A DNA stretch of 64,000 nucleotides from the IMG/VR virus record IMGVR_UViG_3300028840_006907, positions 224,001 through 288,000 of that record. The stretch is one strand, 5' to 3'. The position numbers and the translations under genes were made by a program. This document shows positions 1 through 64,000 of the stretch, piece by piece. A model generated the notes under the pieces. That model was not told the DNA's origin. It made no database searches and saw nothing but the letters and a program-made list of their open reading frames with translations. This DNA is from a virus. Position 1 is the stretch's first letter. Every line of letters begins with the position of its first letter.

Positions 1-1
1 A

Positions 2-595
2 GCTGTTGTAATTTCCAGTGATATTACCTCAGAGCGTATCGATAAATTAGTGGAATCAGAAAAGATCTCTAAAAAAGTTGCTAGTGCATTAAAAGAAATT
101 ATAAAAACTTACCCATTAAAAGTTGAAGCTTATAAAGAAGACAAATCTGAAAAACAGATTGGTGTTCCAGGTCATTTCCATTCTTTAAATAATTTGAGAC
201 AGGATTCACATTTATCGGAATATCATCAGGCTTCAGTAGAATCTCTTCGTAAAGGTAAAAGCCATGAAGATGTTAAGGAAGAACTTCTTAAAAAGTTGTC
301 AAATGACGAAGCTGATAAAGTCCTTTTGGATGCTGTAAAGGCATTTAATGAATCTCCCGCTGGAACCAAAGCGAATGCTCCAGTGATTCCTGAAAAGAAA
401 AAATTGGTTGCCGATATTGAACCTCCAAAAGTATTACCAGACAAAGAAACGATCATTCCACAGACTCAGGAGTTTATGGATTTTTATAAAGGTTCAAATG
501 AGCTTATAGTCGATATCGATGGTAAATCTGCCAACTCAAATTTATTGGAGATAGAGAATCTGGATAGTAAGTCCGGTATTGATAATGCATTCTAG
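2..595 (+). CDS. hypothetical protein, 5' end probably outside the window
   Basis: The frame is open from nt 2 with no in-frame stop, so the GTG at 50 in the ORF track may be internal. Ends at TAG 593-595. The next gene follows 10 nt later behind AGGAG. No motif recognised. Confidence 0.5.
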   Translation, partial: AVVISSDITSERIDKLVESEKISKKVASALKEIIKTYPLKVEAYKEDKSEKQIGVPGHFHSLNNLRQDSHLSEYHQASVESLRKGKSHEDVKEELLKKLSNDEADKVLLDAVKAFNESPAGTKANAPVIPEKKKLVADIEPPKVLPDKETIIPQTQEFMDFYKGSNELIVDIDGKSANSNLLEIENLDSKSGIDNAF

Positions 596-604
596 GAGCT
601 GTCT

Positions 605-1141
605 ATGGCTGATACTGAGAGGAAATTAGAGAATCTTGATTTGGATTCTGCAATTAAGAATCCTTCTCAACCTATTTCTGCAAATTTAGTGGAAGTAACT
701 GTTGCTCAACCTGAGGAATTAGCTGATGATGAAATTTGTCTTGCGATTAAAGAAGATGAATTGCCTGACACTGTTTTAAAAGCCGTTATTTTAGGTCTTG
801 CTGAAGAGCAGTCTTCATTAAAGACTTTACGTCAAAAGAAACAGAATGAAGGTAAGGATTCTTCTTATATCTCAATGAAACGTGGTATGTTGTTGAAATA
901 CATGTCTGAGACATTAATTCAACGGCAATCTTTAACTGGGTATACAGGAGAATTGGATTTAAGAGGTCCAAGATTCCGTGAAGTATTCAAAATGCTTTTG
1001 AATATTATTTCCGATACTTTTGATGAAATAAAAGTACCTCCAGAATATAAAGAGATGTTTTTTCATGCGTTATCACGAAATTTGGAGGGTTGGGAAGAGA
1101 GAGCTGAGAAGCTAGTAAAGAAGATGACACCTAAGGTATAA
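605..1141 (+). CDS. hypothetical protein (small-terminase position, unproven)
   Basis: 178-aa ORF with TAGGAG 8 nt upstream of the ATG. Its stop lies 3 nt before the large terminase start. The assignment is positional only; no motif recognised. Confidence 0.6.
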   Translation: MADTERKLENLDLDSAIKNPSQPISANLVEVTVAQPEELADDEICLAIKEDELPDTVLKAVILGLAEEQSSLKTLRQKKQNEGKDSSYISMKRGMLLKYMSETLIQRQSLTGYTGELDLRGPRFREVFKMLLNIISDTFDEIKVPPEYKEMFFHALSRNLEGWEERAEKLVKKMTPKV

Positions 1142-1143
1142 GA

Positions 1144-3036
1144 ATGAGTCTTTCTGAACTTTGTACAAATTATATAGGTTCTAATAGGTTAAAAGATGAG
1201 ACTGAGCGAAATATCATAGAATTTGCTGAGGCTCAATGGGGCCTAGGTATGGGTACTATGCCTGGTATCCCGCCTTTATTTCCTGTACAAAAGTTCATTT
1301 TTAAGACTTATTATAATATTCCTCTTGATAACGGTGATGACCGAATAATAATTGTTAAAGACAAGTTTAATGAGAAGGTCAGATACCGATTTAATGAGAA
1401 AGAATATTTAAATTTCTTGTTCAATGAAGGTCGTATAAATATCAAGGAGGTCACTGGAGACCCTAAAGATTCCAGAACTGACCTGGTATTAGTCATAGGA
1501 AGAAGAGGTCTAAAAACAAGTAGTATAGCGGTTTTAGTAAGTTTTGAAACTTACAAACTTCTTAAAAAAGTAAGTCCTCATGAGTATTATGGTATTATGC
1601 CTGATGATGAGATTCGGGTATCATGTGTTGCTACCAATAAAGAACAGGCTGGTGAACTCTTTCGAAGAATCAGTGGCCATCTAGAGCGTTCTGAATATTT
1701 TAAAAAATACCGTGAAAAACCCACATTGAGTTACATGAAATTAAGTACTCAACGTGATATTGAGGAGTACGGTCCTGGTAATAGATCCTCACTTCGTATT
1801 GTTGCCTCTCCCTGTACCGGTAGAGGACTTAGAAGTTATAATAATATCATAGCTGTTTTAGATGAGATGGCTCATTTCTTTGAGTCTGATACATCCACAG
1901 ATAAGTCAGATAAAGTGATTTATGATTCTGTTACTCCTTCTGTTGCAAAATTTGTCACTCCTGAAGGTGATCTTCATGGGAGAGTTATAAGTATATCATC
2001 TCCAAATGATCGATCAGGTAAATTCTATGAACTCTATGAGCGTTCCATGGAAGCTGATTGTGACAATATATTAATGATTCAGGCTCCTACCTGGGAAGTA
2101 GACTATACTCTTTCACCTAAATACCTAAGAGCGAAATATCTAGAAAATGCTGTTTCATATATGAGCGAGTTTGGTGCTGAGTTCTCTGATAGAGTGTCTG
2201 CTTGGATAGATAATGAGCAAATGTTAAGGATTAACATTATTCCAGGTTTGAAGTTAAAAAAGATAAGCTATGAGCGTACGCCTCATTTTATGGGTATTGA
2301 CGTTGGTCTTAAACAGGATGGAACTGCTATTGCAATTTGTCATATAGTAAAAGAAATGATTGGTGATATTGAAAGAAATTTGATTGAATTGGACTGCATA
2401 GATGCACGTTATGCAAAAGATGAGGATAAAGAATATTTCCATCCGGATGAAATAGCGGATTGGATAGCTACTTATAATGAGAAGTTTTACATTGTAAAAG
2501 GTATTATGGACCAATATTATGGTTTAGCTATGATACCTAAACTTCATGAAAAAGGTATAAAACAGATTAATGCAGCCCATTTCAGTCGGGATTTTAATTC
2601 AAAAGTATATCAAAATTTAATGTCGAAAATGCTCGATGTCTCATTAAGAATTCCAGAAGGTGATGAACATTTAGTTGATGGTAAAAAAACAAAGGATCTT
2701 GATTTAGTTACAGAAATGTTAAAGTTACGGGCTGTTACTCATTCAAAATATTTAATTACAGTAAAGGCTCCAGATGTAAAGAATGCTCATGATGATAGAT
2801 CTGATGCTTTTGCTCGTGCAGTCTATTTGGCTACTGAATATATGGCTTCTGGAGGTGGTATAGTAAAAAATAATCGTATTGAGAGTACTGGTAAAAACGC
2901 TTCTTATCGCCAGTATTATATGAAACAAAAAAGAAATGCGATGTATACAATGCGGCCTTCATCTGCCCTTCAAATGGAGATTTCAAGAAACAGACATTTT
3001 AATTCATTAATGAGCCAGCTCGGAACGAGGAGGTAA
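1144..3036 (+). CDS. terL: terminase large subunit
   Basis: 630 aa. Deviant Walker A VIGRRGLKTS, Walker B IIAVLDEMAHF, and an ISISSPN coupling-type motif. C-terminal RNaseH-like nuclease acidic motifs MGIDVGLKQDGTAIAICH and AHDDRSDAFARAVYL. Confidence 0.9.
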   Translation: MSLSELCTNYIGSNRLKDETERNIIEFAEAQWGLGMGTMPGIPPLFPVQKFIFKTYYNIPLDNGDDRIIIVKDKFNEKVRYRFNEKEYLNFLFNEGRINIKEVTGDPKDSRTDLVLVIGRRGLKTSSIAVLVSFETYKLLKKVSPHEYYGIMPDDEIRVSCVATNKEQAGELFRRISGHLERSEYFKKYREKPTLSYMKLSTQRDIEEYGPGNRSSLRIVASPCTGRGLRSYNNIIAVLDEMAHFFESDTSTDKSDKVIYDSVTPSVAKFVTPEGDLHGRVISISSPNDRSGKFYELYERSMEADCDNILMIQAPTWEVDYTLSPKYLRAKYLENAVSYMSEFGAEFSDRVSAWIDNEQMLRINIIPGLKLKKISYERTPHFMGIDVGLKQDGTAIAICHIVKEMIGDIERNLIELDCIDARYAKDEDKEYFHPDEIADWIATYNEKFYIVKGIMDQYYGLAMIPKLHEKGIKQINAAHFSRDFNSKVYQNLMSKMLDVSLRIPEGDEHLVDGKKTKDLDLVTEMLKLRAVTHSKYLITVKAPDVKNAHDDRSDAFARAVYLATEYMASGGGIVKNNRIESTGKNASYRQYYMKQKRNAMYTMRPSSALQMEISRNRHFNSLMSQLGTRR

Positions 3037-3039
3037 AAA

Positions 3040-6000
3040 GTGTCGGAAGTTTATCAGGGTGATTATGCCCCTAATTTATATAATGAGGAAAAGCGTTATT
3101 ACTTATTTCAAGCACAACAGTTGACAAATCTAACTGATGCTGAACTTCGTGATTTACATAATATATCGAACACGTATGTCCGTCGTACAGTGCAAGCTCA
3201 AATTGGTGATTGTGCAATACAAGATGGTTATAAAATTGCTGAGAATACTTCGGATAAGTCTAACAATTTTCTTATAACAGGAGGAAGTGGTACTCTTGAT
3301 GATCCAGGGATGTATTATCTTAAAGGATATCGATTATTCCTTTTAGGTGATATAGCCTATAAAGATCAAACAGATACAGGTACTATTACCGATGACGGTT
3401 ATACTAAAACTATATTACCTGCTCTGACAACGCCTACTGGGGTCACCTCCACTTTAAATAGCCTTTCTTTAAGTAATCCCACTCTTATCTGTTGTGGTGA
3501 TACGAGTGCTATTGCTAACTCTTCTGATTGGGGTCGAAATTGGGTTGATAGAAATGCTATGACATCCCAAAATCTAAATGGTTCTTCTTTAGGAGACGCC
3601 TCAGTCGGTTATGCAGTTGGTAATGTGGGAGCTGTTCTTCGTACAACTGATAGTGGAAATAGTTGGATAAATATCCGAACAAGTTTACCAACTCTACCAA
3701 CAAATTATCAAAATGTTAATTTCTTTGATGCTTATTTTGTGAACTCTTCTATCGGATGGATCACGGGTCAAAGTGGTGCCATATTAAAAACAATAAATGA
3801 TGGGACTAGTTGGACTGTACAGGGATCTGGTGTCACTACTTCAGATTTAAGTGGTGTTCATGGGACTGGATTAACTGATGTGTGGGCTGTCGGTAGTAGT
3901 GGTATGGTGGTAAAAACGACTGATGGTACAACCTGGTCTCAACAAGCTAGTGGAACTCTTTTTAATTTATCAAGAGTACATGCTATTAATACATTGGTCG
4001 CTTATGCTGTTGGTAATAGCGGTACTATAATAAAAACAACGAATGGTGGTACATCTTGGTCTGCACTTACTTCTGATACTACAGAAAATCTTCGTGATGT
4101 TCATTTCACGGATTTAAATAATGGTTGGGCTGTTGGTGATAATGGTACGATTACCCGAACAGATGATGCAGGTTCAACCTGGGATTCTTCTACTATTGCC
4201 AGTGTCGATTTAAGAGCTGTTACTTTTTATGATACCACAGGATTTACTGCTGGTGGAAGTGGTGAGATTTACAGAACTCTTGATAATACAAATTGGGTGA
4301 AATATCGTACTGATTATGTTTACATTGATTTCCATCTAGCTGAGGTTTCAGGTGATGCCACCTCAGGTAGTGAATACATAGATACAAGTTTAGTGGATGC
4401 GACTGTAGGTTATCCAAGTGCCAATAGATTGAGGGTGGTCTCTGATGTAAAAGTGTCTGAAGGGTGGCCAGCTCCAGCCGATTACACCAATACTGATGCT
4501 ACCCTTCAGCATTATATCGCTCCTCTTGCGTCAATAGAGCGTTCGGTGGGTACAAGTGATATAACTTCAGCTAACATCACAGATTTAAGAACTGTTGTTC
4601 GTACTATTGGTGAGATTGATGCTGCCCTTAAAGACGGAAGTATTGGTACTTCTGCAATAGCTGATGGAGCTATTACCCCTGATAAACTTGATAGTACTGG
4701 CGATTATACAATGGGATCACTCAGTATCTTGGGAGATTCTTCTATTGCTGGTGATTTAACTATAGGCGGTATATTAGTTGTTAGTGATTATAGAACTAGC
4801 ACTATCATGGATAATCTTGTGGTACGGGGATCTGCTCAATTAGGTGATTCAACAGCTCCATATGAGGATAGTGTTAATATTTATGGTAATATTACTCAAG
4901 TATTAGATTCAACTAAAATCGCTTATGATATACAAACATCTTCAACAACTGATGCTTCTCCAATAATTAAAATTGTTTCTGATAGTACAGGTAGTGTATG
5001 GCATGTAGAAAGTAAATCTCAAACGACATCGAGTCTTTTTGATGCTACTACACAGAATATGGGGTATGATTTCCATTTAAATCATTTAGGATATGAAGGT
5101 GGCTTATTTAAATTAAGGGATGATGCAAGTAACCATACCATTACTATATCTAAGACAGCTCCAGGATTTAGAGGGTCTGTTTTAGATGTTACAAGTAATA
5201 GCAATGACCCAACAATAAATATCGTAAACAGAGCTTTATCTGATTCAACAAGTTTAAGTATTGACCAGACTCATGGGACCATGATTACTTTGAATACGTT
5301 GGGTGATGCTTCTGGTATCGATATTTATTCACAAGGCTCTGGAAGAGACCTACATATAGATCATTCAGGTACTTTAGGAATAGCTGTAGATATTACTAGT
5401 TCCAGTGCACAGGTTGCAATGAATCTTGTAAATCAGATGGGACCTGCTGTAGTAATAACTCAGAATGGTGATGATGAAGCTCTGTTGGTTTTAAATAAAG
5501 ATTCTACAACCTTAGGAAGAGCTTTAGAGATTAACCATAGAGGTAGTGATGTTGGATTAGGTGTTTATAATACTGGTACTGGAATGGGTCAGCTAATTTC
5601 ACATGTAGGTGATTCTACTCATCCTGCATTAGATATTTATGTAGCAGGGAATGAAAAAGGTCCAGCTCTTCGTATAAATAAGGCAAATGATGAAACTGGT
5701 GAAGGTATAAGAGTATGGAATCAAGGTTTTAGCGAATCCTTAAGATTAATTCAGGATAGAACCGATTCCTCAGCTACAGTACTTTTAATTGAAAGCCAGA
5801 GTATTGGTTATGATGTTAGCTCTAGTAATTGGAATATAGATAGCTCAGGTAATATTTATACCGCTGGAAGTATTACTTCTGATTCTACTGCTACTGTAAC
5901 AAGTTCTAAATTTGCTTTTGATAGTACTTATTATATGACTTCTACAGGGATGTATCTTGATAACAGTGGCTATGATTCCTCTAATCCTGCTGTAGCTGGT

Positions 6001-9000
6001 AGGGCGTTTATAGAATCAGGTTTTTTAAGAGTCAGTGACGGTACTACAGCTTCTCCAATACCTTCATGGGGTGCTACTGGTGCCACAGGAAATACTGGGG
6101 CTACAGGATCCACAGGGGCTACAGGATCAGGGACTCAAGGAACAACAGGAGTTCAAGGATCTGCCGGGGCTACTGGAGCTACTGGACCGGCTGGAACTGG
6201 TTCTACAGGAGTCCAAGGTGTCCAGGGTGAAACCGGTATTCAGGGTCTCCAAGGTGATACGGGTGTTAGTTTAGGAGCAACAGGCTTGCAAGGTATCACA
6301 GGTCTCAGGGGATTCACGGGACTGCAGGGTCAAACCGGTGTTGCTGGGGAAACCGGAGTTCAGGGAGTGCAGGGACAAACCGGAGCTTTTGGTGGCCCTC
6401 CAGGAGAAACTGGCGTGCAAGGTGTCCAAGGAAACACTGGAGTACAAGGAACTACTGGAGTTCAAGGATCAACCGGAGTTCAAGGAATTCAAGGTCAGAC
6501 CGGAATTCAGGGAATCCAAGGAAATACTGGAGTACAAGGAATTCAAGGTAATACTGGAGTACAAGGTCAAACCGGAGTAAGTGGAGAAACTGGAGTACAA
6601 GGAACTACTGGAGTTCAGGGTATTCAAGGTCAAACTGGTATAGCAGGTCAGACAGGTATAGCAGGTCAAACCGGAGTTCAAGGAATCCAGGGAATTCAAG
6701 GTCAAACAGGTGCCCAGGGTTTAACAGGAGTAGCAGGTGAGACTGGAGTCCAAGGATCTCAGGGAAATACCGGAGTTCAAGGTATCCAAGGGCATACGGG
6801 AGCTGGGATACAAGGTACTACTGGTGTTCAAGGTTTACAAGGTCAGACTGGCTCTCAAGGTACTACTGGAATTCAGGGAGAAACTGGTGTAGGTATCCAA
6901 GGTCAGACGGGTGTTGCCGGTGTTGATGGCCAAACCGGAATTCAAGGAATCCAAGGAACCACAGGAGTTCAAGGTGAAACAGGAACTCAAGGAATTCAAG
7001 GAAATACCGGAATTCAAGGAACTCAAGGAAGCACAGGAGTTCAAGGAGAAACTGGAGTTGGTGCTCAAGGAACTACTGGAGTGCAAGGAATACAAGGAAA
7101 TACTGGAGTTCAGGGAACAACCGGAGTTCAGGGAATTCAAGGTCAAACCGGTGTTCAGGGAACACAAGGAGAAACAGGTTATATAGATTCTTCCAGTGTT
7201 AATCATAACGCTCTTCTTAATTTAACTGTTGGTGATGACCATACTCAGTATGCTTTTTTAGCTGGTCGTACTGGTGGGCAAACTATAAATGGTGGTGATG
7301 CTGCTTCAGACGTTTTAACTCTTCAAAGTACTACTGATACTACAAAAGGGAACATCATTCTTAATCCTATTAGTGGGGATGTCCCTGGTAAAGTTGGTAT
7401 AGGAGTAACATCTCCGATTTATCAATTACATGTTGGAGAGATTTTAGATGGCGGTACTGTAGGTATATGTATAAATAACCAGTATACTGCAAATGGATCA
7501 GTTGATGAAACTGCTAGTTTAATATATAGATTTGGTAGGCCACTCAGTCCTCAATATAGAGTAGCAGGTCAAGTATTAGTAGGTAAGGAACAGGATTGGT
7601 GGGATTATAATAGTACTGACGCTTATATGGCTTTTCATACTACTCGTGATACAATTTCACGTGAACAGATGAGAATTAATGCTCAAGGTTATGTTGGAAT
7701 AGGTACAACAAATCCCCAAGCTAAGCTTCATGTAACGACATTTGCTCAATTTGATGAAGGCTTTTCAACTAATATCGGTATAGGTGTTACCGCTCCTCAG
7801 GCACAGTTACATGTCGGAGAGAGTGTAACTGATGGAGATGTTTCAATAATTGTGAATAACTGGTCTTGGACTGGAGGGTCTGTAGATGAGACAGCTAGTT
7901 TACAATTCCGTTTTGGGCCTCCTCCAAGTAATTATTCTGCTGGTAAAATTTCTGCTCATAAAACTTTAGATTATATGAGTTTCGATAATAGAGACTCTTA
8001 TATGACTTTTAGTGTTGTAAATAATCAATCTGAAGTTGAGCGTATGAGGATTTTAAATGATGGAAAGGTAGGTATTGGTACAACTGATCCTCAAGAAAGA
8101 CTGCATGTAATTGATAGGGGTCAATTTGATATGGGGCTACAACAACCTATTGGTATAGGTGTAACGGCTCCATTAGCTGAATTACATGTTGGTAATAGTA
8201 CTAATGGTGGTGATGTAGGCATTATTATTAATAACCAATACAATACTACTGGATCAGTTGATGAAACAGCAAGTTTAATTTATAGATTCGGTACAGTAGG
8301 AAGTGCAAATTATCGAGTAGCTGCCAGAATTTGTGCTCATAAAGAATTAGACTGGCAATCTTTTGATAATGTCGATTCAGCTTTAGCTTTTAGGACTACT
8401 CGAAATCAATCTGAAAATGAAAGAATGAGAATAACTAGTGAAGGTGATGTAGGAATTGGTACTGTCACACCTTCAGAAAAATTACATGTAGAAGGTAATA
8501 TTTATACTACTAATGGTTTTCTTGCTGGTGGGAACATCCAAATTGAAGGGGACTTTTTAGGAGGGACTGATGGTAATTCTAATTTAGGCTCTACTTCAAG
8601 AAGATTTAATAACCTTTATATGGCTTCTTCGATAAATTATAATTCTGATCTAACCTTTGATTGTACGGGTACCCATGTAACCCTTACAACTGGTGGTAAC
8701 GTAGGTATAGGAACTACAAATCCCCAAGGATTATTTCATGTTTCTGATGATACCAATGGTGGTGATGTAGGTATTGTTGTTAGTAATCGCTATATTGGTG
8801 GTGGGTCAGTTGATGAAACAGCTAGTATGATTTATCGTTTTGGCCATCCGTTAGGAGTAGCTAATAAAGTTGCAGCCAGAATAAGTGCCCATAAAGAATT
8901 AGATTGGGCAAACTCTAATAATACTGATGCTGCTTTGATTTTCTGGACTACTCGTGATGCTGTTGAACGACAACAGATGAGAATTGATAGCAATGGTTAC

Positions 9001-10053
9001 TTAGGAATCGGTATAACTAATCCTCAGGAAATATTACATGTAGATGGTAATATCGTAGGATCATCTGGTTCTAATTTAGGGTCTGCTGCATTAAGATTTT
9101 CTAATCTTTATTTGGCTTCTTCTATAAACTATAATTCTGATCTTAATTTTGATTCAACAGGAACACATGTCACTTTTACAACAGGTGGTAATGTAGGTAT
9201 AGGTACTACAGATCCGCAAGCATTATTACATGTCTTTGATAGTACTAACGGTGGTGATGTTGAAGTTATAATTACTAATGACTATTATAGTGTTAGTTCG
9301 TTGGATGAAACTACCAGTATAACTTTTCAAAATAGAGGTCACGATGGTAATAGGTATACTGCAAGTAGAATTCTTTGTGGAAAAGAAGGAGATTTTAGTA
9401 TCTCTGATAGAAAAGGTTATCTAGCTTTCCATACAGTTAATCAAAGTTCATTTGAAAGAATGCGAATTACTTATGATGGTAATGTCGGTATAGATACTAC
9501 GGCACCTTTAGATAAGCTTTCTGTCGAAGGTCAAATGTCTGTGACTCTTGCAGGTGATCGAAAATTTAAAGTAGATAGTACAGGACAAATTTATTCCGAT
9601 GCAGGTACATCAATATTTACTCCTGCTGACCTTGCTGAATGGTCAAAGGTAGAGGGGTATCTGGAAGAATATGAGTTAGGTATGGTAGTACAACAATCCT
9701 GTGTAGATTTAACCGTTAAGCTAGCTGATAGCCCTTCTGAGAGAGTATATGGTGTGGTTACAAACCGTGCCACATTTTTGGGAAGTCTTACTGGTATTGA
9801 TAAGAAAATATTAAAAGAATTAACGGATAGTGAGATAGAAGATGAGTTCAATGCCAAAAAAATAGCAATGGTAGGGCATGTTCAAGTTCTGGTAAAGGGT
9901 ACCGTTAATATAGGTCAGTCATTGACTCTTTCTGATAAGAAAGGAATAGCACGGGGAGCTACAACTTTTGAAGAAAAAGCTCTGGCTCTTGGTATTGCAA
10001 GAGAAAGTTATGATTCAACCGATATAGGACTTATTGAGGCGAGATTATTATAA
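3040..10053 (+). CDS. giant virion fibre protein (BNR/Asp-box propeller + collagen-like tract + GIGT..LHV fibre repeats + C-terminal capping-type module)
   Basis: GTG start 6 nt after AGGAGG; 2,337 aa. About nt 3460-4300 carries repeated Asp-box-like motifs (TTDSGNSW, TINDGTSW, TTDGTTW, TTNGGTSW, TDDAGSTW). About nt 6070-7175 is uninterrupted G-X-Y (GVQGETGIQGLQG...). Nt 7390-9520 has ten copies of [VI]GIGxTxPxxxLHV spaced by conserved GGDVGIxxNN...GSVDETASLxYRFG...MRI units. The C-terminus reads ADLAEWSKVEG...GMVV...YGVVT...VGHVQVLVKG, resembling fibre C-terminal autoprocessing or chaperone modules. Confidence 0.85.
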   Translation: MSEVYQGDYAPNLYNEEKRYYLFQAQQLTNLTDAELRDLHNISNTYVRRTVQAQIGDCAIQDGYKIAENTSDKSNNFLITGGSGTLDDPGMYYLKGYRLFLLGDIAYKDQTDTGTITDDGYTKTILPALTTPTGVTSTLNSLSLSNPTLICCGDTSAIANSSDWGRNWVDRNAMTSQNLNGSSLGDASVGYAVGNVGAVLRTTDSGNSWINIRTSLPTLPTNYQNVNFFDAYFVNSSIGWITGQSGAILKTINDGTSWTVQGSGVTTSDLSGVHGTGLTDVWAVGSSGMVVKTTDGTTWSQQASGTLFNLSRVHAINTLVAYAVGNSGTIIKTTNGGTSWSALTSDTTENLRDVHFTDLNNGWAVGDNGTITRTDDAGSTWDSSTIASVDLRAVTFYDTTGFTAGGSGEIYRTLDNTNWVKYRTDYVYIDFHLAEVSGDATSGSEYIDTSLVDATVGYPSANRLRVVSDVKVSEGWPAPADYTNTDATLQHYIAPLASIERSVGTSDITSANITDLRTVVRTIGEIDAALKDGSIGTSAIADGAITPDKLDSTGDYTMGSLSILGDSSIAGDLTIGGILVVSDYRTSTIMDNLVVRGSAQLGDSTAPYEDSVNIYGNITQVLDSTKIAYDIQTSSTTDASPIIKIVSDSTGSVWHVESKSQTTSSLFDATTQNMGYDFHLNHLGYEGGLFKLRDDASNHTITISKTAPGFRGSVLDVTSNSNDPTINIVNRALSDSTSLSIDQTHGTMITLNTLGDASGIDIYSQGSGRDLHIDHSGTLGIAVDITSSSAQVAMNLVNQMGPAVVITQNGDDEALLVLNKDSTTLGRALEINHRGSDVGLGVYNTGTGMGQLISHVGDSTHPALDIYVAGNEKGPALRINKANDETGEGIRVWNQGFSESLRLIQDRTDSSATVLLIESQSIGYDVSSSNWNIDSSGNIYTAGSITSDSTATVTSSKFAFDSTYYMTSTGMYLDNSGYDSSNPAVAGRAFIESGFLRVSDGTTASPIPSWGATGATGNTGATGSTGATGSGTQGTTGVQGSAGATGATGPAGTGSTGVQGVQGETGIQGLQGDTGVSLGATGLQGITGLRGFTGLQGQTGVAGETGVQGVQGQTGAFGGPPGETGVQGVQGNTGVQGTTGVQGSTGVQGIQGQTGIQGIQGNTGVQGIQGNTGVQGQTGVSGETGVQGTTGVQGIQGQTGIAGQTGIAGQTGVQGIQGIQGQTGAQGLTGVAGETGVQGSQGNTGVQGIQGHTGAGIQGTTGVQGLQGQTGSQGTTGIQGETGVGIQGQTGVAGVDGQTGIQGIQGTTGVQGETGTQGIQGNTGIQGTQGSTGVQGETGVGAQGTTGVQGIQGNTGVQGTTGVQGIQGQTGVQGTQGETGYIDSSSVNHNALLNLTVGDDHTQYAFLAGRTGGQTINGGDAASDVLTLQSTTDTTKGNIILNPISGDVPGKVGIGVTSPIYQLHVGEILDGGTVGICINNQYTANGSVDETASLIYRFGRPLSPQYRVAGQVLVGKEQDWWDYNSTDAYMAFHTTRDTISREQMRINAQGYVGIGTTNPQAKLHVTTFAQFDEGFSTNIGIGVTAPQAQLHVGESVTDGDVSIIVNNWSWTGGSVDETASLQFRFGPPPSNYSAGKISAHKTLDYMSFDNRDSYMTFSVVNNQSEVERMRILNDGKVGIGTTDPQERLHVIDRGQFDMGLQQPIGIGVTAPLAELHVGNSTNGGDVGIIINNQYNTTGSVDETASLIYRFGTVGSANYRVAARICAHKELDWQSFDNVDSALAFRTTRNQSENERMRITSEGDVGIGTVTPSEKLHVEGNIYTTNGFLAGGNIQIEGDFLGGTDGNSNLGSTSRRFNNLYMASSINYNSDLTFDCTGTHVTLTTGGNVGIGTTNPQGLFHVSDDTNGGDVGIVVSNRYIGGGSVDETASMIYRFGHPLGVANKVAARISAHKELDWANSNNTDAALIFWTTRDAVERQQMRIDSNGYLGIGITNPQEILHVDGNIVGSSGSNLGSAALRFSNLYLASSINYNSDLNFDSTGTHVTFTTGGNVGIGTTDPQALLHVFDSTNGGDVEVIITNDYYSVSSLDETTSITFQNRGHDGNRYTASRILCGKEGDFSISDRKGYLAFHTVNQSSFERMRITYDGNVGIDTTAPLDKLSVEGQMSVTLAGDRKFKVDSTGQIYSDAGTSIFTPADLAEWSKVEGYLEEYELGMVVQQSCVDLTVKLADSPSERVYGVVTNRATFLGSLTGIDKKILKELTDSEIEDEFNAKKIAMVGHVQVLVKGTVNIGQSLTLSDKKGIARGATTFEEKALALGIARESYDSTDIGLIEARLL
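6070..7175 (+). repeat. collagen-like (G-X-Y)n coding repeat inside the 2,337-aa fibre gene
   Basis: 9-bp-periodic GGN-NNN-NNN coding with degenerate ggagttcaaggaa-type units. It creates many shadow ORFs on both strands. Confidence 0.9.
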
Positions 10054-10269
10054 TAACTTTTCAATCCTGTTGAGAATGGTGACCAGTTCACTTCGGCATT
10101 TTTCAATTTCATTGAATCTGCCGAAGAATTGGTTACTATGCATTAAATTAGCATCTGTTTTTACTTTTCTTAAATCAGAAGCTTGTTGACCTAATCTTCC
10201 TCTACGTTTTAACCATCTCTTTACAAGTTTTCTCAGATTTTCAACTTCAGTTTTTATCTCATCTTTCAT
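10048..10269 (-). CDS. hypothetical protein
   Basis: 73-aa basic, helical ORF and last gene of the minus-strand helicase operon. Its stop overlaps the stop of the convergent fibre gene by 6 nt. Confidence 0.55.
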   Translation of the reverse strand: MKDEIKTEVENLRKLVKRWLKRRGRLGQQASDLRKVKTDANLMHSNQFFGRFNEIEKCRSELVTILNRIEKLL

Positions 10270-10275
10270 AATATT

Positions 10276-12027
10276 TTATGCCTTGTGAAATCGAAAACTA
10301 TTATTAAATAAATAACTAGGTTTTGACTCAACTGATCTTCCCATGTATGTTCTGGTTTTTGAGTAGCTTATATTTAAACATTTCTGAGCCCTTGTGCATG
10401 CTACGTAAAATAATCTCTCTTCCTCTTTTTTATCTACAGCAAAACTATGAGGCCATACTCCTTCTTCTACACCTACAACTAGGACTGTATTAAATTCAAG
10501 ACCTTTACTGGCATGAGCCGTTAATAACTTAACCCCATGTCCGGTATCTTCTTCCAGAAATGTACTTGCTAAAACCAGGTCCTCTATGGTTCTAAATTCT
10601 CTGATGATTTCTAAAAATGAAGTCAGCATTGTACGGTCACTATCTTTTTTAATAGTAGTTCTATAATCTGTTTTATATAAGATAGTCTCAACAGCCTCTG
10701 AAGGAGTCATGCCCTTTATTTCATTTAAGATATTTATAAGTCCTCTTATACGGGGCATTTCATAAGCCATAGTTTCTAGATAAGACCAGCCTTCTCGAAG
10801 TAAAATTTCTTTTTTCTTTGCTCCGAATCCACGAGGGGGTACATTTACGATTCGGTTTAAACTTTCTAAATCATCTCTATTCGTACTGGCTTTGAGAAAA
10901 CTCATTAAATCTTTGGGAACTCTACGCTTATAATAAGGAAGGGCACCAACAACTTTATATGGTATGTGTTTACTTGCAAAAGCTCTTTCAAAGAATAAGG
11001 ATCTTGCATTTACGCGAAACAGTATTGCGGTATTTTCGTAATCGTTGGCTCTTATAAGGGCATTGGATATTTTCTCTGCCTCGTCTTCCTGACTATTAAA
11101 TCCGGTGAAAGATATTGATCCTTGGAAAGGGTTTTTAGCAACCATCTGATTACCGTATTGAATGTATTGATTGGCATGTTTTATGATCTCTGGAGAACAT
11201 CTGTAGTTGAAACTTAAGTGACATACAGTCGGTTTATGTAATTCTATAAAATGTTTTATGTTCTCAGGATGGGCACCCCTAAATTGGTAAATGGACTGAT
11301 TAAAATCAGCCACTACAAACAATGTCTTTGAATTTTTTGTGTATAGTTTATTTATAATGTCATATTGAATTAAAGATGTATCTTGAAATTCGTCTACTAA
11401 TAGATGAGGCCATTTTTTTGAGTAAAAATCAGCGCAATCTTTATGTCCTAAACAGTCATTGGCATAAATGAGTAGGTCATCGAAATCACATGCATTATTT
11501 TTTAGAAGAATCTCTTGGTAAGTTTTATATACAAGTAAAAAATTTCCTTCATTCAGTTCTGATGTAAACTGCGAAAGTCTGAATGATTTCCTGACATTAT
11601 CGGACCCCATTGATTTGATATGGCTAATAGCCAAGACATATGTTTTGGGTTCTCCGGGCAATTCCCGAGATTTAATGATTGTTTTTACAATTGATAACTG
11701 ATCACCGTCATCATATATACTAAAATTAGGTTTTATTGGTAAATGCCGTGTAAAATTTCTGATTATCCCTACACATAAACTGTGAATTGTGCTGACTTGC
11801 ATTTTTCCAATAGAGTCACAATGTAACTTTAATCGCTCTTTCATTTCATTGGCTGCTTTATTCGTAAAAGTAATAGCACATATATTATCTGGAGAAATAC
11901 CTTGTTCCATAAGCCTTAAAATCTTGGCTATAAGACATCGGGTTTTTCCTGATCCTGCCGAGGCATTAACCATTGTAGGTGATGCAGCTTCAACGGCTCT
12001 GGTTTGTTCTGTATCTAATGATATCAT
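10276..12027 (-). CDS. UvrD/PcrA/Rep-type superfamily 1 DNA helicase
   Basis: 583 aa. Walker A NASAGSGKTRCL, Walker B/motif II LLVDEFQDTS, motif V-VI LLTAHASKGLEFNTVLVVG, and LFYVACTRAQKCL. Start overlaps the upstream stop (TAATG). Confidence 0.9.
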   Translation of the reverse strand: MISLDTEQTRAVEAASPTMVNASAGSGKTRCLIAKILRLMEQGISPDNICAITFTNKAANEMKERLKLHCDSIGKMQVSTIHSLCVGIIRNFTRHLPIKPNFSIYDDGDQLSIVKTIIKSRELPGEPKTYVLAISHIKSMGSDNVRKSFRLSQFTSELNEGNFLLVYKTYQEILLKNNACDFDDLLIYANDCLGHKDCADFYSKKWPHLLVDEFQDTSLIQYDIINKLYTKNSKTLFVVADFNQSIYQFRGAHPENIKHFIELHKPTVCHLSFNYRCSPEIIKHANQYIQYGNQMVAKNPFQGSISFTGFNSQEDEAEKISNALIRANDYENTAILFRVNARSLFFERAFASKHIPYKVVGALPYYKRRVPKDLMSFLKASTNRDDLESLNRIVNVPPRGFGAKKKEILLREGWSYLETMAYEMPRIRGLINILNEIKGMTPSEAVETILYKTDYRTTIKKDSDRTMLTSFLEIIREFRTIEDLVLASTFLEEDTGHGVKLLTAHASKGLEFNTVLVVGVEEGVWPHSFAVDKKEEERLFYVACTRAQKCLNISYSKTRTYMGRSVESKPSYLFNNSFRFHKA

Positions 12028-12338
12028 TAATTATAATTCCAAAATCTTGTTTTCATACTTATAACTGAAGCACCCGCTACAATGTTAACGAGTAATCCAT
12101 AATTATAAGTATGGTTAATGTTATGTTTCTTTTTTACATCGTAAAGTTTTTTTAATGTTAATACTATTTCAGCTACTTCTAATAATAATGGAACTTCTTT
12201 TATTTCCTCTGAAGACTTGACTACTGGTTTATATAAATCGCTAAAAATCTTTTTAAAATAAACTTCTACCTCTCCTTTATCCGTCTTGAAAAAAATTCGA
12301 TACCTCCCCTTACCATTCTTTTTTAGTACCTCCATCAT
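12027..12338 (-). CDS. hypothetical protein
   Basis: 103-aa ORF translationally coupled to the helicase gene (TAATG overlap). No motif recognised. Confidence 0.55.
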   Translation of the reverse strand: MMEVLKKNGKGRYRIFFKTDKGEVEVYFKKIFSDLYKPVVKSSEEIKEVPLLLEVAEIVLTLKKLYDVKKKHNINHTYNYGLLVNIVAGASVISMKTRFWNYN

Positions 12339-12420
12339 AAGTCACTGCTAGTTTGGCTTTAATTAGCATTTTACCTAAATCTTTTCCGTCAACAAAGAAA
12401 TAAGTCATGAATTTAGTCAT
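12310..12420 (-). CDS. possible 36-aa coupling ORF (not in the ORF track)
   Basis: Its ATG overlaps the TGA of the upstream gene (ATGA at 12417-12420). Reads MTKFMTYFFVDGKDLGKMLIKAKLAVTYDGGTKKEW and its stop overlaps the next gene's start region. Supported by position only. Confidence 0.25.
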   Translation of the reverse strand: MTKFMTYFFVDGKDLGKMLIKAKLAVTYDGGTKKEW

Positions 12421-12638
12421 GTTTTATTCTTATTTTTTGAATTGCTCTTTTCATCGATTATATATTTTTTAATAGTATATACCTTTATTATTCCGAGTTT
12501 TTTAAATATATAATCTTGAAATTCTTTTTCTAATTTATCGAAATCATAACTTACTAATTCTAAAGCCCATTTTACCCTGAAATCTTTTTCAGCTAATTGA
12601 ATCAATTTTATTTGAAATTCTGTTTGTGTTAATTCCAT
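12417..12638 (-). CDS. hypothetical protein
   Basis: 73-aa ORF in the minus-strand operon. No motif recognised. Confidence 0.5.
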   Translation of the reverse strand: MELTQTEFQIKLIQLAEKDFRVKWALELVSYDFDKLEKEFQDYIFKKLGIIKVYTIKKYIIDEKSNSKNKNKT

Positions 12639-12658
12639 AAATTTTAAGAAAAGTCCTT

Positions 12659-12934
12659 CTATATTTTAGTTAATGGCTCGTCGTATTTTTCAAGAGTTTC
12701 ATCTCTTTTAACCAATTTGCAGTTTACAAATTCAGGCATTCTCGGGTCTTTATTAAATGTATCCACTAATTCCTGAGCATCATCTTTAAATAGACAACAT
12801 GCTTCGTGTGGGTCTTTCACGAAATGTGTCCATGAGTCATTCTCTGAACTGCGAATTTTTTTCATAGCATAAAAAGTACCATTCGGGTGTTGGATTAAAT
12901 AATCCTGGCTAGTATCTGTGTAAAAATCGTTCAT
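12659..12934 (-). CDS. hypothetical protein
   Basis: 91-aa ORF with AAGGCGG 7 nt upstream. First gene behind the conserved extended -10 motif at 12979-12999. Confidence 0.6.
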   Translation of the reverse strand: MNDFYTDTSQDYLIQHPNGTFYAMKKIRSSENDSWTHFVKDPHEACCLFKDDAQELVDTFNKDPRMPEFVNCKLVKRDETLEKYDEPLTKI

Positions 12935-12978
12935 AATATACCGCCTTTTGAATGAGTGTGAATAAGTTAATAGTGAGT

Positions 12979-12999
12979 CCTTTATAAATATTATACCAG
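12979..12999 (-). promoter_or_regulatory. conserved extended -10 promoter motif, family 2 (CTGGTATAATATTTATARAGG)
   Basis: The minus strand reads CTGGTATAATATTTATAAAGG (TGnTATAAT). A 20/21-identical copy lies at 21974-21994. Both sit upstream of minus-strand genes. Confidence 0.6.
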
Positions 13000-13089
13000 T
13001 CTACCCTTGAAACTCTCCCAAAAAAATTTTAATAAAAAATGTGATGGTTTGTAATTCGTTGAGAAGTATAAAATTATAAAACAAAAAAA

Positions 13090-13428
13090 TTAGTCTAAAA
13101 ACTTCTCAATATTTTCTATTGAATTAATGATTTTACCATTTTCTTGTATGAAATAAAATCTTTTTCCACATTTTATACAACTTATTACAGCCATGTTGGG
13201 AACAACTTCTTTAAAATGAAATTGATTATTGATTTGATCTATTACTGATTGCATATTTGAGAAGATGGTATTTCTTTGATATAATGTGAAGACATATTTA
13301 CAGTGAGGGCAGATAATTCGATGAGGATCAACAATTTTTTCCTTATGTTTTTTTATAAGTTCTATGATAAAACTTATAATAATGTAAATACTGAGAAAAG
13401 TCATGGGAAAAATTAATAATTCTTTCAT
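13090..13428 (-). CDS. small membrane-anchored zinc-ribbon protein
   Basis: 112 aa. N-terminal hydrophobic helix (LLIFPMTFLSIYIIISFII), then ICPHCKY...CIKCGK (two CxxC pairs). Start is 1 nt after the upstream stop. Confidence 0.55.
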   Translation of the reverse strand: MKELLIFPMTFLSIYIIISFIIELIKKHKEKIVDPHRIICPHCKYVFTLYQRNTIFSNMQSVIDQINNQFHFKEVVPNMAVISCIKCGKRFYFIQENGKIINSIENIEKFLD

Positions 13429-13429
13429 T

Positions 13430-13813
13430 CTAAAGATAATCCTCTATTCGTTTAGCCTTTTCATTCAGATATAATAGGACTTTTTCATCATCTTTGATTT
13501 TACCTTTATCATCGATATATGAAGTCATCTCAATAGATTTGATAGGTTTAACAGTCCCATGATTGATTTCAATTTTTCTATGTACTCCTTTTACTAACAA
13601 GTCAATTTCTTCTTTCTCATCTGAGTCCCAGTGGTACTCTGGGAATAAATAATTAATCTGATTCTTACCATAACCTTTAAATCGACTCAGGATGAAACTG
13701 TTATCAAATTTGTTAAATATGCCTAAAGTCGAATTTCTTGCCATTATAAGATACAGGCAATTGTGTATACATTTATTTAATGGGACATATGATTTAAATT
13801 TCTCTATGCTCAT
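13430..13813 (-). CDS. hypothetical protein
   Basis: 127-aa ORF directly downstream of the E1-like gene in the same operon. No motif recognised. Confidence 0.55.
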   Translation of the reverse strand: MSIEKFKSYVPLNKCIHNCLYLIMARNSTLGIFNKFDNSFILSRFKGYGKNQINYLFPEYHWDSDEKEEIDLLVKGVHRKIEINHGTVKPIKSIEMTSYIDDKGKIKDDEKVLLYLNEKAKRIEDYL

Positions 13814-13828
13814 TGAGTAATATATTTT

Positions 13829-14470
13829 TTATCTATCAAATTCTGAAATTTTCATATCTTTTAAAGTGATTATATAATTCTTTTTAACACCACTCTCAAT
13901 GAATTTGATTAATGACTCCGATGCTACTGCCACTGCCAGAAGTATAATATTCCTGGCCAATGGGTACTCGCATACATCAGGAGCTATCGTGTCTTTTGGG
14001 ACGGTATAAGATTCGTTCCATATTATTTCCGCGTAATCCTGAGACAGCCCGACATGTAAACAGCTCAAACCATTATCCTTACAATATTGATAAACTAATT
14101 TTCGGCTAATATTATTATCAAAAGAATCGATGATAATATTTGGTTTTTTCAAATATTTACTCACAGTAGTTTTATTAAGTTCTTTACTATTGGCATTCAA
14201 AACAGTTTTGGTTGAAGCATATGCTCTCATTTTCATAGTCGCTACTTTGTAGGTACCTTTTTCATTTTGGTTCCAGATCTGGGTACCATTATTGTGAGGT
14301 TCAATTCTGTCTTTATCGATAATTGTAATTTCTTTGAATCCCTGTCGAACTAAATTATCACAAAGATTTGACCCTATTGCTCCGACACCACAGAGTGTAA
14401 TTGGGGTTGTTGATAATTTACCAACTACTTCTTCAGATCGATACATTCTTTCATGTATTAATAAATCCAT
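13829..14470 (-). CDS. E1-like (ThiF/MoeB-family) adenylation-domain protein
   Basis: 213 aa. Rossmann motif ITLCGVGAIGSNLCDNLVRQGFKEITIIDKDRIEPHNNGTQ (GxGxxG followed by D-x-D...N...Q), then IIDSFDNNISRKL (the DN of ThiF-type folds). A Cys sits in DVCEYPLARN. The usual Arg of N-x-x-R-Q is Thr here. Confidence 0.75.
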   Translation of the reverse strand: MDLLIHERMYRSEEVVGKLSTTPITLCGVGAIGSNLCDNLVRQGFKEITIIDKDRIEPHNNGTQIWNQNEKGTYKVATMKMRAYASTKTVLNANSKELNKTTVSKYLKKPNIIIDSFDNNISRKLVYQYCKDNGLSCLHVGLSQDYAEIIWNESYTVPKDTIAPDVCEYPLARNIILLAVAVASESLIKFIESGVKKNYIITLKDMKISEFDR

Positions 14471-14474
14471 AATA

Positions 14475-14999
14475 TCATCCTATCCTAGCTATAATGCGAT
14501 CTTTTAACAAGACAAAGGGAATTTCAATACAACCTACAATCCGGTCTTTGTCTCTTTTATATAAATAAAATCTTTGTACTTCTGATTTGATTCCACATAA
14601 TAACGGTTTACCCAAAGCTTTGACCCAACCAGTCATAGTTTTATCATCTAAGGATGAAGGTTCCATTATATTACTTGGATGAGTATGATTAAAACCTACT
14701 ATTTTATTTCTGTCTCTGATTACTTTTTCCCAGTCAAAATCAACTGAACCAGGACCACCAGTGGATTCATAGATTAGTCTACCATAAATCCATTTGCAGT
14801 ATTTTTTACCATATATGATCCAACAATTTTCGTTAATTGTTTGTACTACTTCAATAGCTTCTATTGTTAATTTATTTTTATTGTAAATACCTTTATATGT
14901 TCGACCACATTCTGGGCATGGCATTCTTTGTGTTTCATTTTCTGTAATCCAGCATATATATTTTCCGCACTTACATGTAAATTCACTGCTTTCGGGCAT
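14475..14999 (-). CDS. zinc-ribbon + JAB/MPN+ (JAMM) metallopeptidase
   Basis: 174 aa. N-terminal CKCGKY...CPECGR. Exact JAMM signature GFNHTHPSNIMEPSSLD (H-x-H-x7-S-x2-D). Confidence 0.8.
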   Translation of the reverse strand: MPESSEFTCKCGKYICWITENETQRMPCPECGRTYKGIYNKNKLTIEAIEVVQTINENCWIIYGKKYCKWIYGRLIYESTGGPGSVDFDWEKVIRDRNKIVGFNHTHPSNIMEPSSLDDKTMTGWVKALGKPLLCGIKSEVQRFYLYKRDKDRIVGCIEIPFVLLKDRIIARIG

Positions 15000-15025
15000 A
15001 GGGATATATCCTTATTTTAGATTTT

Positions 15026-15925
15026 CTAATACAACGTTCTACTTATTTGATGAGTGCGTTGACCCTCTTTTATTACAGAAATTAATGCTTTTAAATCATA
15101 GTCTTTATCACCAACATGACCTGTTTCATGGTCGGTTAAACAGATGCCTGCAGTAATAACGTGGTGACTTTGATCTTTAGTAACAATAGTATTAAATTTC
15201 TCTCCATCGATTTCATATGTTACATAAATATGATCCGATTTTTCATCACTGCTCAGGTATTTACCTCCGGCAAATTCTATATCACGTTGAATCTTTGTTT
15301 TTTTCTTTTCTTCAAGTGCTCGTTCACGTTCTTCTTTGATTTTTAAATCGATTTTGTATTTTATGTTAAAAGCAATTTTCTCCTCCAATGTCAGACCAGA
15401 GAATTTTAATTTAGATGGGTCTCTGAATTCTTTCAGGGACTCATTAAGATAATCTGTAATCATCGGATCGGCTGACATATCCATTGAATCAAACCAGATA
15501 TTAGCTCCGTCAAATCGGCATAGACATTTAGAAAATGTTGTAACCATATCATCGAAAAGAAGAACTGGGTATAATTCTGATACTTTTAATCCCAGATGAT
15601 TACTCTTTATCGGGATCCCAAGATAAAAATCTTTCTTTTTATGTACTAAAACCATTCTTATCTTTGGTAAATATTTAAGATAAGATTGAATCTCATCTAT
15701 TTCCGCTAAATCTATTGCTTCAGCCCGTTTATTATCAAGTGCTTTGAATTTGTACCATCCCGGTTCTGTTTTCGGGATGTTTAAGTAATGAATAATTCCT
15801 TGAATACGGATAATGATTCGGTCATTATAATACACAGGAGAAATGATAGTCTTTTCAGTCATCATTTCTTCCTGTTTCCCTATTTTATCAATAAGGTTTA
15901 AAATATTATCTTTTCTTACGGTCAA
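15026..15925 (-). CDS. hypothetical protein with C-terminal E2/UBC-like active-site motif
   Basis: 299 aa. TTG start with GAGGAA 5 nt upstream, overlapping the upstream gene by 20 nt. The C-terminus YVTYEIDGEKFNTIVTKDQSHHVITAGICLTDHETG...LKALISVIKEG resembles the UBC motif HPN-x3-G-x-ICLD...SI-x-LL. The N-terminal ~220 aa has no recognised motif. Confidence 0.45.
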   Translation of the reverse strand: MTVRKDNILNLIDKIGKQEEMMTEKTIISPVYYNDRIIIRIQGIIHYLNIPKTEPGWYKFKALDNKRAEAIDLAEIDEIQSYLKYLPKIRMVLVHKKKDFYLGIPIKSNHLGLKVSELYPVLLFDDMVTTFSKCLCRFDGANIWFDSMDMSADPMITDYLNESLKEFRDPSKLKFSGLTLEEKIAFNIKYKIDLKIKEERERALEEKKKTKIQRDIEFAGGKYLSSDEKSDHIYVTYEIDGEKFNTIVTKDQSHHVITAGICLTDHETGHVGDKDYDLKALISVIKEGQRTHQISRTLY

Positions 15926-17462
15926 AAGATTTCCTCACGGGTAAAGGTGTATCCATGATCTCATATAGAAGATCGAGTTTTGATTTTCTGGATAGCAATG
16001 GAATTAATCCAGGCAATCCATAGTAATCGCTACCTTCAGGTTCATAGTAATCGAAAGGTATTCTAGCTTGTTTTAAATACATGCTGAATTCTTTACGACT
16101 CCATGAACTTGGAATGTAAATAATAGTAATAGTAGGAGTCACATTAAATTTTTTAACATAATTATCCCATATCTCAACGAAAAATGGATTATTATTTTCA
16201 CCTTCATCAGTGACCACTATTATCTGTTCTACATAATAGTTTTTTCTAATAAGGTAATCTAATGCTATACCTATGGAAGTCCCACCATTACTTTTTACAG
16301 GTCTGAAAGCCCTTTCCCAGGCAGACATATTCGGTTCATTAGCTGTGATCTCTCTGGCCATTGTATCAAAAGTAATAGCATAGAGAGGAGCTTCTGTAGC
16401 ACCTGAAATAAGAGCCGCAACATTTTTTCCGACTTCGATGGCTTGAGTCATAGAACCTGATTTATCGATAAAGACTGCAGTAGGTACTTTTATAACACCT
16501 TTCTTTTTAATTTGCTGATCTGCAATTTCATCGAGGATCTTTTGAGATTCCTCATTTTTGATCCGACCTGTTTTCTTTGCTTCTTTGGATTTTAAAGCTG
16601 ATACATTTTTAGCTTTTTTAGCTTTTTCCAATTTAGCCGTAATCAATGTTTTTGTATCCTCATTGTCCATGGCACCACGTTCTTCTAGGGAAGCATAGTT
16701 ATTAATAACTTCCTGTGGAGACATAGCATTGATTAGAGCAATCAGAATTGTAGGAGTGATTTGATCAACCAAACCTACAGCCACCGTATAAGGTACTTTA
16801 TGTTCTATAATCAGCTTTGCCACTTCAGTCGGATTATCAGCTTGTGCTATTTTTTCGAAAACATTTAATTTACTGTCCGTAGGACGTTCATTTCCGAAAA
16901 GAATCTTCTGAGCACGTTCACTAGGTGCTATACGAAGAGTAGCATATAATCCTTTAAGATCTTTTGGACTTTTTAGGGCAATAGCATCAAAAAGATCGTT
17001 GTTGGTTTCAATATATTGAAGAAATTTCTCAACATCCCTTTTAAAGGCAGTAGGAATATTTTTGTAAAGACCTACATTTTTTTCTTCAATTTTTACTTCA
17101 TCGATCATTTTTTTCTTCATTTTTATTTTTTTGCCCGTTTTATTTCTGATCTTTATTTTTTTACCTTTAATAAAACCGACCACACGTCTTTTAAGATATA
17201 CAGGTATTTCCCTGAAGAGGGCTAGCCCAACTTCACGGTTGTCAAGAAATTCATCAACAATAAGTGAACCGATGAATACTTCTTTATGATCCCGAATATC
17301 TCCATTCTTGTAGTACCAGCTTCCAAGGTGGGCATAAAACAGCGGATCTGCTTTTTGTAATTCAAGATGGGTATTTTTTAATTTATCTAGGTCCCGGTGA
17401 GGGCAACTCAGAAATGAGTTAAGCATGTTAACTCTGATATCATTTTCGTTAGCTTGGTTCAT
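15906..17462 (-). CDS. Ro60/TROVE-like protein with C-terminal vWA (MIDAS) domain
   Basis: 518 aa with AAGGAGG upstream. The C-terminal ~190 aa parallels the Ro60 vWA block by block: VFIDKSGSM (DxSxS), AITFDT, NGGTSIGIAL, QIIVVTDEGEN. The N-terminal ~330 aa is helical with ADPLFYAHLGSWYYKNGDIRDHKEVFIGSLIV, similar to the TROVE N-terminal signature. Contains a Lys-rich insert (GKKIKIRNKTGKKIKMKKK). Confidence 0.6.
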   Translation of the reverse strand: MNQANENDIRVNMLNSFLSCPHRDLDKLKNTHLELQKADPLFYAHLGSWYYKNGDIRDHKEVFIGSLIVDEFLDNREVGLALFREIPVYLKRRVVGFIKGKKIKIRNKTGKKIKMKKKMIDEVKIEEKNVGLYKNIPTAFKRDVEKFLQYIETNNDLFDAIALKSPKDLKGLYATLRIAPSERAQKILFGNERPTDSKLNVFEKIAQADNPTEVAKLIIEHKVPYTVAVGLVDQITPTILIALINAMSPQEVINNYASLEERGAMDNEDTKTLITAKLEKAKKAKNVSALKSKEAKKTGRIKNEESQKILDEIADQQIKKKGVIKVPTAVFIDKSGSMTQAIEVGKNVAALISGATEAPLYAITFDTMAREITANEPNMSAWERAFRPVKSNGGTSIGIALDYLIRKNYYVEQIIVVTDEGENNNPFFVEIWDNYVKKFNVTPTITIIYIPSSWSRKEFSMYLKQARIPFDYYEPEGSDYYGLPGLIPLLSRKSKLDLLYEIMDTPLPVRKSFDRKKR

Positions 17463-17483
17463 AATATCTCATCCTCCTTATGT

Positions 17484-17750
17484 TCAGGTTTCAATTTTTC
17501 CGAAAGTAGCATTTGGTCTAACTGTAATGTTACCATTTTTATGGTGTTCAACAACTAATTCAGCAAATTCTGATGCTGGTCTATCATAATGATCTACTAA
17601 AGCCAATTTAATTTGTTCACCAGTTATATTATCCGATGTGATCTCGGTTCCTGGTTCAATCCCGAGTTGTTCCCATCTGTCTTCTGGGAAAAGATCTTTG
17701 AGATTAATATCTTCAGTTTGACCATCATACATTATATGGACTTCACTCAT
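17484..17750 (-). CDS. small acidic protein, candidate ubiquitin-like (beta-grasp) modifier
   Basis: Start revised to the ATG at 17750, with GGAGG 5 nt upstream; the 109-aa version in the track lacks an RBS. 88 aa: MSEVHIMYDGQTEDINL...ITVRPNATFGKIET. First gene of the E2/JAB/E1 operon, with a Gly 4 residues from the C-terminus. Confidence 0.6.
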   Translation of the reverse strand: MSEVHIMYDGQTEDINLKDLFPEDRWEQLGIEPGTEITSDNITGEQIKLALVDHYDRPASEFAELVVEHHKNGNITVRPNATFGKIET

Positions 17751-17790
17751 ATGAGCCTCCTTGTAATAAGTTAAAAAAAGAGTCCCGTAT

Positions 17791-17807
17791 ATTATACGAC
17801 ACGAGAT
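17791..17807 (-). promoter_or_regulatory. conserved promoter motif, family 1 (CTYCRTGTCGTATAAT)
   Basis: The minus strand reads ATCTCGTGTCGTATAAT, about 40 nt upstream of the 17750 start. The same TGTCGTATAAT core recurs at 18956-18972 and 61807-61823 on the plus strand. Confidence 0.6.
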
Positions 17808-17888
17808 TAACATTTCATTAAGTAAAAAATTGGGTAGAATATAAATTCTTGTGTGTCATCATGGTAAATAACTTTTTTAAAAAAATTA

Positions 17889-17917
17889 TTGACACACTTA
17901 AAATTTATGGTTATATT
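17889..17917 (+). promoter_or_regulatory. sigma70-type promoter of the RNA operon
   Basis: TTGACA (17889-17894), a 17-nt spacer, then TATATT (17912-17917). The predicted start near 17924 coincides with the first base of the RNA1 closing helix. Confidence 0.7.
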
Positions 17918-17923
17918 ATTGAC

Positions 17924-18063
17924 AGTTCTGCACTCTAACTTTTGATGCTTACATAGAGAAAATAGCTCAGTTGGTCAGAGCGCGAGATTTAGGTTCTTGA
18001 AGTCTTCGGTTCAATTCCGAATTTTCTTACCATAAAATTAGCACCTTCAACTTGTGCAGAACT
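17924..18063 (+). ncRNA. structured RNA unit 1: shared closing module enclosing a complete tRNA
   Basis: Perfect 10-bp terminal helix AGTTCTGCAC (17924-33) / GTGCAGAACT (18054-63). Family module just inside it: 5' TCTAACTTTTGATGCTTACA and 3' GCACCTTCAACTT. The cargo is the tRNA at 17956-18032. Confidence 0.6.
17956..18032 (+). tRNA. tRNA, anticodon UAG (Leu by the standard table), class-I shape, CCA encoded
   Basis: Hand-folded cloverleaf. Acceptor GAGAAAA/TTTTCTT (G1-U72). D-arm GCTC-AGTTGGTCA-GAGC. Anticodon arm CGAGA-TTTAGGT-TCTTG (U33, anticodon TAG at 17990-92, G37). 5-nt variable loop AAGTC. T-arm TTCGG-TTCAATT-CCGAA, A73, then CCA. Confidence 0.85.
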
Positions 18064-18081
18064 ACTTAAACCAAGAAATAA

Positions 18082-18199
18082 AAGTCAGACATTCTAATTA
18101 TTAGGGCGTACATGGCGTTAAAACCATGCTTCCTGCAGAAATCAGGAAGCAATCTCTGGGCCAAGGCTCAGGGGCGCACTGATGACTTATGTCTGACTT
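18082..18199 (+). ncRNA. structured RNA unit 2: shared closing module enclosing three hairpins
   Basis: 11-bp terminal helix AAGTCAGACAT / ATGTCTGACTT. Module 5' TCTAATTATTAGGGCGTACA and 3' GCGCACTGATGACTT. Interior hairpins: CATGG-cgttaaaa-CCATG, CTTCCTG-cagaaat-CAGGAAG, and CTGGG-ccaagg-CTCAG. Confidence 0.55.
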
Positions 18200-18248
18200 A
18201 ATATAGATTGTAAAGTGTTGTAAAATAAATTTGATCTTTGAAAATTAT

Positions 18249-18430
18249 AGGATAATGCCTTCTAACCTGTTGGGCTTACAAATTTTACTGGTTCGACTCC
18301 AGGTTCCGCCTCTCGGTCCTTTTGTAAAGATTGTAAAGGATCAGGAGGCGGAACAAGCCGGGTGGTCTGGCGATTGAATGCAAATCAATTTATTTGAAAT
18401 TAACGCTCTTTTAACTTGGGCATTTATCCT
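18249..18430 (+). ncRNA. structured RNA unit 3: closing module + circularly permuted tRNA-like core (Y-RNA/YrlA-like)
   Basis: Terminal helix AGGATAATGCC / GGGCATTTATCCT (one bulge), followed by TTTTTT. Order inside: T-arm CTGG-TTCGACT-CCAG (18288-302); a 20-bp closed acceptor-like hairpin (18303-354); AA; D-arm GCC-GGGTGGTCT-GGC; and hairpin ATTGA-ATGCAAA-TCAAT. Confidence 0.6.
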
Positions 18431-18477
18431 TTTTTATAGTAATTTATAATTTTATATAAAGTGATCTTTGAAAATAT

Positions 18478-18660
18478 GAGGTAAGTGCCTCCTAACATAA
18501 CGGGCTTACAAATTAATAGGGTTCAACTCCCTGTTCCCCCGCCTAAGTCTTTGTCATATAATGATTAAGATTTGGGCGGGGGAACGAGCTGGGTGGTTCA
18601 GCAATCAACGTTTAATTGATGAAAAACATTTTTACGCTCTTTTAACTTAGGCACTTACTC
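18478..18660 (+). ncRNA. structured RNA unit 4: closing module + circularly permuted tRNA-like core
   Basis: Terminal helix GAGGTAAGTGCC / GGCACTTACTC, followed by TTTTT. T-arm AGGG-TTCAACT-CCCT. Closed acceptor-like hairpin GTTCCCCCGCC...GGCGGGGGAAC. D-arm GCTG-GGTGGTT-CAGC. Hairpin ATCAA-CGTTTAA-TTGAT. Confidence 0.6.
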
Positions 18661-18681
18661 TTTTTATTAAATTGAAATTAC

Positions 18682-18858
18682 AAGGAGCACCTTCTAACCT
18701 GTTGGGCTTACAAGTTATTCGGGGTTCAAATCCCTGTCCCGGCACTAGGTTGATTCCCTAAAAGTCAACCCAGTGCCGGGATAGCCAAATTGGTAAAGGC
18801 GACTATATTGAACATAGTAAACAAAACTATCTACGCTCTTTTAACTTGGGTGCTCTTT
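18682..18858 (+). ncRNA. structured RNA unit 5: closing module + near-perfect circularly permuted tRNA
   Basis: Terminal helix AAGGAGCACC / GGTGCTCTTT. T-arm CGGGG-TTCAAAT-CCCTG (18720-36). Acceptor 3' strand TCCCGGC + A73, a linker hairpin, then acceptor 5' strand GCCGGGA (18775-81). U8 A9, D-arm GCCA-AATTGGTAA-AGGC, and anticodon arm ACTAT-ATTGAAC-ATAGT (UGA at 18809-11). Confidence 0.6.
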
Positions 18859-18899
18859 ATATATTTCTCGCAAAAGGAATACAGGGTGAAACAGGAGTA

Positions 18900-18940
18900 T
18901 AGGGATTAAGAAGAAATTTTTGATCCCTATTTTATTTTTT
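18900..18940 (+). terminator. intrinsic terminator closing the RNA operon
   Basis: Stem TAGGGAT (18900-06) / ATCCCTA (18923-29), then TTTTATTTTTT. The loop is rather large (16 nt). Confidence 0.5.
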
Positions 18941-18955
18941 CCCGGATTTTCCCTA

Positions 18956-18972
18956 CCTTCATGTCGTATAAT
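18956..18972 (+). promoter_or_regulatory. conserved promoter motif, family 1
   Basis: CCTTCATGTCGTATAAT, 44 nt upstream of the 19016 start. 16 of 17 positions match the copy at 61807-61823. Confidence 0.6.
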
Positions 18973-19015
18973 TATTAGATAAAGATTTTCTAAACATTTT
19001 ATTAGGTAATTAATT

Positions 19016-21643
19016 ATGACATGTAAAATTTGTAAGAGTAATCTTTCTTATACTTTTGATAAATTTCCAGCTTATAAGTTCTGTCCTTGTTGTAACCTTT
19101 ATTTTCAAGAAGAATTTCCACCAAAGATATTTGAAGGTCCTGATGAGAATAACGGGCATGGTCCCGGTACAGGTCATTTAATGTCTGAGGATGAAAAGGA
19201 AATAAATAAAAATTTCGCTAATGTTCTCTATGATATGTTTATTCCTCGAACTCTTCTAGATATAGGTTGTAAATACCCCTATTTTATTAGTGTGTTAAAA
19301 GATAAAATAGATGTATTAGGAATTGATCCTATTTCAGAGATCTTGAAATATGGAGAAGAATTGGGTGTCTCTGTAATTCGTGATGATTTTGAAGATATGA
19401 ATATTACTCCTTTAAAAAATAAATTCGATTTAATAACTTTGATACATACTTTCGAACATTTTTATAGCCCAATAGAGACCATGAAAAAGATAATCGAATG
19501 TCTTACTCATAGAGGAGTGCTTTTAATAAGAATTCCAAACATAGATATTGAAGGTATAGAAAGAGATTTTACTGATCATCATGTTCAAATCCATCCCTTT
19601 ATATATTCAACACAAGCAATGTATCGAATCGCTCAAAAATTTGATTGTGAAATTTTTAGGGTCGATGATATTATTGGATATGGCCAGAGCGATTTTTATT
19701 TAAGGAAGAAAAGGGACCATCTTTCTTTATCGGTTTGTATGATTGTAAAAGATGAGGAAAAGAATGTTTCTGATTGTTTGGAGAGTATAAAAGATGTAGC
19801 TGATGAAATCATAGTTGTGGATACCGGATCTATAGATAATACCAAAGAAATAGTATCCAAATATACAACAAAGATATATGACTTTAAATGGATTGATGAC
19901 TTTTCTGCTGCTAGAAATCACTCTTTAAGTAAGGCAACGGGTGACTTTATTTTATGGCTTGATGCTGATGATATTGTAGAAAATCCAGAAAAGATTAATG
20001 AAATATTAAAAAATGATGATGCTAAGATATTTAATTTTAATATTAAATATGGAAATGATGTCTTTAGTCAGGCTAGACTATTTAGGAATTTTTATAATAT
20101 AAAATTTTCTGGTAGAGTTCATGAATATCCTGTAATCGATAATTTATATATAAAAGATACTGAAGTTAATGTAATTCATAAAACCGAAAAACATTCAACA
20201 GAAAACCGTTCTGATAGAAATCTCCGTCTCCTTAAAAAAGAATACGAAGATAATCCGAACAATTCCCGGACACTTTTTTACCTGGCAAGTGCTTATAAAG
20301 AACTTACTCGTTGGGATGAAGCTATAGATTTTTATCGAAAATATTTAACTATTTCTATCTGGAAAGATGAGAGATGGATGGCTCAAAAGAATATTGGATG
20401 TATTCTTTCCTGGAATAGAAAATATGAAGAAGCCATTGAAGAATTGAAGAAGGCTATTGAAATAGATGATCGATGGGCTGAGTCATATTATTATATAGCT
20501 GAGTGTTATTTCTATTTAAAAAACCCTCAAGAATGTATAAACTGGTCTTTAAAAGCTATTGAGAAAAAGATGCCCGAATCACCTCTTTGGAAAGAGATCC
20601 CAATTTATAATGACGCACCATACCGTTATCTCTTTGCTTCTTATGGTTCTTTAGGTGATTTTGAGAAAGCATTGCATTATTGTAAGATAGCATCAGAAAA
20701 AGTTCCTGAGGATGAATGGCTTAAGGAAAGAGTCACTTATTTTGAGAATGCTACAAAAGGAGTTCCTGTTGTAGTCGAATGTAATCGGTGGGGGGCTTTG
20801 GGTGATTGTTTAATGACAACTGCATCTTTACGTGCCATTAAGCATAAGATTCCGGGTTGTTTTATAAGATATGTCACCCATCCTAGTATGTTCCCGATCC
20901 TTGAAGGGAATAAGTTTATAGATGAACTTGTATCAGAATCTAAATCTGAGAACTCAGAAAAGGTTTATTTCTCATATCCTGACAGTAAATCTCCTATTAA
21001 AGATGAAGGTTATCCTAATAAGCCTTTGAATCGCCATTTAGTACGTATATTCGCAGAATGTGCTGGTTTAAAAGAATTTGATAATCTAAAGATGGAGTGT
21101 ACTCTTACAAAAGATGAGGAGAAATCAGGTCAGTCATTGAGATCTCGATTTAAGAAATATGTGACTCTTCATATCCATTCGGGTTGGTCTGAGTATAAGG
21201 ATTGGTATAATGATCGTTGGGAGACTGTTGTAGATGAGTTATTTAAAAGAGGTTACGTGGTTGTTCAGCTAGGCCATAAAGATGAGGGTCTCTTAGTTGG
21301 TACTGTGGATTATAGAGGCCATACTATAAAAGAAGCTATCTCTGCAATAAAATATGCTGATATTCATTTAGGAGTGGATTCATTTACAAACCATGCCTCG
21401 GCTACTGTGGGGACTCCTGCAGTTATTTTATTTGGGTCTACTTCTCCAACCGGTTCCGGGTATGATCAGAATATAAACCTTTATAAAGATTTGAAATGTC
21501 AGCCTTGTTATAAAGAATATGCATGGTCTAAGGATAATAAAGGAAAATGTCCTTATAATAAACTATGTATGGATCAGATCCTGGTTCAGGAAGTATTAGA
21601 CGGTTTTATGAGATTAGAAAAAAAATTATTTATTGATGGATAA
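19016..21643 (+). CDS. multidomain glycan-modifying enzyme (Zn-ribbon, SAM-methyltransferase-like, GT2, TPR, GT9/heptosyltransferase-like)
   Basis: 875 aa. CKICKS...CPCCN. Methyltransferase motif I-like LLDIGCKYPYF. GT2 motifs LSVCMIVKDEEKNV...IIVVDTGSIDNT and WLDADD. TPR-like LFYLASAYKELTRWDEAIDFYRKYL. GT9-like NRWGALGDCLMTTASLRAIKHKIPG and GVDSFTNHAS. Confidence 0.75.
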   Translation: MTCKICKSNLSYTFDKFPAYKFCPCCNLYFQEEFPPKIFEGPDENNGHGPGTGHLMSEDEKEINKNFANVLYDMFIPRTLLDIGCKYPYFISVLKDKIDVLGIDPISEILKYGEELGVSVIRDDFEDMNITPLKNKFDLITLIHTFEHFYSPIETMKKIIECLTHRGVLLIRIPNIDIEGIERDFTDHHVQIHPFIYSTQAMYRIAQKFDCEIFRVDDIIGYGQSDFYLRKKRDHLSLSVCMIVKDEEKNVSDCLESIKDVADEIIVVDTGSIDNTKEIVSKYTTKIYDFKWIDDFSAARNHSLSKATGDFILWLDADDIVENPEKINEILKNDDAKIFNFNIKYGNDVFSQARLFRNFYNIKFSGRVHEYPVIDNLYIKDTEVNVIHKTEKHSTENRSDRNLRLLKKEYEDNPNNSRTLFYLASAYKELTRWDEAIDFYRKYLTISIWKDERWMAQKNIGCILSWNRKYEEAIEELKKAIEIDDRWAESYYYIAECYFYLKNPQECINWSLKAIEKKMPESPLWKEIPIYNDAPYRYLFASYGSLGDFEKALHYCKIASEKVPEDEWLKERVTYFENATKGVPVVVECNRWGALGDCLMTTASLRAIKHKIPGCFIRYVTHPSMFPILEGNKFIDELVSESKSENSEKVYFSYPDSKSPIKDEGYPNKPLNRHLVRIFAECAGLKEFDNLKMECTLTKDEEKSGQSLRSRFKKYVTLHIHSGWSEYKDWYNDRWETVVDELFKRGYVVVQLGHKDEGLLVGTVDYRGHTIKEAISAIKYADIHLGVDSFTNHASATVGTPAVILFGSTSPTGSGYDQNINLYKDLKCQPCYKEYAWSKDNKGKCPYNKLCMDQILVQEVLDGFMRLEKKLFIDG

Positions 21644-21940
21644 ACGCCATGTAGCAATTATTCCTTTTGGGTTCTCTATAGATACGTTTGTAGTAAATTG
21701 AGAAAGGAGTTCAAAAGGAGTGGTACAAATTACTTCTTTAAGTTCATGCTTATCTATAAGGACTGGTCCATAAGCTACGAAAAAGCAATTAATTATCAAT
21801 TCTATTAGATCAGTTGAGTTAAATTCCTCGATCCATTCTCTCATAAAATCACACCAGGCTTGAGGTGTTGGGGTATCGTCATGTTTTTCAAAGAGTTTTG
21901 CTAATTCCGTATAATCTTGATTTGTGTAAGTGATGCTCAT
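21626..21940 (-). CDS. hypothetical protein
   Basis: 104-aa ORF with AAAGGA RBS, behind the family 2 promoter motif. Its 3' end overlaps the convergent 19016 gene by 18 nt. Confidence 0.55.
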   Translation of the reverse strand: MSITYTNQDYTELAKLFEKHDDTPTPQAWCDFMREWIEEFNSTDLIELIINCFFVAYGPVLIDKHELKEVICTTPFELLSQFTTNVSIENPKGIIATWRLSINK

Positions 21941-21973
21941 CTGGTATTCCTTTCTTTACGTCTTCAATTCTAA

Positions 21974-21994
21974 CCTCTATAAATATTATACCAG
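21974..21994 (-). promoter_or_regulatory. conserved extended -10 promoter motif, family 2
   Basis: The minus strand reads CTGGTATAATATTTATAGAGG, 34 nt upstream of the 21940 start. Confidence 0.6.
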
Positions 21995-22250
21995 GAATTG
22001 GGTGAAAAACTGCCAAAATAATTTCGGCCTTTTTGTAACCTCATAGATATCAATAGATTACCACAGATAAAAATTTATCCTATTATTTATATCTTATTAT
22101 CCATTTTAATAATGTTTTAATACTATCTAGCTCCAATAAAATCTTCTATTCTAATAAATGTTCTTAGTGGGACATATCCGAGGATCAGAATTTACTTTAA
22201 GTGCTACCTTAGGTAAGATGATCTAACCGGCAAAAAGCTAAGGAGTTACG

Positions 22251-25200
22251 ATGGCCAAGACAAAAAGGAAATGGATTGAGCTGGATTGGTACAATCCCAA
22301 TGCCTTACGTGCACAAGACATACCTTACGATCAAACCGAAAGTGTAAAAGATGCTATAGATAGAGCTGCCTCTGGAGTTCTCGGTCCGACGGGGACCACG
22401 GGTTCGACCGGTTCAACAGGTTCGACGGGTCCAACGGGTCCGACGGGAGCCACGGGTGCGACGGGAGCAGGAATCCAGGGTGAAACCGGAGTCGCTGGAG
22501 TTCAAGGAGCTACCGGAACCGGTGGTGGTGGAGATACTGGTGTCCAGGGTGAGACCGGTTTACCCGGAGCCACAGGAATCCAAGGTACAACCGGTATCCA
22601 GGGAACTACAGGAATCCAAGGTGAAACTGGAATCCAGGGACATACAGGTACAGTTGGAACAACGGGTGTTCAAGGAGAAACCGGTTCTCAGGGTACTACT
22701 GGAATCCAGGGAGAAACTGGAGTAAAAGGTGAAACTGGTATTCAAGGTCAAACCGGTATAGCTGGTGGAGCAGGATTTCCAGGAGCAACTGGAGTCCAGG
22801 GCGAAACCGGAGTCCAAGGAACTACTGGGGTTCAAGGGGAAACCGGGGTTCAAGGAACCACAGGAGTAGCCGGAGCAACCGGAGTCCAGGGAACTACTGG
22901 CGTCCAGGGAACTACTGGCATCCAAGGTGAAACGGGTGTCCAGGGAGATACTGGAGTTGGTGCCACTGGAATCCAAGGAACCACAGGTATCCAGGGTCAA
23001 ACCGGTGTTCAAGGTATCACCGGAGCTTATGGTGGTCCTCCTGGAGAAACTGGTGTCAAGGGAGAAACCGGAGTACAGGGGGCTACTGGAATCCAAGGTC
23101 TTCAAGGATTGCAGGGAACCAAAGGTGAGACCGGAACACAAGGTATTCAAGGCCAGACCGGAGTTCAGGGAGAAACTGGAGTTCAAGGGCAGACTGGTAC
23201 AGGTGCTCCAGGAGCCACTGGAGTTCAAGGGCAGACTGGTATCCAGGGAACCACTGGAATAGGTTTAGGTTCAACAGGAGTAGCGGGAGCAACTGGAATT
23301 CAAGGTACTACCGGAGTTCAAGGTAGGACTGGAGTCCAAGGATTTACCGGAGCTGCTGGTTTAGGTGAAACTGGTATCCAAGGAGCTACCGGAGTCCAGG
23401 GTGCCACAGGTATTCAAGGGACTACTGGTGCAGGAATCCAAGGAGCCACAGGTATTAGTGGTGACACGGGAGTTCAAGGAGCCACAGGAATTAGAGGTAC
23501 TACTGGTGCAGGAATCCAAGGAGCCACGGGGGTTCAGGGCATTCAAGGTCAAACTGGAGCCCAGGGCGAAACCGGAGTCCAGGGTGAAACCGGAATAGAA
23601 GGTTCTCAATTTGCAGGATTTAATTATAAAGCAAAAACAGACAATCAATCTGATACAGATCCTGGTATAGGAAATTTAAAGTGGAGTGCTGTAGCTCAAG
23701 TCACATCTAGTGAGCTTTATGTGGATGATGCTGACGTTAATTCTACGGATCTCAGTAATTTTTACCTCACTTTAAAAGCTGCCGACTCTTTACGTATTGT
23801 TCGTATGGAAGATCCTTCTCAGTATCAGATTTTTAATATAACAAACGTTACTGATAGAACCGGATGGTTCCGTTTATCTGTTACACCTGTTGTTTCAGGT
23901 GGTTCGACTTTTAGTTTAAATGATAATATCATACTGATATTTAGTATATCAGGTCCTAGAGGTCAGACCGGAGTAAAAGGTGAGACTGGAATTCAAGGAA
24001 CTACAGGTGTTGCCGGAGCCACAGGAGTCCAAGGTCAAACTGGAATTCAGGGTCAAACTGGAATCCAGGGCATACAGGGCCAGACTGGAATTCAAGGACA
24101 AACTGGTATTCAAGGTCAAACAGGAATCCAAGGTCAGACAGGTGTTGGCGCTCAGGGTGCTACTGGTGTAGCTGGTCAAACCGGGGTCCAGGGAGAAACT
24201 GGGATACAAGGTCAGACTGGTGCAGGAATCCAGGGAACTACTGGTGTTCAAGGCGTTCAAGGATTAACAGGTGTGCAAGGCCAGACAGGTGCCGGAATCC
24301 AAGGTGAAACCGGAGTCCAGGGTACTCAAGGTTTAACCGGTATACAGGGTCAGACAGGTGCTGGAATCCAAGGAGAGACTGGTGTTCAGGGAAACACTGG
24401 GGCTTTTGGTGGTCCTCCCGGAGAAACTGGTGTTCAGGGAGAAACTGGTGCACAAGGTTTAACTGGAGTCCAAGGTCAAACCGGAGCAGGTATTCAGGGA
24501 GCCACTGGTATTCAAGGAGTTACTGGAGTTCAAGGCCAAACCGGTGCTGGTATTCAAGGAGTCACTGGAATCCAAGGACAAACTGGTATACAGGGTCAGA
24601 CAGGAGTAGCAGGTCAGACCGGAGTCCAAGGAATACAAGGCCAGACAGGAGTAGCAGGTCAGACCGGAGTTCAAGGAATTCAAGGACAAACCGGAATAGC
24701 AGGTCAGACCGGAGTTCAGGGTATACAAGGTCAAACTGGAATTCAAGGGCAGACTGGTGCTGGAATCCAAGGTACAACTGGAGTAGCCGGAGCTACAGGA
24801 GTTCAGGGAATTCAAGGTCAAACAGGAGCTGGAATCCAAGGTACAACTGGAGTCCAGGGAACTACAGGAGTTCAAGGTGAAACTGGTACTGGTATTCAGG
24901 GAGAAACTGGTACGCAAGGTATTCAGGGTCAAACCGGAATTCAGGGACAGACTGGGATTCAAGGTAATACTGGTGTAAAAGGTGAAACCGGAGTTCAGGG
25001 TTTTCCAGGTCCTCAGGGTACGAAAGGTGATACTGGTGCTCAAGGTATTCAAGGTGAGACAGGAACTCAAGGAATTCAGGGCCAAACTGGAGTAGCTGGA
25101 GAAACTGGAGTTCAGGGTCAAACGGGTACTCAAGGAATTCAGGGTCAGACTGGTGTAGCTGGTGCAACTGGTGCGGGAATTCAAGGTCAAACTGGTGTTC

Positions 25201-28200
25201 AAGGAATCCAAGGTCAGACTGGAATCCAGGGGCAAACTGGAGTCCAGGGTGAAACAGGTATAGAAGGATCTTTATGGGCTGGATTTAGTTATAATGCCAA
25301 GACTGATGATCAGTCAGATACAGATCCTGGTACAGGGAATCTTAAATGGAGTACTGTTGCTCAGGTAAATGCGGGTGAACTTTATGTAGATGATACTGAT
25401 CAATATTCCATAGATTTAAGTAATTTTTATCTTACGTTAAAGGCTGGTGATTCTCTTCGAATAATTCGTCAGGAAGACCCTTCTCAATATCAAATTTATA
25501 ATATAACAAATGTTACAGATAGAACAGGTTGGTTCCGTCTTAGTGTGACCTATGTTACTTCAGGTGGATCTACTTTCAGTCTTAATGATAATATTATTCT
25601 TGTTTTTGTTAAAGCTGGAATTCAAGGTCAGACAGGTGCCCAAGGTATTCAAGGTCAAACAGGAGTCCAAGGAATTCAAGGACAGACTGGAGTTCAAGGA
25701 GCCACAGGTACCCAAGGAATTCAGGGGCCACAAGGCCAGATAGGTCTTCAAGGTACTACTGGGGTCCAAGGTGAAACCGGAGTCCAGGGCACACAAGGTC
25801 AGACGGGTATCCAGGGTACAACAGGTGCCGGGATTCAGGGTCAAACCGGAGTCCAGGGAATTCAGGGTCAAACCGGTATTCAAGGTCAAACAGGAGCAGG
25901 TATTCAGGGAGCTACTGGTATTGCTGGTATAGATGGTCAGACTGGAATCCAGGGTGAAACCGGAATTCAGGGCCAAACTGGAGCTGGTATTCAGGGAGCT
26001 ACTGGTATTGCTGGTATAGATGGTCAGACTGGAATCCAGGGTGAAACCGGAATTCAGGGCCAAACTGGAGCTGGAATCCAAGGTGAAACCGGTATCCAAG
26101 GAATTCAAGGATTAACAGGTATTCAAGGTACAACTGGTGCTGGCATTCAGGGAGAAACTGGAGTACAGGGTACACAAGGTCAAACAGGTGTTCAAGGTCA
26201 AACAGGTGCCGGAATTCAGGGTGAAACCGGAGTCCAGGGCACACAAGGTCAAACCGGTATTCAGGGTCAAACTGGCGCTGGTATCCAAGGTGTGACAGGA
26301 ATTCAAGGAATACAAGGACAAACTGGTATCCAGGGTCAAACGGGTGCCGGAATCCAAGGAGAAACCGGAGTCCAGGGAGAAACAGGAATACAAGGTCAGA
26401 CTGGTGCAGGAATCCAGGGAACTACTGGTGTTCAAGGCGTCCAAGGATTAACAGGTGTCCAGGGTCAAACTGGTGCTGGTATTCAAGGTGAAACCGGAGT
26501 CCAGGGTACTCAAGGTTTAACTGGTATACAGGGTCAGACAGGTGCTGGCATTCAGGGAGAAACCGGGGTCCAGGGAGAAACTGGAATACAAGGTCAGACT
26601 GGTGCAGGGATTCAGGGTGTGACAGGAATTCAAGGTCAAACTGGAGTTCAGGGAACTACAGGAATCCAGGGTCAAACAGGTGTTGGGATCCAGGGTGTGA
26701 CTGGAGTTCAAGGAATTCAAGGTCAAACCGGTATTCAAGGTCAAACCGGTATTCAAGGTGAAACCGGAGTGTCTGGAGCTACAGGTATTCAGGGAATTCA
26801 AGGTCAAACCGGAATCCAGGGTCAGACCGGAGTCCAAGGAGAAACAGGTGTACAAGGTTCTACAGGTGTATTAGGTGATCCTAATTGGATAGATTTTGTA
26901 CCTCAAGCATCTGCTCCTAGTCATCAGGAAGCTCGCCTTTTTTATGATTCAACAGACCATTCATTGAGTTATTACAATGAAGAATCTGATGTTACCCTGA
27001 ATTTAGGTCGTGAATTATATATCAGAGTGTATAATGCAACAGTTTCAACAATAACTAACGGTCAAGTAGTTTATGTCACAGGTGTTGCTGCAGGATACCC
27101 CACAATAGATTTAGCAGATGGTAGTGATTTAACTAAGACTAATAATATAGGAGTGGCTACTCATAATATAGAAGCCTCAACATTTGGTTATATCACATTA
27201 TTTGGATTAGTAAGAGATATTAATACTAATGCTTTCAGTGCTGGTGATGAAGTTTGGTTAAGTGAAAGTACTCCAGGTGGTTACCAGTCTTTTGCAGGTA
27301 CATATGCCGTTAAAATAGGTTATGTTGTTGTTTCAGATACATTAAATGGTTCAATAATGGTAGCTATGGGTGATACGGAAGCTACTATAGCTGGATTGAA
27401 TGATGTAAATCTTACTAGTATCTCTGATGGTCAGTATTTACAATGGGACTCGGATTCTACTAAATGGGTTAATGTTTCTGAAAGTCCTCAAGGTGATACA
27501 GGTATCCAAGGAGCAACTGGAGTTCAAGGAATTCAAGGAACTACAGGAGTTCAAGGAGCAACTGGAGTTCAAGGTATTCAAGGAACCACAGGAATTCAAG
27601 GACAGACCGGAGTTCAGGGTGAAACCGGAATTCAAGGAACTACAGGAGTCCAGGGAGAAACTGGTACTGCAGGAATAGACGGTCAGACAGGAGTTCAGGG
27701 TGAAACCGGTATTGCAGGAATAGATGGTCAGACAGGAGTTCAAGGTACTACCGGAGTTCAGGGAATTCAAGGAACTACAGGAATTCAGGGAGAAACCGGT
27801 ACTGCAGGAATAGACGGTCAGACAGGAGTTCAAGGTGAAACTGGAACTGCAGGAATAGACGGTCAGACAGGAGTTCAAGGTACTACCGGAGTTCAAGGAA
27901 CCACTGGAATTCAAGGTACTACCGGAATTCAGGGAACTACTGGAATTCAGGGAGAAACCGGTACTGCAGGAATAGACGGTCAGACAGGAGTCCAAGGTAC
28001 TACTGGGATTCAGGGGGAAACCGGAGTCCAAGGTACCACAGGGATTCAGGGAGAAACCGGAGTCCAAGGTACTACTGGAATTCAGGGAGAAACTGGTGTT
28101 TTTGGGATTGTCAATTATATCGATTATGAACCTCAAGATACAGTTCCTTCTCATTTAGAAGGTCGTACCTTTTATGACAGTACAGATCATTCTTTAAGTT

Positions 28201-31200
28201 ATTATTTAGATTCAACCGATGTGACTCTTAATATAGGGCAAGAATTTCTTATTCGAGTTGAGAATAAATCGGGTGGAGCAATAGTAGATGGTCAAGCAGT
28301 CTACGTCACTGGTTCTAATGAAGATGTCCCTGAAGTAAATCTAGCAAAAGCAGATTCTTCAAATACTTCTGAGGTTTTAGGTATTGCTACTCAGGTAATT
28401 GAAAATGATACGCAAGGTTATGTTACTTGTGCTGGAAAAATACGTAACTTAAATACTAGTGATTGGACTTCAGGAGATTTACTTTATTTATCTGATAAAA
28501 CTGCTGGTGCATTGACCAATGTTCAACCTTCAGGTAATAGTAATATATTTAGTGTTCATATAGGTCTTGTTATAAGATCACATGCTAGCGATGGTGTTAT
28601 TTTTGCTCACCGTCATATTCCTCATTACCGTCCAGAACAGTTAAGAGATACCACTGCATCTTCTTTAACTGATGGTCAGGTTTTATCTTATGAAAGTAGT
28701 ACAGATAGATGGATAAATAGCACTTTACCTTCAATTACACAATCTATAGATAGAAATGAACCTGGTGGTTTTGTCAACAGAACAGACAGTACAGTAGGTT
28801 TTACTGAATCTACTCGTACTTTGCAAGTTACAACCGCGAGTTCTTATGATATCTATCAGGCTGGTACTAAATATACAATTAATGCAACCGATTCTACTCA
28901 AATTCCTGATACAAATGGTTTGCACTATATTTATTTCGATACCACTAATATGACTGTACAAACGAATCCAGCACTTCAGAATATTCTAGATATCATATAT
29001 GAAAAATCTCTTATTGCTGCGATATATTGGAACTCTTCCGATGATAGAGCTATTATAACCAATGATGAACGTCATGGTATTGTGATGGATGGTAGGACCC
29101 ATTCTTATCTTCATACTACTAGAGGAACTCAATATACATCACCAGGCTTAACTCCTGGAGATTTTGATATTGATGGAGCTGGAAGTAATGACAGTGCCAG
29201 TCAAATGAGTATTTCTGATGGGCAAATACAAGATGAAGATATTTGGTTTGAAATTCAAGATGGTAATCCTCAAATATTAGATCCTATAGCTGAAATTCCT
29301 GTTATTTATAAAGATGGTGCAGGAGCTGAATGGAAAATAAAATATTGGACAGCTTCATGGGCATCTGCAACCTCTTATCCTACTGGTACTATAATAAGAG
29401 AGAGTAATTCTTATTTTAGATCTAGTGGAGGAACTTCAGGTGGTGCTCTTCCTGCTTTTTCTGCAAATCGTGAACCAGGTGATACTATTGTTGATAATAC
29501 AATTACGTGGACAAATGTTGGTTCTCCATTGTCTCCTGTGATTAATTTTGTGGGAGGTAATTATAGATTAGCATATAATCAGTTTACTGGTGGGGCATGG
29601 CAACAAACCGAAGTAACAAATGGTAATTATGTTCTTACTCATATATTTGCTACGACTGATATTTTTCATCCTATTATGGCTATTCAAGGTGAGAATGAGT
29701 ATGGTAATGTTGCTGCAGCTAGAGCAGGAGCTTTAACAGAACTAGATAGTATTGTATTGTCTGGATTGGATTTTCCTGAATCAATATTTCTTGCTACAGT
29801 TATTTTTCAGACTAATAATACTTATACTAATCAAGTAAAAGCTCGAACTATCTCAACTGATACAGGTGATGATTTTATAGATTGGAGATTTTCTCAAATC
29901 AATGCAGCCTCAACAGGTGATCAAGGTCCTCAAGGAGAAACTGGTGTTCAAGGGGTACAGGGTGAAACCGGAGTACAGGGTGAAACCGGAGTAGCAGGAG
30001 CAACTGGTGTTCAAGGAATACAAGGCCAGACTGGAATCCAGGGAGAAACTGGAATTCAAGGAGCCACAGGTGTTGCCGGAGCAACTGGTGTTCAAGGGAT
30101 CCAAGGTCAGACTGGAATCCAAGGAGAAACTGGAATTCAAGGAACTACGGGAGTAGCAGGAGCAACTGGTGTCCAAGGAATCCAAGGAGAAACCGGAATT
30201 CAAGGAGAAACCGGAATTCAAGGAGCAACTGGTGTTCAAGGTATTCAAGGAACAACCGGAGTTCAAGGAATTCAGGGAACCACAGGAGTTCAGGGTGAAA
30301 CCGGAGTCCAAGGAATTCAAGGAACCACAGGAATTCAAGGAATTCAAGGAACCACAGGAGTTCAGGGTGAAACCGGAGTCCAAGGAATTCAAGGAACCAC
30401 AGGAATTCAGGGTGAAACCGGAATTCAAGGAATTCAAGGAACCACAGGAGTTCAGGGAACCACAGGAGTTCAAGGAATACAAGGAACCACAGGAGTTCAG
30501 GGTGAAACCGGAGTCCAAGGAATTCAAGGAACCACAGGAGTTCAGGGAGAAACTGGAGTTCAGGGGATCCAGGGTCAGACTGGAATTCAGGGAGAAACTG
30601 GAGTAGCCGGAGCAACTGGAGTACAGGGCCAAACAGGAGTTCAAGGAATCCAAGGTCAAACTGGTATACAGGGAGAAACCGGAGTAGCCGGAGCAACCGG
30701 AGTACAGGGTCAAACAGGAGTTCAAGGAATCCAAGGACAAACTGGTGTTCAAGGAGCAACCGGAGTAGCCGGAGCTACTGGAGTTCAGGGAGAAACAGGA
30801 ATTCAAGGAATCCAAGGACAAACTGGTATACAGGGAGAAACCGGGGTAGCCGGAGCAACCGGAGTACAGGGCCAAACAGGAGTTCAAGGAATTCAAGGAA
30901 ATACTGGTGTTCAAGGAGCAACCGGAGTTCAAGGAACTCAAGGAGATACTGGAGTTCAAGGAACAACTGGTGTTCAAGGTGAAACCGGTTTAGAAGCAGC
31001 TTATCATTTCTTTGCGGATCAGTTGGATAGTCCTAATAATGCTGATTGGGCTGTTAATGCTCTTGCTCCAGCTTCTGCTGATACTACAAATAATGCTCTT
31101 GTTGTACGTCGGTTTGATGATACGGATGAAGAAGGTGTAGGATTTATGGTAAATATTCCAACAGGAAGGACAAATATAGTATTTGGATTTAAGAGTAGGG

Positions 31201-31487
31201 CTGAAACAGCTCCTGGATCGGCGCATAATGTAAAACCAAAGGTATATGTCAGGGAAATACCTGATAATACTACTGTGGAAAGTTGGTCTTCTGGTTATGA
31301 TTTAAATGCTTTAAGTATGCCAACAAATACCTATTTTCAATATGATTCTCAATCTGTAGCTTTTACCGCTCTTGATATTACAGGTGGGAGATTGGCTCAA
31401 TTTGAAGTAACAAGAGATCATACGGGTGTAACTCCTGATTTAACTGGTGACTGGGACTTGCTAGAGCTTAATGTTTCATTTACCTAG
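22251..31487 (+). CDS. giant modular collagen-like virion fibre/fibril protein
   Basis: AAGGAG RBS; 3,078 aa. Five G-X-Y tracts (about nt 22383-23600, 23950-25260, 25616-26870, 27486-28100, 29916-30990). They are separated by two copies of a ~118-aa module (FAGFNYKAKTD...DRTGWFRLSVT), two copies of a second module (DPNWIDFVPQASAPSHQEARLFYDSTDHSLSYY / IVNYIDYEPQDTVPSHLEGRTFYDSTDHSLSYY), one ~400-aa unique globular region and a ~165-aa C-terminal domain. Confidence 0.9.
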   Translation: MAKTKRKWIELDWYNPNALRAQDIPYDQTESVKDAIDRAASGVLGPTGTTGSTGSTGSTGPTGPTGATGATGAGIQGETGVAGVQGATGTGGGGDTGVQGETGLPGATGIQGTTGIQGTTGIQGETGIQGHTGTVGTTGVQGETGSQGTTGIQGETGVKGETGIQGQTGIAGGAGFPGATGVQGETGVQGTTGVQGETGVQGTTGVAGATGVQGTTGVQGTTGIQGETGVQGDTGVGATGIQGTTGIQGQTGVQGITGAYGGPPGETGVKGETGVQGATGIQGLQGLQGTKGETGTQGIQGQTGVQGETGVQGQTGTGAPGATGVQGQTGIQGTTGIGLGSTGVAGATGIQGTTGVQGRTGVQGFTGAAGLGETGIQGATGVQGATGIQGTTGAGIQGATGISGDTGVQGATGIRGTTGAGIQGATGVQGIQGQTGAQGETGVQGETGIEGSQFAGFNYKAKTDNQSDTDPGIGNLKWSAVAQVTSSELYVDDADVNSTDLSNFYLTLKAADSLRIVRMEDPSQYQIFNITNVTDRTGWFRLSVTPVVSGGSTFSLNDNIILIFSISGPRGQTGVKGETGIQGTTGVAGATGVQGQTGIQGQTGIQGIQGQTGIQGQTGIQGQTGIQGQTGVGAQGATGVAGQTGVQGETGIQGQTGAGIQGTTGVQGVQGLTGVQGQTGAGIQGETGVQGTQGLTGIQGQTGAGIQGETGVQGNTGAFGGPPGETGVQGETGAQGLTGVQGQTGAGIQGATGIQGVTGVQGQTGAGIQGVTGIQGQTGIQGQTGVAGQTGVQGIQGQTGVAGQTGVQGIQGQTGIAGQTGVQGIQGQTGIQGQTGAGIQGTTGVAGATGVQGIQGQTGAGIQGTTGVQGTTGVQGETGTGIQGETGTQGIQGQTGIQGQTGIQGNTGVKGETGVQGFPGPQGTKGDTGAQGIQGETGTQGIQGQTGVAGETGVQGQTGTQGIQGQTGVAGATGAGIQGQTGVQGIQGQTGIQGQTGVQGETGIEGSLWAGFSYNAKTDDQSDTDPGTGNLKWSTVAQVNAGELYVDDTDQYSIDLSNFYLTLKAGDSLRIIRQEDPSQYQIYNITNVTDRTGWFRLSVTYVTSGGSTFSLNDNIILVFVKAGIQGQTGAQGIQGQTGVQGIQGQTGVQGATGTQGIQGPQGQIGLQGTTGVQGETGVQGTQGQTGIQGTTGAGIQGQTGVQGIQGQTGIQGQTGAGIQGATGIAGIDGQTGIQGETGIQGQTGAGIQGATGIAGIDGQTGIQGETGIQGQTGAGIQGETGIQGIQGLTGIQGTTGAGIQGETGVQGTQGQTGVQGQTGAGIQGETGVQGTQGQTGIQGQTGAGIQGVTGIQGIQGQTGIQGQTGAGIQGETGVQGETGIQGQTGAGIQGTTGVQGVQGLTGVQGQTGAGIQGETGVQGTQGLTGIQGQTGAGIQGETGVQGETGIQGQTGAGIQGVTGIQGQTGVQGTTGIQGQTGVGIQGVTGVQGIQGQTGIQGQTGIQGETGVSGATGIQGIQGQTGIQGQTGVQGETGVQGSTGVLGDPNWIDFVPQASAPSHQEARLFYDSTDHSLSYYNEESDVTLNLGRELYIRVYNATVSTITNGQVVYVTGVAAGYPTIDLADGSDLTKTNNIGVATHNIEASTFGYITLFGLVRDINTNAFSAGDEVWLSESTPGGYQSFAGTYAVKIGYVVVSDTLNGSIMVAMGDTEATIAGLNDVNLTSISDGQYLQWDSDSTKWVNVSESPQGDTGIQGATGVQGIQGTTGVQGATGVQGIQGTTGIQGQTGVQGETGIQGTTGVQGETGTAGIDGQTGVQGETGIAGIDGQTGVQGTTGVQGIQGTTGIQGETGTAGIDGQTGVQGETGTAGIDGQTGVQGTTGVQGTTGIQGTTGIQGTTGIQGETGTAGIDGQTGVQGTTGIQGETGVQGTTGIQGETGVQGTTGIQGETGVFGIVNYIDYEPQDTVPSHLEGRTFYDSTDHSLSYYLDSTDVTLNIGQEFLIRVENKSGGAIVDGQAVYVTGSNEDVPEVNLAKADSSNTSEVLGIATQVIENDTQGYVTCAGKIRNLNTSDWTSGDLLYLSDKTAGALTNVQPSGNSNIFSVHIGLVIRSHASDGVIFAHRHIPHYRPEQLRDTTASSLTDGQVLSYESSTDRWINSTLPSITQSIDRNEPGGFVNRTDSTVGFTESTRTLQVTTASSYDIYQAGTKYTINATDSTQIPDTNGLHYIYFDTTNMTVQTNPALQNILDIIYEKSLIAAIYWNSSDDRAIITNDERHGIVMDGRTHSYLHTTRGTQYTSPGLTPGDFDIDGAGSNDSASQMSISDGQIQDEDIWFEIQDGNPQILDPIAEIPVIYKDGAGAEWKIKYWTASWASATSYPTGTIIRESNSYFRSSGGTSGGALPAFSANREPGDTIVDNTITWTNVGSPLSPVINFVGGNYRLAYNQFTGGAWQQTEVTNGNYVLTHIFATTDIFHPIMAIQGENEYGNVAAARAGALTELDSIVLSGLDFPESIFLATVIFQTNNTYTNQVKARTISTDTGDDFIDWRFSQINAASTGDQGPQGETGVQGVQGETGVQGETGVAGATGVQGIQGQTGIQGETGIQGATGVAGATGVQGIQGQTGIQGETGIQGTTGVAGATGVQGIQGETGIQGETGIQGATGVQGIQGTTGVQGIQGTTGVQGETGVQGIQGTTGIQGIQGTTGVQGETGVQGIQGTTGIQGETGIQGIQGTTGVQGTTGVQGIQGTTGVQGETGVQGIQGTTGVQGETGVQGIQGQTGIQGETGVAGATGVQGQTGVQGIQGQTGIQGETGVAGATGVQGQTGVQGIQGQTGVQGATGVAGATGVQGETGIQGIQGQTGIQGETGVAGATGVQGQTGVQGIQGNTGVQGATGVQGTQGDTGVQGTTGVQGETGLEAAYHFFADQLDSPNNADWAVNALAPASADTTNNALVVRRFDDTDEEGVGFMVNIPTGRTNIVFGFKSRAETAPGSAHNVKPKVYVREIPDNTTVESWSSGYDLNALSMPTNTYFQYDSQSVAFTALDITGGRLAQFEVTRDHTGVTPDLTGDWDLLELNVSFT
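25899..26072 (+). repeat. exact 87-bp tandem duplication inside the collagen-like gene
   Basis: 25899-25985 and 25986-26072 are identical base for base (ggtattcagggagctactggtattgctggtatagatggtcag...ggccaaactggagct). Each copy encodes GIQGATGIAGIDGQTGIQGETGIQGQTGA. Confidence 0.9.
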
Positions 31488-31498
31488 AAGGAGTATTA

Positions 31499-32656
31499 AT
31501 GCCCGAATGGGGAATAGATACCGCAGGTACTACAACAACGACGCCGAATTGGTGTCGTGCTATGGGTGGAACCTCTCCCAATATAGACAATATGCTTTTA
31601 AAAAGTGTGTCTATATATGTAGGTTCTACTCATACTCAACAAATCCGATTAGCAGTTTATTCTGGTGGTAATTTAACGACAGGTCCTGATGGTGCAACTC
31701 TCGTTTATGATGCTGGGGTGACTTCTGGCACGGCTTTAAACACATGGTTAACTATAAATATTCCTACTGAAGTAATTCTTCCTAAAAATGCTGTGACATG
31801 GGTAGCATTTAGAAATAATGGTGGTTATATAATCCATTATTATGGTACCAGTCCAGCCGGAAATGATTTTCAAACTGCTCGTGGTAGATATAGCTCTACT
31901 GTTCTTGATGGAGATGAAACTTCAGCTTTTCCTTCTACATGGCCTTCTGATGGTGGAGCTTTTGCTGCTTTTTGGTATTCTACATATATTATTTATCAAA
32001 TAAGATATTATGGAGGATTATTTTTCGAATCATCGAGTAGTATGTATTTATCTTCCGTATCATCATTTACTCCTCCTGCAAATTGTTCTGTCTCTTTTTG
32101 GCTCTTTCATAGTAATGATGGTGGCACTCCTAGAATAGTTAGCCATAGTGATAATTGGGAAATATGGATAAATGCAAGTAATCAAATATCTAATGATATG
32201 AATTGGGGTACTTCTTTGGTATCTAGTGCTACTATTAATACTAATACACGATATTATATAGTATGTACAAGAGCTTCTGACAATACTTTACAAATATATG
32301 TAAATGGCCAATTTGATAATTCTAGTAGTGGTGGAACAGGTTCACCAGGATCGGCCACGTTTTATGTAGGTGTTAAACAAACATTATTACAATATTTTGA
32401 TGGTTATATAGAAGATTTAAGAATTTATAATAGAGTCCTTTCAGCAAATGAAATAGCCACTATTTATGGCTGTAAAGGAACAGATTCCATTACTTATGGC
32501 TTAATTCATAAATGGCCTATGCAAGAAAAGGCAATAGATGTGGTTGCTAGTGGAACCGGGTCTATAATAGATTTAGGTCCAAGTAGACTAGATTTGACTC
32601 CTAATAATAATCCTACTTATTCTGGAACACAATTGAAATTTAAAAGGTTTGGATAA
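31499..32656 (+). CDS. virion-associated protein with shared LamG-like (concanavalin-type) C-terminal domain, paralogue 1
   Basis: 385 aa with AAGGAG RBS. C-terminus: FTPPANCSVSFWL...WEIWI...YYIVCT...IYVNG...FDGYIEDLRIYNRVLSANEIATIYGCKGTDSITYGLIHKWPMQE. This stretch aligns with the last ~200 aa of the next three paralogues. Confidence 0.7.
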   Translation: MPEWGIDTAGTTTTTPNWCRAMGGTSPNIDNMLLKSVSIYVGSTHTQQIRLAVYSGGNLTTGPDGATLVYDAGVTSGTALNTWLTINIPTEVILPKNAVTWVAFRNNGGYIIHYYGTSPAGNDFQTARGRYSSTVLDGDETSAFPSTWPSDGGAFAAFWYSTYIIYQIRYYGGLFFESSSSMYLSSVSSFTPPANCSVSFWLFHSNDGGTPRIVSHSDNWEIWINASNQISNDMNWGTSLVSSATINTNTRYYIVCTRASDNTLQIYVNGQFDNSSSGGTGSPGSATFYVGVKQTLLQYFDGYIEDLRIYNRVLSANEIATIYGCKGTDSITYGLIHKWPMQEKAIDVVASGTGSIIDLGPSRLDLTPNNNPTYSGTQLKFKRFG

Positions 32657-34878
32657 TGGGTAAACAAATTTTTAGTTCAGAGGGTTCCGATACTTTCACT
32701 GTACCAAAAGGAGTGACTTCCATTACTGTCAAGGCATGGGGTGCAGGAGCTGGTGGTGGAGGGGGTGGAACGGCTAGTGTTGGTGGAGCCGGAGGTGGTG
32801 GAGGTTATGTTCAGGGTGATATATCTGTAACACCTGAAGAAACCCTTAATATTCATGTAGGTGGAAATGGAGGTTTAGGAACTTTTACAGGTACCGCAGC
32901 TTCTGGTGGTGGGGGAGGAGGTAAATCTTCAGTTTACAGAAGTACAACTCCTTTATTTGTAGCTGGCTCTGGAGGAGGCGGAGGTGGTGGTGATAATTCA
33001 TCAGGGACTCCGGCGGGAGCCGGAGGTGCTGGTGGAGGAAGTACTGGTGGGTCTGGTGGTTCTTCCGGAGGAGCTAGTGGCGGTAGTGGTGGCACTCAGT
33101 CAATTGGTGGAACACAGGGTTCTGGAGGTCAAAATGCAGGAGTTTTTGGAAAAGCTCGTGCAGAAACCACTTTAAATAATGCCTTAAATTTTGATGGTGA
33201 TCCTGAATATGTTACAATAGGAACAGATTCTGTTTTTAATTTTACTAATTCTTTTACCCTTGAATGTTGGATTAAACCCGATAATGTAACAGGATCTAAA
33301 AGGGTAATAAGTTCAAGATCATCTGATACCAATAATGGAGTTGGATTTGGTATTAACGGTAACAATCCTGCTTTTACAACATATGGTAAACAAGATTTTA
33401 CTTCTACTGGAACCGTTTCAGCAGGAGTTTGGGCTCATATAGCAGTAGTCTTTACTTCAGGTAATAATGCAAGATTTTATATAAATGGAGAGTTTATAAA
33501 TCAGGTAGACGGTACCCAAGCAGCTACAACTTCTGGTATATATATGGTTCTTGGTATGCTTGGTTTTTATGATGATGAACAATATTGGGTAGGTGAACTT
33601 GATGAAATAAGAATGTGGAATGATGAGCGTACTGATAAAGAGATATCTGATTATTATGCTCAAACTCTTACAGGTAGTGAAGCAAACTTAGTCGCTTACT
33701 ATAAATGTAATGAATCATCAGGTACAAATCTTCCCGACGAAACCACAAATAGTAATGATGGCACACTCCAAAATATGGAAGATGCTGATTGGGTTACATC
33801 AAGTTGGTCTCCATTGACAGACGCTGCTGATGCTGGGGCTGGTGGTGACGGTGGAATGGGTACTGGCACTGGGGGTGGTGGCTCTGGTGGCACAACATAT
33901 GGCGGTGATGGTGGAATTGGTGATAGTGGTGGCACCCCTGGATTTTCTGGCGGTGGCGGAGGCGGTGCAGGCTATGGTGGAGGTGGCGGGGGATCATGTT
34001 CGGTTTCTGGCGGAGACGCTGGTGGTGGTGGGGGCGCTGGCTCTAGCTATATTATAGGTACCGCTACGTCAACTACCAATACGCAAGCATCAGGCCAGAA
34101 TCCACCTAATACGGGCGACCCAGACTATACTGGTTCTGTAGGAGTTGGAGGAAATGGGGGTAGTACAAGTACAAATGGGAATAATGGTAATGATGGTTTA
34201 ATAGTTATCAGTTGGGTTGACCCTCCAGCATATATAGGTATGAAATTTGAATCAGATAGTTCACAATTTTTGTCTTCTGTAGCAAATTTTACCGCTCCTT
34301 CTAGTACAACTGTTACATTTTGGTTATCTTCTACTAATCTCACAGGATTAAAAAGAATTATTGGTTGGTCCGATTTTTGGGAAATAAAGACGATTGATAA
34401 TGATATATCTAATGATTTAAATGGAGAGTTAACCACTTATTCTACAACTCCATTAGATCTTAATACTCTTTATCATGTTGCTTGTACATATAATTCCTCT
34501 GATGATGCTGCGAAAGTATATATAGATGGGTCTCTTGATGGTACGGGTTCAAATACTGAAACTCCTTCTGGAACAACACTACAAATAGGTTTTAGACCTG
34601 GTGCACCTGACGGTTATTTTGACGGTTATTTAGGTGATATAAGAATTTATGATAGGGTTTTATCTGATTTTGAAATAGCCACAATTCATGCATGTCGAGG
34701 AACTGATGGAATAGTCCATGGTTTACGTAATAGGTATTTATTAAATGAAAGAGCAATGAATGTTGCTGCTGATGGGACAGGTTCGGTTAAAGATATGGCT
34801 CAGGATCAATTAAACATGACTCCAAATAATAGTCCTGTTTATGAAGGAACAACATTAAAATATAGAAGGATGGGTTGA
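32656..34878 (+). CDS. glycine-rich (polyglycine-type) + LamG + shared LamG-like C-terminal domain protein, paralogue 2
   Basis: 740 aa. N-terminal FTVPKGVTSITVKAWGAGAGGGGGG...GGGGYVQGDISVTPEETLNIHVGGNGG matches the Gly_rich family pattern. Central LamG motifs FTLECWIKPD, WAHIAVVF, FYINGEF, GELDEIRMWN. A second Gly-rich block, then C-terminal FDGYLGDIRIYDRVLSDFEIATIHACRGTDG. Confidence 0.75.
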   Translation: MGKQIFSSEGSDTFTVPKGVTSITVKAWGAGAGGGGGGTASVGGAGGGGGYVQGDISVTPEETLNIHVGGNGGLGTFTGTAASGGGGGGKSSVYRSTTPLFVAGSGGGGGGGDNSSGTPAGAGGAGGGSTGGSGGSSGGASGGSGGTQSIGGTQGSGGQNAGVFGKARAETTLNNALNFDGDPEYVTIGTDSVFNFTNSFTLECWIKPDNVTGSKRVISSRSSDTNNGVGFGINGNNPAFTTYGKQDFTSTGTVSAGVWAHIAVVFTSGNNARFYINGEFINQVDGTQAATTSGIYMVLGMLGFYDDEQYWVGELDEIRMWNDERTDKEISDYYAQTLTGSEANLVAYYKCNESSGTNLPDETTNSNDGTLQNMEDADWVTSSWSPLTDAADAGAGGDGGMGTGTGGGGSGGTTYGGDGGIGDSGGTPGFSGGGGGGAGYGGGGGGSCSVSGGDAGGGGGAGSSYIIGTATSTTNTQASGQNPPNTGDPDYTGSVGVGGNGGSTSTNGNNGNDGLIVISWVDPPAYIGMKFESDSSQFLSSVANFTAPSSTTVTFWLSSTNLTGLKRIIGWSDFWEIKTIDNDISNDLNGELTTYSTTPLDLNTLYHVACTYNSSDDAAKVYIDGSLDGTGSNTETPSGTTLQIGFRPGAPDGYFDGYLGDIRIYDRVLSDFEIATIHACRGTDGIVHGLRNRYLLNERAMNVAADGTGSVKDMAQDQLNMTPNNSPVYEGTTLKYRRMG

Positions 34879-34881
34879 TAA

Positions 34882-37173
34882 ATGGGACAGCAATCTTTCA
34901 GTACAGCCGGTTTAACTTCATTTCAAGTTCCTGTTGATATTACATCTATAACGGTAAAGTGTTGGGCTGGTGGAGCTGGTGGAGGAGCCGGGGGGACTTC
35001 TGGTGTTGGAGGAGTGGGTGGCGGTGGTGGCTATGTTCAGGGAGATATAACCGTCACTCCTTCGGAAATACTTAGTATTCATCTTGGGGGTGCTGGGAAT
35101 TCAGGAAGTTTTGGAGGAACTTCTGGTTCTGGAGGTGGTGGTGCTGGTCTATCTAGTGTCTCGCGTGGCTCAACACCTTTATTTGTAGCCGGAGCAGGTG
35201 GGGGAGGCGGTGGTGGAGACAATAGTAATCCGGCTGCTGGTGGAGCTGGTGGGGCAGGAGGTTCCTCTACCGGAGGAACTGGAGGCAGTTCTCTAAATGC
35301 CAATGGAGGAACTGGTGGAAGTCAAGTATCTGGTGGTACTGGTGGTACTGGTGGTATAGTTTCAGGTGCTGCTGGAGGTGCCCCTATTTCTGCAGCAGCT
35401 AATTTTGGTAATTGCCTTGACTTTGATGGAACAGATGAATGGGTCTCTTCAGCTAATTCTTATTCTAATCCTCAGACTTTTACAACTGAGTTATGGTTTA
35501 AAACTACCACTACTTCAGGAGGATTATTAATTGGTTTCGGAAACAGTCAAACAGGAACTTCTACCAGTTATGACAGAAGGATCTGGTTAAGTAATTCCGG
35601 AAATGTCTATTGTGGAGTTTATGCTGGATTAATTTTAGGAGTTCAGACGGTAAATTCTTCTGGTACATATAATGATGGAGAATGGCATCATGTTGCAATG
35701 GTCCATGACTCTGGAGGGTTTGAATTATTTGTTGATGGTATATCACAAGGAACAAATGCAAATCCTTCACAAGATACTTTTACAGGTTACTGGCGACTCG
35801 CAGGAACTACGGTTTGGTCGGGATGGTCTCCTGCTCCTACTAATAATTATTATGTAGGTCAAATTGATGAAGTCAGATTTTGGCAAGAAGCTCGAACAAC
35901 TTGTCAATTAATAAATAATGCAAATAAATATTTAGCTGGAACTGAGACTAATTTAGCTTTTTATTGGAAATTAAATGAATCTTCCGGTTCTACCGCAAAT
36001 GATGAAACTACCAATAATAATGATGGCACACTCCAAAATATGGAAGATGCAGACTGGGTTACTTCTAGTTGGAGTGGTAAGTGGATAGGTATTGGTACTG
36101 GAGGTGATGGTGGAGACGGTAATGATGGAGGGACTACTAGAGGATCAGAGGCTAATGGAGGTATCACTTGTGCTGGATCAGGTGGTACAGCCGATGTCGG
36201 TGCTGCTGGTTATGGTGGCGGTGGTGGCGGTGGCGCTGGTTACGGTGGAGGTGGAGGAGGCTCGGCTTCTCAAGCTTCAAATGCTGGTGGAGGTGGTGGA
36301 GGAGGTGGCTCCAGTTATATAATTGGTTCTGCTACGTCAACTACCAATACGCAAGCTTCGGGACAGAATCCTCCCAACACAAGCGACCCGGACTATACTG
36401 GTTCTGCAGGAGTTGGTGGAAATGGGGGTGCTACAAGTACTGCAGGATCAAATGGTAATAATGGTTTGATTGTTATTAGTTGGACAGAACCTCCGACATA
36501 TGTTGGGATAACATTTGTAGCGAGTAGTTCTCAAAGATTGGCATCAGTAGCAAATTTTACTCCTCCTCAAAATTGCTCCGTATCATGGTGGTTAAAACTA
36601 TCTTCGTTGAATCAGTTTGGGAGGACAGCAAGTCTAAGTGTTAATTGGGAAATAGGTCTATCTGATAATGCAGGTACTCCTACTGCTAATGGTATTATTA
36701 ATGCTATGAATAGTGGTGCTCTTTTGTATTCTTCAACAAGTCTTCAAGCTGATCTTCGTTATCATGTTGTATGTACAGCAACTTCTAGTGCCCGTCAAAT
36801 ATTTTTAAATGGTGTTCTTGATAATAGTGCTGCTTCTGGAGGGACTGCTCCTGCAGCAGGGACTCTTTATGTTGGATGTCAATATGGTGGAACTCTATAT
36901 TTTCTTGATGGGGCTATAGAGGATTTAAGGGTATATAATCGGATAATTACTGCAGAAGAAGTGGCTACAATTTATGCTTGTGAAGGAAGAGACGGTATAA
37001 CATATGGCTTAATACATCGATGGCCTATGAATGAAGGTGCAGCAGGTGTTGTAGCGAGTGGTACTGGTTCTGTAAAAGATGAGGCTACAAATCAATTGAA
37101 TTTAACTGCAACTAATAGTCCAGTTTATTCTGGATCACAATTGAATTATAGACGAAAATATAGGACTCATTAA
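34882..37173 (+). CDS. glycine-rich + LamG + shared LamG-like C-terminal domain protein, paralogue 3
   Basis: 763 aa with the same architecture as 32656-34878: FQVPVDITSITVKCWAGGAGGGAGG...GGGGYVQGDITVTPSEILSIHLGG; FTTELWFKTT, WHHVAMVH, LFVDG, GQIDEVRFWQ; LDGAIEDLRVYNRIITAEEVATIYACEGRDG. Long stretches are identical with paralogue 2 (DGTLQNMEDADWVTSSW; TSTTNTQASGQNPPNT). Confidence 0.75.
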   Translation: MGQQSFSTAGLTSFQVPVDITSITVKCWAGGAGGGAGGTSGVGGVGGGGGYVQGDITVTPSEILSIHLGGAGNSGSFGGTSGSGGGGAGLSSVSRGSTPLFVAGAGGGGGGGDNSNPAAGGAGGAGGSSTGGTGGSSLNANGGTGGSQVSGGTGGTGGIVSGAAGGAPISAAANFGNCLDFDGTDEWVSSANSYSNPQTFTTELWFKTTTTSGGLLIGFGNSQTGTSTSYDRRIWLSNSGNVYCGVYAGLILGVQTVNSSGTYNDGEWHHVAMVHDSGGFELFVDGISQGTNANPSQDTFTGYWRLAGTTVWSGWSPAPTNNYYVGQIDEVRFWQEARTTCQLINNANKYLAGTETNLAFYWKLNESSGSTANDETTNNNDGTLQNMEDADWVTSSWSGKWIGIGTGGDGGDGNDGGTTRGSEANGGITCAGSGGTADVGAAGYGGGGGGGAGYGGGGGGSASQASNAGGGGGGGGSSYIIGSATSTTNTQASGQNPPNTSDPDYTGSAGVGGNGGATSTAGSNGNNGLIVISWTEPPTYVGITFVASSSQRLASVANFTPPQNCSVSWWLKLSSLNQFGRTASLSVNWEIGLSDNAGTPTANGIINAMNSGALLYSSTSLQADLRYHVVCTATSSARQIFLNGVLDNSAASGGTAPAAGTLYVGCQYGGTLYFLDGAIEDLRVYNRIITAEEVATIYACEGRDGITYGLIHRWPMNEGAAGVVASGTGSVKDEATNQLNLTATNSPVYSGSQLNYRRKYRTH

Positions 37174-37220
37174 TTATAAAATTTACATATAAGATCTATA
37201 TAACATATAAGGAGGTTCAA

Positions 37221-37736
37221 ATGTATAAAACAGCATTAGTATGTGGAGTCTGGGACAAATTGCATGAAGGGCATAAAAATATAATTAAATATTCTATAGA
37301 AAATTCTGAATTACTGAAAATTTTTGTATTAGAAATTAATATACATGATAGACATGAAGAGCCTTTTATACCTTATGAAGAAAGAAAAAAAACAGTCGAA
37401 AATTATGTCCTTTCTTTAGGGGCAAGAGATAAGGTACAAATAATAGGAAAAAAAGATGCTACGGAAGTTATGGTATTGGATGAATTGAGAACTGTAGATT
37501 GCGCCTTTGCTTGTGCTAAAGATAAAAATCAGCAAATTTTAGAAATGATAAAAATAACTCAAGATAGAGTTGCTAAATTAGAAGGCCCTGATGGACGTAA
37601 GCCATTTGTTATGGAATGGGTAGATCCTGTGAAAAATGATGAAGGAAAAATAATCTCTTCAAGTAAATACAGGAAAAAAAGCCGTTTAGAAAAAGAAAAG
37701 AGAGTAAATTCTTCAGGTGGATATGGTCGATTTTAA
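37221..37736 (+). CDS. cytidylyltransferase-family nucleotidyltransferase
   Basis: 171 aa with AAGGAGG RBS. N-terminal ALVCGVWDKLHEGHKNIIKYS carries the (H/T)xGH signature of the cytidylyltransferase / PPAT / TagD fold. Confidence 0.6.
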   Translation: MYKTALVCGVWDKLHEGHKNIIKYSIENSELLKIFVLEINIHDRHEEPFIPYEERKKTVENYVLSLGARDKVQIIGKKDATEVMVLDELRTVDCAFACAKDKNQQILEMIKITQDRVAKLEGPDGRKPFVMEWVDPVKNDEGKIISSSKYRKKSRLEKEKRVNSSGGYGRF

Positions 37737-38959
37737 TGGCACAATATAAAGTTCGTACATCTAATGCTAACCAAGGCCAGTATATGAAAAATGCTGGCTC
37801 TCGAACTACTACTGGTCCATTACAATTTGGGAGATCTGGTAAAGGAACAGCAAATGATGTTCGAATAGCTTTAAGATGGCAACCAAATATAGATATGACT
37901 GGTAAATATATGATAGTTACTTCTGCCTATATTCGTGTTACAAGAGAGACTGAAGATACTGGCGCATTTACAGCTACAGTTAGAGTGCATAATGGTTCTG
38001 CTCCTGATTTATCTACAACTGATTTAGCTTGGGGTTATTCTGATATAGGTTATTCTCAATCATGGTCGATAGCAGATTCATGGAGTGCTGATACTGAATT
38101 TACTTCACCTGATATGAAAAGCGCAGTACAAGCTTGGTTTAATAGGAGTGCTCATTCAAGTACGGATTGGATTGGTTTCATTATTGATGATGGTGATTCT
38201 GCTGATGATGAATATAAAGGAGTCTATGATGCTGATCATTCTACTTCAAGTTATCGTCCTGAATTAGAAATAAATTATAAAATATATTCAGGAGGAGATA
38301 ATGGTGGATTATCTTTTACAGCATCGAGTTCTCAGTATTTGGAATCAGTTAGTAATATTACACCTCCTGCAACATCTTCAGTATCTTTTTGGATTTATTT
38401 AACTGAATTGAATCAATTTGGTCGAACTATTAGTCGATTTGCTTATGAAATTGGTCTATCAGATAATGCCGGATCTCCTCCTAATGGGATAGTTAATGCT
38501 ATGACTAGTGGAACTATACTTGTATCAAGTTCTCTTACAGTGAATACCCTTTATCATTGTGTTTGTACGGCCTCATCTACTGCTCGACAGATATATCTTA
38601 ATGGAGTATTGAATACTTCAGGAGGTGGTGGTACGGTATCAACAGCAGGGACTATGTGGATCGGGTCACAAGATGGTGTTGATTTTTTCCTATCTGGTCA
38701 TTTAGAAGATATACGAATTTATAATCGTATCCTTACATTAGCTGAAGTTCAAACTATTTATGCTTGCCAAGGCTCAGATAGTATTACTTATGGATTAATT
38801 CATAGATGGCTTATGAATGAGGGTCCGATAAGTTCGGTAGCAAGTGGTACTGGACTAGTAAAAGATTATGGGATAAATCAAGTAAATATGACTCCATTTA
38901 ATAGTCCAGTTTTTTTAGGAACTCAAATGAAAAATAGGAATAAGTATAGGACCCATTAG
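37736..38959 (+). CDS. virion-associated protein with shared LamG-like C-terminal domain, paralogue 4
   Basis: 407 aa; start overlaps the upstream stop (TAATG). Distinct N-terminal beta-rich domain ending SSYRPELEINYKI. C-terminus LSGHLEDIRIYNRILTLAEVQTIYACQGSDSITYGLIHRWLMNE. Confidence 0.7.
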   Translation: MAQYKVRTSNANQGQYMKNAGSRTTTGPLQFGRSGKGTANDVRIALRWQPNIDMTGKYMIVTSAYIRVTRETEDTGAFTATVRVHNGSAPDLSTTDLAWGYSDIGYSQSWSIADSWSADTEFTSPDMKSAVQAWFNRSAHSSTDWIGFIIDDGDSADDEYKGVYDADHSTSSYRPELEINYKIYSGGDNGGLSFTASSSQYLESVSNITPPATSSVSFWIYLTELNQFGRTISRFAYEIGLSDNAGSPPNGIVNAMTSGTILVSSSLTVNTLYHCVCTASSTARQIYLNGVLNTSGGGGTVSTAGTMWIGSQDGVDFFLSGHLEDIRIYNRILTLAEVQTIYACQGSDSITYGLIHRWLMNEGPISSVASGTGLVKDYGINQVNMTPFNSPVFLGTQMKNRNKYRTH

Positions 38960-39048
38960 GTTGTAATAATGTATAAATATTTCATTAATAATATTACAGG
39001 AATATGTCGATTTTAAAAAGATTTGGATAAAAATAAGGAGATTTTAAA

Positions 39049-40779
39049 ATGGCAGATGTATTAAATAGAACAACGAAAGAACAGAGGTTCAGTGTTCATA
39101 CTCCCGATTATTCAGTAGTAGACTGGATAATAAATCCAGATCTATCCGGAGTGATTGGAGTCCCAGTAAAATATTGGAAAATAGATGGTGATGTTGTTTC
39201 AGAGATGAATCAATCTGAAAAAGATGCGGTTGATAGTGCTCTATTGCCTGGTATAAAAACAGCTAAAAAAGCTTCTTTAAGAACAGAGGGTGACCAATTA
39301 ATAGAAAATCAAGGCTATTCAGCAGGTAAACAAAGATCATTAATTTCTCAGCATTCTAAAAGTACTAAAATGAAACCCAAAAGAGAAAAGTATGTTAGAG
39401 ATTTTATGGATTGGATTGAGCAAGTAGATGAAGAAGTCGTATTAAAACAAGATTTGGTAGATGATCAGACTTCAGAAGCAGGAGTAAATTCTGTTATTTT
39501 AGATTCTGCAGGTCTTATTGCTGCTGATCCTGGTGTTACCATTTCAGGTACTCTTGATACTACAGATAGTTCTAGCTTAGATAATTATCTTGATACAAAT
39601 GCTGAAGTGACTGATCCATTAACCGGTATTGTAGGTCCGTGGGATCAAATGCAGATATTAAATCATCGACGTGAAATATATAATGACTCATCAAATCCAA
39701 TTTATTGGCCTGATAATACTGCCATTTTAGGTTCGGGAGGTTATTTAGAAGATCATGCCAATCGGATTAATAATCTTGAAGTGATTCATGGAAAGTTAGG
39801 TTGGCATAATCAATTAATAACTCAAGCGACTTATACTCGACCTAAAGATCTGCTCATTTATTATGGGTGGTTAAACTCTTATAATTCAGGAATTCTTTCT
39901 TGGAACAATGAGAGCGTGGCTCAGCATATGGCGAGATATAGTCTTCTTGTTTTTGGAGACGGTATTCAGGATCCTGGCCATGGAGATTATGCCAATACTC
40001 AAGTTATTGTTCCACGTGTAAAGGCTTTAAGTTGTTATTCTGAAATTTATGGCTATGTAACTGTTGATCAAACTTTTAGTGATTTTACTTCAAAAGTTGA
40101 TCAATGGGATACCTTACAAGTAGATGGAATATTTTTAGATGAAGCGGGTTATGATCATGGTCGGACTCGGGATGAATTTAATCAGAGAGTAGATTATGTC
40201 CATGGCAAAACTTATGCTAATAAATGTTTTGCTAATGCTTGGAATACAGATCATATTTTAGGAATAACCAATGATCCTAGTTATCCTGATTCTACATATA
40301 ATGACTCTTGTGCTGAATCTAATTTAACTTTAAACGATTGGATTCTTCTTGAAAGTTTTCCTGTCAATACTACAGCATATGCAGCAAATGATGGGTATGA
40401 ATCTATCAGTGATTGGGCCACAAGAGGAGTAAAAGCGAAAGATTTAAGAGCTACATATGGTGTAAATTTTGCCAGTGTTAGTATGATTTCCAATGACCAT
40501 ACAGATAATACTGCTTTATCTAACTTTGCCTTTACTTCTTCGATGATGTTTTCATTAGAAGGTCATGGAACCTCAGATACCAATTATGCTGCTAGTTCTG
40601 CTAGGGTTAATTATTTTCCTCGTCCAGATATCACACAAATGGGAGTTGTTTATAGCTTAAATTGTTCTGTCCAAATTGATGCGAATGATTCGTCAGTCTA
40701 TCATAGATATACACCGAATGCTAAAATGTCGTTAGATTTTTCTGATGGTGCTCATACAAGTACTATAGCAAAATTTTAA
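39049..40779 (+). CDS. putative polysaccharide-active (beta/alpha)8-barrel-like protein with N-terminal extension, paralogue A
   Basis: 576 aa with AAGGAG RBS. The C-terminal ~310 aa is collinear with 41276-42208: RPKDLLIYYGWLNSYNS, LLVFGDGIQDPGHGDYANTQ, YGYVTVDQ, VDGIFLDEAGYDHG, NAWNTDHILG, WILLESFPVN. The DGIF[LM]DE block resembles GH114 / spherulin-4-type hydrolases. This comparison is from memory only. Confidence 0.5.
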   Translation: MADVLNRTTKEQRFSVHTPDYSVVDWIINPDLSGVIGVPVKYWKIDGDVVSEMNQSEKDAVDSALLPGIKTAKKASLRTEGDQLIENQGYSAGKQRSLISQHSKSTKMKPKREKYVRDFMDWIEQVDEEVVLKQDLVDDQTSEAGVNSVILDSAGLIAADPGVTISGTLDTTDSSSLDNYLDTNAEVTDPLTGIVGPWDQMQILNHRREIYNDSSNPIYWPDNTAILGSGGYLEDHANRINNLEVIHGKLGWHNQLITQATYTRPKDLLIYYGWLNSYNSGILSWNNESVAQHMARYSLLVFGDGIQDPGHGDYANTQVIVPRVKALSCYSEIYGYVTVDQTFSDFTSKVDQWDTLQVDGIFLDEAGYDHGRTRDEFNQRVDYVHGKTYANKCFANAWNTDHILGITNDPSYPDSTYNDSCAESNLTLNDWILLESFPVNTTAYAANDGYESISDWATRGVKAKDLRATYGVNFASVSMISNDHTDNTALSNFAFTSSMMFSLEGHGTSDTNYAASSARVNYFPRPDITQMGVVYSLNCSVQIDANDSSVYHRYTPNAKMSLDFSDGAHTSTIAKF

Positions 40780-40788
40780 GAGGATTTT

Positions 40789-41262
40789 ATGGATGTTTTA
40801 TTTGATGTTTATGATTCTGTTGGGGGTGTAGATGTTGATAGTGCTGTAACAGTATTATTTGATACTTCGAGATATATATGTAATAATGTGTCTTTATTAT
40901 CAGGAGAAATTAATATCTTACCTAATTCTCATAGTATAATTCCTCCAGACAATGATATCTTATTACTTATGGCAAAAGTTACAATAGATGCTGTTAGTGG
41001 GAATAATCAAACTCAAGCAAAGATATGGCTCGAAGTTGACACAGGTTCAGGTTATGTAGTGGTACCTGGAACTGATAGTTATTCTTATAGTATTTCAAAT
41101 AGTGTGGGTCATGGTACTGCTATTATAAATACCACATATCAAATTAGTAAATTAAATAAGATTATTTGTAAATTTAGAGTTAGAGCAGAAAAATCAGTGG
41201 GGAATAATTCTTTAAGTACACTAGCTCAAGCTAGTAATTTCATAGGTTTAATTAACGAATGA
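40789..41262 (+). CDS. hypothetical protein
   Basis: 157-aa ORF with AGAGGA RBS, lying between the two barrel-like paralogues. No motif recognised. Confidence 0.6.
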   Translation: MDVLFDVYDSVGGVDVDSAVTVLFDTSRYICNNVSLLSGEINILPNSHSIIPPDNDILLLMAKVTIDAVSGNNQTQAKIWLEVDTGSGYVVVPGTDSYSYSISNSVGHGTAIINTTYQISKLNKIICKFRVRAEKSVGNNSLSTLAQASNFIGLINE

Positions 41263-41275
41263 GGGAGGATTATTT

Positions 41276-42208
41276 ATGAGACCAAAGAACCTGTTAATTT
41301 ATTATGGGTGGCTTAACGCTTATAATAGCGCAGAAAATCAATGGCAAAATGAGAACGTGGCGATTGACCTTTGTAAATATAATGTACTCGTTTTTGGAGA
41401 TGGGATTCAGGATCCAAGTCACGGGGATTTTGCAAATACTCAAGCAATACTCGCTCGAATCAGGGAATTAAACCCAGCTTCATTGATTTTCGGTTATGTG
41501 ACTGTAAACCAATCTATAACAGATTTTACTACAAAAGTAGTATTATGGAATGATCTTGAAGTTGACGGCATCTTTATGGATGAAGCAGGCTATGATTATG
41601 GGAAAAATCGTGCTGAGTTAAATAGTCGTATTGATGTTGTCCATAGTCAAGAGACAGCAAATACATGCTTTTTAAATGCTTGGAATATTGATCATATTCT
41701 TGGTATAGAAGAAGATTCAAATTTTCCTAATGCCACTTTTAATCCAGGTTTAGTAGATTCTAATGCTTATGAAGATGATTGGTATTTATTAGAAAGTTTT
41801 GCCGTTAATACTTCAGCTTATGGTACAAATGATGGGTATGCTAATGGAAGTGAATGGGTTGTTCGTGGAAATAAAGCTATAGAAAAACGAAAAGAATATG
41901 GTATAAAGTTAGCCTCAACTGGAATTATTAATGATGATAATCCTGAAGGTCAGAGTTTATTTGATTTTTGTTATAGGTCTGCATTGGCTTTTAGTTTAAA
42001 TGCCAATGGTACTTCGGATGCTTTTTATGGAGCTAGTTCTGCAGCTACTAAATATTGGGATCGTCCTAAACCTTATCATTTCACCAAAGAGGAAGAATTT
42101 TCTGTAGTGGAAGATCAGAAGACAGCTAATGCTTATATTAGATTTTTTCCATTCATGAAAGTAACTCTTAATTTCGGAACCAATAGTTCATCTATATTAA
42201 GATGGTAA
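41276..42208 (+). CDS. putative polysaccharide-active (beta/alpha)8-barrel-like protein, paralogue B
   Basis: 310 aa with GGGAGG RBS: RPKNLLIYYGWLNAYNS, VLVFGDGIQDPSHGDFANTQ, VDGIFMDEAGYDYG, NAWNIDHILG, WYLLESFAVN. Confidence 0.5.
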   Translation: MRPKNLLIYYGWLNAYNSAENQWQNENVAIDLCKYNVLVFGDGIQDPSHGDFANTQAILARIRELNPASLIFGYVTVNQSITDFTTKVVLWNDLEVDGIFMDEAGYDYGKNRAELNSRIDVVHSQETANTCFLNAWNIDHILGIEEDSNFPNATFNPGLVDSNAYEDDWYLLESFAVNTSAYGTNDGYANGSEWVVRGNKAIEKRKEYGIKLASTGIINDDNPEGQSLFDFCYRSALAFSLNANGTSDAFYGASSAATKYWDRPKPYHFTKEEEFSVVEDQKTANAYIRFFPFMKVTLNFGTNSSSILRW

Positions 42209-42209
42209 G

Positions 42210-42226
42210 TTAATAATCTTTTGATA
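42210..42226 (+). promoter_or_regulatory. conserved intergenic motif, family 3 (TTAATAATCTTYTRATA)
   Basis: TTAATAATCTTTTGATA immediately after the stop at 42208. An 18-nt spacer then TATATA follows. Three further copies lie in the head-module intergenic regions. Confidence 0.45.
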
Positions 42227-42284
42227 CGAAAGCTATATATAGATAGTAATAAAATCCAAATAACAAATACAGATAGGAGATAGT

Positions 42285-42464
42285 ATGAATCAGGTTGATA
42301 TTGAAAGAGAACGTCTTGCTTTTGATGAAAAAGTAGCACTTGCTGAATTAGAGGAAGCGAAAGCAAATCAGAGAGTGAAAGAAATTAAATATCAAAAAGC
42401 TCGTTTTTGTTTAGAAATTTTCGTAGCGAATGCTCGGGAAGAAACTCAAAAAACACAAGGATAG
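42285..42464 (+). CDS. small coiled-coil-like protein (59 aa, below the ORF-track cutoff)
   Basis: AGGAGA 4 nt upstream of the ATG. Reads MNQVDIERERLAFDEKVALAELEEAKANQRVKEIKYQKARFCLEIFVANAREETQKTQG. Fills a gap otherwise covered only by an antisense ORF. Confidence 0.5.
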   Translation: MNQVDIERERLAFDEKVALAELEEAKANQRVKEIKYQKARFCLEIFVANAREETQKTQG

Positions 42465-42470
42465 AATTTT

Positions 42471-42782
42471 ATGCCAGGAGAATTAAAAGATCCTGAACAA
42501 TCTATACCTTTTCACTATGACCCTAAATATGATCAAGTCCCTGGTGCTAATCAGCCAGGGGCTAGAAATACTGATGGGTATATAGAATCTATTATTATGG
42601 AGAATTTAGGGATAAGAGTCAGTCCTGAGAAGATGGAAATGATCATAGAAAAATTGGACGACAAAGGATTCTTTCATAGAAATCCGGGTAGTCAGGAGTT
42701 CAGGGATGAAGTGGTCAAACTAACTAAACGCTTTGTAATGGCGGGAAGGGTCGCTAGAAAATGCCTGATTTTAATAAATTGA
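42471..42782 (+). CDS. hypothetical protein
   Basis: 103-aa ORF with AAGGA upstream. Overlaps the next gene by 22 nt. Confidence 0.6.
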   Translation: MPGELKDPEQSIPFHYDPKYDQVPGANQPGARNTDGYIESIIMENLGIRVSPEKMEMIIEKLDDKGFFHRNPGSQEFRDEVVKLTKRFVMAGRVARKCLILIN

Positions 42783-43141
42783 TAACTGAAATTGATGATG
42801 ATAGTAAAGACATAAAGATAAAATTAGGAAATTTATTTGAAAAATATGAAAATCTTTATCGGGAAGGGAATAGACAGTTTAGAACAGAGAGAATAGCTTC
42901 TGCTGGGTCAATGGATGGTCTGGAAGAATTTCGTCGTTTGATGCTTATTGTAAAAAGAAATAAGGATGTAGTGGCCTCGCTAATGCGGGGTATAGCTAAT
43001 TTTAGGTCTATTTCAAATTTTAAGTTTGTAGAAGAGGAAGTAGAAATTTCAAAACCGAAACCAAAGAAAACAAAGAAAGCTACTCCTGAAAAAGTGATCA
43101 TACCTATACCAATAGTAGCGGAGGAATTTAATGGCGAATAA
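42761..43141 (+). CDS. hypothetical protein
   Basis: 126-aa ORF overlapping the portal start by 11 nt. Has a Lys-rich C-terminal segment. Confidence 0.6.
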   Translation: MPDFNKLITEIDDDSKDIKIKLGNLFEKYENLYREGNRQFRTERIASAGSMDGLEEFRRLMLIVKRNKDVVASLMRGIANFRSISNFKFVEEEVEISKPKPKKTKKATPEKVIIPIPIVAEEFNGE

Positions 43142-46100
43142 ACGAATAAGAGTTGTAACAGCGCAAGATAATGTACCGAAACGGGCAACTCGAAGAAAAG
43201 TAGTCAGCAGGGATACTAATCCTAAGGTGACAAATCTTACAGATAATGAAAAAAGAGCCAGACGGATTGCTACAACAACATCTATGGGATTCGGTCTTCG
43301 TTCTGCAAGTGATATTGTAAATAGCAGTGAAGCAAACTTTTACTCCCCCCAATTAAGTACTGATTTTCTTGAGAAGCCACAGAATCTACGTGAACGTAGA
43401 GCCTTTTATAGATTCTTTTATAATACGAATGAAATTATCGGACAATCTATTGATATTCATTCCACATTACCTCTTTCGAAATTGCGTCTCGTTCCTCCAA
43501 AAGGGAGAAATAAACATCAGAACAATTACGTTTTTAAGTTTTTCCAAAAGATGTGTGATGAAATGAAGCTCTTTAAAACACTTATTGAGATAACTCATGA
43601 ATACTTTCTTTTTGGTAATTGCTTGGCTAAGTATGCCGAGGTAAAGACTCCCTTTGGGTATAAGGAAGCGAAAGAGATAGAAGTAGGTGACTTCTTATTG
43701 ACAGATAAAGGGCGCTATAGGAAAGTCTTGAAGAAATGTGTAAGACCTTCTGAAAATGTTCTCAAAGTTAAATGTTGGAAAGATTTTAGGGAATTACCTG
43801 TTTCTGAAGAACATCCTATAGAAATATTAAAAGATGATGGCTTTGTTTTTGCCCAAGCTGAGGAATTGTCCTTAAACGACTATATCCGAGTTACTTGGCC
43901 TACTGAAATATCTGATAAAGAATATGTTCCTTTTGAATTTACAGATAAATATACAAAAGTGGAAAATGGCTATGAGTTAAAATTTGAAGTACTGCGTACC
44001 AGAAATCCTCATGCTTTCCGTGCTCGAAAAGAATTATTATCATGGCTAAGTTCTTTATCTAAACCAGTAATAAGGACAAGAAAACAGTTGTCCGAAGATT
44101 TTGATGTTCCTCTTTCCACATTGAATAATGTGATTTATAAACTTGGGAAAGAACTTGATGTAAAATTTCATGAAAGAATAGGTGCTTCAGGTTTTCAAAA
44201 AGGTTCTCAAGTAAAATGGTTTCCTATTGAGGACATAGAAGTCACGGATTCCTATAGTATTCATAAAACCCTATTTTTAGATGCTATTGATGGAATTGAT
44301 ATCAATAATGATTTTGCGTATCTTGCAGGATATTGGTTGGGAGATGGCACTTTGGCTCGTGATTCGCAAAGAGGGACATGGGGTCGTGGTTTGTGGCAAA
44401 TTTCAGTAGACCAGGAATTTGAAGGTTTAAATCGGATACGAAGTATTTTACATAATTTTTTTGGTTCTGGTAATGTGATAGAATGGAATTCGGGTAATCT
44501 ACTTTATTTAAAAGTTATCTCAAATCCTGCTTTTTTAGAATGGTGGGCTGAAAATTTTGGTGAAACTTCTTTCGGTAGAAATTATAAAAGAATTCCTGAA
44601 TGGTTTATAAAACTTCCTATGGAAAAACTTCAAAATTTTCTGGCAGGTTTGATAGATTCAGATGGTTGTATTAGTGTGAGTGGTGAAAATCAGAAATGTA
44701 TAACGAATATCTCAATGGCGTCTCGAAATATAATGGATTCTGTAAGAGACATAACTTTAAAATGTGGTGTTGTAGTGAATTACAACGAAGGAACTGAAAG
44801 AGAAGTTACTTTACCACAGGGAGACAAATGTTTCTCAAAAAAAATGTATACTGTAACAGCCTCAGATGAAGAATCCTGTAAAATTTTAACTCAATATGCC
44901 ACAAAAAGTATACCTGTAGATGCCCAATTCTCAGAAATGGGAAGATATTGGATAAGAACTGATTCAGGTTTAGCCTTCAAAATTAAGTCTATAAAAACAG
45001 AAGAATATAATGATTTAGTATACAATTTTGAAGTAGAAGAAGACCATACCTATCAAGTAGCTGGTTTTAGTACTCATAATTGCTTTATTTTTGCTGAAGA
45101 AGATGATTGGAAGGAAGGTATAACTACCGAAAACATAGGACAGAAAAAAGAAGAGGCCAAACAACGTTCCCAGCTCCTTAAAGATAAATTTGATATTAAG
45201 GATAAGAATCCTCTTTATAAAGGATGGAAAAAGCTTCTTATACTTCCTCCTGACCAGGTTAGGGTTCGTAAACTTCCTCTTACTGATGAGGTAGCAATTG
45301 AATATATGCCTGATCCGGAAACTCGAAAATTTCTGACTTCTGATATACCAATTGATCCTACAGATCCTACAAGAAGGTTAGACTATTCTATTTCTAATGA
45401 ATTGCGGGAAAAAGTACGTCAAAGTGGGGTTATACCTTTGGATACCGATCCTTATACAGGTTCACATGTTTTTCATCTGGCAAGAAAGAAATCACAATAT
45501 GAGCCTCTTGGTGTATCTATCGTTGAGCGTTGCATAAATACTCTTGTTTTAATGGATAAATTGAGACAGGCTCAGACATCGATTGCATCGCGTCACATGA
45601 CTCCTATGCGTGTTGTATGGGCTGAGGACTTAAATTCGGATGATGTCGATAATTTACGTGAGCAGGTTGATCTTGCTTTAGTAGATCCTGATTTCAGTAT
45701 TATTGCCAATTATGAAATTCACTGGGAAGAAATGGGATCGAATGGCCGTTTATTAGATGTAGAAGCGGAAATGGAAAGCTCATTAAATAGATTATTTGCC
45801 GGATTAGGTGTGACTCGGGAAATGTTAACTGGTGAAGGTACTTATACAGGGAGTAGAGTTTCATTAGAAATAATGAATACTATGTATCTTCTTTTCCGTG
45901 AAGTGCTCCAGGATTATATAGAAAATACATTGTTTAAGCCTATAGCTAAAAAGAAGGGTTTTATAGAATATGATGAATATGGTAATGAGACACTTCTTTA
46001 TCCGAAAATCAGTTTTACCCGATTGGCTATTAGAGATAATGAGCAATATTTTGACGCAGCCTTTCAGTTATATCAGAAGGGTTCAATTTCCATCGATCTT

Positions 46101-46484
46101 ATTTTGGATATTCTTAATATTGATCCTGATGCGACCAGGGAAAAGATTGAACAAGATCTGTTTACTGTTAATGATAGTCTTTTCAATGAAATGATGAGAA
46201 ACCTTTATACAAATGTGGCTGCCCCACTTGTAGAGGAAACTAATGTTACTGAGAAATTGGCTAAATATCTTCATTTAGAAAAGACTGAAAAACCTGAGGC
46301 CACAGAAGGTGAATCTCGATTTAGTTCTGTTAATGGAAAGGATTACAGGAAAAAGCTTTCAAAAGTCATGAAATACTTTATTGATAATCCTGAAAAATTA
46401 AATTCCATTTTTGCAAAGAATGGACAGTTAAAACCTAAACAAGCGAGAAATAATCAATGCGTTGTCGCTCAATCCCGGAATTAA
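43131..46484 (+). CDS. portal (head-tail connector) protein interrupted by an intein
   Basis: GGAGGA RBS; 1,117 aa, or 630 aa once residues 164-650 (the intein) are removed. Extein blocks resemble T7-gp8-type connectors from memory: LFKTLIEITHEYFLFGN|CFIFAEE versus LFEALKQLVVAGNVLLYLPE, and YEPLGVSIVERCINTLVLMDKLRQAQ versus GESYGRSYIEEYLGDLRSLENLQEA. It heads the capsid gene block. Confidence 0.75.
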   Translation: MANKRIRVVTAQDNVPKRATRRKVVSRDTNPKVTNLTDNEKRARRIATTTSMGFGLRSASDIVNSSEANFYSPQLSTDFLEKPQNLRERRAFYRFFYNTNEIIGQSIDIHSTLPLSKLRLVPPKGRNKHQNNYVFKFFQKMCDEMKLFKTLIEITHEYFLFGNCLAKYAEVKTPFGYKEAKEIEVGDFLLTDKGRYRKVLKKCVRPSENVLKVKCWKDFRELPVSEEHPIEILKDDGFVFAQAEELSLNDYIRVTWPTEISDKEYVPFEFTDKYTKVENGYELKFEVLRTRNPHAFRARKELLSWLSSLSKPVIRTRKQLSEDFDVPLSTLNNVIYKLGKELDVKFHERIGASGFQKGSQVKWFPIEDIEVTDSYSIHKTLFLDAIDGIDINNDFAYLAGYWLGDGTLARDSQRGTWGRGLWQISVDQEFEGLNRIRSILHNFFGSGNVIEWNSGNLLYLKVISNPAFLEWWAENFGETSFGRNYKRIPEWFIKLPMEKLQNFLAGLIDSDGCISVSGENQKCITNISMASRNIMDSVRDITLKCGVVVNYNEGTEREVTLPQGDKCFSKKMYTVTASDEESCKILTQYATKSIPVDAQFSEMGRYWIRTDSGLAFKIKSIKTEEYNDLVYNFEVEEDHTYQVAGFSTHNCFIFAEEDDWKEGITTENIGQKKEEAKQRSQLLKDKFDIKDKNPLYKGWKKLLILPPDQVRVRKLPLTDEVAIEYMPDPETRKFLTSDIPIDPTDPTRRLDYSISNELREKVRQSGVIPLDTDPYTGSHVFHLARKKSQYEPLGVSIVERCINTLVLMDKLRQAQTSIASRHMTPMRVVWAEDLNSDDVDNLREQVDLALVDPDFSIIANYEIHWEEMGSNGRLLDVEAEMESSLNRLFAGLGVTREMLTGEGTYTGSRVSLEIMNTMYLLFREVLQDYIENTLFKPIAKKKGFIEYDEYGNETLLYPKISFTRLAIRDNEQYFDAAFQLYQKGSISIDLILDILNIDPDATREKIEQDLFTVNDSLFNEMMRNLYTNVAAPLVEETNVTEKLAKYLHLEKTEKPEATEGESRFSSVNGKDYRKKLSKVMKYFIDNPEKLNSIFAKNGQLKPKQARNNQCVVAQSRN
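43620..45080 (+). mobile_element. intein with LAGLIDADG homing-endonuclease domain (487 aa) in the portal gene
   Basis: Begins with Cys (CLAKYAEVKT...VGDFLL). Block B is SEEHPIEI. Two LAGLIDADG motifs: LAGYWLGDGTLA and LAGLIDSDGCIS. Ends VYNFEVEEDHTYQVAGFSTHN, followed by the +1 Cys (CFIF). In frame, 1,461 nt. Confidence 0.9.
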
Positions 46485-46816
46485 TCCGTTTAATTGCTAA
46501 AGAGATGGATAATGAGGGTGAGGTTGTTAAGAAGTTTAAGGCCAAACCAAAAAATAAACCTCCTCGTCGAAAGCCTTCTATTCAGAATGAAAGTAGTAAA
46601 TCTGATTATATGAAGAATTATATGGAAGAGTATCGGGGAGATGGTAAGGATTATCAAAAGAAGCCTGAATTGATAAAAGAACTTCGAAAGAAGCAAAGAG
46701 AACGTTTAAAGGGTAAAAAATTGCTAAAAGCTTCTGGTAATGTTGGCATAGGATCTAATACTCCTGTACGTGAATTATATATAACAGAGTCTTCTGATAT
46801 TCTATTTATAGATTAA
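46457..46816 (+). CDS. basic small protein carrying one fibre-type GNVGIGSNTPVRELYI motif
   Basis: 119-aa ORF overlapping the portal 3' end by 28 nt; the start is uncertain (an alternative ATG lies 16 codons in). The C-terminal GNVGIGSNTPVRELYI matches the repeat of the 3040-10053 fibre. Confidence 0.55.
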   Translation: MRCRSIPELIRLIAKEMDNEGEVVKKFKAKPKNKPPRRKPSIQNESSKSDYMKNYMEEYRGDGKDYQKKPELIKELRKKQRERLKGKKLLKASGNVGIGSNTPVRELYITESSDILFID

Positions 46817-46829
46817 TAATCTTTTGATA
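46813..46829 (+). promoter_or_regulatory. conserved intergenic motif, family 3
   Basis: TTAATAATCTTTTGATA overlapping the stop codon at 46814-46816. Confidence 0.45.
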
Positions 46830-46870
46830 TTTATTTGATTCTTCCAAGTTTAGAGAGAAGGAATAAAGGT

Positions 46871-47257
46871 ATGTCGAAGAAAAAAGGTTTAGGACAACAT
46901 GTTGAGAAATCTCTTACTGTGATGGATGATCTAGCAAAGGGTTTAAAAGATTTTGCTCATATGCCTTTGAAAAAAGGTTTAGTTTCAAACGATACCTATG
47001 ACGATGATATAGGGAAATTAATTAATAGTGCTAAGGAAGAGGCTTTTGCCCTTATTAATAAAATCGATGATTTAAAGCATAAAGTAAAGGGTATGAAGAA
47101 AAAGCACAATAGCCGTTTTGCTAGAAATGTTGTAGCTCGTTTTCTTGAGTCTAAGACTGAGATGGAAGAGTGGGTAAAAACGGTTAAAGAAGAAAAAGTT
47201 AGTGAAGATCCTGAAAAATGGGTAAAAACAGTCAAAGAGAAAAAGGTTCAGAAATAA
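46871..47257 (+). CDS. hypothetical protein
   Basis: Start moved to the ATG at 46871 (GAAGGAATAAAGGT upstream); the track's 46835 start is a TTG. Sequence MSKKKGLGQH..., with a duplicated C-terminal WVKTVKE(E/K)KV. Confidence 0.6.
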   Translation: MSKKKGLGQHVEKSLTVMDDLAKGLKDFAHMPLKKGLVSNDTYDDDIGKLINSAKEEAFALINKIDDLKHKVKGMKKKHNSRFARNVVARFLESKTEMEEWVKTVKEEKVSEDPEKWVKTVKEKKVQK

Positions 47258-47259
47258 GA

Positions 47260-47276
47260 TTAATAATCTTCTAATA
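47260..47276 (+). promoter_or_regulatory. conserved intergenic motif, family 3 (variant)
   Basis: TTAATAATCTTCTAATA, 3 nt after the stop at 47257. Confidence 0.4.
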
Positions 47277-47317
47277 ATGCTTTAAAAGGCAACAATAATA
47301 AATAAAGGTATTTAGCG

Positions 47318-47887
47318 ATGAATATTATTTTATTAGTCCCCAAAGTGGTACAAAATTATATAGGTCAATTTCCAGAAGTTAGACATAATGCATATAATTA
47401 TTTCAATTATGATAACAGAATCATAGATGAAAGAGTTAATCGTCATGATCAAAAGCCCCCTTATAAAGGGCCAGATGATTTTTCTAATCCGGATTATGAC
47501 GCTTTGATTACATATGCTAAAACTATAATAAATCCTATTCTAGCTAAATATAGTATGAAAGTGGCTCATGAGGATGCTCTTCATACAGCAATTCGTGATT
47601 TCAATAACGGTTTATTCGATGGTAAAGTTAATGCCTCTAAATTTGAAGTATTGTTGAAAGGGATGGCTTTACCTGCAGTGCCAATGCAACCTCCTTGTCC
47701 GTGTGGGGTTATGGCCAAGAAAGAAGATAAAAAAGAAAAACCTACTGAAATTAAACCTCATGTTTTAAAACAGTTAGGTTTAAGTCCTAAAGATATTCCA
47801 ATGAGACAAGTTGTTAAAAAAGTGGTGCAAAGAGGTAAGGCACCCCTTGTTGTTCGTGAAAAAGGTAAGCATATAATTAAGAAATAA
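47318..47887 (+). CDS. hypothetical protein
   Basis: 189-aa ORF in the head module. No motif recognised. Confidence 0.6.
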   Translation: MNIILLVPKVVQNYIGQFPEVRHNAYNYFNYDNRIIDERVNRHDQKPPYKGPDDFSNPDYDALITYAKTIINPILAKYSMKVAHEDALHTAIRDFNNGLFDGKVNASKFEVLLKGMALPAVPMQPPCPCGVMAKKEDKKEKPTEIKPHVLKQLGLSPKDIPMRQVVKKVVQRGKAPLVVREKGKHIIKK

Positions 47888-47917
47888 ATTTACAAAAAAA
47901 TACTAAGGAGGATTGTA

Positions 47918-48250
47918 ATGGCTCTTAAGAATGCGAAAGAATATACTGAAAGATTAGACAAAATCGCTGATAAAATTGAAAAGATTTCTCCAGAACTTGC
48001 TCTCTGCATAGATAAAATCTCAGATGTTATTGAGGGCAAAAAAGATGCTTCTACTCTTAAGTTTGATCCAGATGAAGCAAAATACATGGCTAATCGTTTT
48101 AACTTTGATGTACGTCAACGTGAAGCTGATGAACCTTACATGGATAATTTCAACAAGAGTGATTTCGAACAAGTAATGGATGAAAAGAAAAATCCAGAGC
48201 CAATCCGTACTGCAAGCGTTCCTTATCAAAAAGTACAAGAAGAAAAATAA
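47918..48250 (+). CDS. hypothetical protein
   Basis: 110-aa ORF with AAGGAGG RBS. Confidence 0.65.
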   Translation: MALKNAKEYTERLDKIADKIEKISPELALCIDKISDVIEGKKDASTLKFDPDEAKYMANRFNFDVRQREADEPYMDNFNKSDFEQVMDEKKNPEPIRTASVPYQKVQEEK

Positions 48251-48283
48251 TTTTTGTTCTCTTTTGATTTAAGGAGGTAATTA

Positions 48284-48820
48284 ATGCCTGCATTATATCC
48301 ATCAGCGGTGGCACCTGAGGCTTTTAAACCAGGTGAATGCGTTAGAAGGTTTGTAACGGAATGGAATGTTACTCCCTATTTGGGTGTTGTGTCACATATT
48401 GTTCCGGCAACTAGTAAAGTATGGGTTCAATGGCCTTTTGGGTCTCAACCTGAAGATCCTGAATTTCTTGTTAAAGTAAATCCTGATGTTGCAGGAATGC
48501 CTACAGCTTTTATTGATCGAGGTTATAACTCTTATGAGAAGACTTTGTCGGAAAAGGCTTATGGAGCTATTCCTAAAAGAATAATACCTAGTCGTGACTG
48601 TGTTAAACCTATAGTTGTTACTGCTCGGGATAAAATGGCCATACGTATTGCTCATACATTTGCTACTCGGACGATAGGGAGTCTTGTTGATGACATTGAA
48701 GGTTGTTTAAAAGATGGTATGACAGATGTACAGACCTATAATAAAATCTTTAATAAATATGGGACTATATGTTCTGATTATATCATAAAATCTTCAATTA
48801 AAAAGATTTATCAATCGTAA
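48284..48820 (+). CDS. hypothetical protein
   Basis: 178-aa ORF with AAGGAGG RBS. Confidence 0.65.
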   Translation: MPALYPSAVAPEAFKPGECVRRFVTEWNVTPYLGVVSHIVPATSKVWVQWPFGSQPEDPEFLVKVNPDVAGMPTAFIDRGYNSYEKTLSEKAYGAIPKRIIPSRDCVKPIVVTARDKMAIRIAHTFATRTIGSLVDDIEGCLKDGMTDVQTYNKIFNKYGTICSDYIIKSSIKKIYQS

Positions 48821-48830
48821 GGAGATATCA

Positions 48831-49127
48831 ATGATACATAAATGGACTACTAAGTTCGGGCCAGTAGTTTTAATTACTCCCGAATCAGAAGGTAGAAGGA
48901 GACCTACAGTAGGAATTTTTTCAAAAGGTTATGAGGGTTACGCTGTAGGTAATAAAGCAAATGTGCTTAAGACTCTTATAGAGACTAAAGCTCATTTTAC
49001 TCAGGAGAAAGATGAAAAACCCGATGTTTCAGATAAAGTAAAAAGCCCTATTAAAAAGTTTTCATTTGCAAATGTGATTCGTGTTTATGCGAAAAAATTA
49101 GAGGAGAAGAATAATGTTTCTTCATAA
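48831..49127 (+). CDS. hypothetical protein
   Basis: 98-aa ORF with AAGGAG RBS. Confidence 0.6.
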   Translation: MIHKWTTKFGPVVLITPESEGRRRPTVGIFSKGYEGYAVGNKANVLKTLIETKAHFTQEKDEKPDVSDKVKSPIKKFSFANVIRVYAKKLEEKNNVSS

Positions 49128-49416
49128 ATATAAGGATGAATCAGGGACTTTTTATGGTTTGACGGGTTCGAGTAATTCTAATAATGTGAAGCTATTAGCA
49201 GATTCTGTAGGAAAGAATGTTATCCCGGCTGACCGGGTTAAGAATGCTCTTGCCCTTATAGAAGCTGCCTTTAGGGAGAAGCCTGAGGAAAAGAAACCAG
49301 AACCTGAGAAAAAGAAACCCGAGAAAGAAGAGAAGTCTGAAAAAAAGGAAAAAACAGCTATTTCGGATGTAATCCGTAAATACGGGCTGACGCTAAATTC
49401 ACTAGATAAGGAATAA
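49114..49416 (+). CDS. hypothetical protein
   Basis: 100-aa ORF with GAGGAG RBS, overlapping the upstream gene by 14 nt. Contains a KPE/KEK-rich segment. Confidence 0.6.
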   Translation: MFLHKYKDESGTFYGLTGSSNSNNVKLLADSVGKNVIPADRVKNALALIEAAFREKPEEKKPEPEKKKPEKEEKSEKKEKTAISDVIRKYGLTLNSLDKE

Positions 49417-49420
49417 TTAT

Positions 49421-50989
49421 ATGGCAATGCTAAAATACGGCTCGGCTGTTATAATCGATTCTGAAGTAAGCACTGATCAGTGGTCTAAGAGTGTTTGTTG
49501 CGGTAATAAAGGTAAACATTCTTGTGGTGAAGGTAAATGCCGGGTCAAGATTGCTAAAAATGTATTTGCTAAATATACTCCTGAGAAATACTTATTGAGC
49601 CATTGTACGATTATAGCTGCAGTTGATACTGAATTAGCTAATCCTTCTGATCCTAAAAGTGATTATTATATCCATCCTAATTTTTCCAAATATGTAAATA
49701 ATAATGGTGATGCATGGTCAAAGCAGATGCTTGCTTCATGTTACCGTTCTTTTATAGGTTCCCATAATTACTTGGAACATGTACAAATACCCGAACTCAG
49801 TAAGGGGAGGGTAATTGATGCTATTCTGAGAGAAGTCCCTATAGGACGAGATAAACAGGGTAAAGAGTTAACAACCTATTATGTTGATATTCTTGTTGCT
49901 ACTGAGAGAAAGCATAAACAGTTAATAGCTGATATTCAATCAAAGAAGCTTAATTCTCTTAGTATGGGATGTAAAATAGCTTATAGCATATGTACTAAAT
50001 GTGGTAAAAAGGCAGTAGATGAAACAGAGGCTTGTCAGCATATTCGTTTTGAAAAGAACAATATGTTTTATGATAATAATGGTGTTCAACGTAAGGTAGC
50101 TGAATTGTGTGGCCATTATTCTGAGCCTGAGAGTGTTACTTTCATCGATGCTTCATGGGTAAAAAATCCTGCATTTACTGGTGCTGTAATTCGAAATATC
50201 GTTAATCCACCAGAAAACATCTTGGCTAAAATTGAGGAAGCTAGTAAAAAAGAAAGTTATCTGATTCAAGAAGATGATTTTCTTAAGGCTGCTCATAAAA
50301 TAGCCCAGGATCCTCCAGCAGAAGAAGAACCTCCTGCAGAGGAAGAGACTGCTCCTGATACTGAGGCACCAGAAGCTCCTCCTGAAGAAGCTACTCCAGC
50401 CGATGAAGGTGGTGCTGTTGAAGAGCCTCCTGCCGAGTTACCTGAGGTAGATCAGAATAATGTCAAGACTTGGAAAAATGAGGTAAAGAAAAAGGTCCTT
50501 CAAGAATTGGGTGATGAATTAGTTGAAGAGATGACAAAAGAAGATGATATGGGACCTCGTGAATTAGAAACTTTGGATGATAGTTTAATTCAACCAACCG
50601 CATCTCAAGCATTAAAGCGTATGTGGGTATTAAAGGAAGGTTGGAATAAATTCCTGAAGGAAACGACAAATGGTTTAAGTAAAGATAATCATGATCGGTT
50701 AAAATTCGGTGCTTTCATAATGTTGAATAGCAATGATCCTAAAGTTTTATCTCATTATGGTTATAACCGTAGGGATTTTTTAGCAGTGATGTCTTACATA
50801 GATCAATTTTTTAAGAATCGTTTACCAGTAAGAGTGAAGAAAGCAGTAGCTAAGCTCAATGGTACGAAGGATTTATCATTAAAAGATACTGTACATTCTT
50901 TACAAAAGCTTTCGGGAAAAAGGCTTGCTGAAAAAGAAATTAAGAAGTCTTTAGTGTGGTTAAAATTAATGGATTTGTACAAAGAATAA
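49421..50989 (+). CDS. head-module protein, possible prohead protease fused to an acidic linker and C-terminal domain
   Basis: 522 aa with AAGGA RBS. The N-terminal ~250 aa has SHNYLEH and KKLNSLSMGC blocks, reminiscent of HK97-type prohead protease His and Ser blocks (weak, from memory). It also has a CxxC...C..H cluster (CTKCGKKAVDETEACQH), then a PAEEEPPAEEETAPDTEAPEAPPEE linker. Confidence 0.4.
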   Translation: MAMLKYGSAVIIDSEVSTDQWSKSVCCGNKGKHSCGEGKCRVKIAKNVFAKYTPEKYLLSHCTIIAAVDTELANPSDPKSDYYIHPNFSKYVNNNGDAWSKQMLASCYRSFIGSHNYLEHVQIPELSKGRVIDAILREVPIGRDKQGKELTTYYVDILVATERKHKQLIADIQSKKLNSLSMGCKIAYSICTKCGKKAVDETEACQHIRFEKNNMFYDNNGVQRKVAELCGHYSEPESVTFIDASWVKNPAFTGAVIRNIVNPPENILAKIEEASKKESYLIQEDDFLKAAHKIAQDPPAEEEPPAEEETAPDTEAPEAPPEEATPADEGGAVEEPPAELPEVDQNNVKTWKNEVKKKVLQELGDELVEEMTKEDDMGPRELETLDDSLIQPTASQALKRMWVLKEGWNKFLKETTNGLSKDNHDRLKFGAFIMLNSNDPKVLSHYGYNRRDFLAVMSYIDQFFKNRLPVRVKKAVAKLNGTKDLSLKDTVHSLQKLSGKRLAEKEIKKSLVWLKLMDLYKE

Positions 50990-51022
50990 GTGAAAAAAAG
51001 TTAAGTACAATAGTTTCAATTA

Positions 51023-51039
51023 TTAATAATCTTTTAATA
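51023..51039 (+). promoter_or_regulatory. conserved intergenic motif, family 3 (variant)
   Basis: TTAATAATCTTTTAATA followed by TTGGTATGAT (a TGnTATGAT-like extended -10). Lies 63 nt upstream of the scaffold gene start. Confidence 0.45.
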
Positions 51040-51101
51040 TTGGTATGATGGACAACAAAAAAGATTAAAAATAAAAGATAAATATTCATAGGAGGTTAAA
51101 C

Positions 51102-51935
51102 ATGGCGAGAGAAAGATTGAGCTGGGATAAGAAGAAGGAAGCCGAACAAAAGAAACAGGCTGATCCTTACACAATGAATCAAGATCATACTAATCCACCA
51201 GCTTCGAAATACGATATTGGTGGTCCTTCTGAATTTGCAGAAGATCCAGATATGAAAACTCCATGGAAAAATGAGGGTCGTGTTGAGACTGGTCATCCTG
51301 CTCCAGCTCGTGAAGCAGTTAAAGCTGCTCGTCAGTTGGAAGACAAAGCTCTCAAATGCATTACCATTGCTCAGAGAATACTTCCAGGAGCCTCTGATAA
51401 CATTATCGAAGATCAAGCGACTGATTTTATGCATTTACCTGACAAATGCATCCTCGCTACTCTTCAACGTCAAGCTGAATTAGCAGAAAAGCTTGCTAAA
51501 GATGATGAGAAGGACGAGGAAAAAATGGAAGAAGAAAAGGAAGCTAAAGAAGAAAAAGTAGTTGAAGAAAAGCCTGCTGAAAAAGAAGCAGCTAAAGAAA
51601 AAGAAGAACCGGAAGAAGAGGAAGAAAAGGAAGCTAAAGAAGAAAAAGTAGCTGAAGAAAAGCCTGCTGAAAAAGAAGCAGCTAAAGAAAAAGAAGAGCC
51701 GGAAGAAGAAGAGGAAGAAAAGGAAGCTAAAGAAGAGCCAAAAAAAGAAGCTACCGCAGAAATGGATATTGAATTAGGTGGTGATAATAGTGTGGATCTT
51801 CTCGATTCAGTATTTGCTGCTGAAGAAAAACAAGGTGCAAAAAAACTTAGTGGGATAGTGAAACAGGCTTCATCAGAAGGTGAATTGGGTAGTCTCTGGA
51901 CTTCTCCACCTGATGTGTCTGAAGCTTTCAAATAA
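51102..51935 (+). CDS. acidic scaffolding-type protein
   Basis: 277 aa with AGGAGG RBS. Extremely E/K-rich centre with a tandem repeat. Sits two genes upstream of the capsid gene, after the portal. Confidence 0.6.
   Translation: MARERLSWDKKKEAEQKKQADPYTMNQDHTNPPASKYDIGGPSEFAEDPDMKTPWKNEGRVETGHPAPAREAVKAARQLEDKALKCITIAQRILPGASDNIIEDQATDFMHLPDKCILATLQRQAELAEKLAKDDEKDEEKMEEEKEAKEEKVVEEKPAEKEAAKEKEEPEEEEEKEAKEEKVAEEKPAEKEAAKEKEEPEEEEEEKEAKEEPKKEATAEMDIELGGDNSVDLLDSVFAAEEKQGAKKLSGIVKQASSEGELGSLWTSPPDVSEAFK
51537..51719 (+). repeat. 90/93-bp tandem repeat in the scaffold gene
   Basis: aaggaagctaaagaagaaaaagta[gt/gc]tgaagaaaagcctgctgaaaaagaagcagctaaagaaaaagaaga... occurs twice (starts at 51537 and 51627), and a third partial copy starts near 51720. 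Encodes KEAKEEKV(V/A)EEKPAEKEAAKEKEEPEEEEE. Confidence 0.85.
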
Positions 51936-51985
51936 AGAAGATATTCGCAATTAACAGAATTTACTAACTTAGGAGGTTAAGATTT

Positions 51986-52549
51986 ATGGCTAGTTCAAAT
52001 CTCCCGCTCCCTAATGCGCATTGTAATGTTCTGTATCGTCAGACTTTCAATACTTACGGTACAATCGTTGCTGCTGGATTAACTCAGAATAACCGCGTAG
52101 GGAACGCACAGAAAGCGAACAATACTCGCCTGAATGCAAATACCAATTTAGGTATTCTCGCAGGTAGTGTTGTTGCTGTAGCTGGAAGTGGTACAATTGG
52201 GCCGTGCGCCGGTGACGCTTCTGCAAATGACCTTGCAGTAGGTATTGCAGTAAATGATGCTGTCGGTAACGCCTATGAGTCAAGTTCCGCTGTAGCATCG
52301 AACAGAGTAGTTTATGCCCATGGAACCGGTACAGTCTTTAATACCGATATCTATGAGACAAAAGCAACGGACGGCACCGCTGCTGTTACCTATACTGCAG
52401 GTGACAGATTGTATTCATCCCAGAATGGGTTGCTTACAAATTCAAGTGGTATGGCCTTAGTTCCTAGTGCCTATCATACTATGATTGGCATTGTTTTAGA
52501 AGTTCCAACTGCTTCTAATCCATATATGACCGTTCAAATGAGAATATAA
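51986..52549 (+). CDS. putative capsid decoration / head-associated protein
   Basis: 187 aa with AGGAGG RBS, immediately upstream of the capsid gene. Ala/Gly/Val-rich beta-type sequence (AVGIAVNDAVGNAY...YTAGDRLYSSQNGLL...MIGIVLEV), like small head-decoration proteins. Visibly GC-richer codon usage, as in the capsid gene. Confidence 0.4.
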   Translation: MASSNLPLPNAHCNVLYRQTFNTYGTIVAAGLTQNNRVGNAQKANNTRLNANTNLGILAGSVVAVAGSGTIGPCAGDASANDLAVGIAVNDAVGNAYESSSAVASNRVVYAHGTGTVFNTDIYETKATDGTAAVTYTAGDRLYSSQNGLLTNSSGMALVPSAYHTMIGIVLEVPTASNPYMTVQMRI

Positions 52550-52564
52550 GGGAGGTGAGTCTCA

Positions 52565-53437
52565 ATGGCTGAAATTAGCAATCAAGTAAAACAAGAAATT
52601 ATTGCTGAGTATATTAAAACTGCCGGTGGACGTGCGAAACTCGCTGCGTCAATGACTCAGCCTTTACGTCTTAGGAGAGACTACACCAGTGTAGGTCGTA
52701 AGACTTTCTTGGTAGAACAGCTCCCTGACGGTGCATTACCAATTTATGACAAAGATCCTAATGTCACAGCATATGTGATTGGTGAAGAAGGTGCCAACAT
52801 TTTGGCTATCACCAAACCTCGCCGTGTCATTTTTCCTTTGTTTGAAATTGCATCCAATCCGGAAATTCCGTTAACTCAAATCAAAGAACGTCGTTTCGAT
52901 CTCATCGAACGTGCTCAAGACCTTGCTAAATCAGAAATTCAGGCTGAAGAAGACACACGTGTTTTTGAAGTTCTGGATGCTGTAGCAACAAATGGTTTTG
53001 ATAACATCGGTGCAACGAATGCAGATATCCCTGCAACTGCTCCTCTTACACCTTCAGACCTCGCTGATGCTTTTGCACTAGTAGAGCGCCATGATCTGCG
53101 TGTAGCAAGAGTATTTGCCAATGCACTGGATTACAGTGACATTCGTAAGTGGGGACGTGATGTTCTTGATATCGAGAGTCAGGCAACATTACTTAAAACT
53201 GGTCTTATGGCAACCGTTTGGGGAGCCCAGATCATAGTTTCAAGAAAAGTTCCTGTAGGATACATCTATGTATGTGCAGAACCTGAATTCTTTGGCCGGA
53301 TACCTGTCCGTACAGAGCTTACAGTTCTCTCTGCTGATGATCCACGTAACCGTACAATCGGATTTTCATGTTTTGAAAATCTTGGTATTGGTTGCCACAA
53401 TCCTCTCGGCTTGGATCGTGTCGTACTTTCTCGATAA
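52565..53437 (+). CDS. major capsid protein (HK97-fold type)
   Basis: 290 aa with GGGAGGTGA RBS. Biased, GC-richer codon usage and a strong terminator just downstream. Position after the scaffold, and size and sequence style typical of short HK97/encapsulin-like shell proteins (no delta domain). Confidence 0.7.
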   Translation: MAEISNQVKQEIIAEYIKTAGGRAKLAASMTQPLRLRRDYTSVGRKTFLVEQLPDGALPIYDKDPNVTAYVIGEEGANILAITKPRRVIFPLFEIASNPEIPLTQIKERRFDLIERAQDLAKSEIQAEEDTRVFEVLDAVATNGFDNIGATNADIPATAPLTPSDLADAFALVERHDLRVARVFANALDYSDIRKWGRDVLDIESQATLLKTGLMATVWGAQIIVSRKVPVGYIYVCAEPEFFGRIPVRTELTVLSADDPRNRTIGFSCFENLGIGCHNPLGLDRVVLSR

Positions 53438-53460
53438 GAATTGATACTTATTGATAAAAA

Positions 53461-53505
53461 GGGCTATTAGAGGGACAGTCCCCACTAATGGCCCTTTCTT
53501 TTTTT
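53461..53505 (+). terminator. rho-independent terminator after the capsid gene
   Basis: GGGCTATTAG (53461-70) pairs with CTAATGGCCC (53485-94) with one G-U pair. Followed by TTTCTTTTTTT. Confidence 0.8.
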
Positions 53506-53526
53506 ATGAATTAAAGGGAGTAAAAA

Positions 53527-53892
53527 ATGAAAAGTCTATCATCGTTTTTAAAAAAGATAGCTTATCGTATAGCTACTGAATTCCCTGATACTTCAGAATT
53601 ACGCGAGAATGAACCTGATTGGTCTGAGCTAAATAAAGAGTCTCTTCCATGGCAGGCATTTGCTAATTATAAGTCCATGGATAAAGAGAAAAAATCTACC
53701 TGGAAATATCCTCATCATTTTATAGCTGGAGGTAAAAAAGAGGATGGGATTTTTACATCAGGTACGATGTATCTTCATAAAGGTGGTTTAAACGCTGCCT
53801 GGGCTGCTGCTCAAGGTGCTCGGTCAGGAAAAAAAGCTACTCCAGAAATTATCACTCATTTAGAAAGACATCGTAAAGCTATAAAAGAATAA
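53527..53892 (+). CDS. hypothetical protein
   Basis: 121-aa ORF with AAGGGAG RBS. No motif recognised. Confidence 0.6.
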   Translation: MKSLSSFLKKIAYRIATEFPDTSELRENEPDWSELNKESLPWQAFANYKSMDKEKKSTWKYPHHFIAGGKKEDGIFTSGTMYLHKGGLNAAWAAAQGARSGKKATPEIITHLERHRKAIKE

Positions 53893-54028
53893 GCTAAAAA
53901 AATTTGTAATTATTCTTCATTTAAAACGTTTTGATTTAAAAGAAGTTATCATATTTTATGGTAACTTTTTTTCATTTGTTTAAAAAATTTTGCTGTTCGT
54001 TTCCCTTCTAAACCTTGTATTAATATGT

Positions 54029-55063
54029 ATGGGAAAGAAATGCAAAGATAAGCACTGTTTTAATGATGCTGAAATAAAAGGTTATTGTGTAAGGCATTAT
54101 TTTAGCCTACCTAGATGTGAGTATCCTGGGTGTCCGAATATTACTCTTGTTAAAAACGGCCTCTGTAAAAAACACTCTGAATTAGATCCAAAAGACATAC
54201 CTAATTATAAACCGAAAAGAAGACAGGAATCGGTTAAAAGGGAAATTAAGTTTCCTAAAAATTGGAATCATTTTTCTTTGGAACAGAAAAAAATCCTTCT
54301 TAATAAGGAAACGAAGTCTAAATTAATAATATATATCTTAAAAAAGGATCAAAGTTTTGATGTAAAGAATGCTTGTAAAAGGAGGCTTCTGGAATTAGGG
54401 TGTGAAATACCAAAAGATTTAACGTATAAATGTAAAGTCCCTGGTTGTGATAATGGTCCAAGTTCGTTAAATCATTATACTAGTGGATTTTGCCAAACTC
54501 ATTATCAGCAATATCTAAAAGGAATAATAGATAAAGACGGTAAATCAATCAGGGATTTGGTAGATGTAGGGAAACACAATGCTAATATATCTCCTGAAAG
54601 GGCTATATTATCTAAATATAATACTTTAATTAAAGGCATACACCATATCAGGAAAGAATTGCGAAATCTGAGAGATATGTCCTTTGACATGGATTATAAA
54701 TTTAATTTCTTTCCGCAATTAGGGTTTGTTGAAGACAGTTTAAAATTTATTTATAGTCCCCATTTTATTCTGAAGAATACATCGTTTTTGAAAAACACTA
54801 CATTAAAGGAGATCTTGGGAGAGAAAGAAGAACACGCACAGGTGATGTTGAAATTAGATGGCAATGAATATAAGGGGGAATTGATTCAGGGAGATGAATC
54901 AAAAATATTCATTACTGATAAAATAGATAAGAAAGGTTCAGTAGTTCTTTTTTTGAGAGGTATAGAAGATTTTACAGAATATCCTTTTGAATGCAAAGCT
55001 TATGATAAGGAAACTAACATAGTACAGAATATACGAATAGAGGAAATTCGTGAAGATAAGTAG
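54029..55063 (+). CDS. Cys/His zinc-finger repeat protein
   Basis: The ATG at 54029 is preferred over the TTG at 53990 (neither has a clear RBS). Three repeats of C-x2-5-C-x8-13-C-x2-H: KKCKDKHCFNDAEIKGYCVRHY; CEYPGCPNITLVKNGLCKKH; CKVPGCDNGPSSLNHYTSGFCQTHY. Confidence 0.6.
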   Translation: MGKKCKDKHCFNDAEIKGYCVRHYFSLPRCEYPGCPNITLVKNGLCKKHSELDPKDIPNYKPKRRQESVKREIKFPKNWNHFSLEQKKILLNKETKSKLIIYILKKDQSFDVKNACKRRLLELGCEIPKDLTYKCKVPGCDNGPSSLNHYTSGFCQTHYQQYLKGIIDKDGKSIRDLVDVGKHNANISPERAILSKYNTLIKGIHHIRKELRNLRDMSFDMDYKFNFFPQLGFVEDSLKFIYSPHFILKNTSFLKNTTLKEILGEKEEHAQVMLKLDGNEYKGELIQGDESKIFITDKIDKKGSVVLFLRGIEDFTEYPFECKAYDKETNIVQNIRIEEIREDK

Positions 55064-55068
55064 GTTTT

Positions 55069-55245
55069 ATGATTATAACGACTCTTTCTTGTGCCATTAT
55101 TTTAATCGCAATATTTTTATTGATATTGTCTTTATTATCTGATTGTGAGCCTTTTGGGATAAGTCGAGATCTAATAGTCACTCTTTTTCAGATATTAAAT
55201 GCTATTTTAGCTGGAGCTATAATCATTTATCATAATTGGGGTTAA
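55069..55245 (+). CDS. possible 58-aa two-helix membrane protein (below the ORF-track cutoff)
   Basis: MIITTLSCAIILIAIFLLILSLLSDCEPFGISRDLIVTLFQILNAILAGAIIIYHNWG. Two hydrophobic helices. Starts 6 nt after the upstream stop with a weak RBS. Confidence 0.35.
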   Translation: MIITTLSCAIILIAIFLLILSLLSDCEPFGISRDLIVTLFQILNAILAGAIIIYHNWG

Positions 55246-55249
55246 TTTA

Positions 55250-55459
55250 TTACCACTTATTGTAATTTCTGCCATATGAATTATTTCTATGGTTTTGATT
55301 GCTTCCATTCCTATCATCTTTTTCGGCTTTTCTTTTTTTCCTACAATCTGGACATCTTACTGGATCGCTGAAACCTTTTTGATTAAAGAAATCCTGTTCA
55401 CCGGCTGTGAAAGTAAAATTATTACCACAATCTCTGCAAGCTATCTGTCTGTCAGACAT
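55250..55459 (-). CDS. zinc-ribbon protein (CxxC...CxxC)
   Basis: 69 aa with AAGGAG RBS. CRDCGNNFTFTAGEQDFFNQKGFSDPVRCPDCRKKRK matches the small 'probable zinc-ribbon' family pattern C-x2-CG-x-F-x5-EQ...P-x-C-x2-CR. Confidence 0.7.
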   Translation of the reverse strand: MSDRQIACRDCGNNFTFTAGEQDFFNQKGFSDPVRCPDCRKKRKAEKDDRNGSNQNHRNNSYGRNYNKW

Positions 55460-55473
55460 ATTTTCTCCTTTGG

Positions 55474-56361
55474 TTATTCCTCTAATTTTTCTACAATCGA
55501 TTTCAATTTATTAATATGTTCTTGTTCTTCTTGTATTTTTTCTTCCCATAGATCAGAATCTTTAAGTGAGGTAATAGTCCGGTCTATAAGATTTACGAGA
55601 ACACTCGGTTCTAATGCATCCAGTTCCCAGCTTTCTTCTCCAAATTTTATAATATATGATTGATATCGGGAATCAGTAGTTTTGGCAGGATTGGGAGGAG
55701 GGCTAAATTCCTCTATTTGATTAAAGTTCAGAGCGATACGTTTTACTTCCATTCCACCCATAAATAATTCTAATCGATCAGTTATGTCCCTAGTCATATC
55801 GATCCCAGATGGATCATGATCGCCTAGATGGATGACAATAGGTATCTGTGATTTACCTTTAAATTTCATTGCATGTCTTCTGAATCTGCGACCTGCTGAC
55901 CACATTTCACTTTGAGAAGTATAACCTCTACATGAAAAATATGGCACATCATGTTGATTACATATCCTGTCTATAACTCCGACAAGAGCATCTTTTTCTA
56001 TCCAGACTTCGGGACGATATATTTGGTTTTCCCATTTATCGATTTCATATTGTTCAATACAAGTTTCGATAATTTGAGCTGGGCTGTCCCAATGAGATAA
56101 CTGTTGTAATTCTCTTGTTCTATCTTCAAGTCTATCCCAATCTACTAATCCAGCAAGTCGAGCATCATTGATAATAGATCCCAATCTTTTATACTCTGAT
56201 TGTTTATTAGCAATAAGATCTCGGGAGACAAACTGGTAGTATAATTGACGAAGAGTAAGTTTAAATCCTTGCCCTCTATATTCTTCGATGATATTATTAG
56301 CTTGATCTATTATAGTTAAGCTAGAACTTGCGAAATTTTTCTTGATATATGCTATTTTCAT
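55474..56361 (-). CDS. Spo11 / topoisomerase VI-A-like protein (catalytic-Tyr motif + TOPRIM)
   Basis: 295 aa. LTLRQLYYQFVSR matches the (T/S)-x-R-[DEQ]-[IL]-Y-Y tyrosine motif. IVIHLGDHDPSGIDM matches the TOPRIM D-x-D-P-x-G motif. Start overlaps the upstream stop (ATGA). Confidence 0.6.
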   Translation of the reverse strand: MKIAYIKKNFASSSLTIIDQANNIIEEYRGQGFKLTLRQLYYQFVSRDLIANKQSEYKRLGSIINDARLAGLVDWDRLEDRTRELQQLSHWDSPAQIIETCIEQYEIDKWENQIYRPEVWIEKDALVGVIDRICNQHDVPYFSCRGYTSQSEMWSAGRRFRRHAMKFKGKSQIPIVIHLGDHDPSGIDMTRDITDRLELFMGGMEVKRIALNFNQIEEFSPPPNPAKTTDSRYQSYIIKFGEESWELDALEPSVLVNLIDRTITSLKDSDLWEEKIQEEQEHINKLKSIVEKLEE

Positions 56362-57038
56362 TGGGAGATAATATTTATTGTAGTTGGGTATTGGTTTTTT
56401 ACTATGAATTCTGCTTCTGCTTCATTTAAAGCTTCTACTGAAACAGTTTTATTATGAATGATACTTTTTTTATTATAATAAAATTCAATATTCATTTGAA
56501 ATTTTCGTTTCTTTGGTGGGGTAAAATCCTGTTGTATATCTATAAAAAAATTTTGTGGGCCTAAAATAGAAGGACCTATAAGTTTTTCAGTAGTTTCCTT
56601 TTTTATACTAATTATTTCTTTTGGAGAAAATTGGTCTTTTATTTTTTTAATAGCGTCTTCGATATCTTCAGCAAAAATATTAATTGTTGTTGGGGTTTCG
56701 AATTCTTTTGTTTCTCCTAATATTTTATTCTGATAAAAGAGTATCATTTGAACTTCAAATCGTTGATGAGTTTTATACGGCTTATTAAAGTTTTCGATTA
56801 TTCTTTTTTCAAGTGAAGCATAATCAAATTCAAATGTATTAGGACCATAATCCATTCGGCAATGGTTAGGCCATAGAGGTTGTGATTCTGGAGAATGGTG
56901 TTCAGTATATGGATTGGAGCTTTTTGGTTCACCTTTAAGTTCTGGTCTATAAAAATCTGTCCAGTCTGTCAATTGCCCAGTTTTAATAAGAAGTTTTAAA
57001 TATGCTGGATCTATTCTTTTGTATTTATGATCTTCCAT
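56358..57038 (-). CDS. hypothetical protein
   Basis: Start moved to the ATG at 57038 (AAGGA 5 nt upstream); the track start at 57086 lacks an RBS. 226 aa; no motif recognised. Confidence 0.55.
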   Translation of the reverse strand: MEDHKYKRIDPAYLKLLIKTGQLTDWTDFYRPELKGEPKSSNPYTEHHSPESQPLWPNHCRMDYGPNTFEFDYASLEKRIIENFNKPYKTHQRFEVQMILFYQNKILGETKEFETPTTINIFAEDIEDAIKKIKDQFSPKEIISIKKETTEKLIGPSILGPQNFFIDIQQDFTPPKKRKFQMNIEFYYNKKSIIHNKTVSVEALNEAEAEFIVKNQYPTTINIISQ

Positions 57039-57373
57039 AATTTTCCTTAAAAAAGATGTTTGAATTATAACTAAAATATAATTCAAACATCAACAAATTT
57101 TATGTAGAAATAAATTGTATGGGGAGAATCCCACAATATCTAAGTATACTAAAAAGTTTAGACAAAGACAAAGAAAAAAACTAATTTGAAGAAATAAAAT
57201 ACTATATTAAGTAAGAAATATACCAAAATAGCCCAAAATATACCAAAAGTTTTTGCTTATTTCATCTAAGTCTAATTTTTTGAAGTATTTGGAATAAAAA
57301 TAATATAATTTATGATTTATTATGGTTTTTCTTATTAAGTAGATCGTGTATCTAATTTTGAAAGGAGTTGCCT

Positions 57374-58087
57374 ATGGCAGAAGAACAAAAGAGCTATAAA
57401 GATGTTTATCCTGAGATTGACCCTCTCATTAAAGCAGATCCTCTCCTTAATTGGGGAAGATTTAAAAAAGAGCATCCTGATTTATCTAATAAAATTACAA
57501 GATGGTCTTATCTTCGTCGAAGAAGCATAATTTTAGGTTACGGGGGTTATGGGAGTAAGATGAAAAATAAGAAAAAGAGTAAGAAAGGTGCCCGTAGAAT
57601 GAAAAAGAAAGAAACTCCAAAGAAAGTTAAAGTAGTAAAGACTATCCAGAATTTAAAAGGTGTTACTGATGAGCAGATTGTCAAGTATGTTAGTGATACT
57701 CTTCCAACCTCGAAAAATAAAAGGGAATATGTCAAATTGGGTAAAATATTAGTAAAAAACCCAGGTATATCATATCCAGATTTAAAGAAAAAGAAGTTTG
57801 TAACAATGAGCAATCCGACTTATTACATATTCAGAAAAAACTTTATTAATCATTTCAGTGCTAATGGTAAAGTAGAGCCGGAAGTAGTTGAGACGAAACC
57901 TAAGAAAAAGAATGGCTATAAAAGAAAAGGGACTATTTATAGATCTATACTTATCGATAAAGAAGCTAGTGATGTTGAGGTAGCTCAAGCGAAAAAAATT
58001 ATTGGAGCAATGAGAGAAGAAGAAAAAATGAATTATGAAGTAGAAGAATTAAAAACTGGTTATGAAATCAGAAAGTTTACTAAATAA
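57374..58087 (+). CDS. lysine-rich basic protein
   Basis: ATG at 57374, 6 nt after AAGGAG; the track lists a TTG two codons upstream. KNKKKSKKGARRMKKKETPKKVKV segment, possibly nucleic-acid binding. Confidence 0.6.
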   Translation: MAEEQKSYKDVYPEIDPLIKADPLLNWGRFKKEHPDLSNKITRWSYLRRRSIILGYGGYGSKMKNKKKSKKGARRMKKKETPKKVKVVKTIQNLKGVTDEQIVKYVSDTLPTSKNKREYVKLGKILVKNPGISYPDLKKKKFVTMSNPTYYIFRKNFINHFSANGKVEPEVVETKPKKKNGYKRKGTIYRSILIDKEASDVEVAQAKKIIGAMREEEKMNYEVEELKTGYEIRKFTK

Positions 58088-58103
58088 TTAAGGAGGTTAA
58101 TGT

Positions 58104-58490
58104 ATGACTAGAGGCTCACTTAAGAAAAAGTTGTCGGGAGAAAAATCTTGGCTTATTATTAATGATGGCTCAGATGGGGTGAAGGTGGTAAAGGAGTTTG
58201 GTATACAGAAACGGAAAGTAATTGAGTTTTCTTTAGTTTGTGTTTCAGAGGGTATTTATATCAAACATCCTCACTATGAGTTCCGATCTACTGTATCTCA
58301 TTATTGCTCTACTCAGAAGGACATAAGATTGAGTCTAAATAAGACATTTCTTTCGTCAATTATAAAAACCCTAAGAAAGATAGGTTTGTGGGAAGCCATT
58401 GTAAACAAGGACTTTTTACAAGTCAATCGAGATAACTCAAAATCAAATAAAGGTGTCGTGAAAAGGGAATTAAGACGATTATTGGGGTAG
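58104..58490 (+). CDS. hypothetical protein
   Basis: 128-aa ORF with AAGGAGG RBS. Confidence 0.6.
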   Translation: MTRGSLKKKLSGEKSWLIINDGSDGVKVVKEFGIQKRKVIEFSLVCVSEGIYIKHPHYEFRSTVSHYCSTQKDIRLSLNKTFLSSIIKTLRKIGLWEAIVNKDFLQVNRDNSKSNKGVVKRELRRLLG

Positions 58491-58494
58491 TTTA

Positions 58495-59253
58495 GTGAAG
58501 AGGAAAGAATCAACAAAGACTTCAGAGTTTCTAGAAAATCTTTTGAAAAAGATGGCTTCTAGGAGACTCATTCGAATTCGTACAGAAAATAATAAATCCT
58601 TGAAGATTTCCTATAAAGGGTGCAGTGATCTTTTTAGTTCAAAATGGAATATAAAAATATACAATTCAGGGACAGTTGTATGTACTGATTTAGTACCTTT
58701 AAGAAAGTATGCTGTTGGGAAATTTAAGCTTCCTGATCCGTCTTTAAAATTGATAAAATGCGACGACAGCGGCTGGGGGTTTCCCTTATGCGGAATTTTG
58801 ATAGGTCTTGAATTTAATAGAAAAATATATGTGGGTGAAATAGGTGTTGAGTATTTTAAGTCACCTTCATTTGAAAAGAAAGAGTATTTGAAAAAATATT
58901 CTGATGAGGGTATTAAAATACTTAATAAAAAAATAGGTGCTAATCCTAAAACCCATAGAATTGAAATATGTACTGGATATGTAAATGGAACTCTTCGAGA
59001 TGATTTAAGAGAATTAGGATATGATGTACGAACAGTCGAAATAACGGGTCTACTCCAGAATAAGCTAGAGATATATTATAAAATGTACATAAAGAAGAAG
59101 ACTGGAGTAGATCTCGCCTATGACCCTAAAGAAGTAACAAAAAAACAGCTAGTTTTTGAATACCACAAGGCCCTGGAATGGGGTCAGAAGTATGCACCTC
59201 ATTTATTGAAATCTGGATGGCAGTCCATGAAAGATAAAGGTATTACTGGATAA
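58495..59253 (+). CDS. hypothetical protein
   Basis: 252-aa ORF with a GTG start 4 nt after the upstream stop. The start is uncertain. Confidence 0.5.
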   Translation: MKRKESTKTSEFLENLLKKMASRRLIRIRTENNKSLKISYKGCSDLFSSKWNIKIYNSGTVVCTDLVPLRKYAVGKFKLPDPSLKLIKCDDSGWGFPLCGILIGLEFNRKIYVGEIGVEYFKSPSFEKKEYLKKYSDEGIKILNKKIGANPKTHRIEICTGYVNGTLRDDLRELGYDVRTVEITGLLQNKLEIYYKMYIKKKTGVDLAYDPKEVTKKQLVFEYHKALEWGQKYAPHLLKSGWQSMKDKGITG

Positions 59254-59332
59254 TACCACCCACCTAAAATATTTCCAAAAATTAATAATTTATTGATATT
59301 TTCTTTTCTGGAAAAAGCAGAAAGGAAAATAT

Positions 59333-59764
59333 ATGCGTGTATTAATATCTGATGTAATTCGAAAGACTGCTATAGATTTTAGTGTGTTACGAAAAATTCC
59401 CGGTTTTCTTAAAAATCCTATAGAAGCTGCTAAAAAATATATTGTAGATCTTATTTTAGAAGATCCTGAAAAGAATTTAATGCCTGTTTTAAATTTTAAA
59501 CCTGGTGCAAGTGCCAAAACTGCTCTTGTACCTTATCCAAAAGGAACACCCAGACCTAAAAAGAAAAAGAAGATTATGGATACAAAGACAATCCTAGGTC
59601 TTACTGCAGTAGTAGCTTTGACGTTTTTGCTTCAAATATTTGGTCCAGGATTTGTAAAGGATATTGAAAAAGATGTCCAATCTAAAATAAATGATAAAAA
59701 AATTATCCAAACTATAAAGACTAATTATGCTGAGACACAAAAAGCAATAGAAGGAGAATTCTAA
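59333..59764 (+). CDS. hypothetical protein with one predicted transmembrane helix
   Basis: 143 aa with AAAGGA RBS. Hydrophobic ILGLTAVVALTFLLQIFGPGF segment after a KKKKK stretch. Confidence 0.55.
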   Translation: MRVLISDVIRKTAIDFSVLRKIPGFLKNPIEAAKKYIVDLILEDPEKNLMPVLNFKPGASAKTALVPYPKGTPRPKKKKKIMDTKTILGLTAVVALTFLLQIFGPGFVKDIEKDVQSKINDKKIIQTIKTNYAETQKAIEGEF

Positions 59765-59808
59765 TTCCCGCCTTTCTTATGGTTAAGTGTTTTCTAGTAA
59801 GGGAGTGA

Positions 59809-60537
59809 GTGTATGCACTCCCTTCGAAATGGATCTCAAAAATTATGAAAATTACGATAGCTTCCTGTATAAGAAAAACTGCACTGCAATCAAAAGCTGA
59901 TCACTGGGCTTCTAAGATCAGAGACAATTATGATATGACCTGTGAGTTTGGTCCAAAAGTCTATGATGGTCATTTAATCCTTAGAGAAGTATACAATATA
60001 TTAAAACCGGTTCCACCAGCCCTTATAAAAGATTGTGGTATTAAGAAGCTCCTGATTCGGGGAGACATGGGTCCGAATAAACCGTATTATCCGAATCACG
60101 GATATTTTGTAGGTGATCAAGTAGCATTAAATGCTGATATTTTCCACCATCCTGATTTACCCGATGATTTTTTTGATCATCGTGGGTATTTTCTAACTCG
60201 TCCTCAACAGACACTTTTACATGAAGTTTCTCATGCATTCGATTTTCATAACGGTGAATTATCTAGAAAAGAAAATTGGTTAAAATTGTCTGGATGGAGT
60301 GATAGTTTTAGACCCGGTCTTAAACGTCTCATTATTAGTGAGCCTGGTACTCCTCAAATAGTTGGAGATATGTATTATGATCCTAAAGCTGAAGGATTTA
60401 CAAGATTTTATGCTCGTAGAAATAGTGAAGAAGATTGGGCTGATTCTAGTGCCTTTTATATAGGTGGGCTTAAGAATAAAGTGCCTATAAAAAAACATAC
60501 CTATTTTGATAATATTTATAAAAAATATTATCCCTAA
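59809..60537 (+). CDS. putative zinc metallopeptidase (HExxH)
   Basis: 242 aa with a GTG start after GGGAG. TLLHEVSHAFDF contains HExxH. No other motif recognised. Confidence 0.5.
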   Translation: MYALPSKWISKIMKITIASCIRKTALQSKADHWASKIRDNYDMTCEFGPKVYDGHLILREVYNILKPVPPALIKDCGIKKLLIRGDMGPNKPYYPNHGYFVGDQVALNADIFHHPDLPDDFFDHRGYFLTRPQQTLLHEVSHAFDFHNGELSRKENWLKLSGWSDSFRPGLKRLIISEPGTPQIVGDMYYDPKAEGFTRFYARRNSEEDWADSSAFYIGGLKNKVPIKKHTYFDNIYKKYYP

Positions 60538-60607
60538 CTTTTTAAACTATTATTTTAAATCAGAGATTATAGTATATTTCTAAGATTATACCATAAGATA
60601 TTAAGTA

Positions 60608-61783
60608 ATGATTCCAGAAAATAATTCTCTATTAGATTTGACAGGTGAAAAATTTGGAGACTGGAAAGTTATTTCTCGTGCTTCAAATATTAAAGGCCAT
60701 ACCAGATGGCTTTGTGTCTGTAATTGTGGTAAAAAAGTTCCTGTTTATACCTCAAGTTTAAGGTCAGGAAAATCAACTAGTTGTGGGCATAAGAAAAGAA
60801 ATTTCATAGATTTATCAGGTAAAAGATTTGGTAAGTTATATGTAATTGGTGAGACAACAAAAAACCCTTATACCTATGCCTTAAGATATCGTTCCAAAAA
60901 TAAAGGAAAATGTTGGGAATGTTTATGTGATTGTGGAAATAAATGTATTGTAACTTCTAGGAATTTGTTATCGGGTAATACTAAAAGTTGTGGTTGTTTA
61001 GGGATTTTTTCTGATCCCACTAAAGGTTCTAAAAAGGCTCTTTTTAGAAAATATAAAAGAAGTGCAAAAATAAGAGACCATTCTTTTAATATATCTTTTG
61101 ATCAATTTTTAGTTATGATAGATCAAGAGTGCTTTTATTGTGGAAAAAGTCCTTCTCAAACTTTTAAAGGTAATAGAGAAGATTTTCTTTATAATGGTAT
61201 TGATAGATTAGAGAGTAATAGAGGTTATGAAATAGGTAACATAGTTACTTGTTGTAAAGAATGTAATTATTTAAAATGGACAAAAAGTATTAACGATTTT
61301 TTAATATGGCTAAAAATGTGTTATAATCATTTAAATCTTGAGTTCACTGACTCCCTTTTAACTATCCAAATAAATTCAAATGAAGTGGATATTCAAAATA
61401 ATGAAAAATATAATCTAAGAAAAGATGATCCTTGTTATTACTCTAAGAATACGTTTTATAATGTTTATAAAAATGTTTGTGGTAAGAAAAGAGGGTTAAT
61501 TTTTGAATTGAGTTTTGAGGAATTCTTTTCTATTAGTCAAAGGAAATGTTTTTATTGTGGTATAGAACCTAATAAGCTCTTTAAAAAGGGTTCAAGTAAA
61601 GGATTCTTTTATAATGGTCTTGATAGGATAAATAATGACATGGGTTATATCAAAGATAATATTGTTACTTGTTGTTCAATTTGCAATGAATCTAAGATGA
61701 ATTTAGATCAAAAAATTTTTATTAATAGAATCAAAAAATGCTATGGATATTTAAAGAAATATTATTTAAAAAAATTTTTTTGA
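60608..61783 (+). CDS. HNH-type endonuclease-like protein with duplicated modules
   Basis: 391 aa. Two N-terminal Cys-rich repeats (WLCVCNCGKK...STSCGH; WECLCDCGNK...TKSCGC). Two HNH-like modules (CFYCG...YNGIDRLESNRGYEIGNIVTCCKECNYLK; CFYCG...YNGLDRINNDMGYIKDNIVTCCSICNESK). Confidence 0.65.
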   Translation: MIPENNSLLDLTGEKFGDWKVISRASNIKGHTRWLCVCNCGKKVPVYTSSLRSGKSTSCGHKKRNFIDLSGKRFGKLYVIGETTKNPYTYALRYRSKNKGKCWECLCDCGNKCIVTSRNLLSGNTKSCGCLGIFSDPTKGSKKALFRKYKRSAKIRDHSFNISFDQFLVMIDQECFYCGKSPSQTFKGNREDFLYNGIDRLESNRGYEIGNIVTCCKECNYLKWTKSINDFLIWLKMCYNHLNLEFTDSLLTIQINSNEVDIQNNEKYNLRKDDPCYYSKNTFYNVYKNVCGKKRGLIFELSFEEFFSISQRKCFYCGIEPNKLFKKGSSKGFFYNGLDRINNDMGYIKDNIVTCCSICNESKMNLDQKIFINRIKKCYGYLKKYYLKKFF

Positions 61784-61806
61784 ATTTTTTGCTTAATACT
61801 TACCCT

Positions 61807-61823
61807 CCTTCGTGTCGTATAAT
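61807..61823 (+). promoter_or_regulatory. conserved promoter motif, family 1
   Basis: CCTTCGTGTCGTATAAT, 43 nt upstream of the 61866 start. Confidence 0.6.
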
Positions 61824-61865
61824 AGATAGGGTTGATCCAATTTCAACATTTAGTTTAGGAATTTT

Positions 61866-63947
61866 ATGAAACCAACAATTTCTCTTGTAATGGTAGTCTA
61901 TAATGTCAGTAAGACACTTGATAGATGTCTTAAAGGTTTTAGTCAGTGTTCGGATGAAATAGTAGTTGTTATAGATAATAAAACAACGGATAATAGTGAA
62001 GAAATTGCTCGAAAATATACCGATAAAATTTATCATTTCGATTGGATAGATGACTTTTCTGCCGCGAGAAATTTCTCTTTTGATAAGTGCACATGTGATT
62101 TTATCCACTGGTGCGATGGTGATGATTACATTCTTCCTGAAGATATAAAAATGATAAATGATCTAGATCTTACTGATTGGGATATGGTTGTTATGGATTA
62201 TGTCTATGCTCAGGATGAGTTTGGAAATGATAAATCGGTTGTCCCCAGAGAGAGAATTATAAGAAGATCTCTGGGATTGAAATGGGAGGGTGAAATACAT
62301 GAGTGTATTTTACTTCAAGGAAGAGTAAAACATACCCATATCCGAACTTATCATGATAAACAGCATGGGACTTCTGAACGTAATCTTGCCATATTAGAAA
62401 GAATTACTGAGAAAAATCCTAGTTCAAGAAATCTCTATTATCTCGGTAAAGAATATTATGATATGGGTAGAATTGATGAGGCAATTAATTATCTTTTGAA
62501 ATTTCTTGATTGTCCTGATGCCTTTTGGGAAAATGCTTATCAGGCTCATTGTAAATTGGCTATGGCTTATTTACAGAAAAAAGATGAGACTAGATTTAAA
62601 AAGCATATTTTTGAATCGATTAAGATGGAAGACCGTCAGGCAGAACCTATATATTTTCTCGCTTTATATTATATGAATAAAGGTCAATGGGATAGAGCTA
62701 TTCAGTGGTTTGAAGTATGTGCTCATATGGAGCATCCTGCAGATCTTCTAGGTGCTCATTTACCAGAATATTATACATGGTTACCTAATTTAAATCTTTG
62801 TGTTTGTTATAATGCTATTGGTGAAATTGAGAAAGCATACGAATGTAATGAAAAAGTTTTGAAATACCGTTCAAAAGATCCTCGTGCTGTCAGTAATAGA
62901 GAAATTCTTAAAAATGCTTTAAACTCAAAAAAGAAGAAAGAAGATGGTCAAGGTAAAAAACTGAATCTCGGTTGTGGTGGTAAACCTGTAGAGGGTTTTG
63001 TCAGTGTTGATATATTTAAAAGTCCCAAAATTGATGAAGTTTTTGATATGGGTGATATTCCGTATAAAGATAATACTATAGGAGCTATTTATAGTGAGCA
63101 TGCTTTAGAACATGTTTCTTTTGAACGAGTAGAAGAAGTTCTTAAAGAATGGTTTCGAGTTTTACAACCAGGGGGAGAACTTTTCCTTTATATGCCTGAT
63201 TTTGAAAATTGTTGTAAAAGTTATATAAATGCTCCGATTGACCATCCTCATTTTATGAATACTAAAGCTTGGTTTAAATATACTGTCTATGGAATTCAAA
63301 AGAGTCAGGGCGGGGAACCAGATGAAGCCCAGTTCCATCTTAGTGGCTTTTCAAAAGAGGAGATAAAAATAGTATTAGAACGGAATGGTTTTGTTATTGA
63401 TAAAGTAGAAAATTATGGTGGGGAAGGTCAGAAGCCTGATTATGGAACTCCTTCTATGGAAATCCATGCCCGAAAGCCTGAAGTAAAAAAGGAAATAATA
63501 CCTGTCAAGAAAGAGTCTGTGAAAGTGGTAGAGAAACCGAAACCTGTGAAAAAGGATTCGGGTATAAAGGTAGCCTGGATCGGGACTGAGAATTGGGTAG
63601 CTGCTCAGACAAGAATCAGAATATTAAATGTGCATCAATGGTTAAATGACCATGGTATAGAATCGGTGGTAACAAATAACTGCAAGGATGTAATCACGCA
63701 AGATTTTGATGTAGCCATTGTCGGAAAGAGATTTGATGAAGAAATTTATAATGGTGTCAAGGAATTGAAGAAGTCCAATAAAATAGTCTATTGCGATTTA
63801 TGTGAGGATGTTGTTAATTGGGCCTGGGTAAATGAGATAATGGTTGAATGTGATAAAGTTATCTGTTGTTCTAATACTCTTGCTGAGAGGGTGAAGCCAG
63901 TGAATCCTAATGTTGTAGTTATTGAAGATGCCTACGAGATGGTATAA
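61866..63947 (+). CDS. multidomain glycan-modifying enzyme (GT2, TPR, SAM-methyltransferase, C-terminal GT-like domain)
   Basis: 693 aa. GT2 motifs ISLVMVVYNVSKTLDRCL...IVVVIDNKTTDNS and WCDGDD. TPR-like LYYLGKEYYDMGRIDEAINYLLKFL. Methyltransferase motifs KLNLGCGGKPVEGFVSVD and LQPGGELFLYMPD. The GT2-TPR part is collinear with 19016-21643. Confidence 0.75.
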   Translation: MKPTISLVMVVYNVSKTLDRCLKGFSQCSDEIVVVIDNKTTDNSEEIARKYTDKIYHFDWIDDFSAARNFSFDKCTCDFIHWCDGDDYILPEDIKMINDLDLTDWDMVVMDYVYAQDEFGNDKSVVPRERIIRRSLGLKWEGEIHECILLQGRVKHTHIRTYHDKQHGTSERNLAILERITEKNPSSRNLYYLGKEYYDMGRIDEAINYLLKFLDCPDAFWENAYQAHCKLAMAYLQKKDETRFKKHIFESIKMEDRQAEPIYFLALYYMNKGQWDRAIQWFEVCAHMEHPADLLGAHLPEYYTWLPNLNLCVCYNAIGEIEKAYECNEKVLKYRSKDPRAVSNREILKNALNSKKKKEDGQGKKLNLGCGGKPVEGFVSVDIFKSPKIDEVFDMGDIPYKDNTIGAIYSEHALEHVSFERVEEVLKEWFRVLQPGGELFLYMPDFENCCKSYINAPIDHPHFMNTKAWFKYTVYGIQKSQGGEPDEAQFHLSGFSKEEIKIVLERNGFVIDKVENYGGEGQKPDYGTPSMEIHARKPEVKKEIIPVKKESVKVVEKPKPVKKDSGIKVAWIGTENWVAAQTRIRILNVHQWLNDHGIESVVTNNCKDVITQDFDVAIVGKRFDEEIYNGVKELKKSNKIVYCDLCEDVVNWAWVNEIMVECDKVICCSNTLAERVKPVNPNVVVIEDAYEMV

Positions 63948-63956
63948 GGAGTACAA

Positions 63957-64000
63957 ATGGAAGTTAGGAAATTTGAAAATGTCCGAGAACTAATAGATAG
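63957..64000 (+). CDS. start of a further CDS running off the window
   Basis: ATG 6 nt after AAGGAG. The frame stays open to the window end (MEVRKFENVRELID...). Confidence 0.5.
   Translation, partial: MEVRKFENVRELID

Follow-up and report, generated by a model that had tools for sequence, protein, structure and literature searches.

Asp-box propellers include both sialidases, which are six-bladed, and GH74 xyloglucanases, in which catalysis requires two tandem propellers that form a cleft; a collagen triple helix needs three chains. In phi29, the mature pre-neck appendage gp12 ends at residue 691, directly before D692-F-A-E695 (DFAEYFE), and this autocleavage is reportedly ATP-dependent. The GIG-type loops of MAT fibres are the capping loops of intertwined trimeric beta-helices (Caulton et al. 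2024, PMC10769870), and their motif, V-G-x-G/N-x-x-x-P-x-x-x-L, lies at both ends of each beta-helix domain (PMC10769870). In this study, we analysed a window of 64,000 nucleotides (positions 224,001 to 288,000 of IMG/VR record IMGVR_UViG_3300028840_006907) from an uncultured phage of ~389 kb, and compared one giant gene within it with these systems. The results favour, with some reserve, a homotrimeric receptor-binding virion fibre of ~150 nm, a recombinant of two lineages with a cleavable C-terminal chaperone and a non-catalytic propeller. The overall mix of parts is unusual, yet it is no new kind of system, and the parts are those of known fibre kinds.

Gene model, presumed attachment domain and mosaic origin

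The ORF list and the sequence gave a single uninterrupted ORF, and JGI's gene prediction for the source contig has the identical 2337-aa product. Its GTG start lies 6 nt past GGAGG, and the ribosome-binding site overlaps the 3' end of the large-terminase gene directly upstream (terminase stop 3034-3036), a gene order that is conserved. The first-pass annotation had called the product a giant fibre protein, and this was borne out; all the motifs that it listed are present, far above chance. Among 50,697 deposited phages, megablast found no match to the gene. We also compared the fibre by tblastn with the other giant collagen protein (22251-31487), and the similarity was confined to collagen, ruling out a common N- or C-terminal domain. 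The features of the gene are collected in Table 1.

Table 1. Features of the fibre gene, with nucleotide positions in the window and residues of the fibre protein
Feature	Position (nt)	Strand	Residues (aa)	Basis
RBS GGAGG (3029-3033) and GTG start (3040-3042)	3029..3042	+		Sequence reading, ORF list, JGI call
Whole fibre gene	3040..10053	+	2337 aa	ORF list, JGI call
N-terminal domain, first half; presumed virion-attachment domain, no known family	3040..3444	+	1-135	Homologue comparison, AF2
Inserted seven-bladed Ycf48-like BNR/Asp-box beta-propeller	3445..4305	+	136-422	Pfam, PDB, AF2, Foldseek, motifs
N-terminal domain, second half; starts with motif RTDYVYIDFHLAEVS	4306..4638	+	423-~533	Homologue alignment
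Family-specific beta-rich shaft, no fold assignment	4639..6069	+	~534-1010	Homologue conservation, AF2, autocorrelation
Collagen-like G-X-Y tract, 120 triplets, 7 interruptions	6070..7185	+	1011-1382	Pfam PF01391, triplet count
Adaptor from collagen to beta-helix modules (NHNALLNLTVGDDHTQY...)	7186..7380	+	1383-1447	P0011 similarity
Beta-helix module 1, capping loop on each side	7381..7734	+	1448-1565	Motifs, repeat comparison, PDB
Beta-helix module 2	7762..8109	+	1575-1690	Motifs, repeat comparison, PDB
Beta-helix module 3; best PDB alignment to Bd2133 (8ond) here	8137..8490	+	1700-1817	Motifs, PDB
Spacer copy A (LGSTSRRFNNLYMASSINYNSDLTFDCTGTHVTLT)	8491..8688	+	1818-1883	Repeat comparison; element also in P0002
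Beta-helix module 4	8689..9042	+	1884-2001	Motifs, repeat comparison
Spacer copy B	9043..9180	+	2002-2047	Repeat comparison
Beta-helix module 5, most divergent, distal loop degenerate (VGIDTTAPLDKLSV)	9181..9525	+	2048-2162	Motifs, PDB
C-terminal module, probable phi29-gp12-like (Peptidase_G2-type) intramolecular chaperone	9526..10050	+	2163-2337	hhalign, homologues

The first half of the N-terminal domain shares 34-44% identity with the N-termini of four homologues (P0002, P0006, P0009 and P0042), and its AF2 pLDDT is 76-88 over aa 50-115. The second half is 40-45% identical to the same four proteins, in which the two halves are contiguous, and its invariant residues are R423, D425, Y428, D430, E435, N462 and R463. 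Together they form a ~250-aa domain that presumably plugs the fibre into the virion. It had no match in Pfam, PHROGs or NCBIfam, and sequence and profile searches of the PDB gave chance-level matches only, as did PDB searches with the adaptor and the C-terminal module (MS2 coat, APC, UmuD). A ~570-aa beta-rich region had been described behind the propeller; its first ~110 aa belong to the N-terminal domain as its second half, split off by the propeller. The shaft that follows is conserved at ~45-55% among 24 homologues, with an AF2 pLDDT of 65-85 over aa ~640-910 and a weak ~25-aa periodicity (autocorrelation peak at lag 25). No match to the shaft was found in Pfam, PHROGs or NCBIfam, nor by tblastn of aa 423-1010 against deposited phages.

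The N-terminal domain, propeller, shaft and collagen tract are held in common by at least 24 metagenomic homologues. None of 24 carries the GIG modules or the D-x-A-E tail; they have other tips instead, and the closest of them (78% identity) stops 37 aa past the collagen. The distal half occurs on different N-termini in P0001 and P0002. Since the proximal half is common to at least 24 homologues with other tips, the fibre is a recombinant of two fibre families. The domain order that had been thought unusual is thus the ordinary one within this family, and BNR/Ycf48-like propellers were known already in cyanophage baseplate proteins.

Fold and possible roles of the inserted propeller

The propeller carries five strict Asp-boxes, [ST]x[DN]xGxxW, and two copies one residue shorter, at aa 161, 202, 251, 293, 333, 374 and 413, compared with 0.1 on average and at most 2 in shuffled sequences. 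The spacing of 39-49 aa indicates seven blades, the upper of the six to seven first proposed. The domain matched Pfam PSII_BNR (PF14870) with 65.7 bits (E 5.6e-18) against a gathering cut-off of 27 bits, and Ycf48 in the PDB by sequence with E 4e-15. Its AF2 model had a pLDDT above 90, and Foldseek with this model gave Ycf48 structures as the best matches (2xbg and 5ojr; E 1e-18, TM 0.74-0.76). All of the top 12 matches were Ycf48 (TM 0.69-0.76; rmsd 3.3-4.4 Å in 11 of the 12), at an identity of ~20%. These results confirm the propeller fold claimed for this segment and indicate, from model and sequence, that the domain is a seven-bladed propeller of the Ycf48 type.

The propeller had been read as following serially on a ~140-aa head-proximal region, but it is rather a whole-domain insertion in a loop of the ~250-aa N-terminal domain. 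In the four homologues without a propeller, ALTTP is joined straight to RTD (ALTTPxxP-RTDxVY.DF), and in at least 24 homologues the propeller sits at exactly this ALTTP/RTD junction. Nothing relevant came out of literature searches on phage fibres that combine collagen with a Ycf48 or BNR propeller.

In our view the propeller most likely has no catalytic role and is an accessory binding module, whose partner would be either a ligand on the host surface or another component of the virion. That it is instead an enzyme, a sialidase or other glycoside hydrolase acting on a glycan of the host surface and making the fibre a depolymerase, is suggested by the enzymes among Asp-box propellers and by GH74, which comes directly after Ycf48 in the fold search, but is very improbable. 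Sialidases have six blades and the fibre propeller seven; the FRIP motif, sought as [FY]R[IV]P or R[IVL]P in aa 136-425, is absent; the top 50 PDB fold matches include no sialidase; and the GH74 cleft needs two propellers where the fibre has one. The positions conserved over 25 family members are nearly all G, W or structural, with no conserved acidic pair, and at the sequence level the lone family-conserved Arg is R412/R423, at the domain boundary. The blade number, the missing motif and the missing structural match rule out sialidase identity, and with the purely structural conservation they leave no evidence of glycan cleavage by the propeller. Of the two types first named, sialidase and Ycf48, only the latter stands, and the proposed check for sialidase catalytic residues came out negative at the sequence level.

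A stronger competitor, though still the less probable one, is that the propeller serves as a structural docking hub that binds another protein of the virion, be it in a neighbouring fibre, the baseplate or the capsid, or that the protein as a whole is a fibre of the head or neck and not of the tail. The propeller lies within the virion-proximal domain, ~150 nm off the distal tip; it is ~45-50% conserved across the family while the tips vary; the gene adjoins the terminase, outside any recognisable tail module; and the only similar propellers in deposited phages are those of 'baseplate wedge initiator' proteins. The propellers of cyanophage baseplate wedges may dock in this way as well. Against a docking hub, four related fibres work without a propeller, indicating that it is dispensable for the function of the N-terminal domain, and the gene of the propeller-less P0002 is separated by ~7 kb from one that weakly matches PhageMin_Tail, a hint of tail association. 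The last reading takes the domain for a photosynthesis gene acquired from the host, with an auxiliary metabolic role in photosystem II assembly, that became fused to a structural gene. The best sequence and fold matches are indeed cyanobacterial Ycf48, and JGI annotates it as 'photosystem II stability/assembly factor-like'. However, the NCBIfam Ycf48 equivalog (NF010237) scored 81.5 bits, far below its cut-off of 326, identity to Ycf48 is only ~20%, and tens of thousands of surface proteins from non-photosynthetic bacteria have a PF14870 propeller, among them T9SS-sorted ones in Bacteroidota and Ignavibacteria. Ycf48 proper is a stand-alone protein of ~330 aa, whereas this domain sits mid-chain within a 2337-aa collagen fibre, an architecture that effectively refutes the photosynthetic reading and leaves it a negligible chance. 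A non-catalytic binding module remains our preferred reading of the propeller.

Collagen stalk, beta-helix modules and C-terminal module

The G-X-Y tract of ~370 aa, first placed at 6070-7175, is real and runs on to 7185, with a match to Pfam Collagen PF01391 at E 2e-47. Its triplets fall in 8 runs parted by short interruptions, and the composition is Pro-poor, with mainly V or I at X and T or Q at Y. As a triple helix, its 372 residues would most likely span ~106 nm at 0.286 nm per residue. The adaptor behind it shares 53% identity with residues 239-303 of a Bdellovibrionales 'tail fiber domain-containing protein' (P0011), and had no match in the PDB, Pfam, PHROGs or NCBIfam.

The motif [VIL]G[IV][GD]x[TVN]xPx3-4[LF][HS]V occurs in ten copies from aa 1452 to 2162 and was absent from all of 2000 shuffles. 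The ten repeats reported by the first-pass annotation therefore stand, but the ten units of ~105-145 aa that they were said to separate do not: the motifs are the proximal and distal ends of five modules of ~118 aa, giving the five proximal/distal pairs expected of MAT capping loops. The modules share 42-59% pairwise identity, have one set each of GGDVGI, GSVDETASL.YRFG and ERMRI, and are linked by two 9-aa linkers and by a spacer of 46-66 aa that is present twice. In phmmer searches, they matched 8ond (Bd2133) with E 3.3e-10 over three stretches, and 8oml, 8ol4 and 8ojn as well; the matches include the beta-helices of Bd2133 and Bd1334-type MAT fibres, with the GxVGIGTxxPxxxLHV loops aligned. 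The module region has more than 2600 homologues, many with a terminal Peptidase_S74, and the modules also matched 'tail fiber' proteins of pelagiphages and cyanophages. These similarities suggest that the five are most likely triple beta-helix modules of the MAT or tail-fibre type. A match of the repeats to a different family with another function had been named as an outcome that speaks against the fibre; the family is indeed a known one, but its general function is the same, so the fibre reading is left unrefuted.

The C-terminal module (ADLAEW...GHVQVLVKG) shares 49-78% identity with the C-terminal ends of fibres encoded on further contigs of huge phages. It forms the C-terminal end of the protein in every case examined, and where the full gene was available (the fibre in the window and P0002) that protein is a long fibre. 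Its invariants are P-A-D-x-A-E-W, R, K, GH and S; P-A-D2197-L-A-E2200-W is invariant in eight of eight homologues and aligns with DFAEYF of phi29. We compared the module with a phi29-type alignment using hhalign, which gave a probability of 85% with 8 sequences and 88% with 13 (E 3-6e-6; 148-151 columns, collinear). The score was 42-45, whereas shuffled columns scored 13.4±1.9 and shuffled blocks 17.0±3.5, with a maximum of 24.7. Because both profiles are shallow (Neff 2-3), this is moderate evidence of homology; against the phi29 sequence alone the probability was 1%, and the signal appeared only with the 8-sequence G2 alignment. Pairwise BLASTP with cyanophage G2 domains was marginal (E 0.018-0.04). 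The Pfam model of Peptidase_G2 (PF11962) matched neither this module nor seven homologues at E<=10, no match above chance was found in PHROGs, NCBIfam or PDB sequence profiles, and tblastn against deposited phages found none. The AF2 model was of too low a quality (pLDDT 51) for its fold search to carry weight, and it gave no Foldseek match at E<=0.001; its weak matches (E ~0.01) were trimeric decoration proteins, phi29 gp8.5 and lambda gpD-like, with gp12 absent. Taken together, the module is a probable distant relative of the phi29 gp12/Peptidase_G2 autochaperone, and the aligned phi29 cleavage site predicts autocleavage at A2196/D2197, the codon of this Asp lying at nt 9628-9630. The self-cleaving or chaperone end proposed at first is therefore plausible in the phi29 form, but the common S74 type is ruled out: Peptidase_S74 (PF13884) had no match at E<=10, SDxxxK is absent, and the sole nearby S-D (YSDAGTS) is without a Lys. 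A separately encoded chaperone, represented by the 172-187-aa P0121-P0126, was also dropped; P0122 and P0125, the two of the six that were looked up, are gene calls truncated at contig ends.

The module may instead stay uncleaved as a permanent distal tip, a trimerisation knob and/or receptor-binding domain, which we regard as possible but doubtful. Such tips have analogues in the non-S74 tips of Bdellovibrio MAT fibres, which often end in adhesive beta-sandwich tips and not in S74 (PMC10769870), and in the P22 tailspike, whose C-terminal 'fin' is not cleaved; the module matches no curated peptidase model, and where its AF2 model is confident it bears a weak resemblance to stable trimeric decoration proteins (the phi29 gp8.5 base, lambda gpD-like). 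On the other hand, identity of 47-78% across different shafts is far above the usual conservation of receptor-binding tips, and the invariant D-x-A-E aligns with the phi29 cleavage/catalytic motif in a collinear match beyond the shuffles. We favour a cleavable chaperone. In the resulting model, the proximal half (aa 1-1382) would comprise the N-terminal domain with the propeller in one of its loops, the shaft and the collagen triple helix, with three propellers per trimer jutting sideways near the fibre base. The distal half (aa 1383-2337) would comprise five triple beta-helix modules, each with two GIG..P...LHV capping loops, and the C-terminal module of ~175 aa. During folding, three C-terminal modules would associate and fix the register, and the beta-helices and the collagen helix would then zip from C to N; the chaperone would cut itself off before D2197 of the conserved D-x-A-E, leaving the last beta-helix module exposed at the distal end to serve as the receptor-binding tip. 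An extended version of this model is rather unlikely: the fibre would be a two-site adhesin whose three proximal propellers bind a host ligand independently of the distal tip, and its C-terminal module would represent an unrecognised, Pfam-invisible subfamily of autoproteolytic G2-type chaperones confined to huge-phage fibres. If it is true, the collagen stalk makes the first contact and the proximal propellers could lock the particle on the cell.

Comparison with known fibres and propellers

The current understanding of phage fibres is not overturned by this gene. It offers a clean, datable case of huge phages recombining whole modules into receptor-binding fibres, with a proximal half common to at least 24 relatives and a distal half common to another fibre lineage, and a clear case of a complete propeller inserted in an attachment-domain loop. 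The MAT-type capping-loop module, solved only in Bdellovibrio, is extended to a collagen-bearing phage fibre. The C-terminal module points to a divergent G2-like autochaperone that is missed by current domain libraries, and its inclusion in profile libraries would improve fibre annotation in metagenomic huge phages.

Among known propellers, Ycf48/HCF136 (PF14870; 2xbg, 5ojr) is the top match in both sequence and fold, sharing the seven-bladed Asp-box propeller of ~290 aa. It is, however, a stand-alone lumenal lipoprotein, whereas the fibre propeller is embedded in a chain and shows no sign of a photosynthetic role. The cyanophages S-SSM7 and S-CAM9 ('baseplate wedge initiator') and S-CBWM1 ('BNR repeat domain protein') have the same propeller type inside large structural proteins, with 29-36% identity across about half of the propeller, but the carriers are gp7-like baseplate wedges and not collagen fibres. 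Collagen-like phage tail fibres (PHROGs 6320, 5073 and 1806, 'collagen like minor tail') have a Pro-poor G-X-Y stalk as well; the match is confined to collagen, and the flanking domains are unrelated.

The distal half compares with MAT fibres (Bd2133 8ond, Bd1334, Bd3182) and with S74-type phage tail fibres and tailspikes in its modules of ~100-130 aa bounded by V-G-x-G-x-x-x-P-x-x-x-L-H-V. It differs from the S74-type fibres in its terminal domain, a G2-like module in place of the S74 SDxxxK domain. From MAT fibres the whole fibre probably differs in having neither their signal peptide nor the conserved beta-rich N-terminal domain of ~130 aa that comes after it, and its N-terminus is one common to phage fibres, with an inserted propeller and then a 372-aa collagen helix. 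It shares with MAT fibres direct sequence matches to solved trimeric beta-helix domains (E 3e-10) and the 'same shaft, swappable tip' modular logic (PMC10769870). Compared with the phi29 gp12 pre-neck appendage (MEROPS/Pfam Peptidase_G2; 3SUC), the C-terminal module is missed by the Pfam model, is ~50 residues shorter mid-domain, and has W for Y/F after the Glu and His for Gln in the GHVQ block. Like that of gp12, it is a C-terminal domain behind a trimeric beta-helix, a putative one in the fibre, with the collinear blocks [S/A]↓D-[FYL]-A-E-[YW], G.(V)V,.iGVV(S/T)..A.f.G and (V/A)(G/M)(L/V)GQ/H(V/I).V.V.g.V..G, and the gp12 cleavage point coincides with the aligned PA↓DLAEW.

Gene model and mosaic ancestry of the fibre

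The fibre gene runs in a single uninterrupted frame from a GTG start at 3040 to a stop codon at 10051-10053, encoding 2337 aa (amino acid numbers refer to this product). GGAGG lies 6 nt before the GTG, and the preceding gene stops 3 nt before it. An independent JGI gene caller gave the identical product (contig Ga0180437_10000019, 388,651 bp), confirming the giant ORF 3040-10053 proposed in the first-pass annotation. Among deposited terminases, that of the 485-kb uncultured phage LR745208 came nearest to the one in the window at 35% identity, with 27% for the 309-kb Tunturiibacter phage Tunturi_5 and then 23% for Microcystis phages; this terminase similarity places the fibre gene in an uncultured huge phage. 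Megablast of the gene against deposited phages gave no match. The order 178-aa ORF, terminase, fibre was kept on related contigs where context was looked at.

An exhaustive HMMER scan and an indexed search agreed on some two dozen proteins that align collinearly with aa 1-1008 (45-78% identity), on contigs up to 260 kb. Collagen of variable length (26-470 aa) follows in 19 of 24; in the other five, which contig ends may have truncated, no collagen tract was seen. Relatives on long contigs carry short tips of varied kinds, about 25-520 aa in length, and neither a GIG module nor a D-x-A-E tail was found in any of the 24. The closest relative (P0277, 78% identity) ends 37 aa past the collagen, its gene being complete on its contig. 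The C-terminal module shares 47-78% identity with the C-termini of two other homologues (P0001 and P0002), six contig-end fragments and five IMG/VR loci, and several carriers lie on 330-466-kb contigs. At the sequence level, the fibre is demonstrably of mosaic ancestry.

In four homologues (P0002, P0006, P0009 and P0042), the regions aligning with aa 1-135 and aa 423-~525 form one contiguous stretch, with ...ALTTPxxP joined straight to RTDxVY.DF.AEVS... and no propeller; 24 further homologues have the propeller precisely at this point. The alignments demonstrate that the flanks are one ~250-aa N-terminal domain into which the propeller was inserted whole. Family searches with this domain found no recognisable family. 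Its first half had been described as a separate 140-aa head-proximal region and its second half as the start of a beta-rich region, and neither division stands. Since a closed propeller has adjacent termini, it would make a natural loop insert.

The shaft (aa ~534-1010) is family-specific, with a weak ~25-aa periodicity, and matched nothing in Pfam, PHROGs or deposited phages. The collagen tract noted earlier was verified as 120 G-X-Y triplets with seven short interruptions (aa 1011-1382); it is Pro-poor and prefers V/I at X and T/Q at Y. Because it contains collagen, the fibre must be a trimer.

Two other loci carry related observations. On a related 260-kb contig, a 672-aa protein (L010, 11809-13827) directly follows a shorter (1265-aa) homologous propeller-collagen fibre and weakly matches pectate-lyase/RHGA-like beta-helix; it could be a distal spike with a gene of its own, replacing the fused distal half of the window fibre. 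At L015, a fibre gene ending in the same C-terminal module is followed, ~0.5 kb downstream, by an IS605 OrfB / TnpB (Cas12f-like) gene (1059-2138).

Identity of the propeller and the distal modules

The strict Asp-box pattern occurred five times in the fibre (shuffle mean 0.1), so the propeller motifs seen at first pass are far above chance; two further blades have an Asp-box one residue shorter, giving seven motifs over aa 161-413 at 39-49-aa spacing. The propeller had been likened to sialidase or Ycf48. It scored 65.7 bits against Pfam PSII_BNR (Ycf48), exceeding the gathering score of 27, and matched Ycf48 crystal structures at E 4e-15. Modelled by AF2 from 29 aligned sequences, aa 1-1010 had pLDDT above 90 across aa ~135-425. 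Foldseek against PDB returned Ycf48 in all top twelve places (TM 0.69-0.76, ~20% identity; rmsd 3.3-4.4 Å in 11, 7.6 Å in one), bearing out a beta-propeller fold, followed by GH74 enzymes and generic seven-bladed WD40 proteins. Sialidase was absent from the best 50 PDB fold matches, no FRIP motif was found in the propeller, and the family-conserved positions are structural G/W. These results decide the earlier alternative for Ycf48 over sialidase: the propeller is Ycf48-type and probably non-catalytic. Identity as the photosystem factor was rejected, since the propeller scored 81.5 bits against an NCBIfam Ycf48 equivalog cut-off of 326.

The C-terminal module matched nothing in curated domain libraries or PDB sequence searches, and Peptidase_S74 identity was rejected, with no Pfam match and no SDxxxK motif. 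Using hhalign, we compared it with Peptidase_G2 (G2; phi29-gp12-type C-terminal domains from eight phages). The alignment was collinear over ~150 columns (probability 85%, E 6e-6; 88% with 13 query sequences), scoring 42-45 vs 13.4±1.9 for column shuffles and 17.0±3.5 (maximum 24.7) for block shuffles. The homologues all retain P-A-D-x-A-E-W, R, K, GH and S. The AF2 model was of low quality, and Foldseek with it gave no match at E<=0.001, the weak ones being to gpD / gp8.5-like trimeric proteins. We regard homology to the G2-type autochaperone as reasonably likely, and actual autocleavage as slightly less so. D2197-L-A-E2200 falls on phi29 D692-F-A-E695, and residue 691 is the last of mature phi29 gp12, from which cleavage is predicted between PA2196 and D2197.

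The GIG..P...LHV motif occurs ten times (0 in 2000 shuffles). The ten copies reported earlier thus stand, but not as ten units: the distal region aligns as five ~118-aa modules (42-59% identical), each with a GIG loop at both ends and one GGDVGI / GSVDETASL.YRFG / ERMRI set; adjacent modules are separated by a 9-aa linker (twice) or by a 46-66-aa spacer (two copies). With phmmer against PDB, the modules matched solved fragments of Bdellovibrio mosaic adhesive trimer (MAT) fibres (Bd2133 8ond, E 3e-10; also 8oml, 8ol4 and 8ojn), with GIG loops aligning residue for residue. Caulton et al. 2024 (PMC10769870) assign this very motif to the capping loops that occur in pairs on intertwined trimeric beta-helix domains, and report it from S74-type phage spikes as well. 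The module family is very large: it has more than 2600 matches, many with Peptidase_S74 at the end, and includes pelagiphage and cyanophage proteins annotated as tail fibres. Past the collagen, the adaptor (aa 1383-1447) shares 53% identity with a stretch of a Bdellovibrionales 'tail fiber domain-containing protein'.

Other genes of the window

Other features of the window
Feature	Position	Strand	Remark
Large terminase, very divergent	1144-3036	+	directly upstream of the fibre gene
tRNA-Leu, anticodon TAG	17956-18032	+	single; in the gap between leftward replication-type and rightward structural genes
Beta-1,4-glycosyltransferase-like domain (phrog_13126)	19016-21643	+	large ORF, shortly before the 3078-aa collagen protein
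Other giant fibre	22251-31487	+	3078 aa, collagen-dominated
Portal-like protein	43131-46484	+	unusually long, 1117 aa
Major-head-protein match and nearby HNH-endonuclease-like ORFs	52565-53437, 53990-55063, 60608-61783	+	ORF under the head match 290 aa only
Beta-1,4-glycosyltransferase-like domain (phrog_13126) fused to methyltransferase-like domain	61866-63947	+	large ORF

By tblastn, the two giant fibres have no segment outside collagen in common. The collagen-coding DNA of the 3078-aa one is 63-71% similar to nt 6070-7185, and these long imperfect repeats could be recombination substrates. Given the position of the first glycosyltransferase-like ORF, the fibres might be glycosylated. In the portal-like protein, weak PHROG matches of endonuclease-like and terminase-like type are limited to aa ~486-553, which may be an inserted element or intein. 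Homing endonucleases may interrupt or flank structural genes.

Proposed assembly and comparison with known fibres

The C-terminal module would start folding, and the fibre would fold from C to N. Self-cleavage would follow and leave beta-helix module 5 exposed as the tip that binds the receptor, and three propellers would be displayed sideways near the fibre base as accessory binding or docking modules. We estimate a length of ~150 nm: collagen ~106 nm (0.286 nm per residue), five modules, each taken as ~6 nm from the analogous Bd3182, and the shaft as the rest.

A literature search found no description of this architecture. The domain identities are established, and each part is of a known kind; what is new is how these parts are combined, the insertion of an entire propeller into a loop, and the Pfam-invisible G2-like terminal module, which has so far turned up mainly on huge-phage-sized contigs. 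In Synechococcus phage S-SM2, a GIG-like capping loop (GSVGINETSPSATVDI) precedes the canonical ADYAEYFE G2 domain of the 'pre-neck appendage protein' SSM2_040 (L009) by ~100 aa, indicating from sequence that the pairing of beta-helix module and G2 chaperone already exists in cultured aquatic phages. The five modules of the window fibre have the same paired capping loops as the Bdellovibrio MAT fibres.

Follow-up and report, generated by a model that had tools for sequence, protein, structure and literature searches.

A conserved huge-phage gene block that may join ubiquitin-like protein conjugation to a Ro60-type ribonucleoprotein

A block of five minus-strand genes in a huge phage, together with structured RNAs beside it, is a real, conserved module, apparently undescribed so far. 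[quoted passage not shown] Protein tagging and an RNA-protein particle in one gene block is a combination not reported before in this form.

Five genes kept in order across large viral contigs

The window (the whole 64,000-nt stretch analysed) contains terminase, portal, protease and major head genes, which bears out the phage origin proposed for the element, and the module lies within the structural gene region. Each of the five genes claimed in the sequence-only reading was found at its coordinates, and every protein motif quoted there was located in the 299-aa, JAB and E1 proteins.

17484-17750, minus strand: Ubl candidate, 88 aa, first gene of the block
15906-17462, minus strand: Ro60-like TROVE-vWA protein, 518 aa
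15026-15925, minus strand: OB-OB-helix-Cys-domain protein, 299 aa, TTG start
14475-14999, minus strand: JAB/JAMM metalloprotease, 174 aa, with N-terminal Zn ribbon
13829-14470, minus strand: minimal E1-like adenylating enzyme, ThiF fold, 213 aa

Since the spacers between successive genes measure 21 nt, -20 nt (an overlap), 26 nt and 4 nt, the cassette is tightly packed and operon-like. Another 15 distinct loci, almost all of them large viral contigs, keep the same gene order, a co-occurrence far beyond chance that confirms the expected linkage of the genes in related genomes. In the near loci the Ubl, Ro60-like and 299-aa genes directly follow one another, and this core is never separated. The JAB and E1 genes lie 0-8 kb downstream of it (L002-L005, L008-L011, L014, L015, L018 and L019), parted from it by inserted genes in several loci, and their linkage to the core persists despite protein identity of only 40-60%. 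JAB was searched for and not found in L012 and L013, nor was E1 in L016; in L006, L007 and L017 the sequence ends before the block is complete. Viral contigs carrying relatives of the Ro60-like protein (at least 1086 found) or homologues of the 299-aa protein (664 family representatives) reach 512-595 kb, and a search of 185,579 prokaryotic genomes gave only one match, an 8-kb MAG contig from the Guaymas Basin (L015).

A precursor-like small protein, an E1-type domain and a JAB protease

The 88-aa ORF could start as far up as 17813; we favour the ATG at 17750 because the homologues and a GGAGG box support it. In every near locus this gene opens the block, and its predicted product has the precursor-like C-terminus expected of the Ubl candidate first proposed: an invariant ...NGNITVRPxAxFG84 and, behind it, the tail KIET. 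All 19 distinct homologues have the aromatic-Gly, with 0-4 unconserved residues after the Gly, and the most divergent copies (L019 and L012) stop exactly at it. Nothing in Pfam, NCBIfam, PHROG or PDB matched the protein, and comparison with ThiS, MoaD, Ub and Urm1 showed no similarity in sequence. That the terminus is aromatic-Gly, not Gly-Gly, counts against the Ubl reading.

The proposal of a ThiF/E1 adenylation domain in the 213-aa protein is backed by matches to Pfam ThiF (1.9e-23, above cut-off), NCBIfam ThiF (PRK08644, 2e-19) and thiF_fam2 (3e-15), the PADLOC Cap2-type E1-E2 model (3e-16) and ThiF-type/UBA6 entries in PDB (1e-7). The window copy has the motifs G28-V-G30-A-I-G33, D52-K-D54...N60-N-G-T63-Q64 and D115-S-F-D118-N, and the family conserves Y10-R11, GxGxxG, K75, DxFDN and a loop Cys (Cys167, within D[VI]CEYPLARN).

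For the 174-aa protein, the Pfam Prok-JAB match (1.6e-4, 21.9 bits) falls under the curated cut-off of 25 and PADLOC JAB models give 4e-4, though the JAMM site first noticed by eye is intact: the catalytic motif E57...H105-x-H107-x7-S115-x2-D118, here with the string H105-T-H107-PSNIMEP-S115-S-L-D118, is kept in homologues. The N-terminal Zn ribbon (C9/C11/C28/C31) is present only in the window's copy; the aligned homologues are without it, and the L019 protein has a Cys-rich C-terminal tail in its place. On these comparisons we consider the assignments of the 88-aa protein as a Ubl candidate made as a precursor, of the 213-aa protein as a ThiF/E1-type adenylation domain and of the 174-aa protein as a JAB protease to be well founded.

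The Arg-to-Thr change noted in the NxxRQ motif of the E1 is real and family-wide: of 10 aligned homologues, 9 have Thr at the position of Thr63 and L012 has Cys, and L019 too has Thr. This Arg touches ATP phosphates in MoeB, ThiF and Uba enzymes, and its loss is a point against a Ubl-activation reading.

An invariant Cys behind two OB folds

The suggestion that E1 and E2 are encoded as separate minimal proteins was right for the stand-alone, 213-aa E1 and failed for the 299-aa protein, in which two OB-fold barrels of the RNA-binding S1/IF1/S17 type occupy ~150 residues. Any E2-like part could only be the last ~90 residues, a small alpha-beta4-alpha domain that includes the quoted string (SHHVITAGICLTD...LKALISVIKEG, at residues 252-288) and Cys262, which is present in 150/150 homologues and is the only 100% conserved polar residue. 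Fold matches of this domain to UBC/RWD/UEV proteins, Cap2 and CdnG-E2 among them, are weak yet recurrent. Neither sequence nor profile comparison gave a significant match between the domain and any E2 family, and hhalign against UBCs gave a probability of 0.7%. The His previously aligned with HPN varies, 78/150 homologues having Leu there and 50/150 His, and the domain is without an HPN-type His or Asn. We therefore regard the E2 assignment as tentative. A single protein, P0315, fuses the Cys domain to a JAB domain.

The conserved acidic residues D273, D277 and E287 together with K250, and the resemblance of the tandem N-terminal OB folds to exosome, Dis3L2 and CSD proteins, would fit an OB-fold-guided nuclease or other nucleic-acid enzyme, whose C-terminal domain would have a degenerate restriction-endonuclease-like (Hjc-like) fold and work with the Ro60-like RNP, with Ubl, E1 and JAB regulating it only indirectly. 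We give this very little credence: the PD-(D/E)xK pattern is absent, with Val and Ser/Thr preceding K250; E228, D231 and K250 are conserved at 68-83% only; a Cys as the sole invariant polar residue is atypical for such a fold; and UBC/RWD/UEV-type chains are far commoner than nuclease folds among the fold matches.

Comparison with host conjugation systems

CBASS encodes Cap2, an E1-E2 fusion, and Cap3, a JAB protease, and Bil comprises BilA (Ubl), BilB (E2), BilC (JAB) and BilD (E1). Like them, the phage cassette combines an E1 of ThiF type and a JAMM/JAB protease with a small Gly-ending protein and a candidate carrier that bears a Cys, and the best PADLOC models for its E1 and JAB are of Cap2 and Cap3 type. 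It differs from both in being carried by a phage rather than in a host defence island, in its stand-alone E1 with Thr for Arg, in a candidate E2 domain that is unrelated in sequence to Cap2 and BilB and sits behind two OB folds, and in having a Ro60-like protein and Y-like RNAs as integral parts; unlike CBASS, it has no CD-NTase.

These best PADLOC models, the presence of the module in a phage structural gene region, and host Bil systems that reportedly tag phage tail proteins (Hor et al. 2024) all speak for a counter-defence set against host Ubl-based immunity (Bil, CBASS Cap2/Cap3). The phage JAB would strip host Ubl tags from virion proteins or CD-NTases, Ubl and E1 would be decoys, and the Ro60-like RNP would be a separate RNA-quality-control hijack merely sharing the operon. 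We find this improbable. Two independent functions predict the opposite of what is seen, a core of Ubl, Ro60-like and 299-aa genes that is tightest while JAB and E1 drift to 8 kb; the Cap2 and Cap3 model scores, like the NCBIfam scores of the phage proteins, all lie far under family cut-offs; and an invariant Cys carrier protein is superfluous for a decoy.

PRTRC cassettes (ParB-related, ThiF-related) of mobile elements also combine ThiF-like, JAB-type and small Ubl-like proteins. Membership was rejected at a PRTRC_ThiF score of 32.7 bits against a cut-off of 144.75, and no other PRTRC protein family was matched.

A Ro60-like protein next to covarying structured RNAs

The 518-aa protein is, from its profile matches, a remote Ro60 (TROVE-vWA) relative, as had been proposed. 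Its family profile (A2) matches Ro60 of Thermus phage phiLo (9L5Y/9KOP) at 8e-6 and Ro60 9NEN at 2.7e-5, and its MIDAS motif is intact (D333-x-S335-x-S337, T395, D419). Pfam gave weak vWA matches for the family, with vWA_Ro60 matched by 3/11 members, and TROVE was not matched. The gene is the most conserved of the block: identity is 54-67% for the near loci and falls to 35-45% for L012, L013 and L019.

RNA partners had been suspected near this gene, and covarying structured RNAs, putative partners, do adjoin the cassette:

17925-18063, plus strand: Y-RNA-like unit around a tRNA-like module (model R1, stem, UCUAAC)
17956-18032, plus strand: tRNA-Leu(TAG)-like gene, inner module of this unit (ARAGORN; Rfam 65.9 bits)
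18252-18425, plus strand: Y-RNA-like structured RNA, copy 1
18482-18656, plus strand: Y-RNA-like structured RNA, copy 2
18684-18855, plus strand: Y-RNA-like structured RNA, copy 3

Copy 1, which model R1 matches by construction, has a closing stem, a UCUAAC/GGGCUUACAA motif, a T-arm-like GGUUCGACUCC and a long hairpin. R1 also matches 17925-18061 end to end (E 8e-4), where the tRNA-Leu(TAG)-like gene lies inside a 9-bp closing stem (GUUCUGCAC/GUGCAGAAC), with a UCUAAC motif also flanking it. In the fold common to the three copies, 18 of the 44 consensus pairs show compensatory changes. Members of this ~175-nt family lie at most about 0.6 kb from the Ubl gene in 8 loci (L002, L003, L004, L009, L011, L015, L017 and L018; E 1e-11 to 3e-6), and in a 27-sequence alignment 91% of cells pair, versus 63% in shuffles, with double changes in 41/44 pairs. 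No Rfam family matched the Y-RNA-like RNAs.

As in known Ro60/Y RNA RNPs (Rsr-YrlA-PNPase RYPER of Deinococcus/Salmonella; phiRo60), a TROVE-vWA protein with MIDAS is directly adjoined by several RNAs that have a closing stem plus a T-arm resembling that of tRNA. In contrast to those RNPs, the homology is remote, the RNAs match no Rfam family, and the known bacterial partners PNPase and RtcB are not in the cassette. To our knowledge, no known Ro60 locus has a Ubl, E1, JAB or OB-OB-Cys protein. The best solved-structure match, phiRo60 (9KOP, 9L5Y), binds two upstream Y-like RNAs (Yrl1/Yrl2) and host PNPase (PMC12135203). Nidhogg viruses of Helarchaeota, from the Guaymas Basin like the L015 MAG contig with its copy of the cassette, are reported to encode Ro60 (TROVE + vWA) and three ThiF/E1-like proteins in one genome, handled as unrelated features (Rambo et al., bioRxiv 10.1101/2021.07.29.454249); that paper describes no Ubl, JAB, Cys-domain protein or adjacent RNAs.

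Possible functions: sulfur transfer or RNP-guided tagging

tRNA or tRNA-like genes always adjoin the cassette. They would suit an E2-independent, dual-use Ubl system of the SAMP/UbaA, TtuB/TtuC or Urm1/Uba4 type, in which the E1-activated Ubl would become a thiocarboxylate sulfur carrier thiolating the tRNA-like RNAs or tRNAs and may also join proteins without any E2, the 299-aa protein being an RNA-binding adaptor or a persulfide relay via Cys262 and no E2. The E1 is closest to small ThiF proteins, the OB folds are of RNA-binding type, the E2 assignment is weak, and a JAB protease paired with a tailed Ubl is typical also of sulfur-carrier pathways (QbsD/QbsE, CysO/Mec). The archaeal (SAMP/UbaA/HvJAMM1), Thermus (TtuB/TtuC) and eukaryotic (Urm1/Uba4) systems share with the cassette a minimal E1, a Ubl, a JAMM protease and a link to tRNA-type RNA. 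We nevertheless hold this reading to be rather unlikely: a thiolase partner is missing, with PP-loop thiolase (TtuA/Ncs6 type), rhodanese domain and cysteine desulfurase absent among the conserved genes; the Ubl ends in aromatic-Gly, versus the Gly-Gly of ThiS, MoaD, Urm1 and TtuB; and UBC/RWD/UEV fold matches recur for the Cys domain. The cassette also differs from these systems in its additional invariant-Cys and Ro60-like proteins, and sequence similarity to their Ubls was not found.

In RNP-guided tagging, the reading that we prefer, JAB would trim the short tail past the aromatic-Gly of the 88-aa Ubl and later strip the Ubl off targets, which we infer from the intact JAMM site and from precedents of the QbsD, Cap3, HvJAMM1 and Atg4 type. 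The minimal E1 would adenylate the exposed Gly and then probably hold the Ubl on Cys167, from which it would be handed to Cys262, with the alpha-beta4-alpha domain, as its weak fold matches suggest, a minimal E2-like carrier. By analogy with the Y RNA that tethers Ro60 to S1/KH domains of PNPase, the OB folds would anchor the 299-aa protein to RNA, in all likelihood to the tRNA-like module within the neighbouring Y-like RNAs, whose closing stem would bind the Ro60-like ring; the RNP would thereby position the Ubl transfer step. The Ubl might be attached to the Ro60-like protein or to something recruited to the ring, be it a protein of host or phage or an RNA-bound factor, and the purpose would probably be to control host RNA surveillance or defence during infection.

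A promoter-like motif upstream of the block

17791-17807, minus strand: promoter-like motif ending TATAAT, ~40 nt upstream of the Ubl start codon

A conserved promoter had been proposed here. The motif scores 10/12 as a sigma-70-like site, and the same bases score also as a hairpin followed by a T-run. A second, related copy lies at 61807-61823, both contain the exact 14-mer TCGTGTCGTATAAT, and the 2 copies in the window compare with 0.08 expected.

A conserved five-gene block in huge phages

The window is part of a 469,617-bp contig (NCBI GCA_016840655.1, JAEORW010000001.1) that encodes the phage proteins listed here, and its source is a huge phage.

Phage genes in the window
1144-3036, large terminase
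43131-46484, portal
49421-50989, head protease
52565-53437, major head protein (PHROG, E = 3.5e-53)

The five minus-strand ORFs of the cassette, encoding in order an 88-aa ubiquitin-like (Ubl) candidate, a 518-aa Ro60-like protein, a 299-aa protein, a 174-aa JAB protein and a 213-aa E1, are exactly where a sequence-only reading of the window had placed them, and every sequence string quoted in that reading is present. In gene order, the first two are separated by 21 nt, the second and third overlap by 20 nt, and the last two intervals are gaps of 26 and 4 nt. For the 88-aa protein, we take the start at 17750, where a GGAGG box is present and the homologues agree; the mechanical ORF continues to 17813. 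A promoter-like 17-mer at 17791-17807 has an exact 14-mer, TCGTGTCGTATAAT, in common with 61807-61823 (two matches in the window vs 0.08 expected), and this motif may be a phage promoter consensus; the same bases at 17791-17807 also make up a hairpin followed by a T-run. The second copy (61807-61823, +) is located just 5´ of a 693-aa glycosyltransferase-methyltransferase gene (61866-63947).

Conservation of the block was assessed by tblastn and HMM searches on 15 further distinct loci, comprising 11 distinct IMG/VR contigs (after removal of two duplicates from the 13 retrieved), three metagenome contigs and a GenBank huge phage. The co-occurrence of the genes was borne out, with the Ubl, Ro60-like and 299-aa genes forming, in this order, a tight core in the near loci and the JAB and E1 genes either adjoining the core on its downstream side or, where other genes are inserted, lying as far as 8 kb downstream of it. 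Three loci (L006, L007 and L017) are without the rest of the block because their contigs end early. By tblastn and HMM searches, JAB was not found in L012 and L013, nor E1 in L016; no Ubl homologue was detected at the L013 locus. The genes 3´ of E1 in the window (127, 112, 91, 73 and 103 aa, and UvrD) were rejected as module members, as they are not conserved in the other loci.

The cassette has relatives on viral contigs of IMG/VR, with lengths reaching 467 kb, and on the 595-kb uncultured phage record LR756511.1, the sole find of the protein searches among GenBank phages; megablast of the region against GenBank phages gave zero matches. Among 185,579 prokaryotic genomes there was one match, an 8-kb MAG contig from the Guaymas Basin with all five genes. 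The module is essentially a huge-phage trait, and the Ubl set and the Ro60/Y RNA part are fixed in one conserved block found in hundreds to thousands of huge-phage sequences.

The E1 and JAB proteins

The 213-aa protein is a ThiF-fold adenylation domain (Pfam ThiF, 1.9e-23, 83.3 bits vs a cut-off of 28.1), which was also matched by small ThiF models of NCBIfam (2e-19), by Cap2-type E1-E2 models of PADLOC (3e-16) and, in the PDB, by the ThiF-type protein 9EGC and UBA6 (1e-7). Membership in a ThiF equivalog was rejected, given scores of 55-70 bits vs curated cut-offs of 152-275; since all of these cut-offs are missed by a wide margin, the E1 represents a family of its own. Conserved positions in an alignment of ten homologues are Y10-R11, G28xG30xxG33, D52/D54, K75 and D115xxD118N, and Cys167, within D[VI]CEYPLARN, is invariant (10/10) and is present as well in L019, a divergent locus. 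In the sequence, Cys167 follows DxxDN by ~50 residues, which we take to be the distance at which the crossover-loop Cys of MoeB and ThiF sits. The loss of the Arg of the NxxRQ motif noted in the sequence-only reading was confirmed: the residue is Thr63 in the window E1, Thr in 9/10 aligned homologues and in L019, and Cys in L012, and the Arg-to-Thr replacement is thus a trait of this E1 family.

The JAMM signature that had been assigned to the 174-aa protein is real, with E57...H105-x-H107-x7-S115-x2-D118 conserved in JAB homologues; the Pfam Prok-JAB score (1.6e-4) is below the cut-off. An N-terminal Zn ribbon (C9, C11, C28, C31) is restricted to the lineage of the window, and the L019 JAB has a Cys-rich C-terminal tail in its place.

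The 88-aa protein ends like a trimmed Ubl precursor

No library recognized the 88-aa protein (Pfam, NCBIfam, PHROGs, PADLOC and PDB sequence searches), and only five relatives were returned by a word-indexed protein search. Nevertheless informative is its C-terminus, NGNITVRPxAx[FWY]G, which ends in aromatic-Gly and is invariant in 19 distinct homologues. The number of unconserved residues after the invariant Gly is 0, 1, 2 or 4, and the chain stops exactly at the Gly in six homologues, among them the two most divergent copies (L019 and L012). Judged from sequence, we consider this terminus diagnostic, having the pattern of protease-trimmed Ubl precursors. Atg4 cleaves a short tail from behind the terminal Phe-Gly of Atg8/LC3, and for QbsE the trimming protease is the JAB protein QbsD. 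Comparison of the 88-aa family with Ub/NEDD8, ThiS, MoaD and Urm1 by hhalign gave probabilities <1% and was uninformative.

The 299-aa protein combines predicted tandem OB folds with a candidate Cys carrier

A word-indexed search returned 54 relatives of the 299-aa protein, and a full HMM scan with a profile of its C-terminal domain returned 664 cluster representatives (E ≤ 1e-3), of which nearly all share one ~280-aa layout. Nothing meaningful was found for the protein in Pfam, NCBIfam, PHROGs, PADLOC or PDB sequence searches, Pfam gave nothing at E ≤ 10 for 39 members of the family, and a PDB profile search with the Cys domain (the last ~90 residues, including Cys262) did not reach any E2 family. 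Two matches that arose in the 299-aa and 88-aa searches, PADLOC Cas6 (0.0045) and MpAFP (9e-5, a repeat artefact), were dismissed.

An AlphaFold model of the protein (pLDDT 85.8) predicts a helix followed by two beta-barrels (26-73 and 88-148), then a long helix (180-218) and finally a small C-terminal unit in which four meander strands (222-258) lead through a loop into a helix (278-290). We read the first half as a nucleic-acid-type tandem OB module, and the whole as a new three-part protein, here OB-OB-Cys, which is a new family. Fold matches of the modelled Cys domain (scores in parentheses) included Cap2 (4.3), the UEV of Tsg101 (4.1), the UBC 1YRV (4.0), Ubc13 (3.9, 18% identity), CdnG-E2 (3.8), BRE, RWDD3 and Ube2K, together with the kinetochore-type RWD proteins Kre28, Spc25, Mcm21 (two chains), Csm1 and Mad1. 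Each of these model-based matches is weak singly, but UBC, RWD and UEV folds are strongly enriched, given that their superfamily accounts for well below 1% of the library.

Among 150 diverse members of the family, Cys262 is conserved in all (150/150), within A259-G260-x-C262-L263, and D273, D277-L278, V284 and E287 are conserved downstream of it, whereas Cys136 shows no conservation. A nuclease reading of the Cys domain is a poorer fit, and we regard it as highly improbable; in the model, the last ~90 residues plausibly constitute a minimal UBC/RWD-like Cys carrier. The sequence-only reading had gone further and compared this region with the active site of a UBC E2. The HPN-type His implied by that comparison did not hold up, the position being Leu in 78/150 members, and the protein has neither the HPN motif nor the detectable sequence homology of a canonical UBC E2 (Pfam UQ_con). 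An hhalign comparison of the Cys domain with four eukaryotic UBCs gave a probability of 0.7% and was uninformative; the alignment set Cys262 on the UBC Cys. What stands of the E2 claim is the weak, recurrent resemblance to UBC, RWD and UEV folds, while a sequence bridge is missing, and we use "E2" as a hypothesis.

One metagenomic relative, P0315 (396 aa), has the Cys domain (147-230) joined to a JAB domain (287-330; Prok-JAB 1.9e-7, above the cut-off). The fusion gives weak support for a link of the Cys domain with JAB, and P0315 is a single, somewhat odd sequence with an Arg-rich middle segment that may be out of frame or an assembly artefact.

A remote Ro60-like protein adjoins Y-like RNAs

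For the 518-aa protein, Pfam gave only a weak vWA domain without a match to TROVE, and vWA_Ro60 was weakly matched by 3/11 members of the family. A profile of 11 homologues, however, matched phiRo60, the Ro60 of Thermus phage phiLo (PDB 9L5Y/9KOP, 8e-6), and Ro60 (9NEN, 2.7e-5) across the C-terminal half of TROVE and the vWA domain, with an extra weak match near the N-terminus. The MIDAS residues (D333-x-S335-x-S337, T395, D419) are invariant. The family profile and the invariant MIDAS bear out the assignment of this protein as a Ro60-like TROVE-vWA protein, with the homology being remote because Pfam TROVE itself is unmatched. The gene is the best conserved of the block (54-67% identity in near loci), and at least 1086 relatives, about 520 aa each, were found.

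Phage Ro60 proteins have been described (PMC7824862, PMC12135203). Two Y-like RNAs are encoded immediately upstream of the phiRo60 gene, and the protein binds both of them and recruits PNPase of the host (PMC12135203). There is therefore precedent for a phage Ro60 RNP as such, and the Ro60 and Y-like RNA part of the block belongs, as a remote member, to a known kind.

The 1.2-kb gap beside the cassette (17814-19015, plus strand) contains four units of one RNA family.

Y-like RNA units beside the cassette
17925-18063 (+), fourth unit, with a tRNA-Leu(TAG)-like gene (17956-18032) within a 9-bp closing stem, and a UCUAAC motif
18252-18425 (+), Y-like repeat 1, ~175 nt
18482-18656 (+), Y-like repeat 2, ~175 nt
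18684-18855 (+), Y-like repeat 3, ~175 nt

Each repeat comprises a closing stem, the motif UCUAAC...GGGCUUACAA, a GGUUCRAnUCC resembling a T-arm, and one long and two small hairpins, and the three have 44 consensus pairs in common, 18 of them with compensatory changes. The tRNA-Leu(TAG) gene is the only tRNA gene of the window, and the unit at 17925-18063 may represent either a Y-RNA-type unit whose module is a true tRNA or a precursor from which the tRNA is processed.

Members of the RNA family in related loci were found only with a covariance model built from the three repeats of the window, as nhmmer with the three copies gave nothing there. In L002, L003, L004, L009, L011, L015, L017 and L018, the model located members no more than about 0.6 kb from the Ubl gene (E from 1e-11 to 3e-6, often in multiple copies), and it matches the tRNA-Leu unit too (E = 8e-4). 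In a 27-sequence alignment, 91% of cells pair vs 63% in shuffles and ~42% with partners slid, and 41/44 pairs show double changes, though these numbers lean towards structure because the alignment was fitted to the model. Rfam at E ≤ 5 gave no Y RNA, YrlA or other family. The claim that structured RNAs adjoin the cassette is thus upheld; given their Y-type closing stem and inner tRNA-like module, they are putative partners of the Ro60-like protein.

Several other RNA features were noted. Between the tRNA-Leu unit and the repeats, 18085-18206 (+, 122 nt) has a closed three-hairpin, cloverleaf-like fold (-48.3 kcal/mol, z = -6.6, 0/200 shuffles as good) with no Rfam match, and next to its closing stem, on the 3´ side, is a UCUAAU that closely resembles the UCUAAC of the Y-like repeats. 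T-loop-like GGTTCRANTCC elements are found 0.2-2.5 kb upstream of the cassettes of L002-L018, near almost every cassette (for example L004 5435-5568, L011 4571-5146 and L012 3845-4355); all are on the cassette strand in the loci scanned, and several are not called as tRNAs. Several of the ARAGORN "tRNAs" upstream of other cassettes have odd anticodons (aat, att, atc, 2-nt loops, SeC), and some overlap Y-like model matches, as at L004 5435-5568. The RNAs of the window and of L015 are encoded on the strand opposite to the cassette.

A proposed Ubl pathway and its rivals

In its working, for which the chemistry is inferred here, the block is like the Cap2/Cap3 and Bil Ubl systems, though it is a member of none of them. 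Membership in CBASS type II was rejected, as the block has no CD-NTase and its E1 is a separate protein; curated NCBIfam scores were 55 bits vs 320 for 6A-MBL_cap2_3 and 13 bits vs 200 for Cap3. Membership in PRTRC was rejected with 32.7 bits vs a cut-off of 144.75 for TIGR03736 (PRTRC_ThiF) and no other PRTRC model matched. A ThiS/MoaD-type sulfur carrier pathway was also rejected on the Phe/Trp/Tyr-Gly terminus and the ThiF equivalog scores; rhodanese, PP-loop and desulfurase genes are not among the conserved block genes.

The main rival to conjugation is an E2-less system similar to Urm1, SAMP or TtuB, with the Ubl serving additionally, or exclusively, as a sulfur carrier for the tRNA-like RNAs. 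Such a system would agree with the RNA context and with an E1 that is ThiF-like, but no thiolase or sulfurtransferase is present and the terminus is other than Gly-Gly, leaving this explanation rather unlikely in our estimation. To our knowledge, prokaryotic Ubl conjugation has so far been described as a host defense or mobile-element function; a pure counter-defense decoy is a poorer fit to the block and seems to us quite improbable.

In the conjugation pathway that we favor, for which we infer the whole of the chemistry, the binding and the biological purpose, the Ubl tail would be trimmed by JAB, Gly84 would be adenylated by E1, with a thioester probably formed at Cys167, and the Ubl would be transferred to Cys262 of the OB-OB-Cys protein. 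A Y-like RNA would then bring the OB folds and the Ro60-like ring together, a step modelled on the Y RNA that tethers Ro60 to the S1/KH domains of PNPase. It is conceivable, if unlikely, that the Y-like RNA scaffolds an RNA-templated Ubl ligase in which the closing stem holds the ring, the tRNA-like module holds the carrier and the RNP replaces a protein E3, the target being the ring, a ring-threaded misfolded-RNA-bound protein, or RNA. The virus would in that case encode a ubiquitin-like tagging machine guided by RNA.

Descriptions of Ro60/Y RNA particles present them as devices for RNA quality control, and the one association between protein tagging and Ro60 that we know of in animals is the autoantigen pair of Ro52/TRIM21 and Ro60. 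Should the block work in the proposed way, it would represent the first complete phage-encoded set for Ubl activation, transfer and removal; a new minimal E2-like carrier would be defined, and protein tagging would for the first time be tied mechanistically to a Ro60 RNP, all in a module of six components, five small proteins and one RNA. Ro60 and ThiF/E1-like genes have both been reported in Nidhogg Asgard viruses, where they were treated as unrelated features (bioRxiv 10.1101/2021.07.29.454249). No description of the combined module was found in the literature, for which coverage was incomplete, and an earlier description is possible.

Other genes near the cassette and in related loci

The window encodes giant fibre-like proteins with collagen repeats and laminin-G. 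Two giant ORFs flank the cassette region, 3040-10053 (+, 2337 aa) and 22251-31487 (+, 3078 aa), both with many collagen triple-helix repeats (Pfam Collagen 2e-47 and 6e-225, respectively), which account for the GC-rich stretches of the window; the 2337-aa ORF includes, in addition, a BNR/YCF48-like beta-propeller. Immediately past the RNA array, 19016-21643 (+) encodes an 875-aa fusion protein with Pfam matches to a SAM methyltransferase, a GT2 glycosyltransferase, TPR and GT9 (heptosyltransferase-like).

RNA genes also adjoin block genes in two related loci: in L008, a 467-kb relative, a tmRNA gene (15054-15402, +; tag peptide AEDYSYAMAEAA) is directly 3´ of the E1 gene, and in L013, a distant relative, an array of 15 tRNA genes (295-6034, +) stops ~50 nt before the Ro60-like gene. 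Further along the window, 60608-61783 (+) encodes a 391-aa protein with two HNH/endonuclease VII-type modules, which also matches PHROGs annotated as sigma-70 decoy and Srd anti-sigma factor.

Follow-up and report, generated by a model that had tools for sequence, protein, structure and literature searches.

A probable Ro60/Y-RNA-type ribonucleoprotein system with modular, tRNA-bearing RNAs in huge phages and bacteria

The window (the whole 64-kb stretch of viral DNA analysed here) probably contains a locus for a Ro60/Y-RNA-type ribonucleoprotein system, pairing a highly divergent and so far unannotated homologue of the Ro60 autoantigen with a modular non-coding RNA family of its own. Its layout follows the Y-RNA design principle that an earlier note on this DNA had proposed, namely RNAs encoded beside the protein, in which a terminal helix containing a conserved internal loop is joined to a tRNA-like effector domain. 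The system is real and large, and no published description of it could be found. It is organised as a cassette in the order RNA array, a Gly-ended protein of 85 amino acids, Ro60-like protein, 299-aa protein, JAB and ThiF-type E1. This order is kept in ~25 loci of huge phages and in the genomes of more than 70 bacteria, many of them cyanobacteria and planctomycetes (Nostoc, Calothrix, Fischerella and Gemmata are among the carriers).

All five RNA units proposed earlier were located on the plus strand, at the coordinates then given. They are preceded by a sigma-70-type promoter (TTGACA-17-TATATT, 17889–17917, plus strand), described before as near-consensus and agreeing with the consensus at 11 of 12 positions. 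Its −10 box ends 7 nt before the start of unit 1, and the identical promoter with identical spacing is found in the syntenic relatives L020, L021, L022 and L025. The hairpin and T-run said to close the array were detected as an intrinsic terminator (18899–18940, plus strand, with the hairpin at 18899–18930); L020 and L021 carry terminators at the corresponding place. The gap is ORF-free overall, as had been stated, except that a 55-aa ORF (19010–19177, minus strand) overlaps its 3′ edge. The array probably has promoters or leaders inside it as well: the motif GATCTTTGAAAAT occurs on the plus strand upstream of unit 3 (18233–18245) and again upstream of unit 4 (18463–18475), where it may act as the leader of an internal promoter or mark a site of processing. 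CTTTGA lies no more than 40 nt upstream of 22 of 79 units of the phage loci, compared to ~0.02 expected per unit. The array runs on the strand opposite to the Ro60-like gene in the window's clade, a point against the Ro60/Y-RNA reading.

Each unit folds on its own into a rod. Its closing helix differs from unit to unit and is followed by an asymmetric internal loop that is conserved (5′ YYWAA facing 3′ RAACUY) and by a short second helix ending in GC-N-UACA. The cargo on this rod varies and may be a tRNA whose CCA is encoded, a complete tRNA look-alike in circularly permuted form, or simpler hairpins. The asymmetric module described as common to all units is specific to them: CTAAY-N4-8-GSKTACA occurs exactly 5 times in the 64-kb window (17935, 18094, 18262, 18492 and 18694, all on the plus strand and in array units; 0.22 expected, none of 100 shuffles reaching 5), and every one of the five also has the 3′ module GCNC-N4-6-RACTT. 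The closing helices (10–14 bp, one per unit) form completely in unconstrained MFE folds of units 1, 2, 3 and 5, with one bulged U in the 3′ strand of unit 3; unit 4 closes only in part, its first two bases and last base being unpaired, so that the helices claimed for all units hold fully for four. The z-scores of these folds range from −2.1 to −7.9.

Covariation, first claimed for the five paralogues, is strong and extends beyond them. A set of 16 units from the window and six syntenic relatives displays 41 consensus pairs, 33 of them with compensatory changes, and 92.5% pairing versus ~50% with slid partners (0 of 500 shuffles reach the observed values). A second set, 36 sequences taken from further phage clades and from cyanobacteria and kept out of model building, gives 90.6% pairing and compensation in 34 of the 41 pairs, with slid controls at 35–48%. 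The RNAs are also linked to the Ro60-like gene. A motif-and-helix scanner found 63 units on the expected RNA strand versus 5 on the other (shuffled sequence, ~8), and 54 of the 63 sit in arrays flanking this gene. At 80 bacterial loci the scanner found 201 units on the strand of the gene versus 21 on the other, with units at 73 of these loci. The covariance model R1 gives 132 matches at E ≤ 0.01 in 759 kb, 130 of them on the strand of the Ro60-like gene; in the window, R1 matches units 1, 3, 4 and 5 only.

Unit 1 (17924–18063, plus strand; R1 match at 17920–18067, E 4.7e-4) places the handle around a class-I tRNA with anticodon UAG and encoded CCA (17956–18032 by ARAGORN; 17956–18029 by Rfam, 65.9 bits). 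A tRNA is called here, as had been claimed, but it is doubtful that it truly decodes, since the anticodon varies among close orthologues (UAG, a 6-nt loop, UCG) in which both D-arm and T-arm are kept. In unit 2 (18082–18199, plus strand; fold z −7.9) the handle encloses three hairpins, the first of which is a degenerate T-arm; the L020 orthologue carries ATGGTTCGTATCCAT at this hairpin. Units 3 (18249–18430, R1 133 bits), 4 (18478–18661, 138 bits) and 5 (18679–18861, 160 bits), all on the plus strand, share one architecture: T-arm, closed 7-bp acceptor with extension hairpin, D-arm, and a 5-bp/7-nt anticodon-like arm; in unit 5 the D-arm is of class-II type and the anticodon-like loop has UGA. 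They are complete, circularly permuted tRNA look-alikes to which the handle is joined at the variable-arm position, and no CCA is encoded after their acceptor stems. Upon computational re-permutation, ARAGORN calls junction-spanning tRNAs in all three (weakly in unit 3), in agreement with the permuted tRNA-like cores suggested before.

Such cargo may also suggest that the handle is a cassette for expressing, caging or maturing tRNAs and that the units are precursors of working tRNAs, which we consider unlikely. Both the 5′ end and the CCA end would then stay masked in a leader-trailer duplex as long as RNase P and a 3′ nuclease had not freed the tRNA, permuted units would be cleaved and joined by an RtcB-type ligase like the permuted tRNA genes of Cyanidioschyzon, and the Ro60-like protein would merely be a chaperone or quality-control factor of these precursors. 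Most linear cargos indeed encode N73-CCA and score 30–69 bits as tRNAs, the permuted ones combine a 7-bp acceptor stem with a 5-bp/7-nt anticodon arm and are called by ARAGORN once re-permuted, the YrlA RNA of Mycobacterium smegmatis is cut by RNase P and receives CCA (PMC4201824), and an RtcB gene is located near one related cassette (L021). However, the anticodon of unit 1 changes between close orthologues with D-arm and T-arm kept, many cargos are not tRNAs (40 of 280 units hold short hairpins and 77 of 280 are classed as "other"), a matured permuted unit would retain a variable arm of ~30 bp, and units 3–5 lack an encoded CCA. A dedicated protein partner would better explain why the handle loop is conserved from phages to cyanobacteria. 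The permuted tRNA genes known from Cyanidioschyzon merolae and some archaea do resemble the units: their 3′ half (T-arm and 3′ strand of the acceptor) comes before the 5′ half, an intervening loop closes the acceptor, and the two ends pair with each other. Those genes are matured into working tRNAs via a bulge-helix-bulge motif, splicing endonuclease and ligase, whereas an unsystematic look at the units recognised no such motif. Here, in contrast, the variable arm is where the tRNA is opened, a long conserved handle is attached at this opening, and anticodons vary between orthologues.

The protein partner that we favour is the 518-aa product of the neighbouring gene (15906–17462, minus strand), which has the Ro60 ring-plus-vWA fold. 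It comprises a helical ring, a lysine-rich beta-hairpin insert (residues 100–129) and, at its C-terminus, a vWA domain whose MIDAS is complete, which bears out the Ro60/vWA likeness noticed earlier; homology to TROVE by sequence is not significant. We infer both the binding of the handle to this protein, as its docking site, and the function of the system discussed below. Alternatively, the handle may be bound by another cassette protein, most plausibly the conserved 299-aa protein (15026–15925, minus strand), with the Ro60-like protein acting on other RNAs, e.g. misfolded or damaged host or phage RNAs, without handle docking. The 299-aa gene starts 20 nt before the Ro60-like gene ends; its product has an invariant Cys in AGICLxG, and its model displays OB/S1/IF1-like beta-barrels typical of RNA binders. 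In phage loci this protein is tied to the array as tightly as the Ro60-like protein (tblastn finds it in 30 of 80 bacterial loci). In addition, the canonical Ro-binding motif (GGUCCGA or GNCGAAN0-1G; CGAA) is absent from all five handles. The comparison with Rfam returned no family except tRNA for the units, even at E ≤ 10, which speaks against the Ro60/Y-RNA reading as a whole. Nevertheless, adjacent terminal-stem RNAs are Ro60 ligands in every characterised Ro60 system (PMC4201824, PMC12135203), and both proteins could bind the handle; that another protein binds it in place of the Ro60-like protein seems quite improbable. That the units are not RNAs but repeats at the DNA level (MITE-like elements ending in inverted repeats, or recombination sites) is effectively refuted: 10–14-bp inverted repeats do flank every unit and close relatives do gain and lose units, but these repeats are nearly all different (74 distinct closing helices in 79 units, whereas MITE copies share termini), G-U pairs are frequent, the pattern is strand-specific, promoter and terminator bracket the array, and internal tRNA-type helices covary.

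Bacterial Y RNAs adjoin rsr, mimic tRNA and are co-transcribed with a tRNA (PMC4201824; bioRxiv 10.1101/312249). Rsr with YrlA, YrlB and Yrn1 in Salmonella Typhimurium, M. smegmatis and Deinococcus radiodurans shares with the present system a ring-plus-vWA protein, at least two non-coding RNAs within a few kb, each with a 5′/3′ terminal stem and a conserved loop, one RNA class that mimics tRNA in circularly permuted order (T-arm, closed acceptor, D-arm), and RtcB nearby in some loci. The acceptor stem of M. smegmatis YrlA also has 7 bp, and the Deinococcus RNAs are likewise polycistronic with a tRNA. As D. radiodurans is already known to co-transcribe several Y RNAs with a tRNA (PMC4201824), the array as such is not the novelty that the earlier note had seen in it. 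Unlike in Rsr systems, sequence comparison does not detect the protein as TROVE, the handle carries YYWAA / GCNUACA / RAACUY instead of GNCGAA, whole tRNAs with CCA lie inside the handle, arrays hold up to 7 units each across the cassette loci, and the cassette is obligatorily linked to the small Gly-terminated protein, E1, JAB and 299-aa protein. The handle here meets the tRNA mimic at the variable-arm position and leaves a complete anticodon arm, whereas the YrlA handle replaces the anticodon stem.

Ro60 of Thermus phage phiLo binds two upstream Y-like RNAs (Yrl1, Yrl2; PDB 9KOP, 9L5Y; PMC12135203). Unlike the units, these are simple stem-bulge-stem RNAs with a CGAA motif and without tRNA cargo; no ubiquitin-like genes are reported at that locus, whereas the present cassette has E1 and JAB. 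Sequence similarity of phiLo Ro60 to the 518-aa family is not significant (E 0.11). Gp130 of Escherichia phage Bas63 is Ro60-like by structure, precedes a tRNA cluster and counters Ppl defence, and its authors proposed that some cluster tRNAs are Y RNAs and that gp130 is anti-defence (PMC11482910). Like the protein here, it is Ro60-like by fold only and lies directly ahead of a tRNA array; only the vWA part aligns with the 518-aa family (hhalign E 0.003). No YYWAA/UACA/AACUY handles were seen in the stretch inspected around the first few Bas63 tRNAs, and no JAB or ThiF annotation around gp130, where most neighbours are annotated as hypothetical proteins.

Based on this dataset, we hypothesize that the conserved handle would dock the Ro60-like protein, and that the tRNA-shaped cargo would form the effector end, by analogy with bacterial YrlA and Yrn1 RNPs. 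The cargo might show a tRNA surface to enzymes that bind tRNA, among them nucleases, modification enzymes, an RtcB-type ligase and the CCA-adding enzyme, or else access to it might be gated by the Ro60-like protein. Since the cassette is present in huge phages as well as bacterial chromosomes and anticodon loops turn over fast, a role in phage-host conflict over tRNA integrity or availability appears most likely, as far as can be inferred.

The four other cassette proteins, which are invariably encoded together with this RNP, may couple it to ubiquitin-like activation, for which protein conjugation or sulfur transfer to RNA could be the route. An 88-aa protein (17484–17750, minus strand; start MSEVHIMYDG conserved, AAGGAGG ribosome-binding site ahead) has an invariant Gly near the C-terminus (F/W-G), followed by a tail of 0–4 residues. 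It is a candidate ubiquitin-like protein from its size, this Gly and its gene neighbours; hhalign comparison with ubiquitin and MoaD was not significant. The neighbours are a ThiF-type E1-like adenylyltransferase (13829–14470, minus strand; E 1.9e-23) and a JAB/MPN-type peptidase (14475–14999, minus strand), the latter a weak match below the Pfam cut-off (E 1.6e-4). Known Ubl-E1-JAB modules (TtuB/TtuC tRNA thiolation, SAMP/UbaA, CBASS Cap2/Cap3, Bil) likewise co-encode a ThiF-type enzyme, a JAB and a small protein with C-terminal Gly and removable tail, to which the candidate here would correspond, and some of them act on tRNA by sulfur transfer. Unlike these modules, the present cassette has no recognised E2 or PP-loop thiolase, and its partners are the Ro60-like protein and the 299-aa OB-fold/Cys protein.

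The window encodes a bracketed transcription unit of five folding, covarying RNA units on the plus strand (units 1 to 5: 17924-18063, 18082-18199, 18249-18430, 18478-18661 and 18679-18861), which share a conserved handle, enclose tRNA-shaped cargo and neighbour the gene of a protein with a Ro60 fold. The gap from 17814 to 19015 was described as free of ORFs in the earlier note. This description holds for its interior, where no other ORF of at least 50 aa is present, but one ORF of 55 aa overlaps the 3′ edge. The promoter TTGACA-17-TATATT (17889-17917, plus strand) has 11 of 12 positions matched; unit 1 begins 7 nt past the end of its −10 box. At the other end, the expected terminator hairpin with T-run was detected at 18899-18940 on the same strand. 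The 5′ module CTAAY-N4-8-GSKTACA occurs five times in the 64-kb window, in each case on the plus strand (17935, 18094, 18262, 18492, 18694), as compared to a mean of 0.22 in shuffled sequence, where five were never reached. As read from the sequence, a segment of 10-12 nt before each 5′ module recurs as its reverse complement 118-184 nt downstream, after the 3′ module GCNC-N4-6-RACTT; the closing helices of the five units are indeed five distinct sequences. Unconstrained folding fully closes units 1, 2, 3 (with one bulged base) and 5 by these helices, and leaves the first two and the last bases of unit 4 unpaired. The fold z-scores of units 1 to 5 are −2.1, −7.9, −5.9, −7.2 and −6.3, respectively.

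In 79 units from 23 phage loci, the order of elements is closing helix, asymmetric loop, second helix, U-A-C-A and cargo, the first four forming the handle. The loop is conserved (5′ Y-Y-W-A-A opposite 3′ R-A-A-C-U-Y), the second helix of 4-7 bp has the inner end R-G-C / G-C-Y, and U-A-C-A is invariant directly before the cargo. The closing helix displays 74 distinct sequences among these 79 units, and a reading of the units as MITEs or other DNA repeats is rejected, since MITE copies share their termini. A conserved motif GATCTTTGAAA(A/T) is found in the window at 18233-18245 and 18463-18475, and also 5′ of units in the related loci L006, L020, L022, L023 and L025. It lies 8-13 nt 5′ of the closing helix in 22 of the 79 units, as compared to about 0.02 expected per unit. 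In L006 the motif is located just 3′ of its own TATATT box; it is therefore probably where unit-specific transcripts begin, or a processing site. Just 5′ of handle units, two further loci contain direct repeats of 38-40 nt (L008, 3663-3702 and 3845-3884; L010, 4353-4390 and 4496-4533). They consist of a short hairpin and GGATTGAAA(C), resemble CRISPR repeats with a AUUGAAAC tag, and may be a borrowed Cas6-type processing site.

The cargo types proposed in the earlier note were all recovered. Unit 1 encloses a tRNA, called by ARAGORN and Rfam at 17956-18032 (65.9 bits); it is a class-I tRNA with encoded CCA, preceded by UACA-UA and followed by UAAAAUU-AGCA. Unit 2 contains three hairpins, the first of which is a decayed T-arm that is intact in the orthologue of L020, one of the close syntenic phage relatives (L020-L025). 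Units 3 to 5 carry permuted tRNA-like cores with T-arm, acceptor hairpin, D-arm and anticodon-like arm in 5′-3′ order. Their T-arm is canonical (GGTTCRAnTCC), the first 7 bp of one hairpin correspond to the acceptor stem, the D-arm contains GG, and a 5-bp stem bears a 7-nt loop. These units are a complete circularly permuted cloverleaf, to which the handle is joined where a long variable arm would be. Joining the two cargo ends in silico, followed by ARAGORN, yields junction-spanning tRNA calls for unit 3 (GCA, weak), unit 4 (UUU) and unit 5 (UGA).

A cargo census with ARAGORN of 280 units (79 from phage loci, 201 from bacterial loci) assigns 84 to linear tRNAs, 79 to permuted tRNA-like cargos (junction-spanning call after re-permutation), 40 to hairpins of 35 nt or less, and 77 to other cargos. 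In most linear tRNA cargos, N73-CCA is followed by an A-rich linker. Anticodons in the 280 units are highly diverse, inclusive of A34 types and a few stop-reading ones, and display no dominant class. Suppressor tRNAs are rejected as a general explanation, as the stop-reading anticodons UCA, UUA and CUA form a small minority of this diverse set. Close orthologues of unit 1 have identical D-arms and T-arms and differ in the anticodon loop (UAG in the window, a 6-nt loop in L020, UCG in L021). Alternatively, and with lower probability, the units might be precursors of working tRNAs. The anticodon changes among the unit 1 orthologues, together with the overall anticodon diversity, argue against ordinary decoding. 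A role as bait, decoy or sensor would be compatible with the cargo data, as would diversifying selection acting on the anticodon loop. Cargo of this system, and not decoding tRNAs, probably accounts for many of the “odd” tRNA calls made in huge-phage and cyanobacterial genomes.

Four cyanobacterial loci contain, besides their upstream units, an extra handle unit with a cargo of about 156 nt between the genes of the Ro60-like protein and of a 299-aa protein (L310, 5237-5453; L284, 5502-5718; L285, 4693-4913; L327, 4560-4779). On the reverse strand of L021, unit 2 survives as a remnant, AAACGGGAA ... TTACCTGTTT, at approximately 3380-3410 (320-350 of the reverse-complemented array). Its closing-helix strands are kept and its cargo is deleted; therefore, units are gained and lost between close relatives.

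The units are also present in related phages, with three to six per locus in the six syntenic relatives L020-L025 (65-79% protein identity). These arrays occupy the same ORF-free gap in the same inverted orientation as in the window; the promoter is also found in L020, L021, L022 and L025, and the terminator in L020 and L021. The claim of covariation was borne out in 16 permuted-type units from the window and these relatives. In their RNAalifold consensus, 33 of 41 pairs show compensatory changes, pairing amounts to 92.5% as compared to 38-51% with partners slid by 1-3 columns, doubly changed cells number 167, with a maximum of 50 in the slid controls, and none of 500 shuffles reaches any observed covariation measure. 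Trained on those 16 sequences alone, a covariance model (R1) returned 132 matches at E ≤ 0.01 from 759 kb of other loci. All but two of them (130) share the strand of the Ro60-like gene; the exceptions, on the opposite strand, both lie in L267, a contig of the window's clade. Within the window, R1 matches units 1, 3, 4 and 5 only. The best 36 matches from other phage clades and cyanobacteria, none of them in the training set, display 90.6% pairing versus 35-48% in slid controls and 34 of 41 compensated pairs, with none of 500 shuffles as high, in an alignment that was fitted to R1 and hence leans towards its structure.

A motif-plus-helix scanner found 63 units on the expected strand versus 5 on the opposite one, and about 8 in shuffled sequence. 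Handle-loop identity, compared with a view to possible co-evolution of the loops with the protein of their locus, is 0.51 within a locus versus 0.43 between loci, a difference blurred by register errors. A blastn search with the array in 50,697 phage records returned no match, and two 14-base handle patterns gave, among the IMG/VR matches listed, single matches only, which were judged to be due to chance.

The comparison with Y RNA holds in part. The 5′/3′ terminal stem with a conserved internal loop is present, but the motif contacted by Ro, GGUCCGA in animals and GNCGAAN0-1G in bacteria (PMC4201824), was not found: CGAA occurs in none of the five window handles, in which the conserved 5′ loop is YCUAAY. 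A match to Y RNA families in Rfam did not materialize either, as the window yields tRNA only, with no other family near threshold (E ≤ 10). At gathering score, no family but tRNA matches the RNA units of 12 related loci, and permissive thresholds give only tRNA and chance matches to miRNA-like hairpins. Units 3 to 5 share with YrlA the succession of T-arm, closed acceptor stem and D-arm, but possess an extra anticodon arm, and their handle is attached at the variable-arm position, unlike that of YrlA. As in circularly permuted tRNA genes, the 3′ half precedes the 5′ half, and a tRNA is recognizable after re-permutation. [quoted passage not shown] The novelty claimed for the array is reduced accordingly to features not found described in the literature searched, i.e., arrays of up to seven units, whole tRNAs inside a handle, and variable-arm attachment with a full anticodon arm. 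The same literature contained no description of the Ro60-like protein family, the handle, or a linkage to ubiquitin-like genes.

L021, a 75%-identical relative, encodes an RtcB RNA ligase (PF01139; 8396-9560) about 3 kb downstream of the cassette, which recalls the Salmonella rsr-yrlBA-rtcBA operon; RtcB was not found among the scanned ORFs of the window. In L004, a related huge-phage contig, a HEARO RNA (3094-3279; Rfam, 90.2 bits, above the gathering score) is located immediately upstream of the handle array.

The Ro60-like protein (518 aa; 15906-17462, minus strand) is modelled as an alpha-helical (HEAT-type) ring with a C-terminal vWA domain. The latter has a complete MIDAS (DxSxS...T...D), whose residues D332, S334, S336, T394 and D418 do not vary among 33 homologues. 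The proposed relation to Ro60 is thus supported in fold and MIDAS, but not by any significant TROVE sequence match. Structural comparison lists Xenopus Ro60 (1yvp_A; values 20.3 and 428), Deinococcus Rsr (2nvo_A; 17.2 and 421) and the Ro60 of Thermus phage phiLo (9l5y_B; 15.4 and 400). The protein has no match in Pfam, NCBIfam, PADLOC or PDB sequences (phmmer). The top PDB match of the family profile is phiLo Ro60 (E 0.11), and distant family members display sub-threshold matches to vWA_Ro60 (E 4e-4), never to TROVE. A PHROG HNH match (E 1e-4) is confined to the vWA region and was discarded. Based on the predicted structure, we conclude that annotation has overlooked a remote homologue of Ro60 or, at the minimum, a structural analogue over the full length. 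The helical ring of the model contains an inserted lysine-rich, two-stranded beta-hairpin of about 30 residues (residues 100-129, GKKIKIRNKTGKKIKMKKKMIDEVKIEEK). This hairpin is unexpected for a Ro60 fold, judged without residue-level comparison with solved Ro60 structures, and may represent an extra RNA-binding arm.

Relatives number more than 1,086 in a word-indexed search, with contigs of 424-512 kb among their sources, and an exhaustive profile search (E ≤ 1e-3) gave at least 1,414 clusters at 50% identity. This would be a hidden branch of Ro60 proteins, as public annotation, e.g. of cyanobacterial members, lists merely “VWA domain-containing protein” or “hypothetical protein”. The Ro60-like gp130 of Escherichia phage Bas63 (L266, MZ501086) is related to the family through the vWA part only. 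Repeated elements lie between the first tRNAs after this gene (37061-37320), each formed by ACAGAAGACCnnTTnCAGCAA and a downstream complementary segment ending in GGTCTGGT; they may be Y-like RNAs of that separate Ro60-like lineage. The common handle was not seen in the stretch read around these tRNAs.

By tblastn, 18 IMG/VR huge-phage loci and the 595-kb phage LR756511 share one gene order: array, a protein of about 85 aa (88 aa in the window; 17484-17750, minus strand), Ro60-like protein, 299-aa protein (15026-15925, minus strand), JAB candidate (14475-14999, minus strand) and ThiF-type E1 (13829-14470, minus strand). In all of them the array is upstream and on the strand of the Ro60-like gene; among all loci studied, inversion is confined to the window's clade. 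The metagenomic 595-kb phage was the one found by a tblastn search with the Ro60-like protein. A scan of bacteria with one genome per species revealed 222 relatives, with carriers such as Nostoc, Calothrix NIES-2100, Nostoc linckia NIES-25, Fischerella PCC 7414, Mastigocoleus, Gemmata, Isosphaeraceae and Acidobacteria. Of 80 bacterial loci kept, 38 had a tblastn match to the small protein, 30 to the 299-aa protein and 28 to the E1, counts that refer to 3-kb flanks only and to low identities. The handle scanner detected 201 units on the strand of the gene versus 21 on the opposite strand, in 73 of these 80 loci. As proposed, handle RNAs thus neighbour the Ro60-like gene, within a few kb in all distinct phage loci inspected and in those 73 bacterial loci. 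The presence of the cassette in bacterial genomes implies that the system is not phage-specific.

The set of E1, JAB, small protein and 299-aa protein is strictly linked to the array and the Ro60-like gene. The E1 matches Pfam ThiF (E 1.9e-23), and also E1-E2 models of PADLOC and ThiF of NCBIfam. The JAB candidate matches Prok-JAB with E 1.6e-4 and 21.9 bits, below the cut-off of 25; weak JAB marks are also present in L023 and L025. The small protein, a candidate ubiquitin-like protein, ends in an invariant F/W-G followed by a tail of 0-4 residues. A C-terminal glycine with a short tail is the hallmark of an E1 substrate trimmed by a JAB peptidase. Neither hhalign of the small protein with ubiquitin and MoaD nor a Pfam search with 15 members gave a significant match. 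An E2-like enzyme was not found in the cassette, where the 299-aa protein has OB-like barrels and not a UBC fold, and no other conserved candidate exists. Searches of Pfam, NCBIfam, PADLOC, PHROGs and PDB sequences with the 299-aa protein returned nothing useful, and a viral fold library gave weak S1/OB matches only. Its assignment as Cas6 (PADLOC E 0.0045) is contradicted by the all-beta OB-like model.

Based on this dataset, we hypothesize that the Ro60-like protein docks on the handle, because in every studied Ro60 system the neighbouring terminal-stem RNAs are the ligands (PMC4201824, PMC12135203). A rival but less probable view is that the 299-aa protein, with its OB-like barrels, is the true handle binder. 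The cargo would recruit or decoy tRNA-binding factors, and the ubiquitin-like module would modify the RNP or its targets. A role in phage-host conflict is suggested by the distribution of the cassette, by the turnover of anticodons and by the anti-Ppl phenotype of Bas63 gp130, which sits before a tRNA cluster (PMC11482910).

A more far-reaching interpretation, which we consider rather unlikely, is that the cassette is an unrecognized, widespread conflict or RNA-control system of multicellular cyanobacteria, planctomycetes and huge phages, in which a Ro60-like ring holds caged tRNAs and permuted mimics by a common handle, and the ubiquitin-like/E1/JAB set and the 299-aa OB-fold/Cys protein act on this RNP. 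The ubiquitin-like module would then modify RNA, e.g. by sulfur transfer, or attach a tag to proteins engaging the tRNA bait; attacks on tRNAs might be sensed, decoyed or repaired, or special tRNAs released on demand. In animal cells, Ro60 is paired with Ro52, and a prokaryotic Ro60 coupled to a ubiquitin-like pathway would, if true, echo this pairing. According to the literature searched, the strict link to ubiquitin-like activation genes is unprecedented for a prokaryotic Ro60. The data touch on the question which purpose the tRNA-like domain of bacterial Y RNAs serves, and which effectors it recruits. One handle combined with real tRNAs, complete permuted mimics and plain hairpins provides a natural swap series to separate docking from effector function. 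Direct tests are possible in cultured carriers of the cassette, i.e., Calothrix NIES-2100, Nostoc linckia NIES-25, Fischerella PCC 7414 and Tolypothrix PCC 7101.

Across the array, the window encodes an 875-aa fusion protein with methyltransferase, GT2, TPR and GT9 domains (19016-21643), syntenic in all of L020-L025. The region is flanked by two giant ORFs, of 2,337 and 3,078 aa, and by four Laminin_G_3 paralogues in a row (3040-10053, 22251-31487 and 31499-38959), which fits a structural or adhesin region of a huge phage. The last gene of the minus-strand string encodes a UvrD-type helicase (10276-12027), which in PADLOC matches the DRT model ‘RTasHel’ (E 1.9e-88) and GajB (E 8.5e-84).
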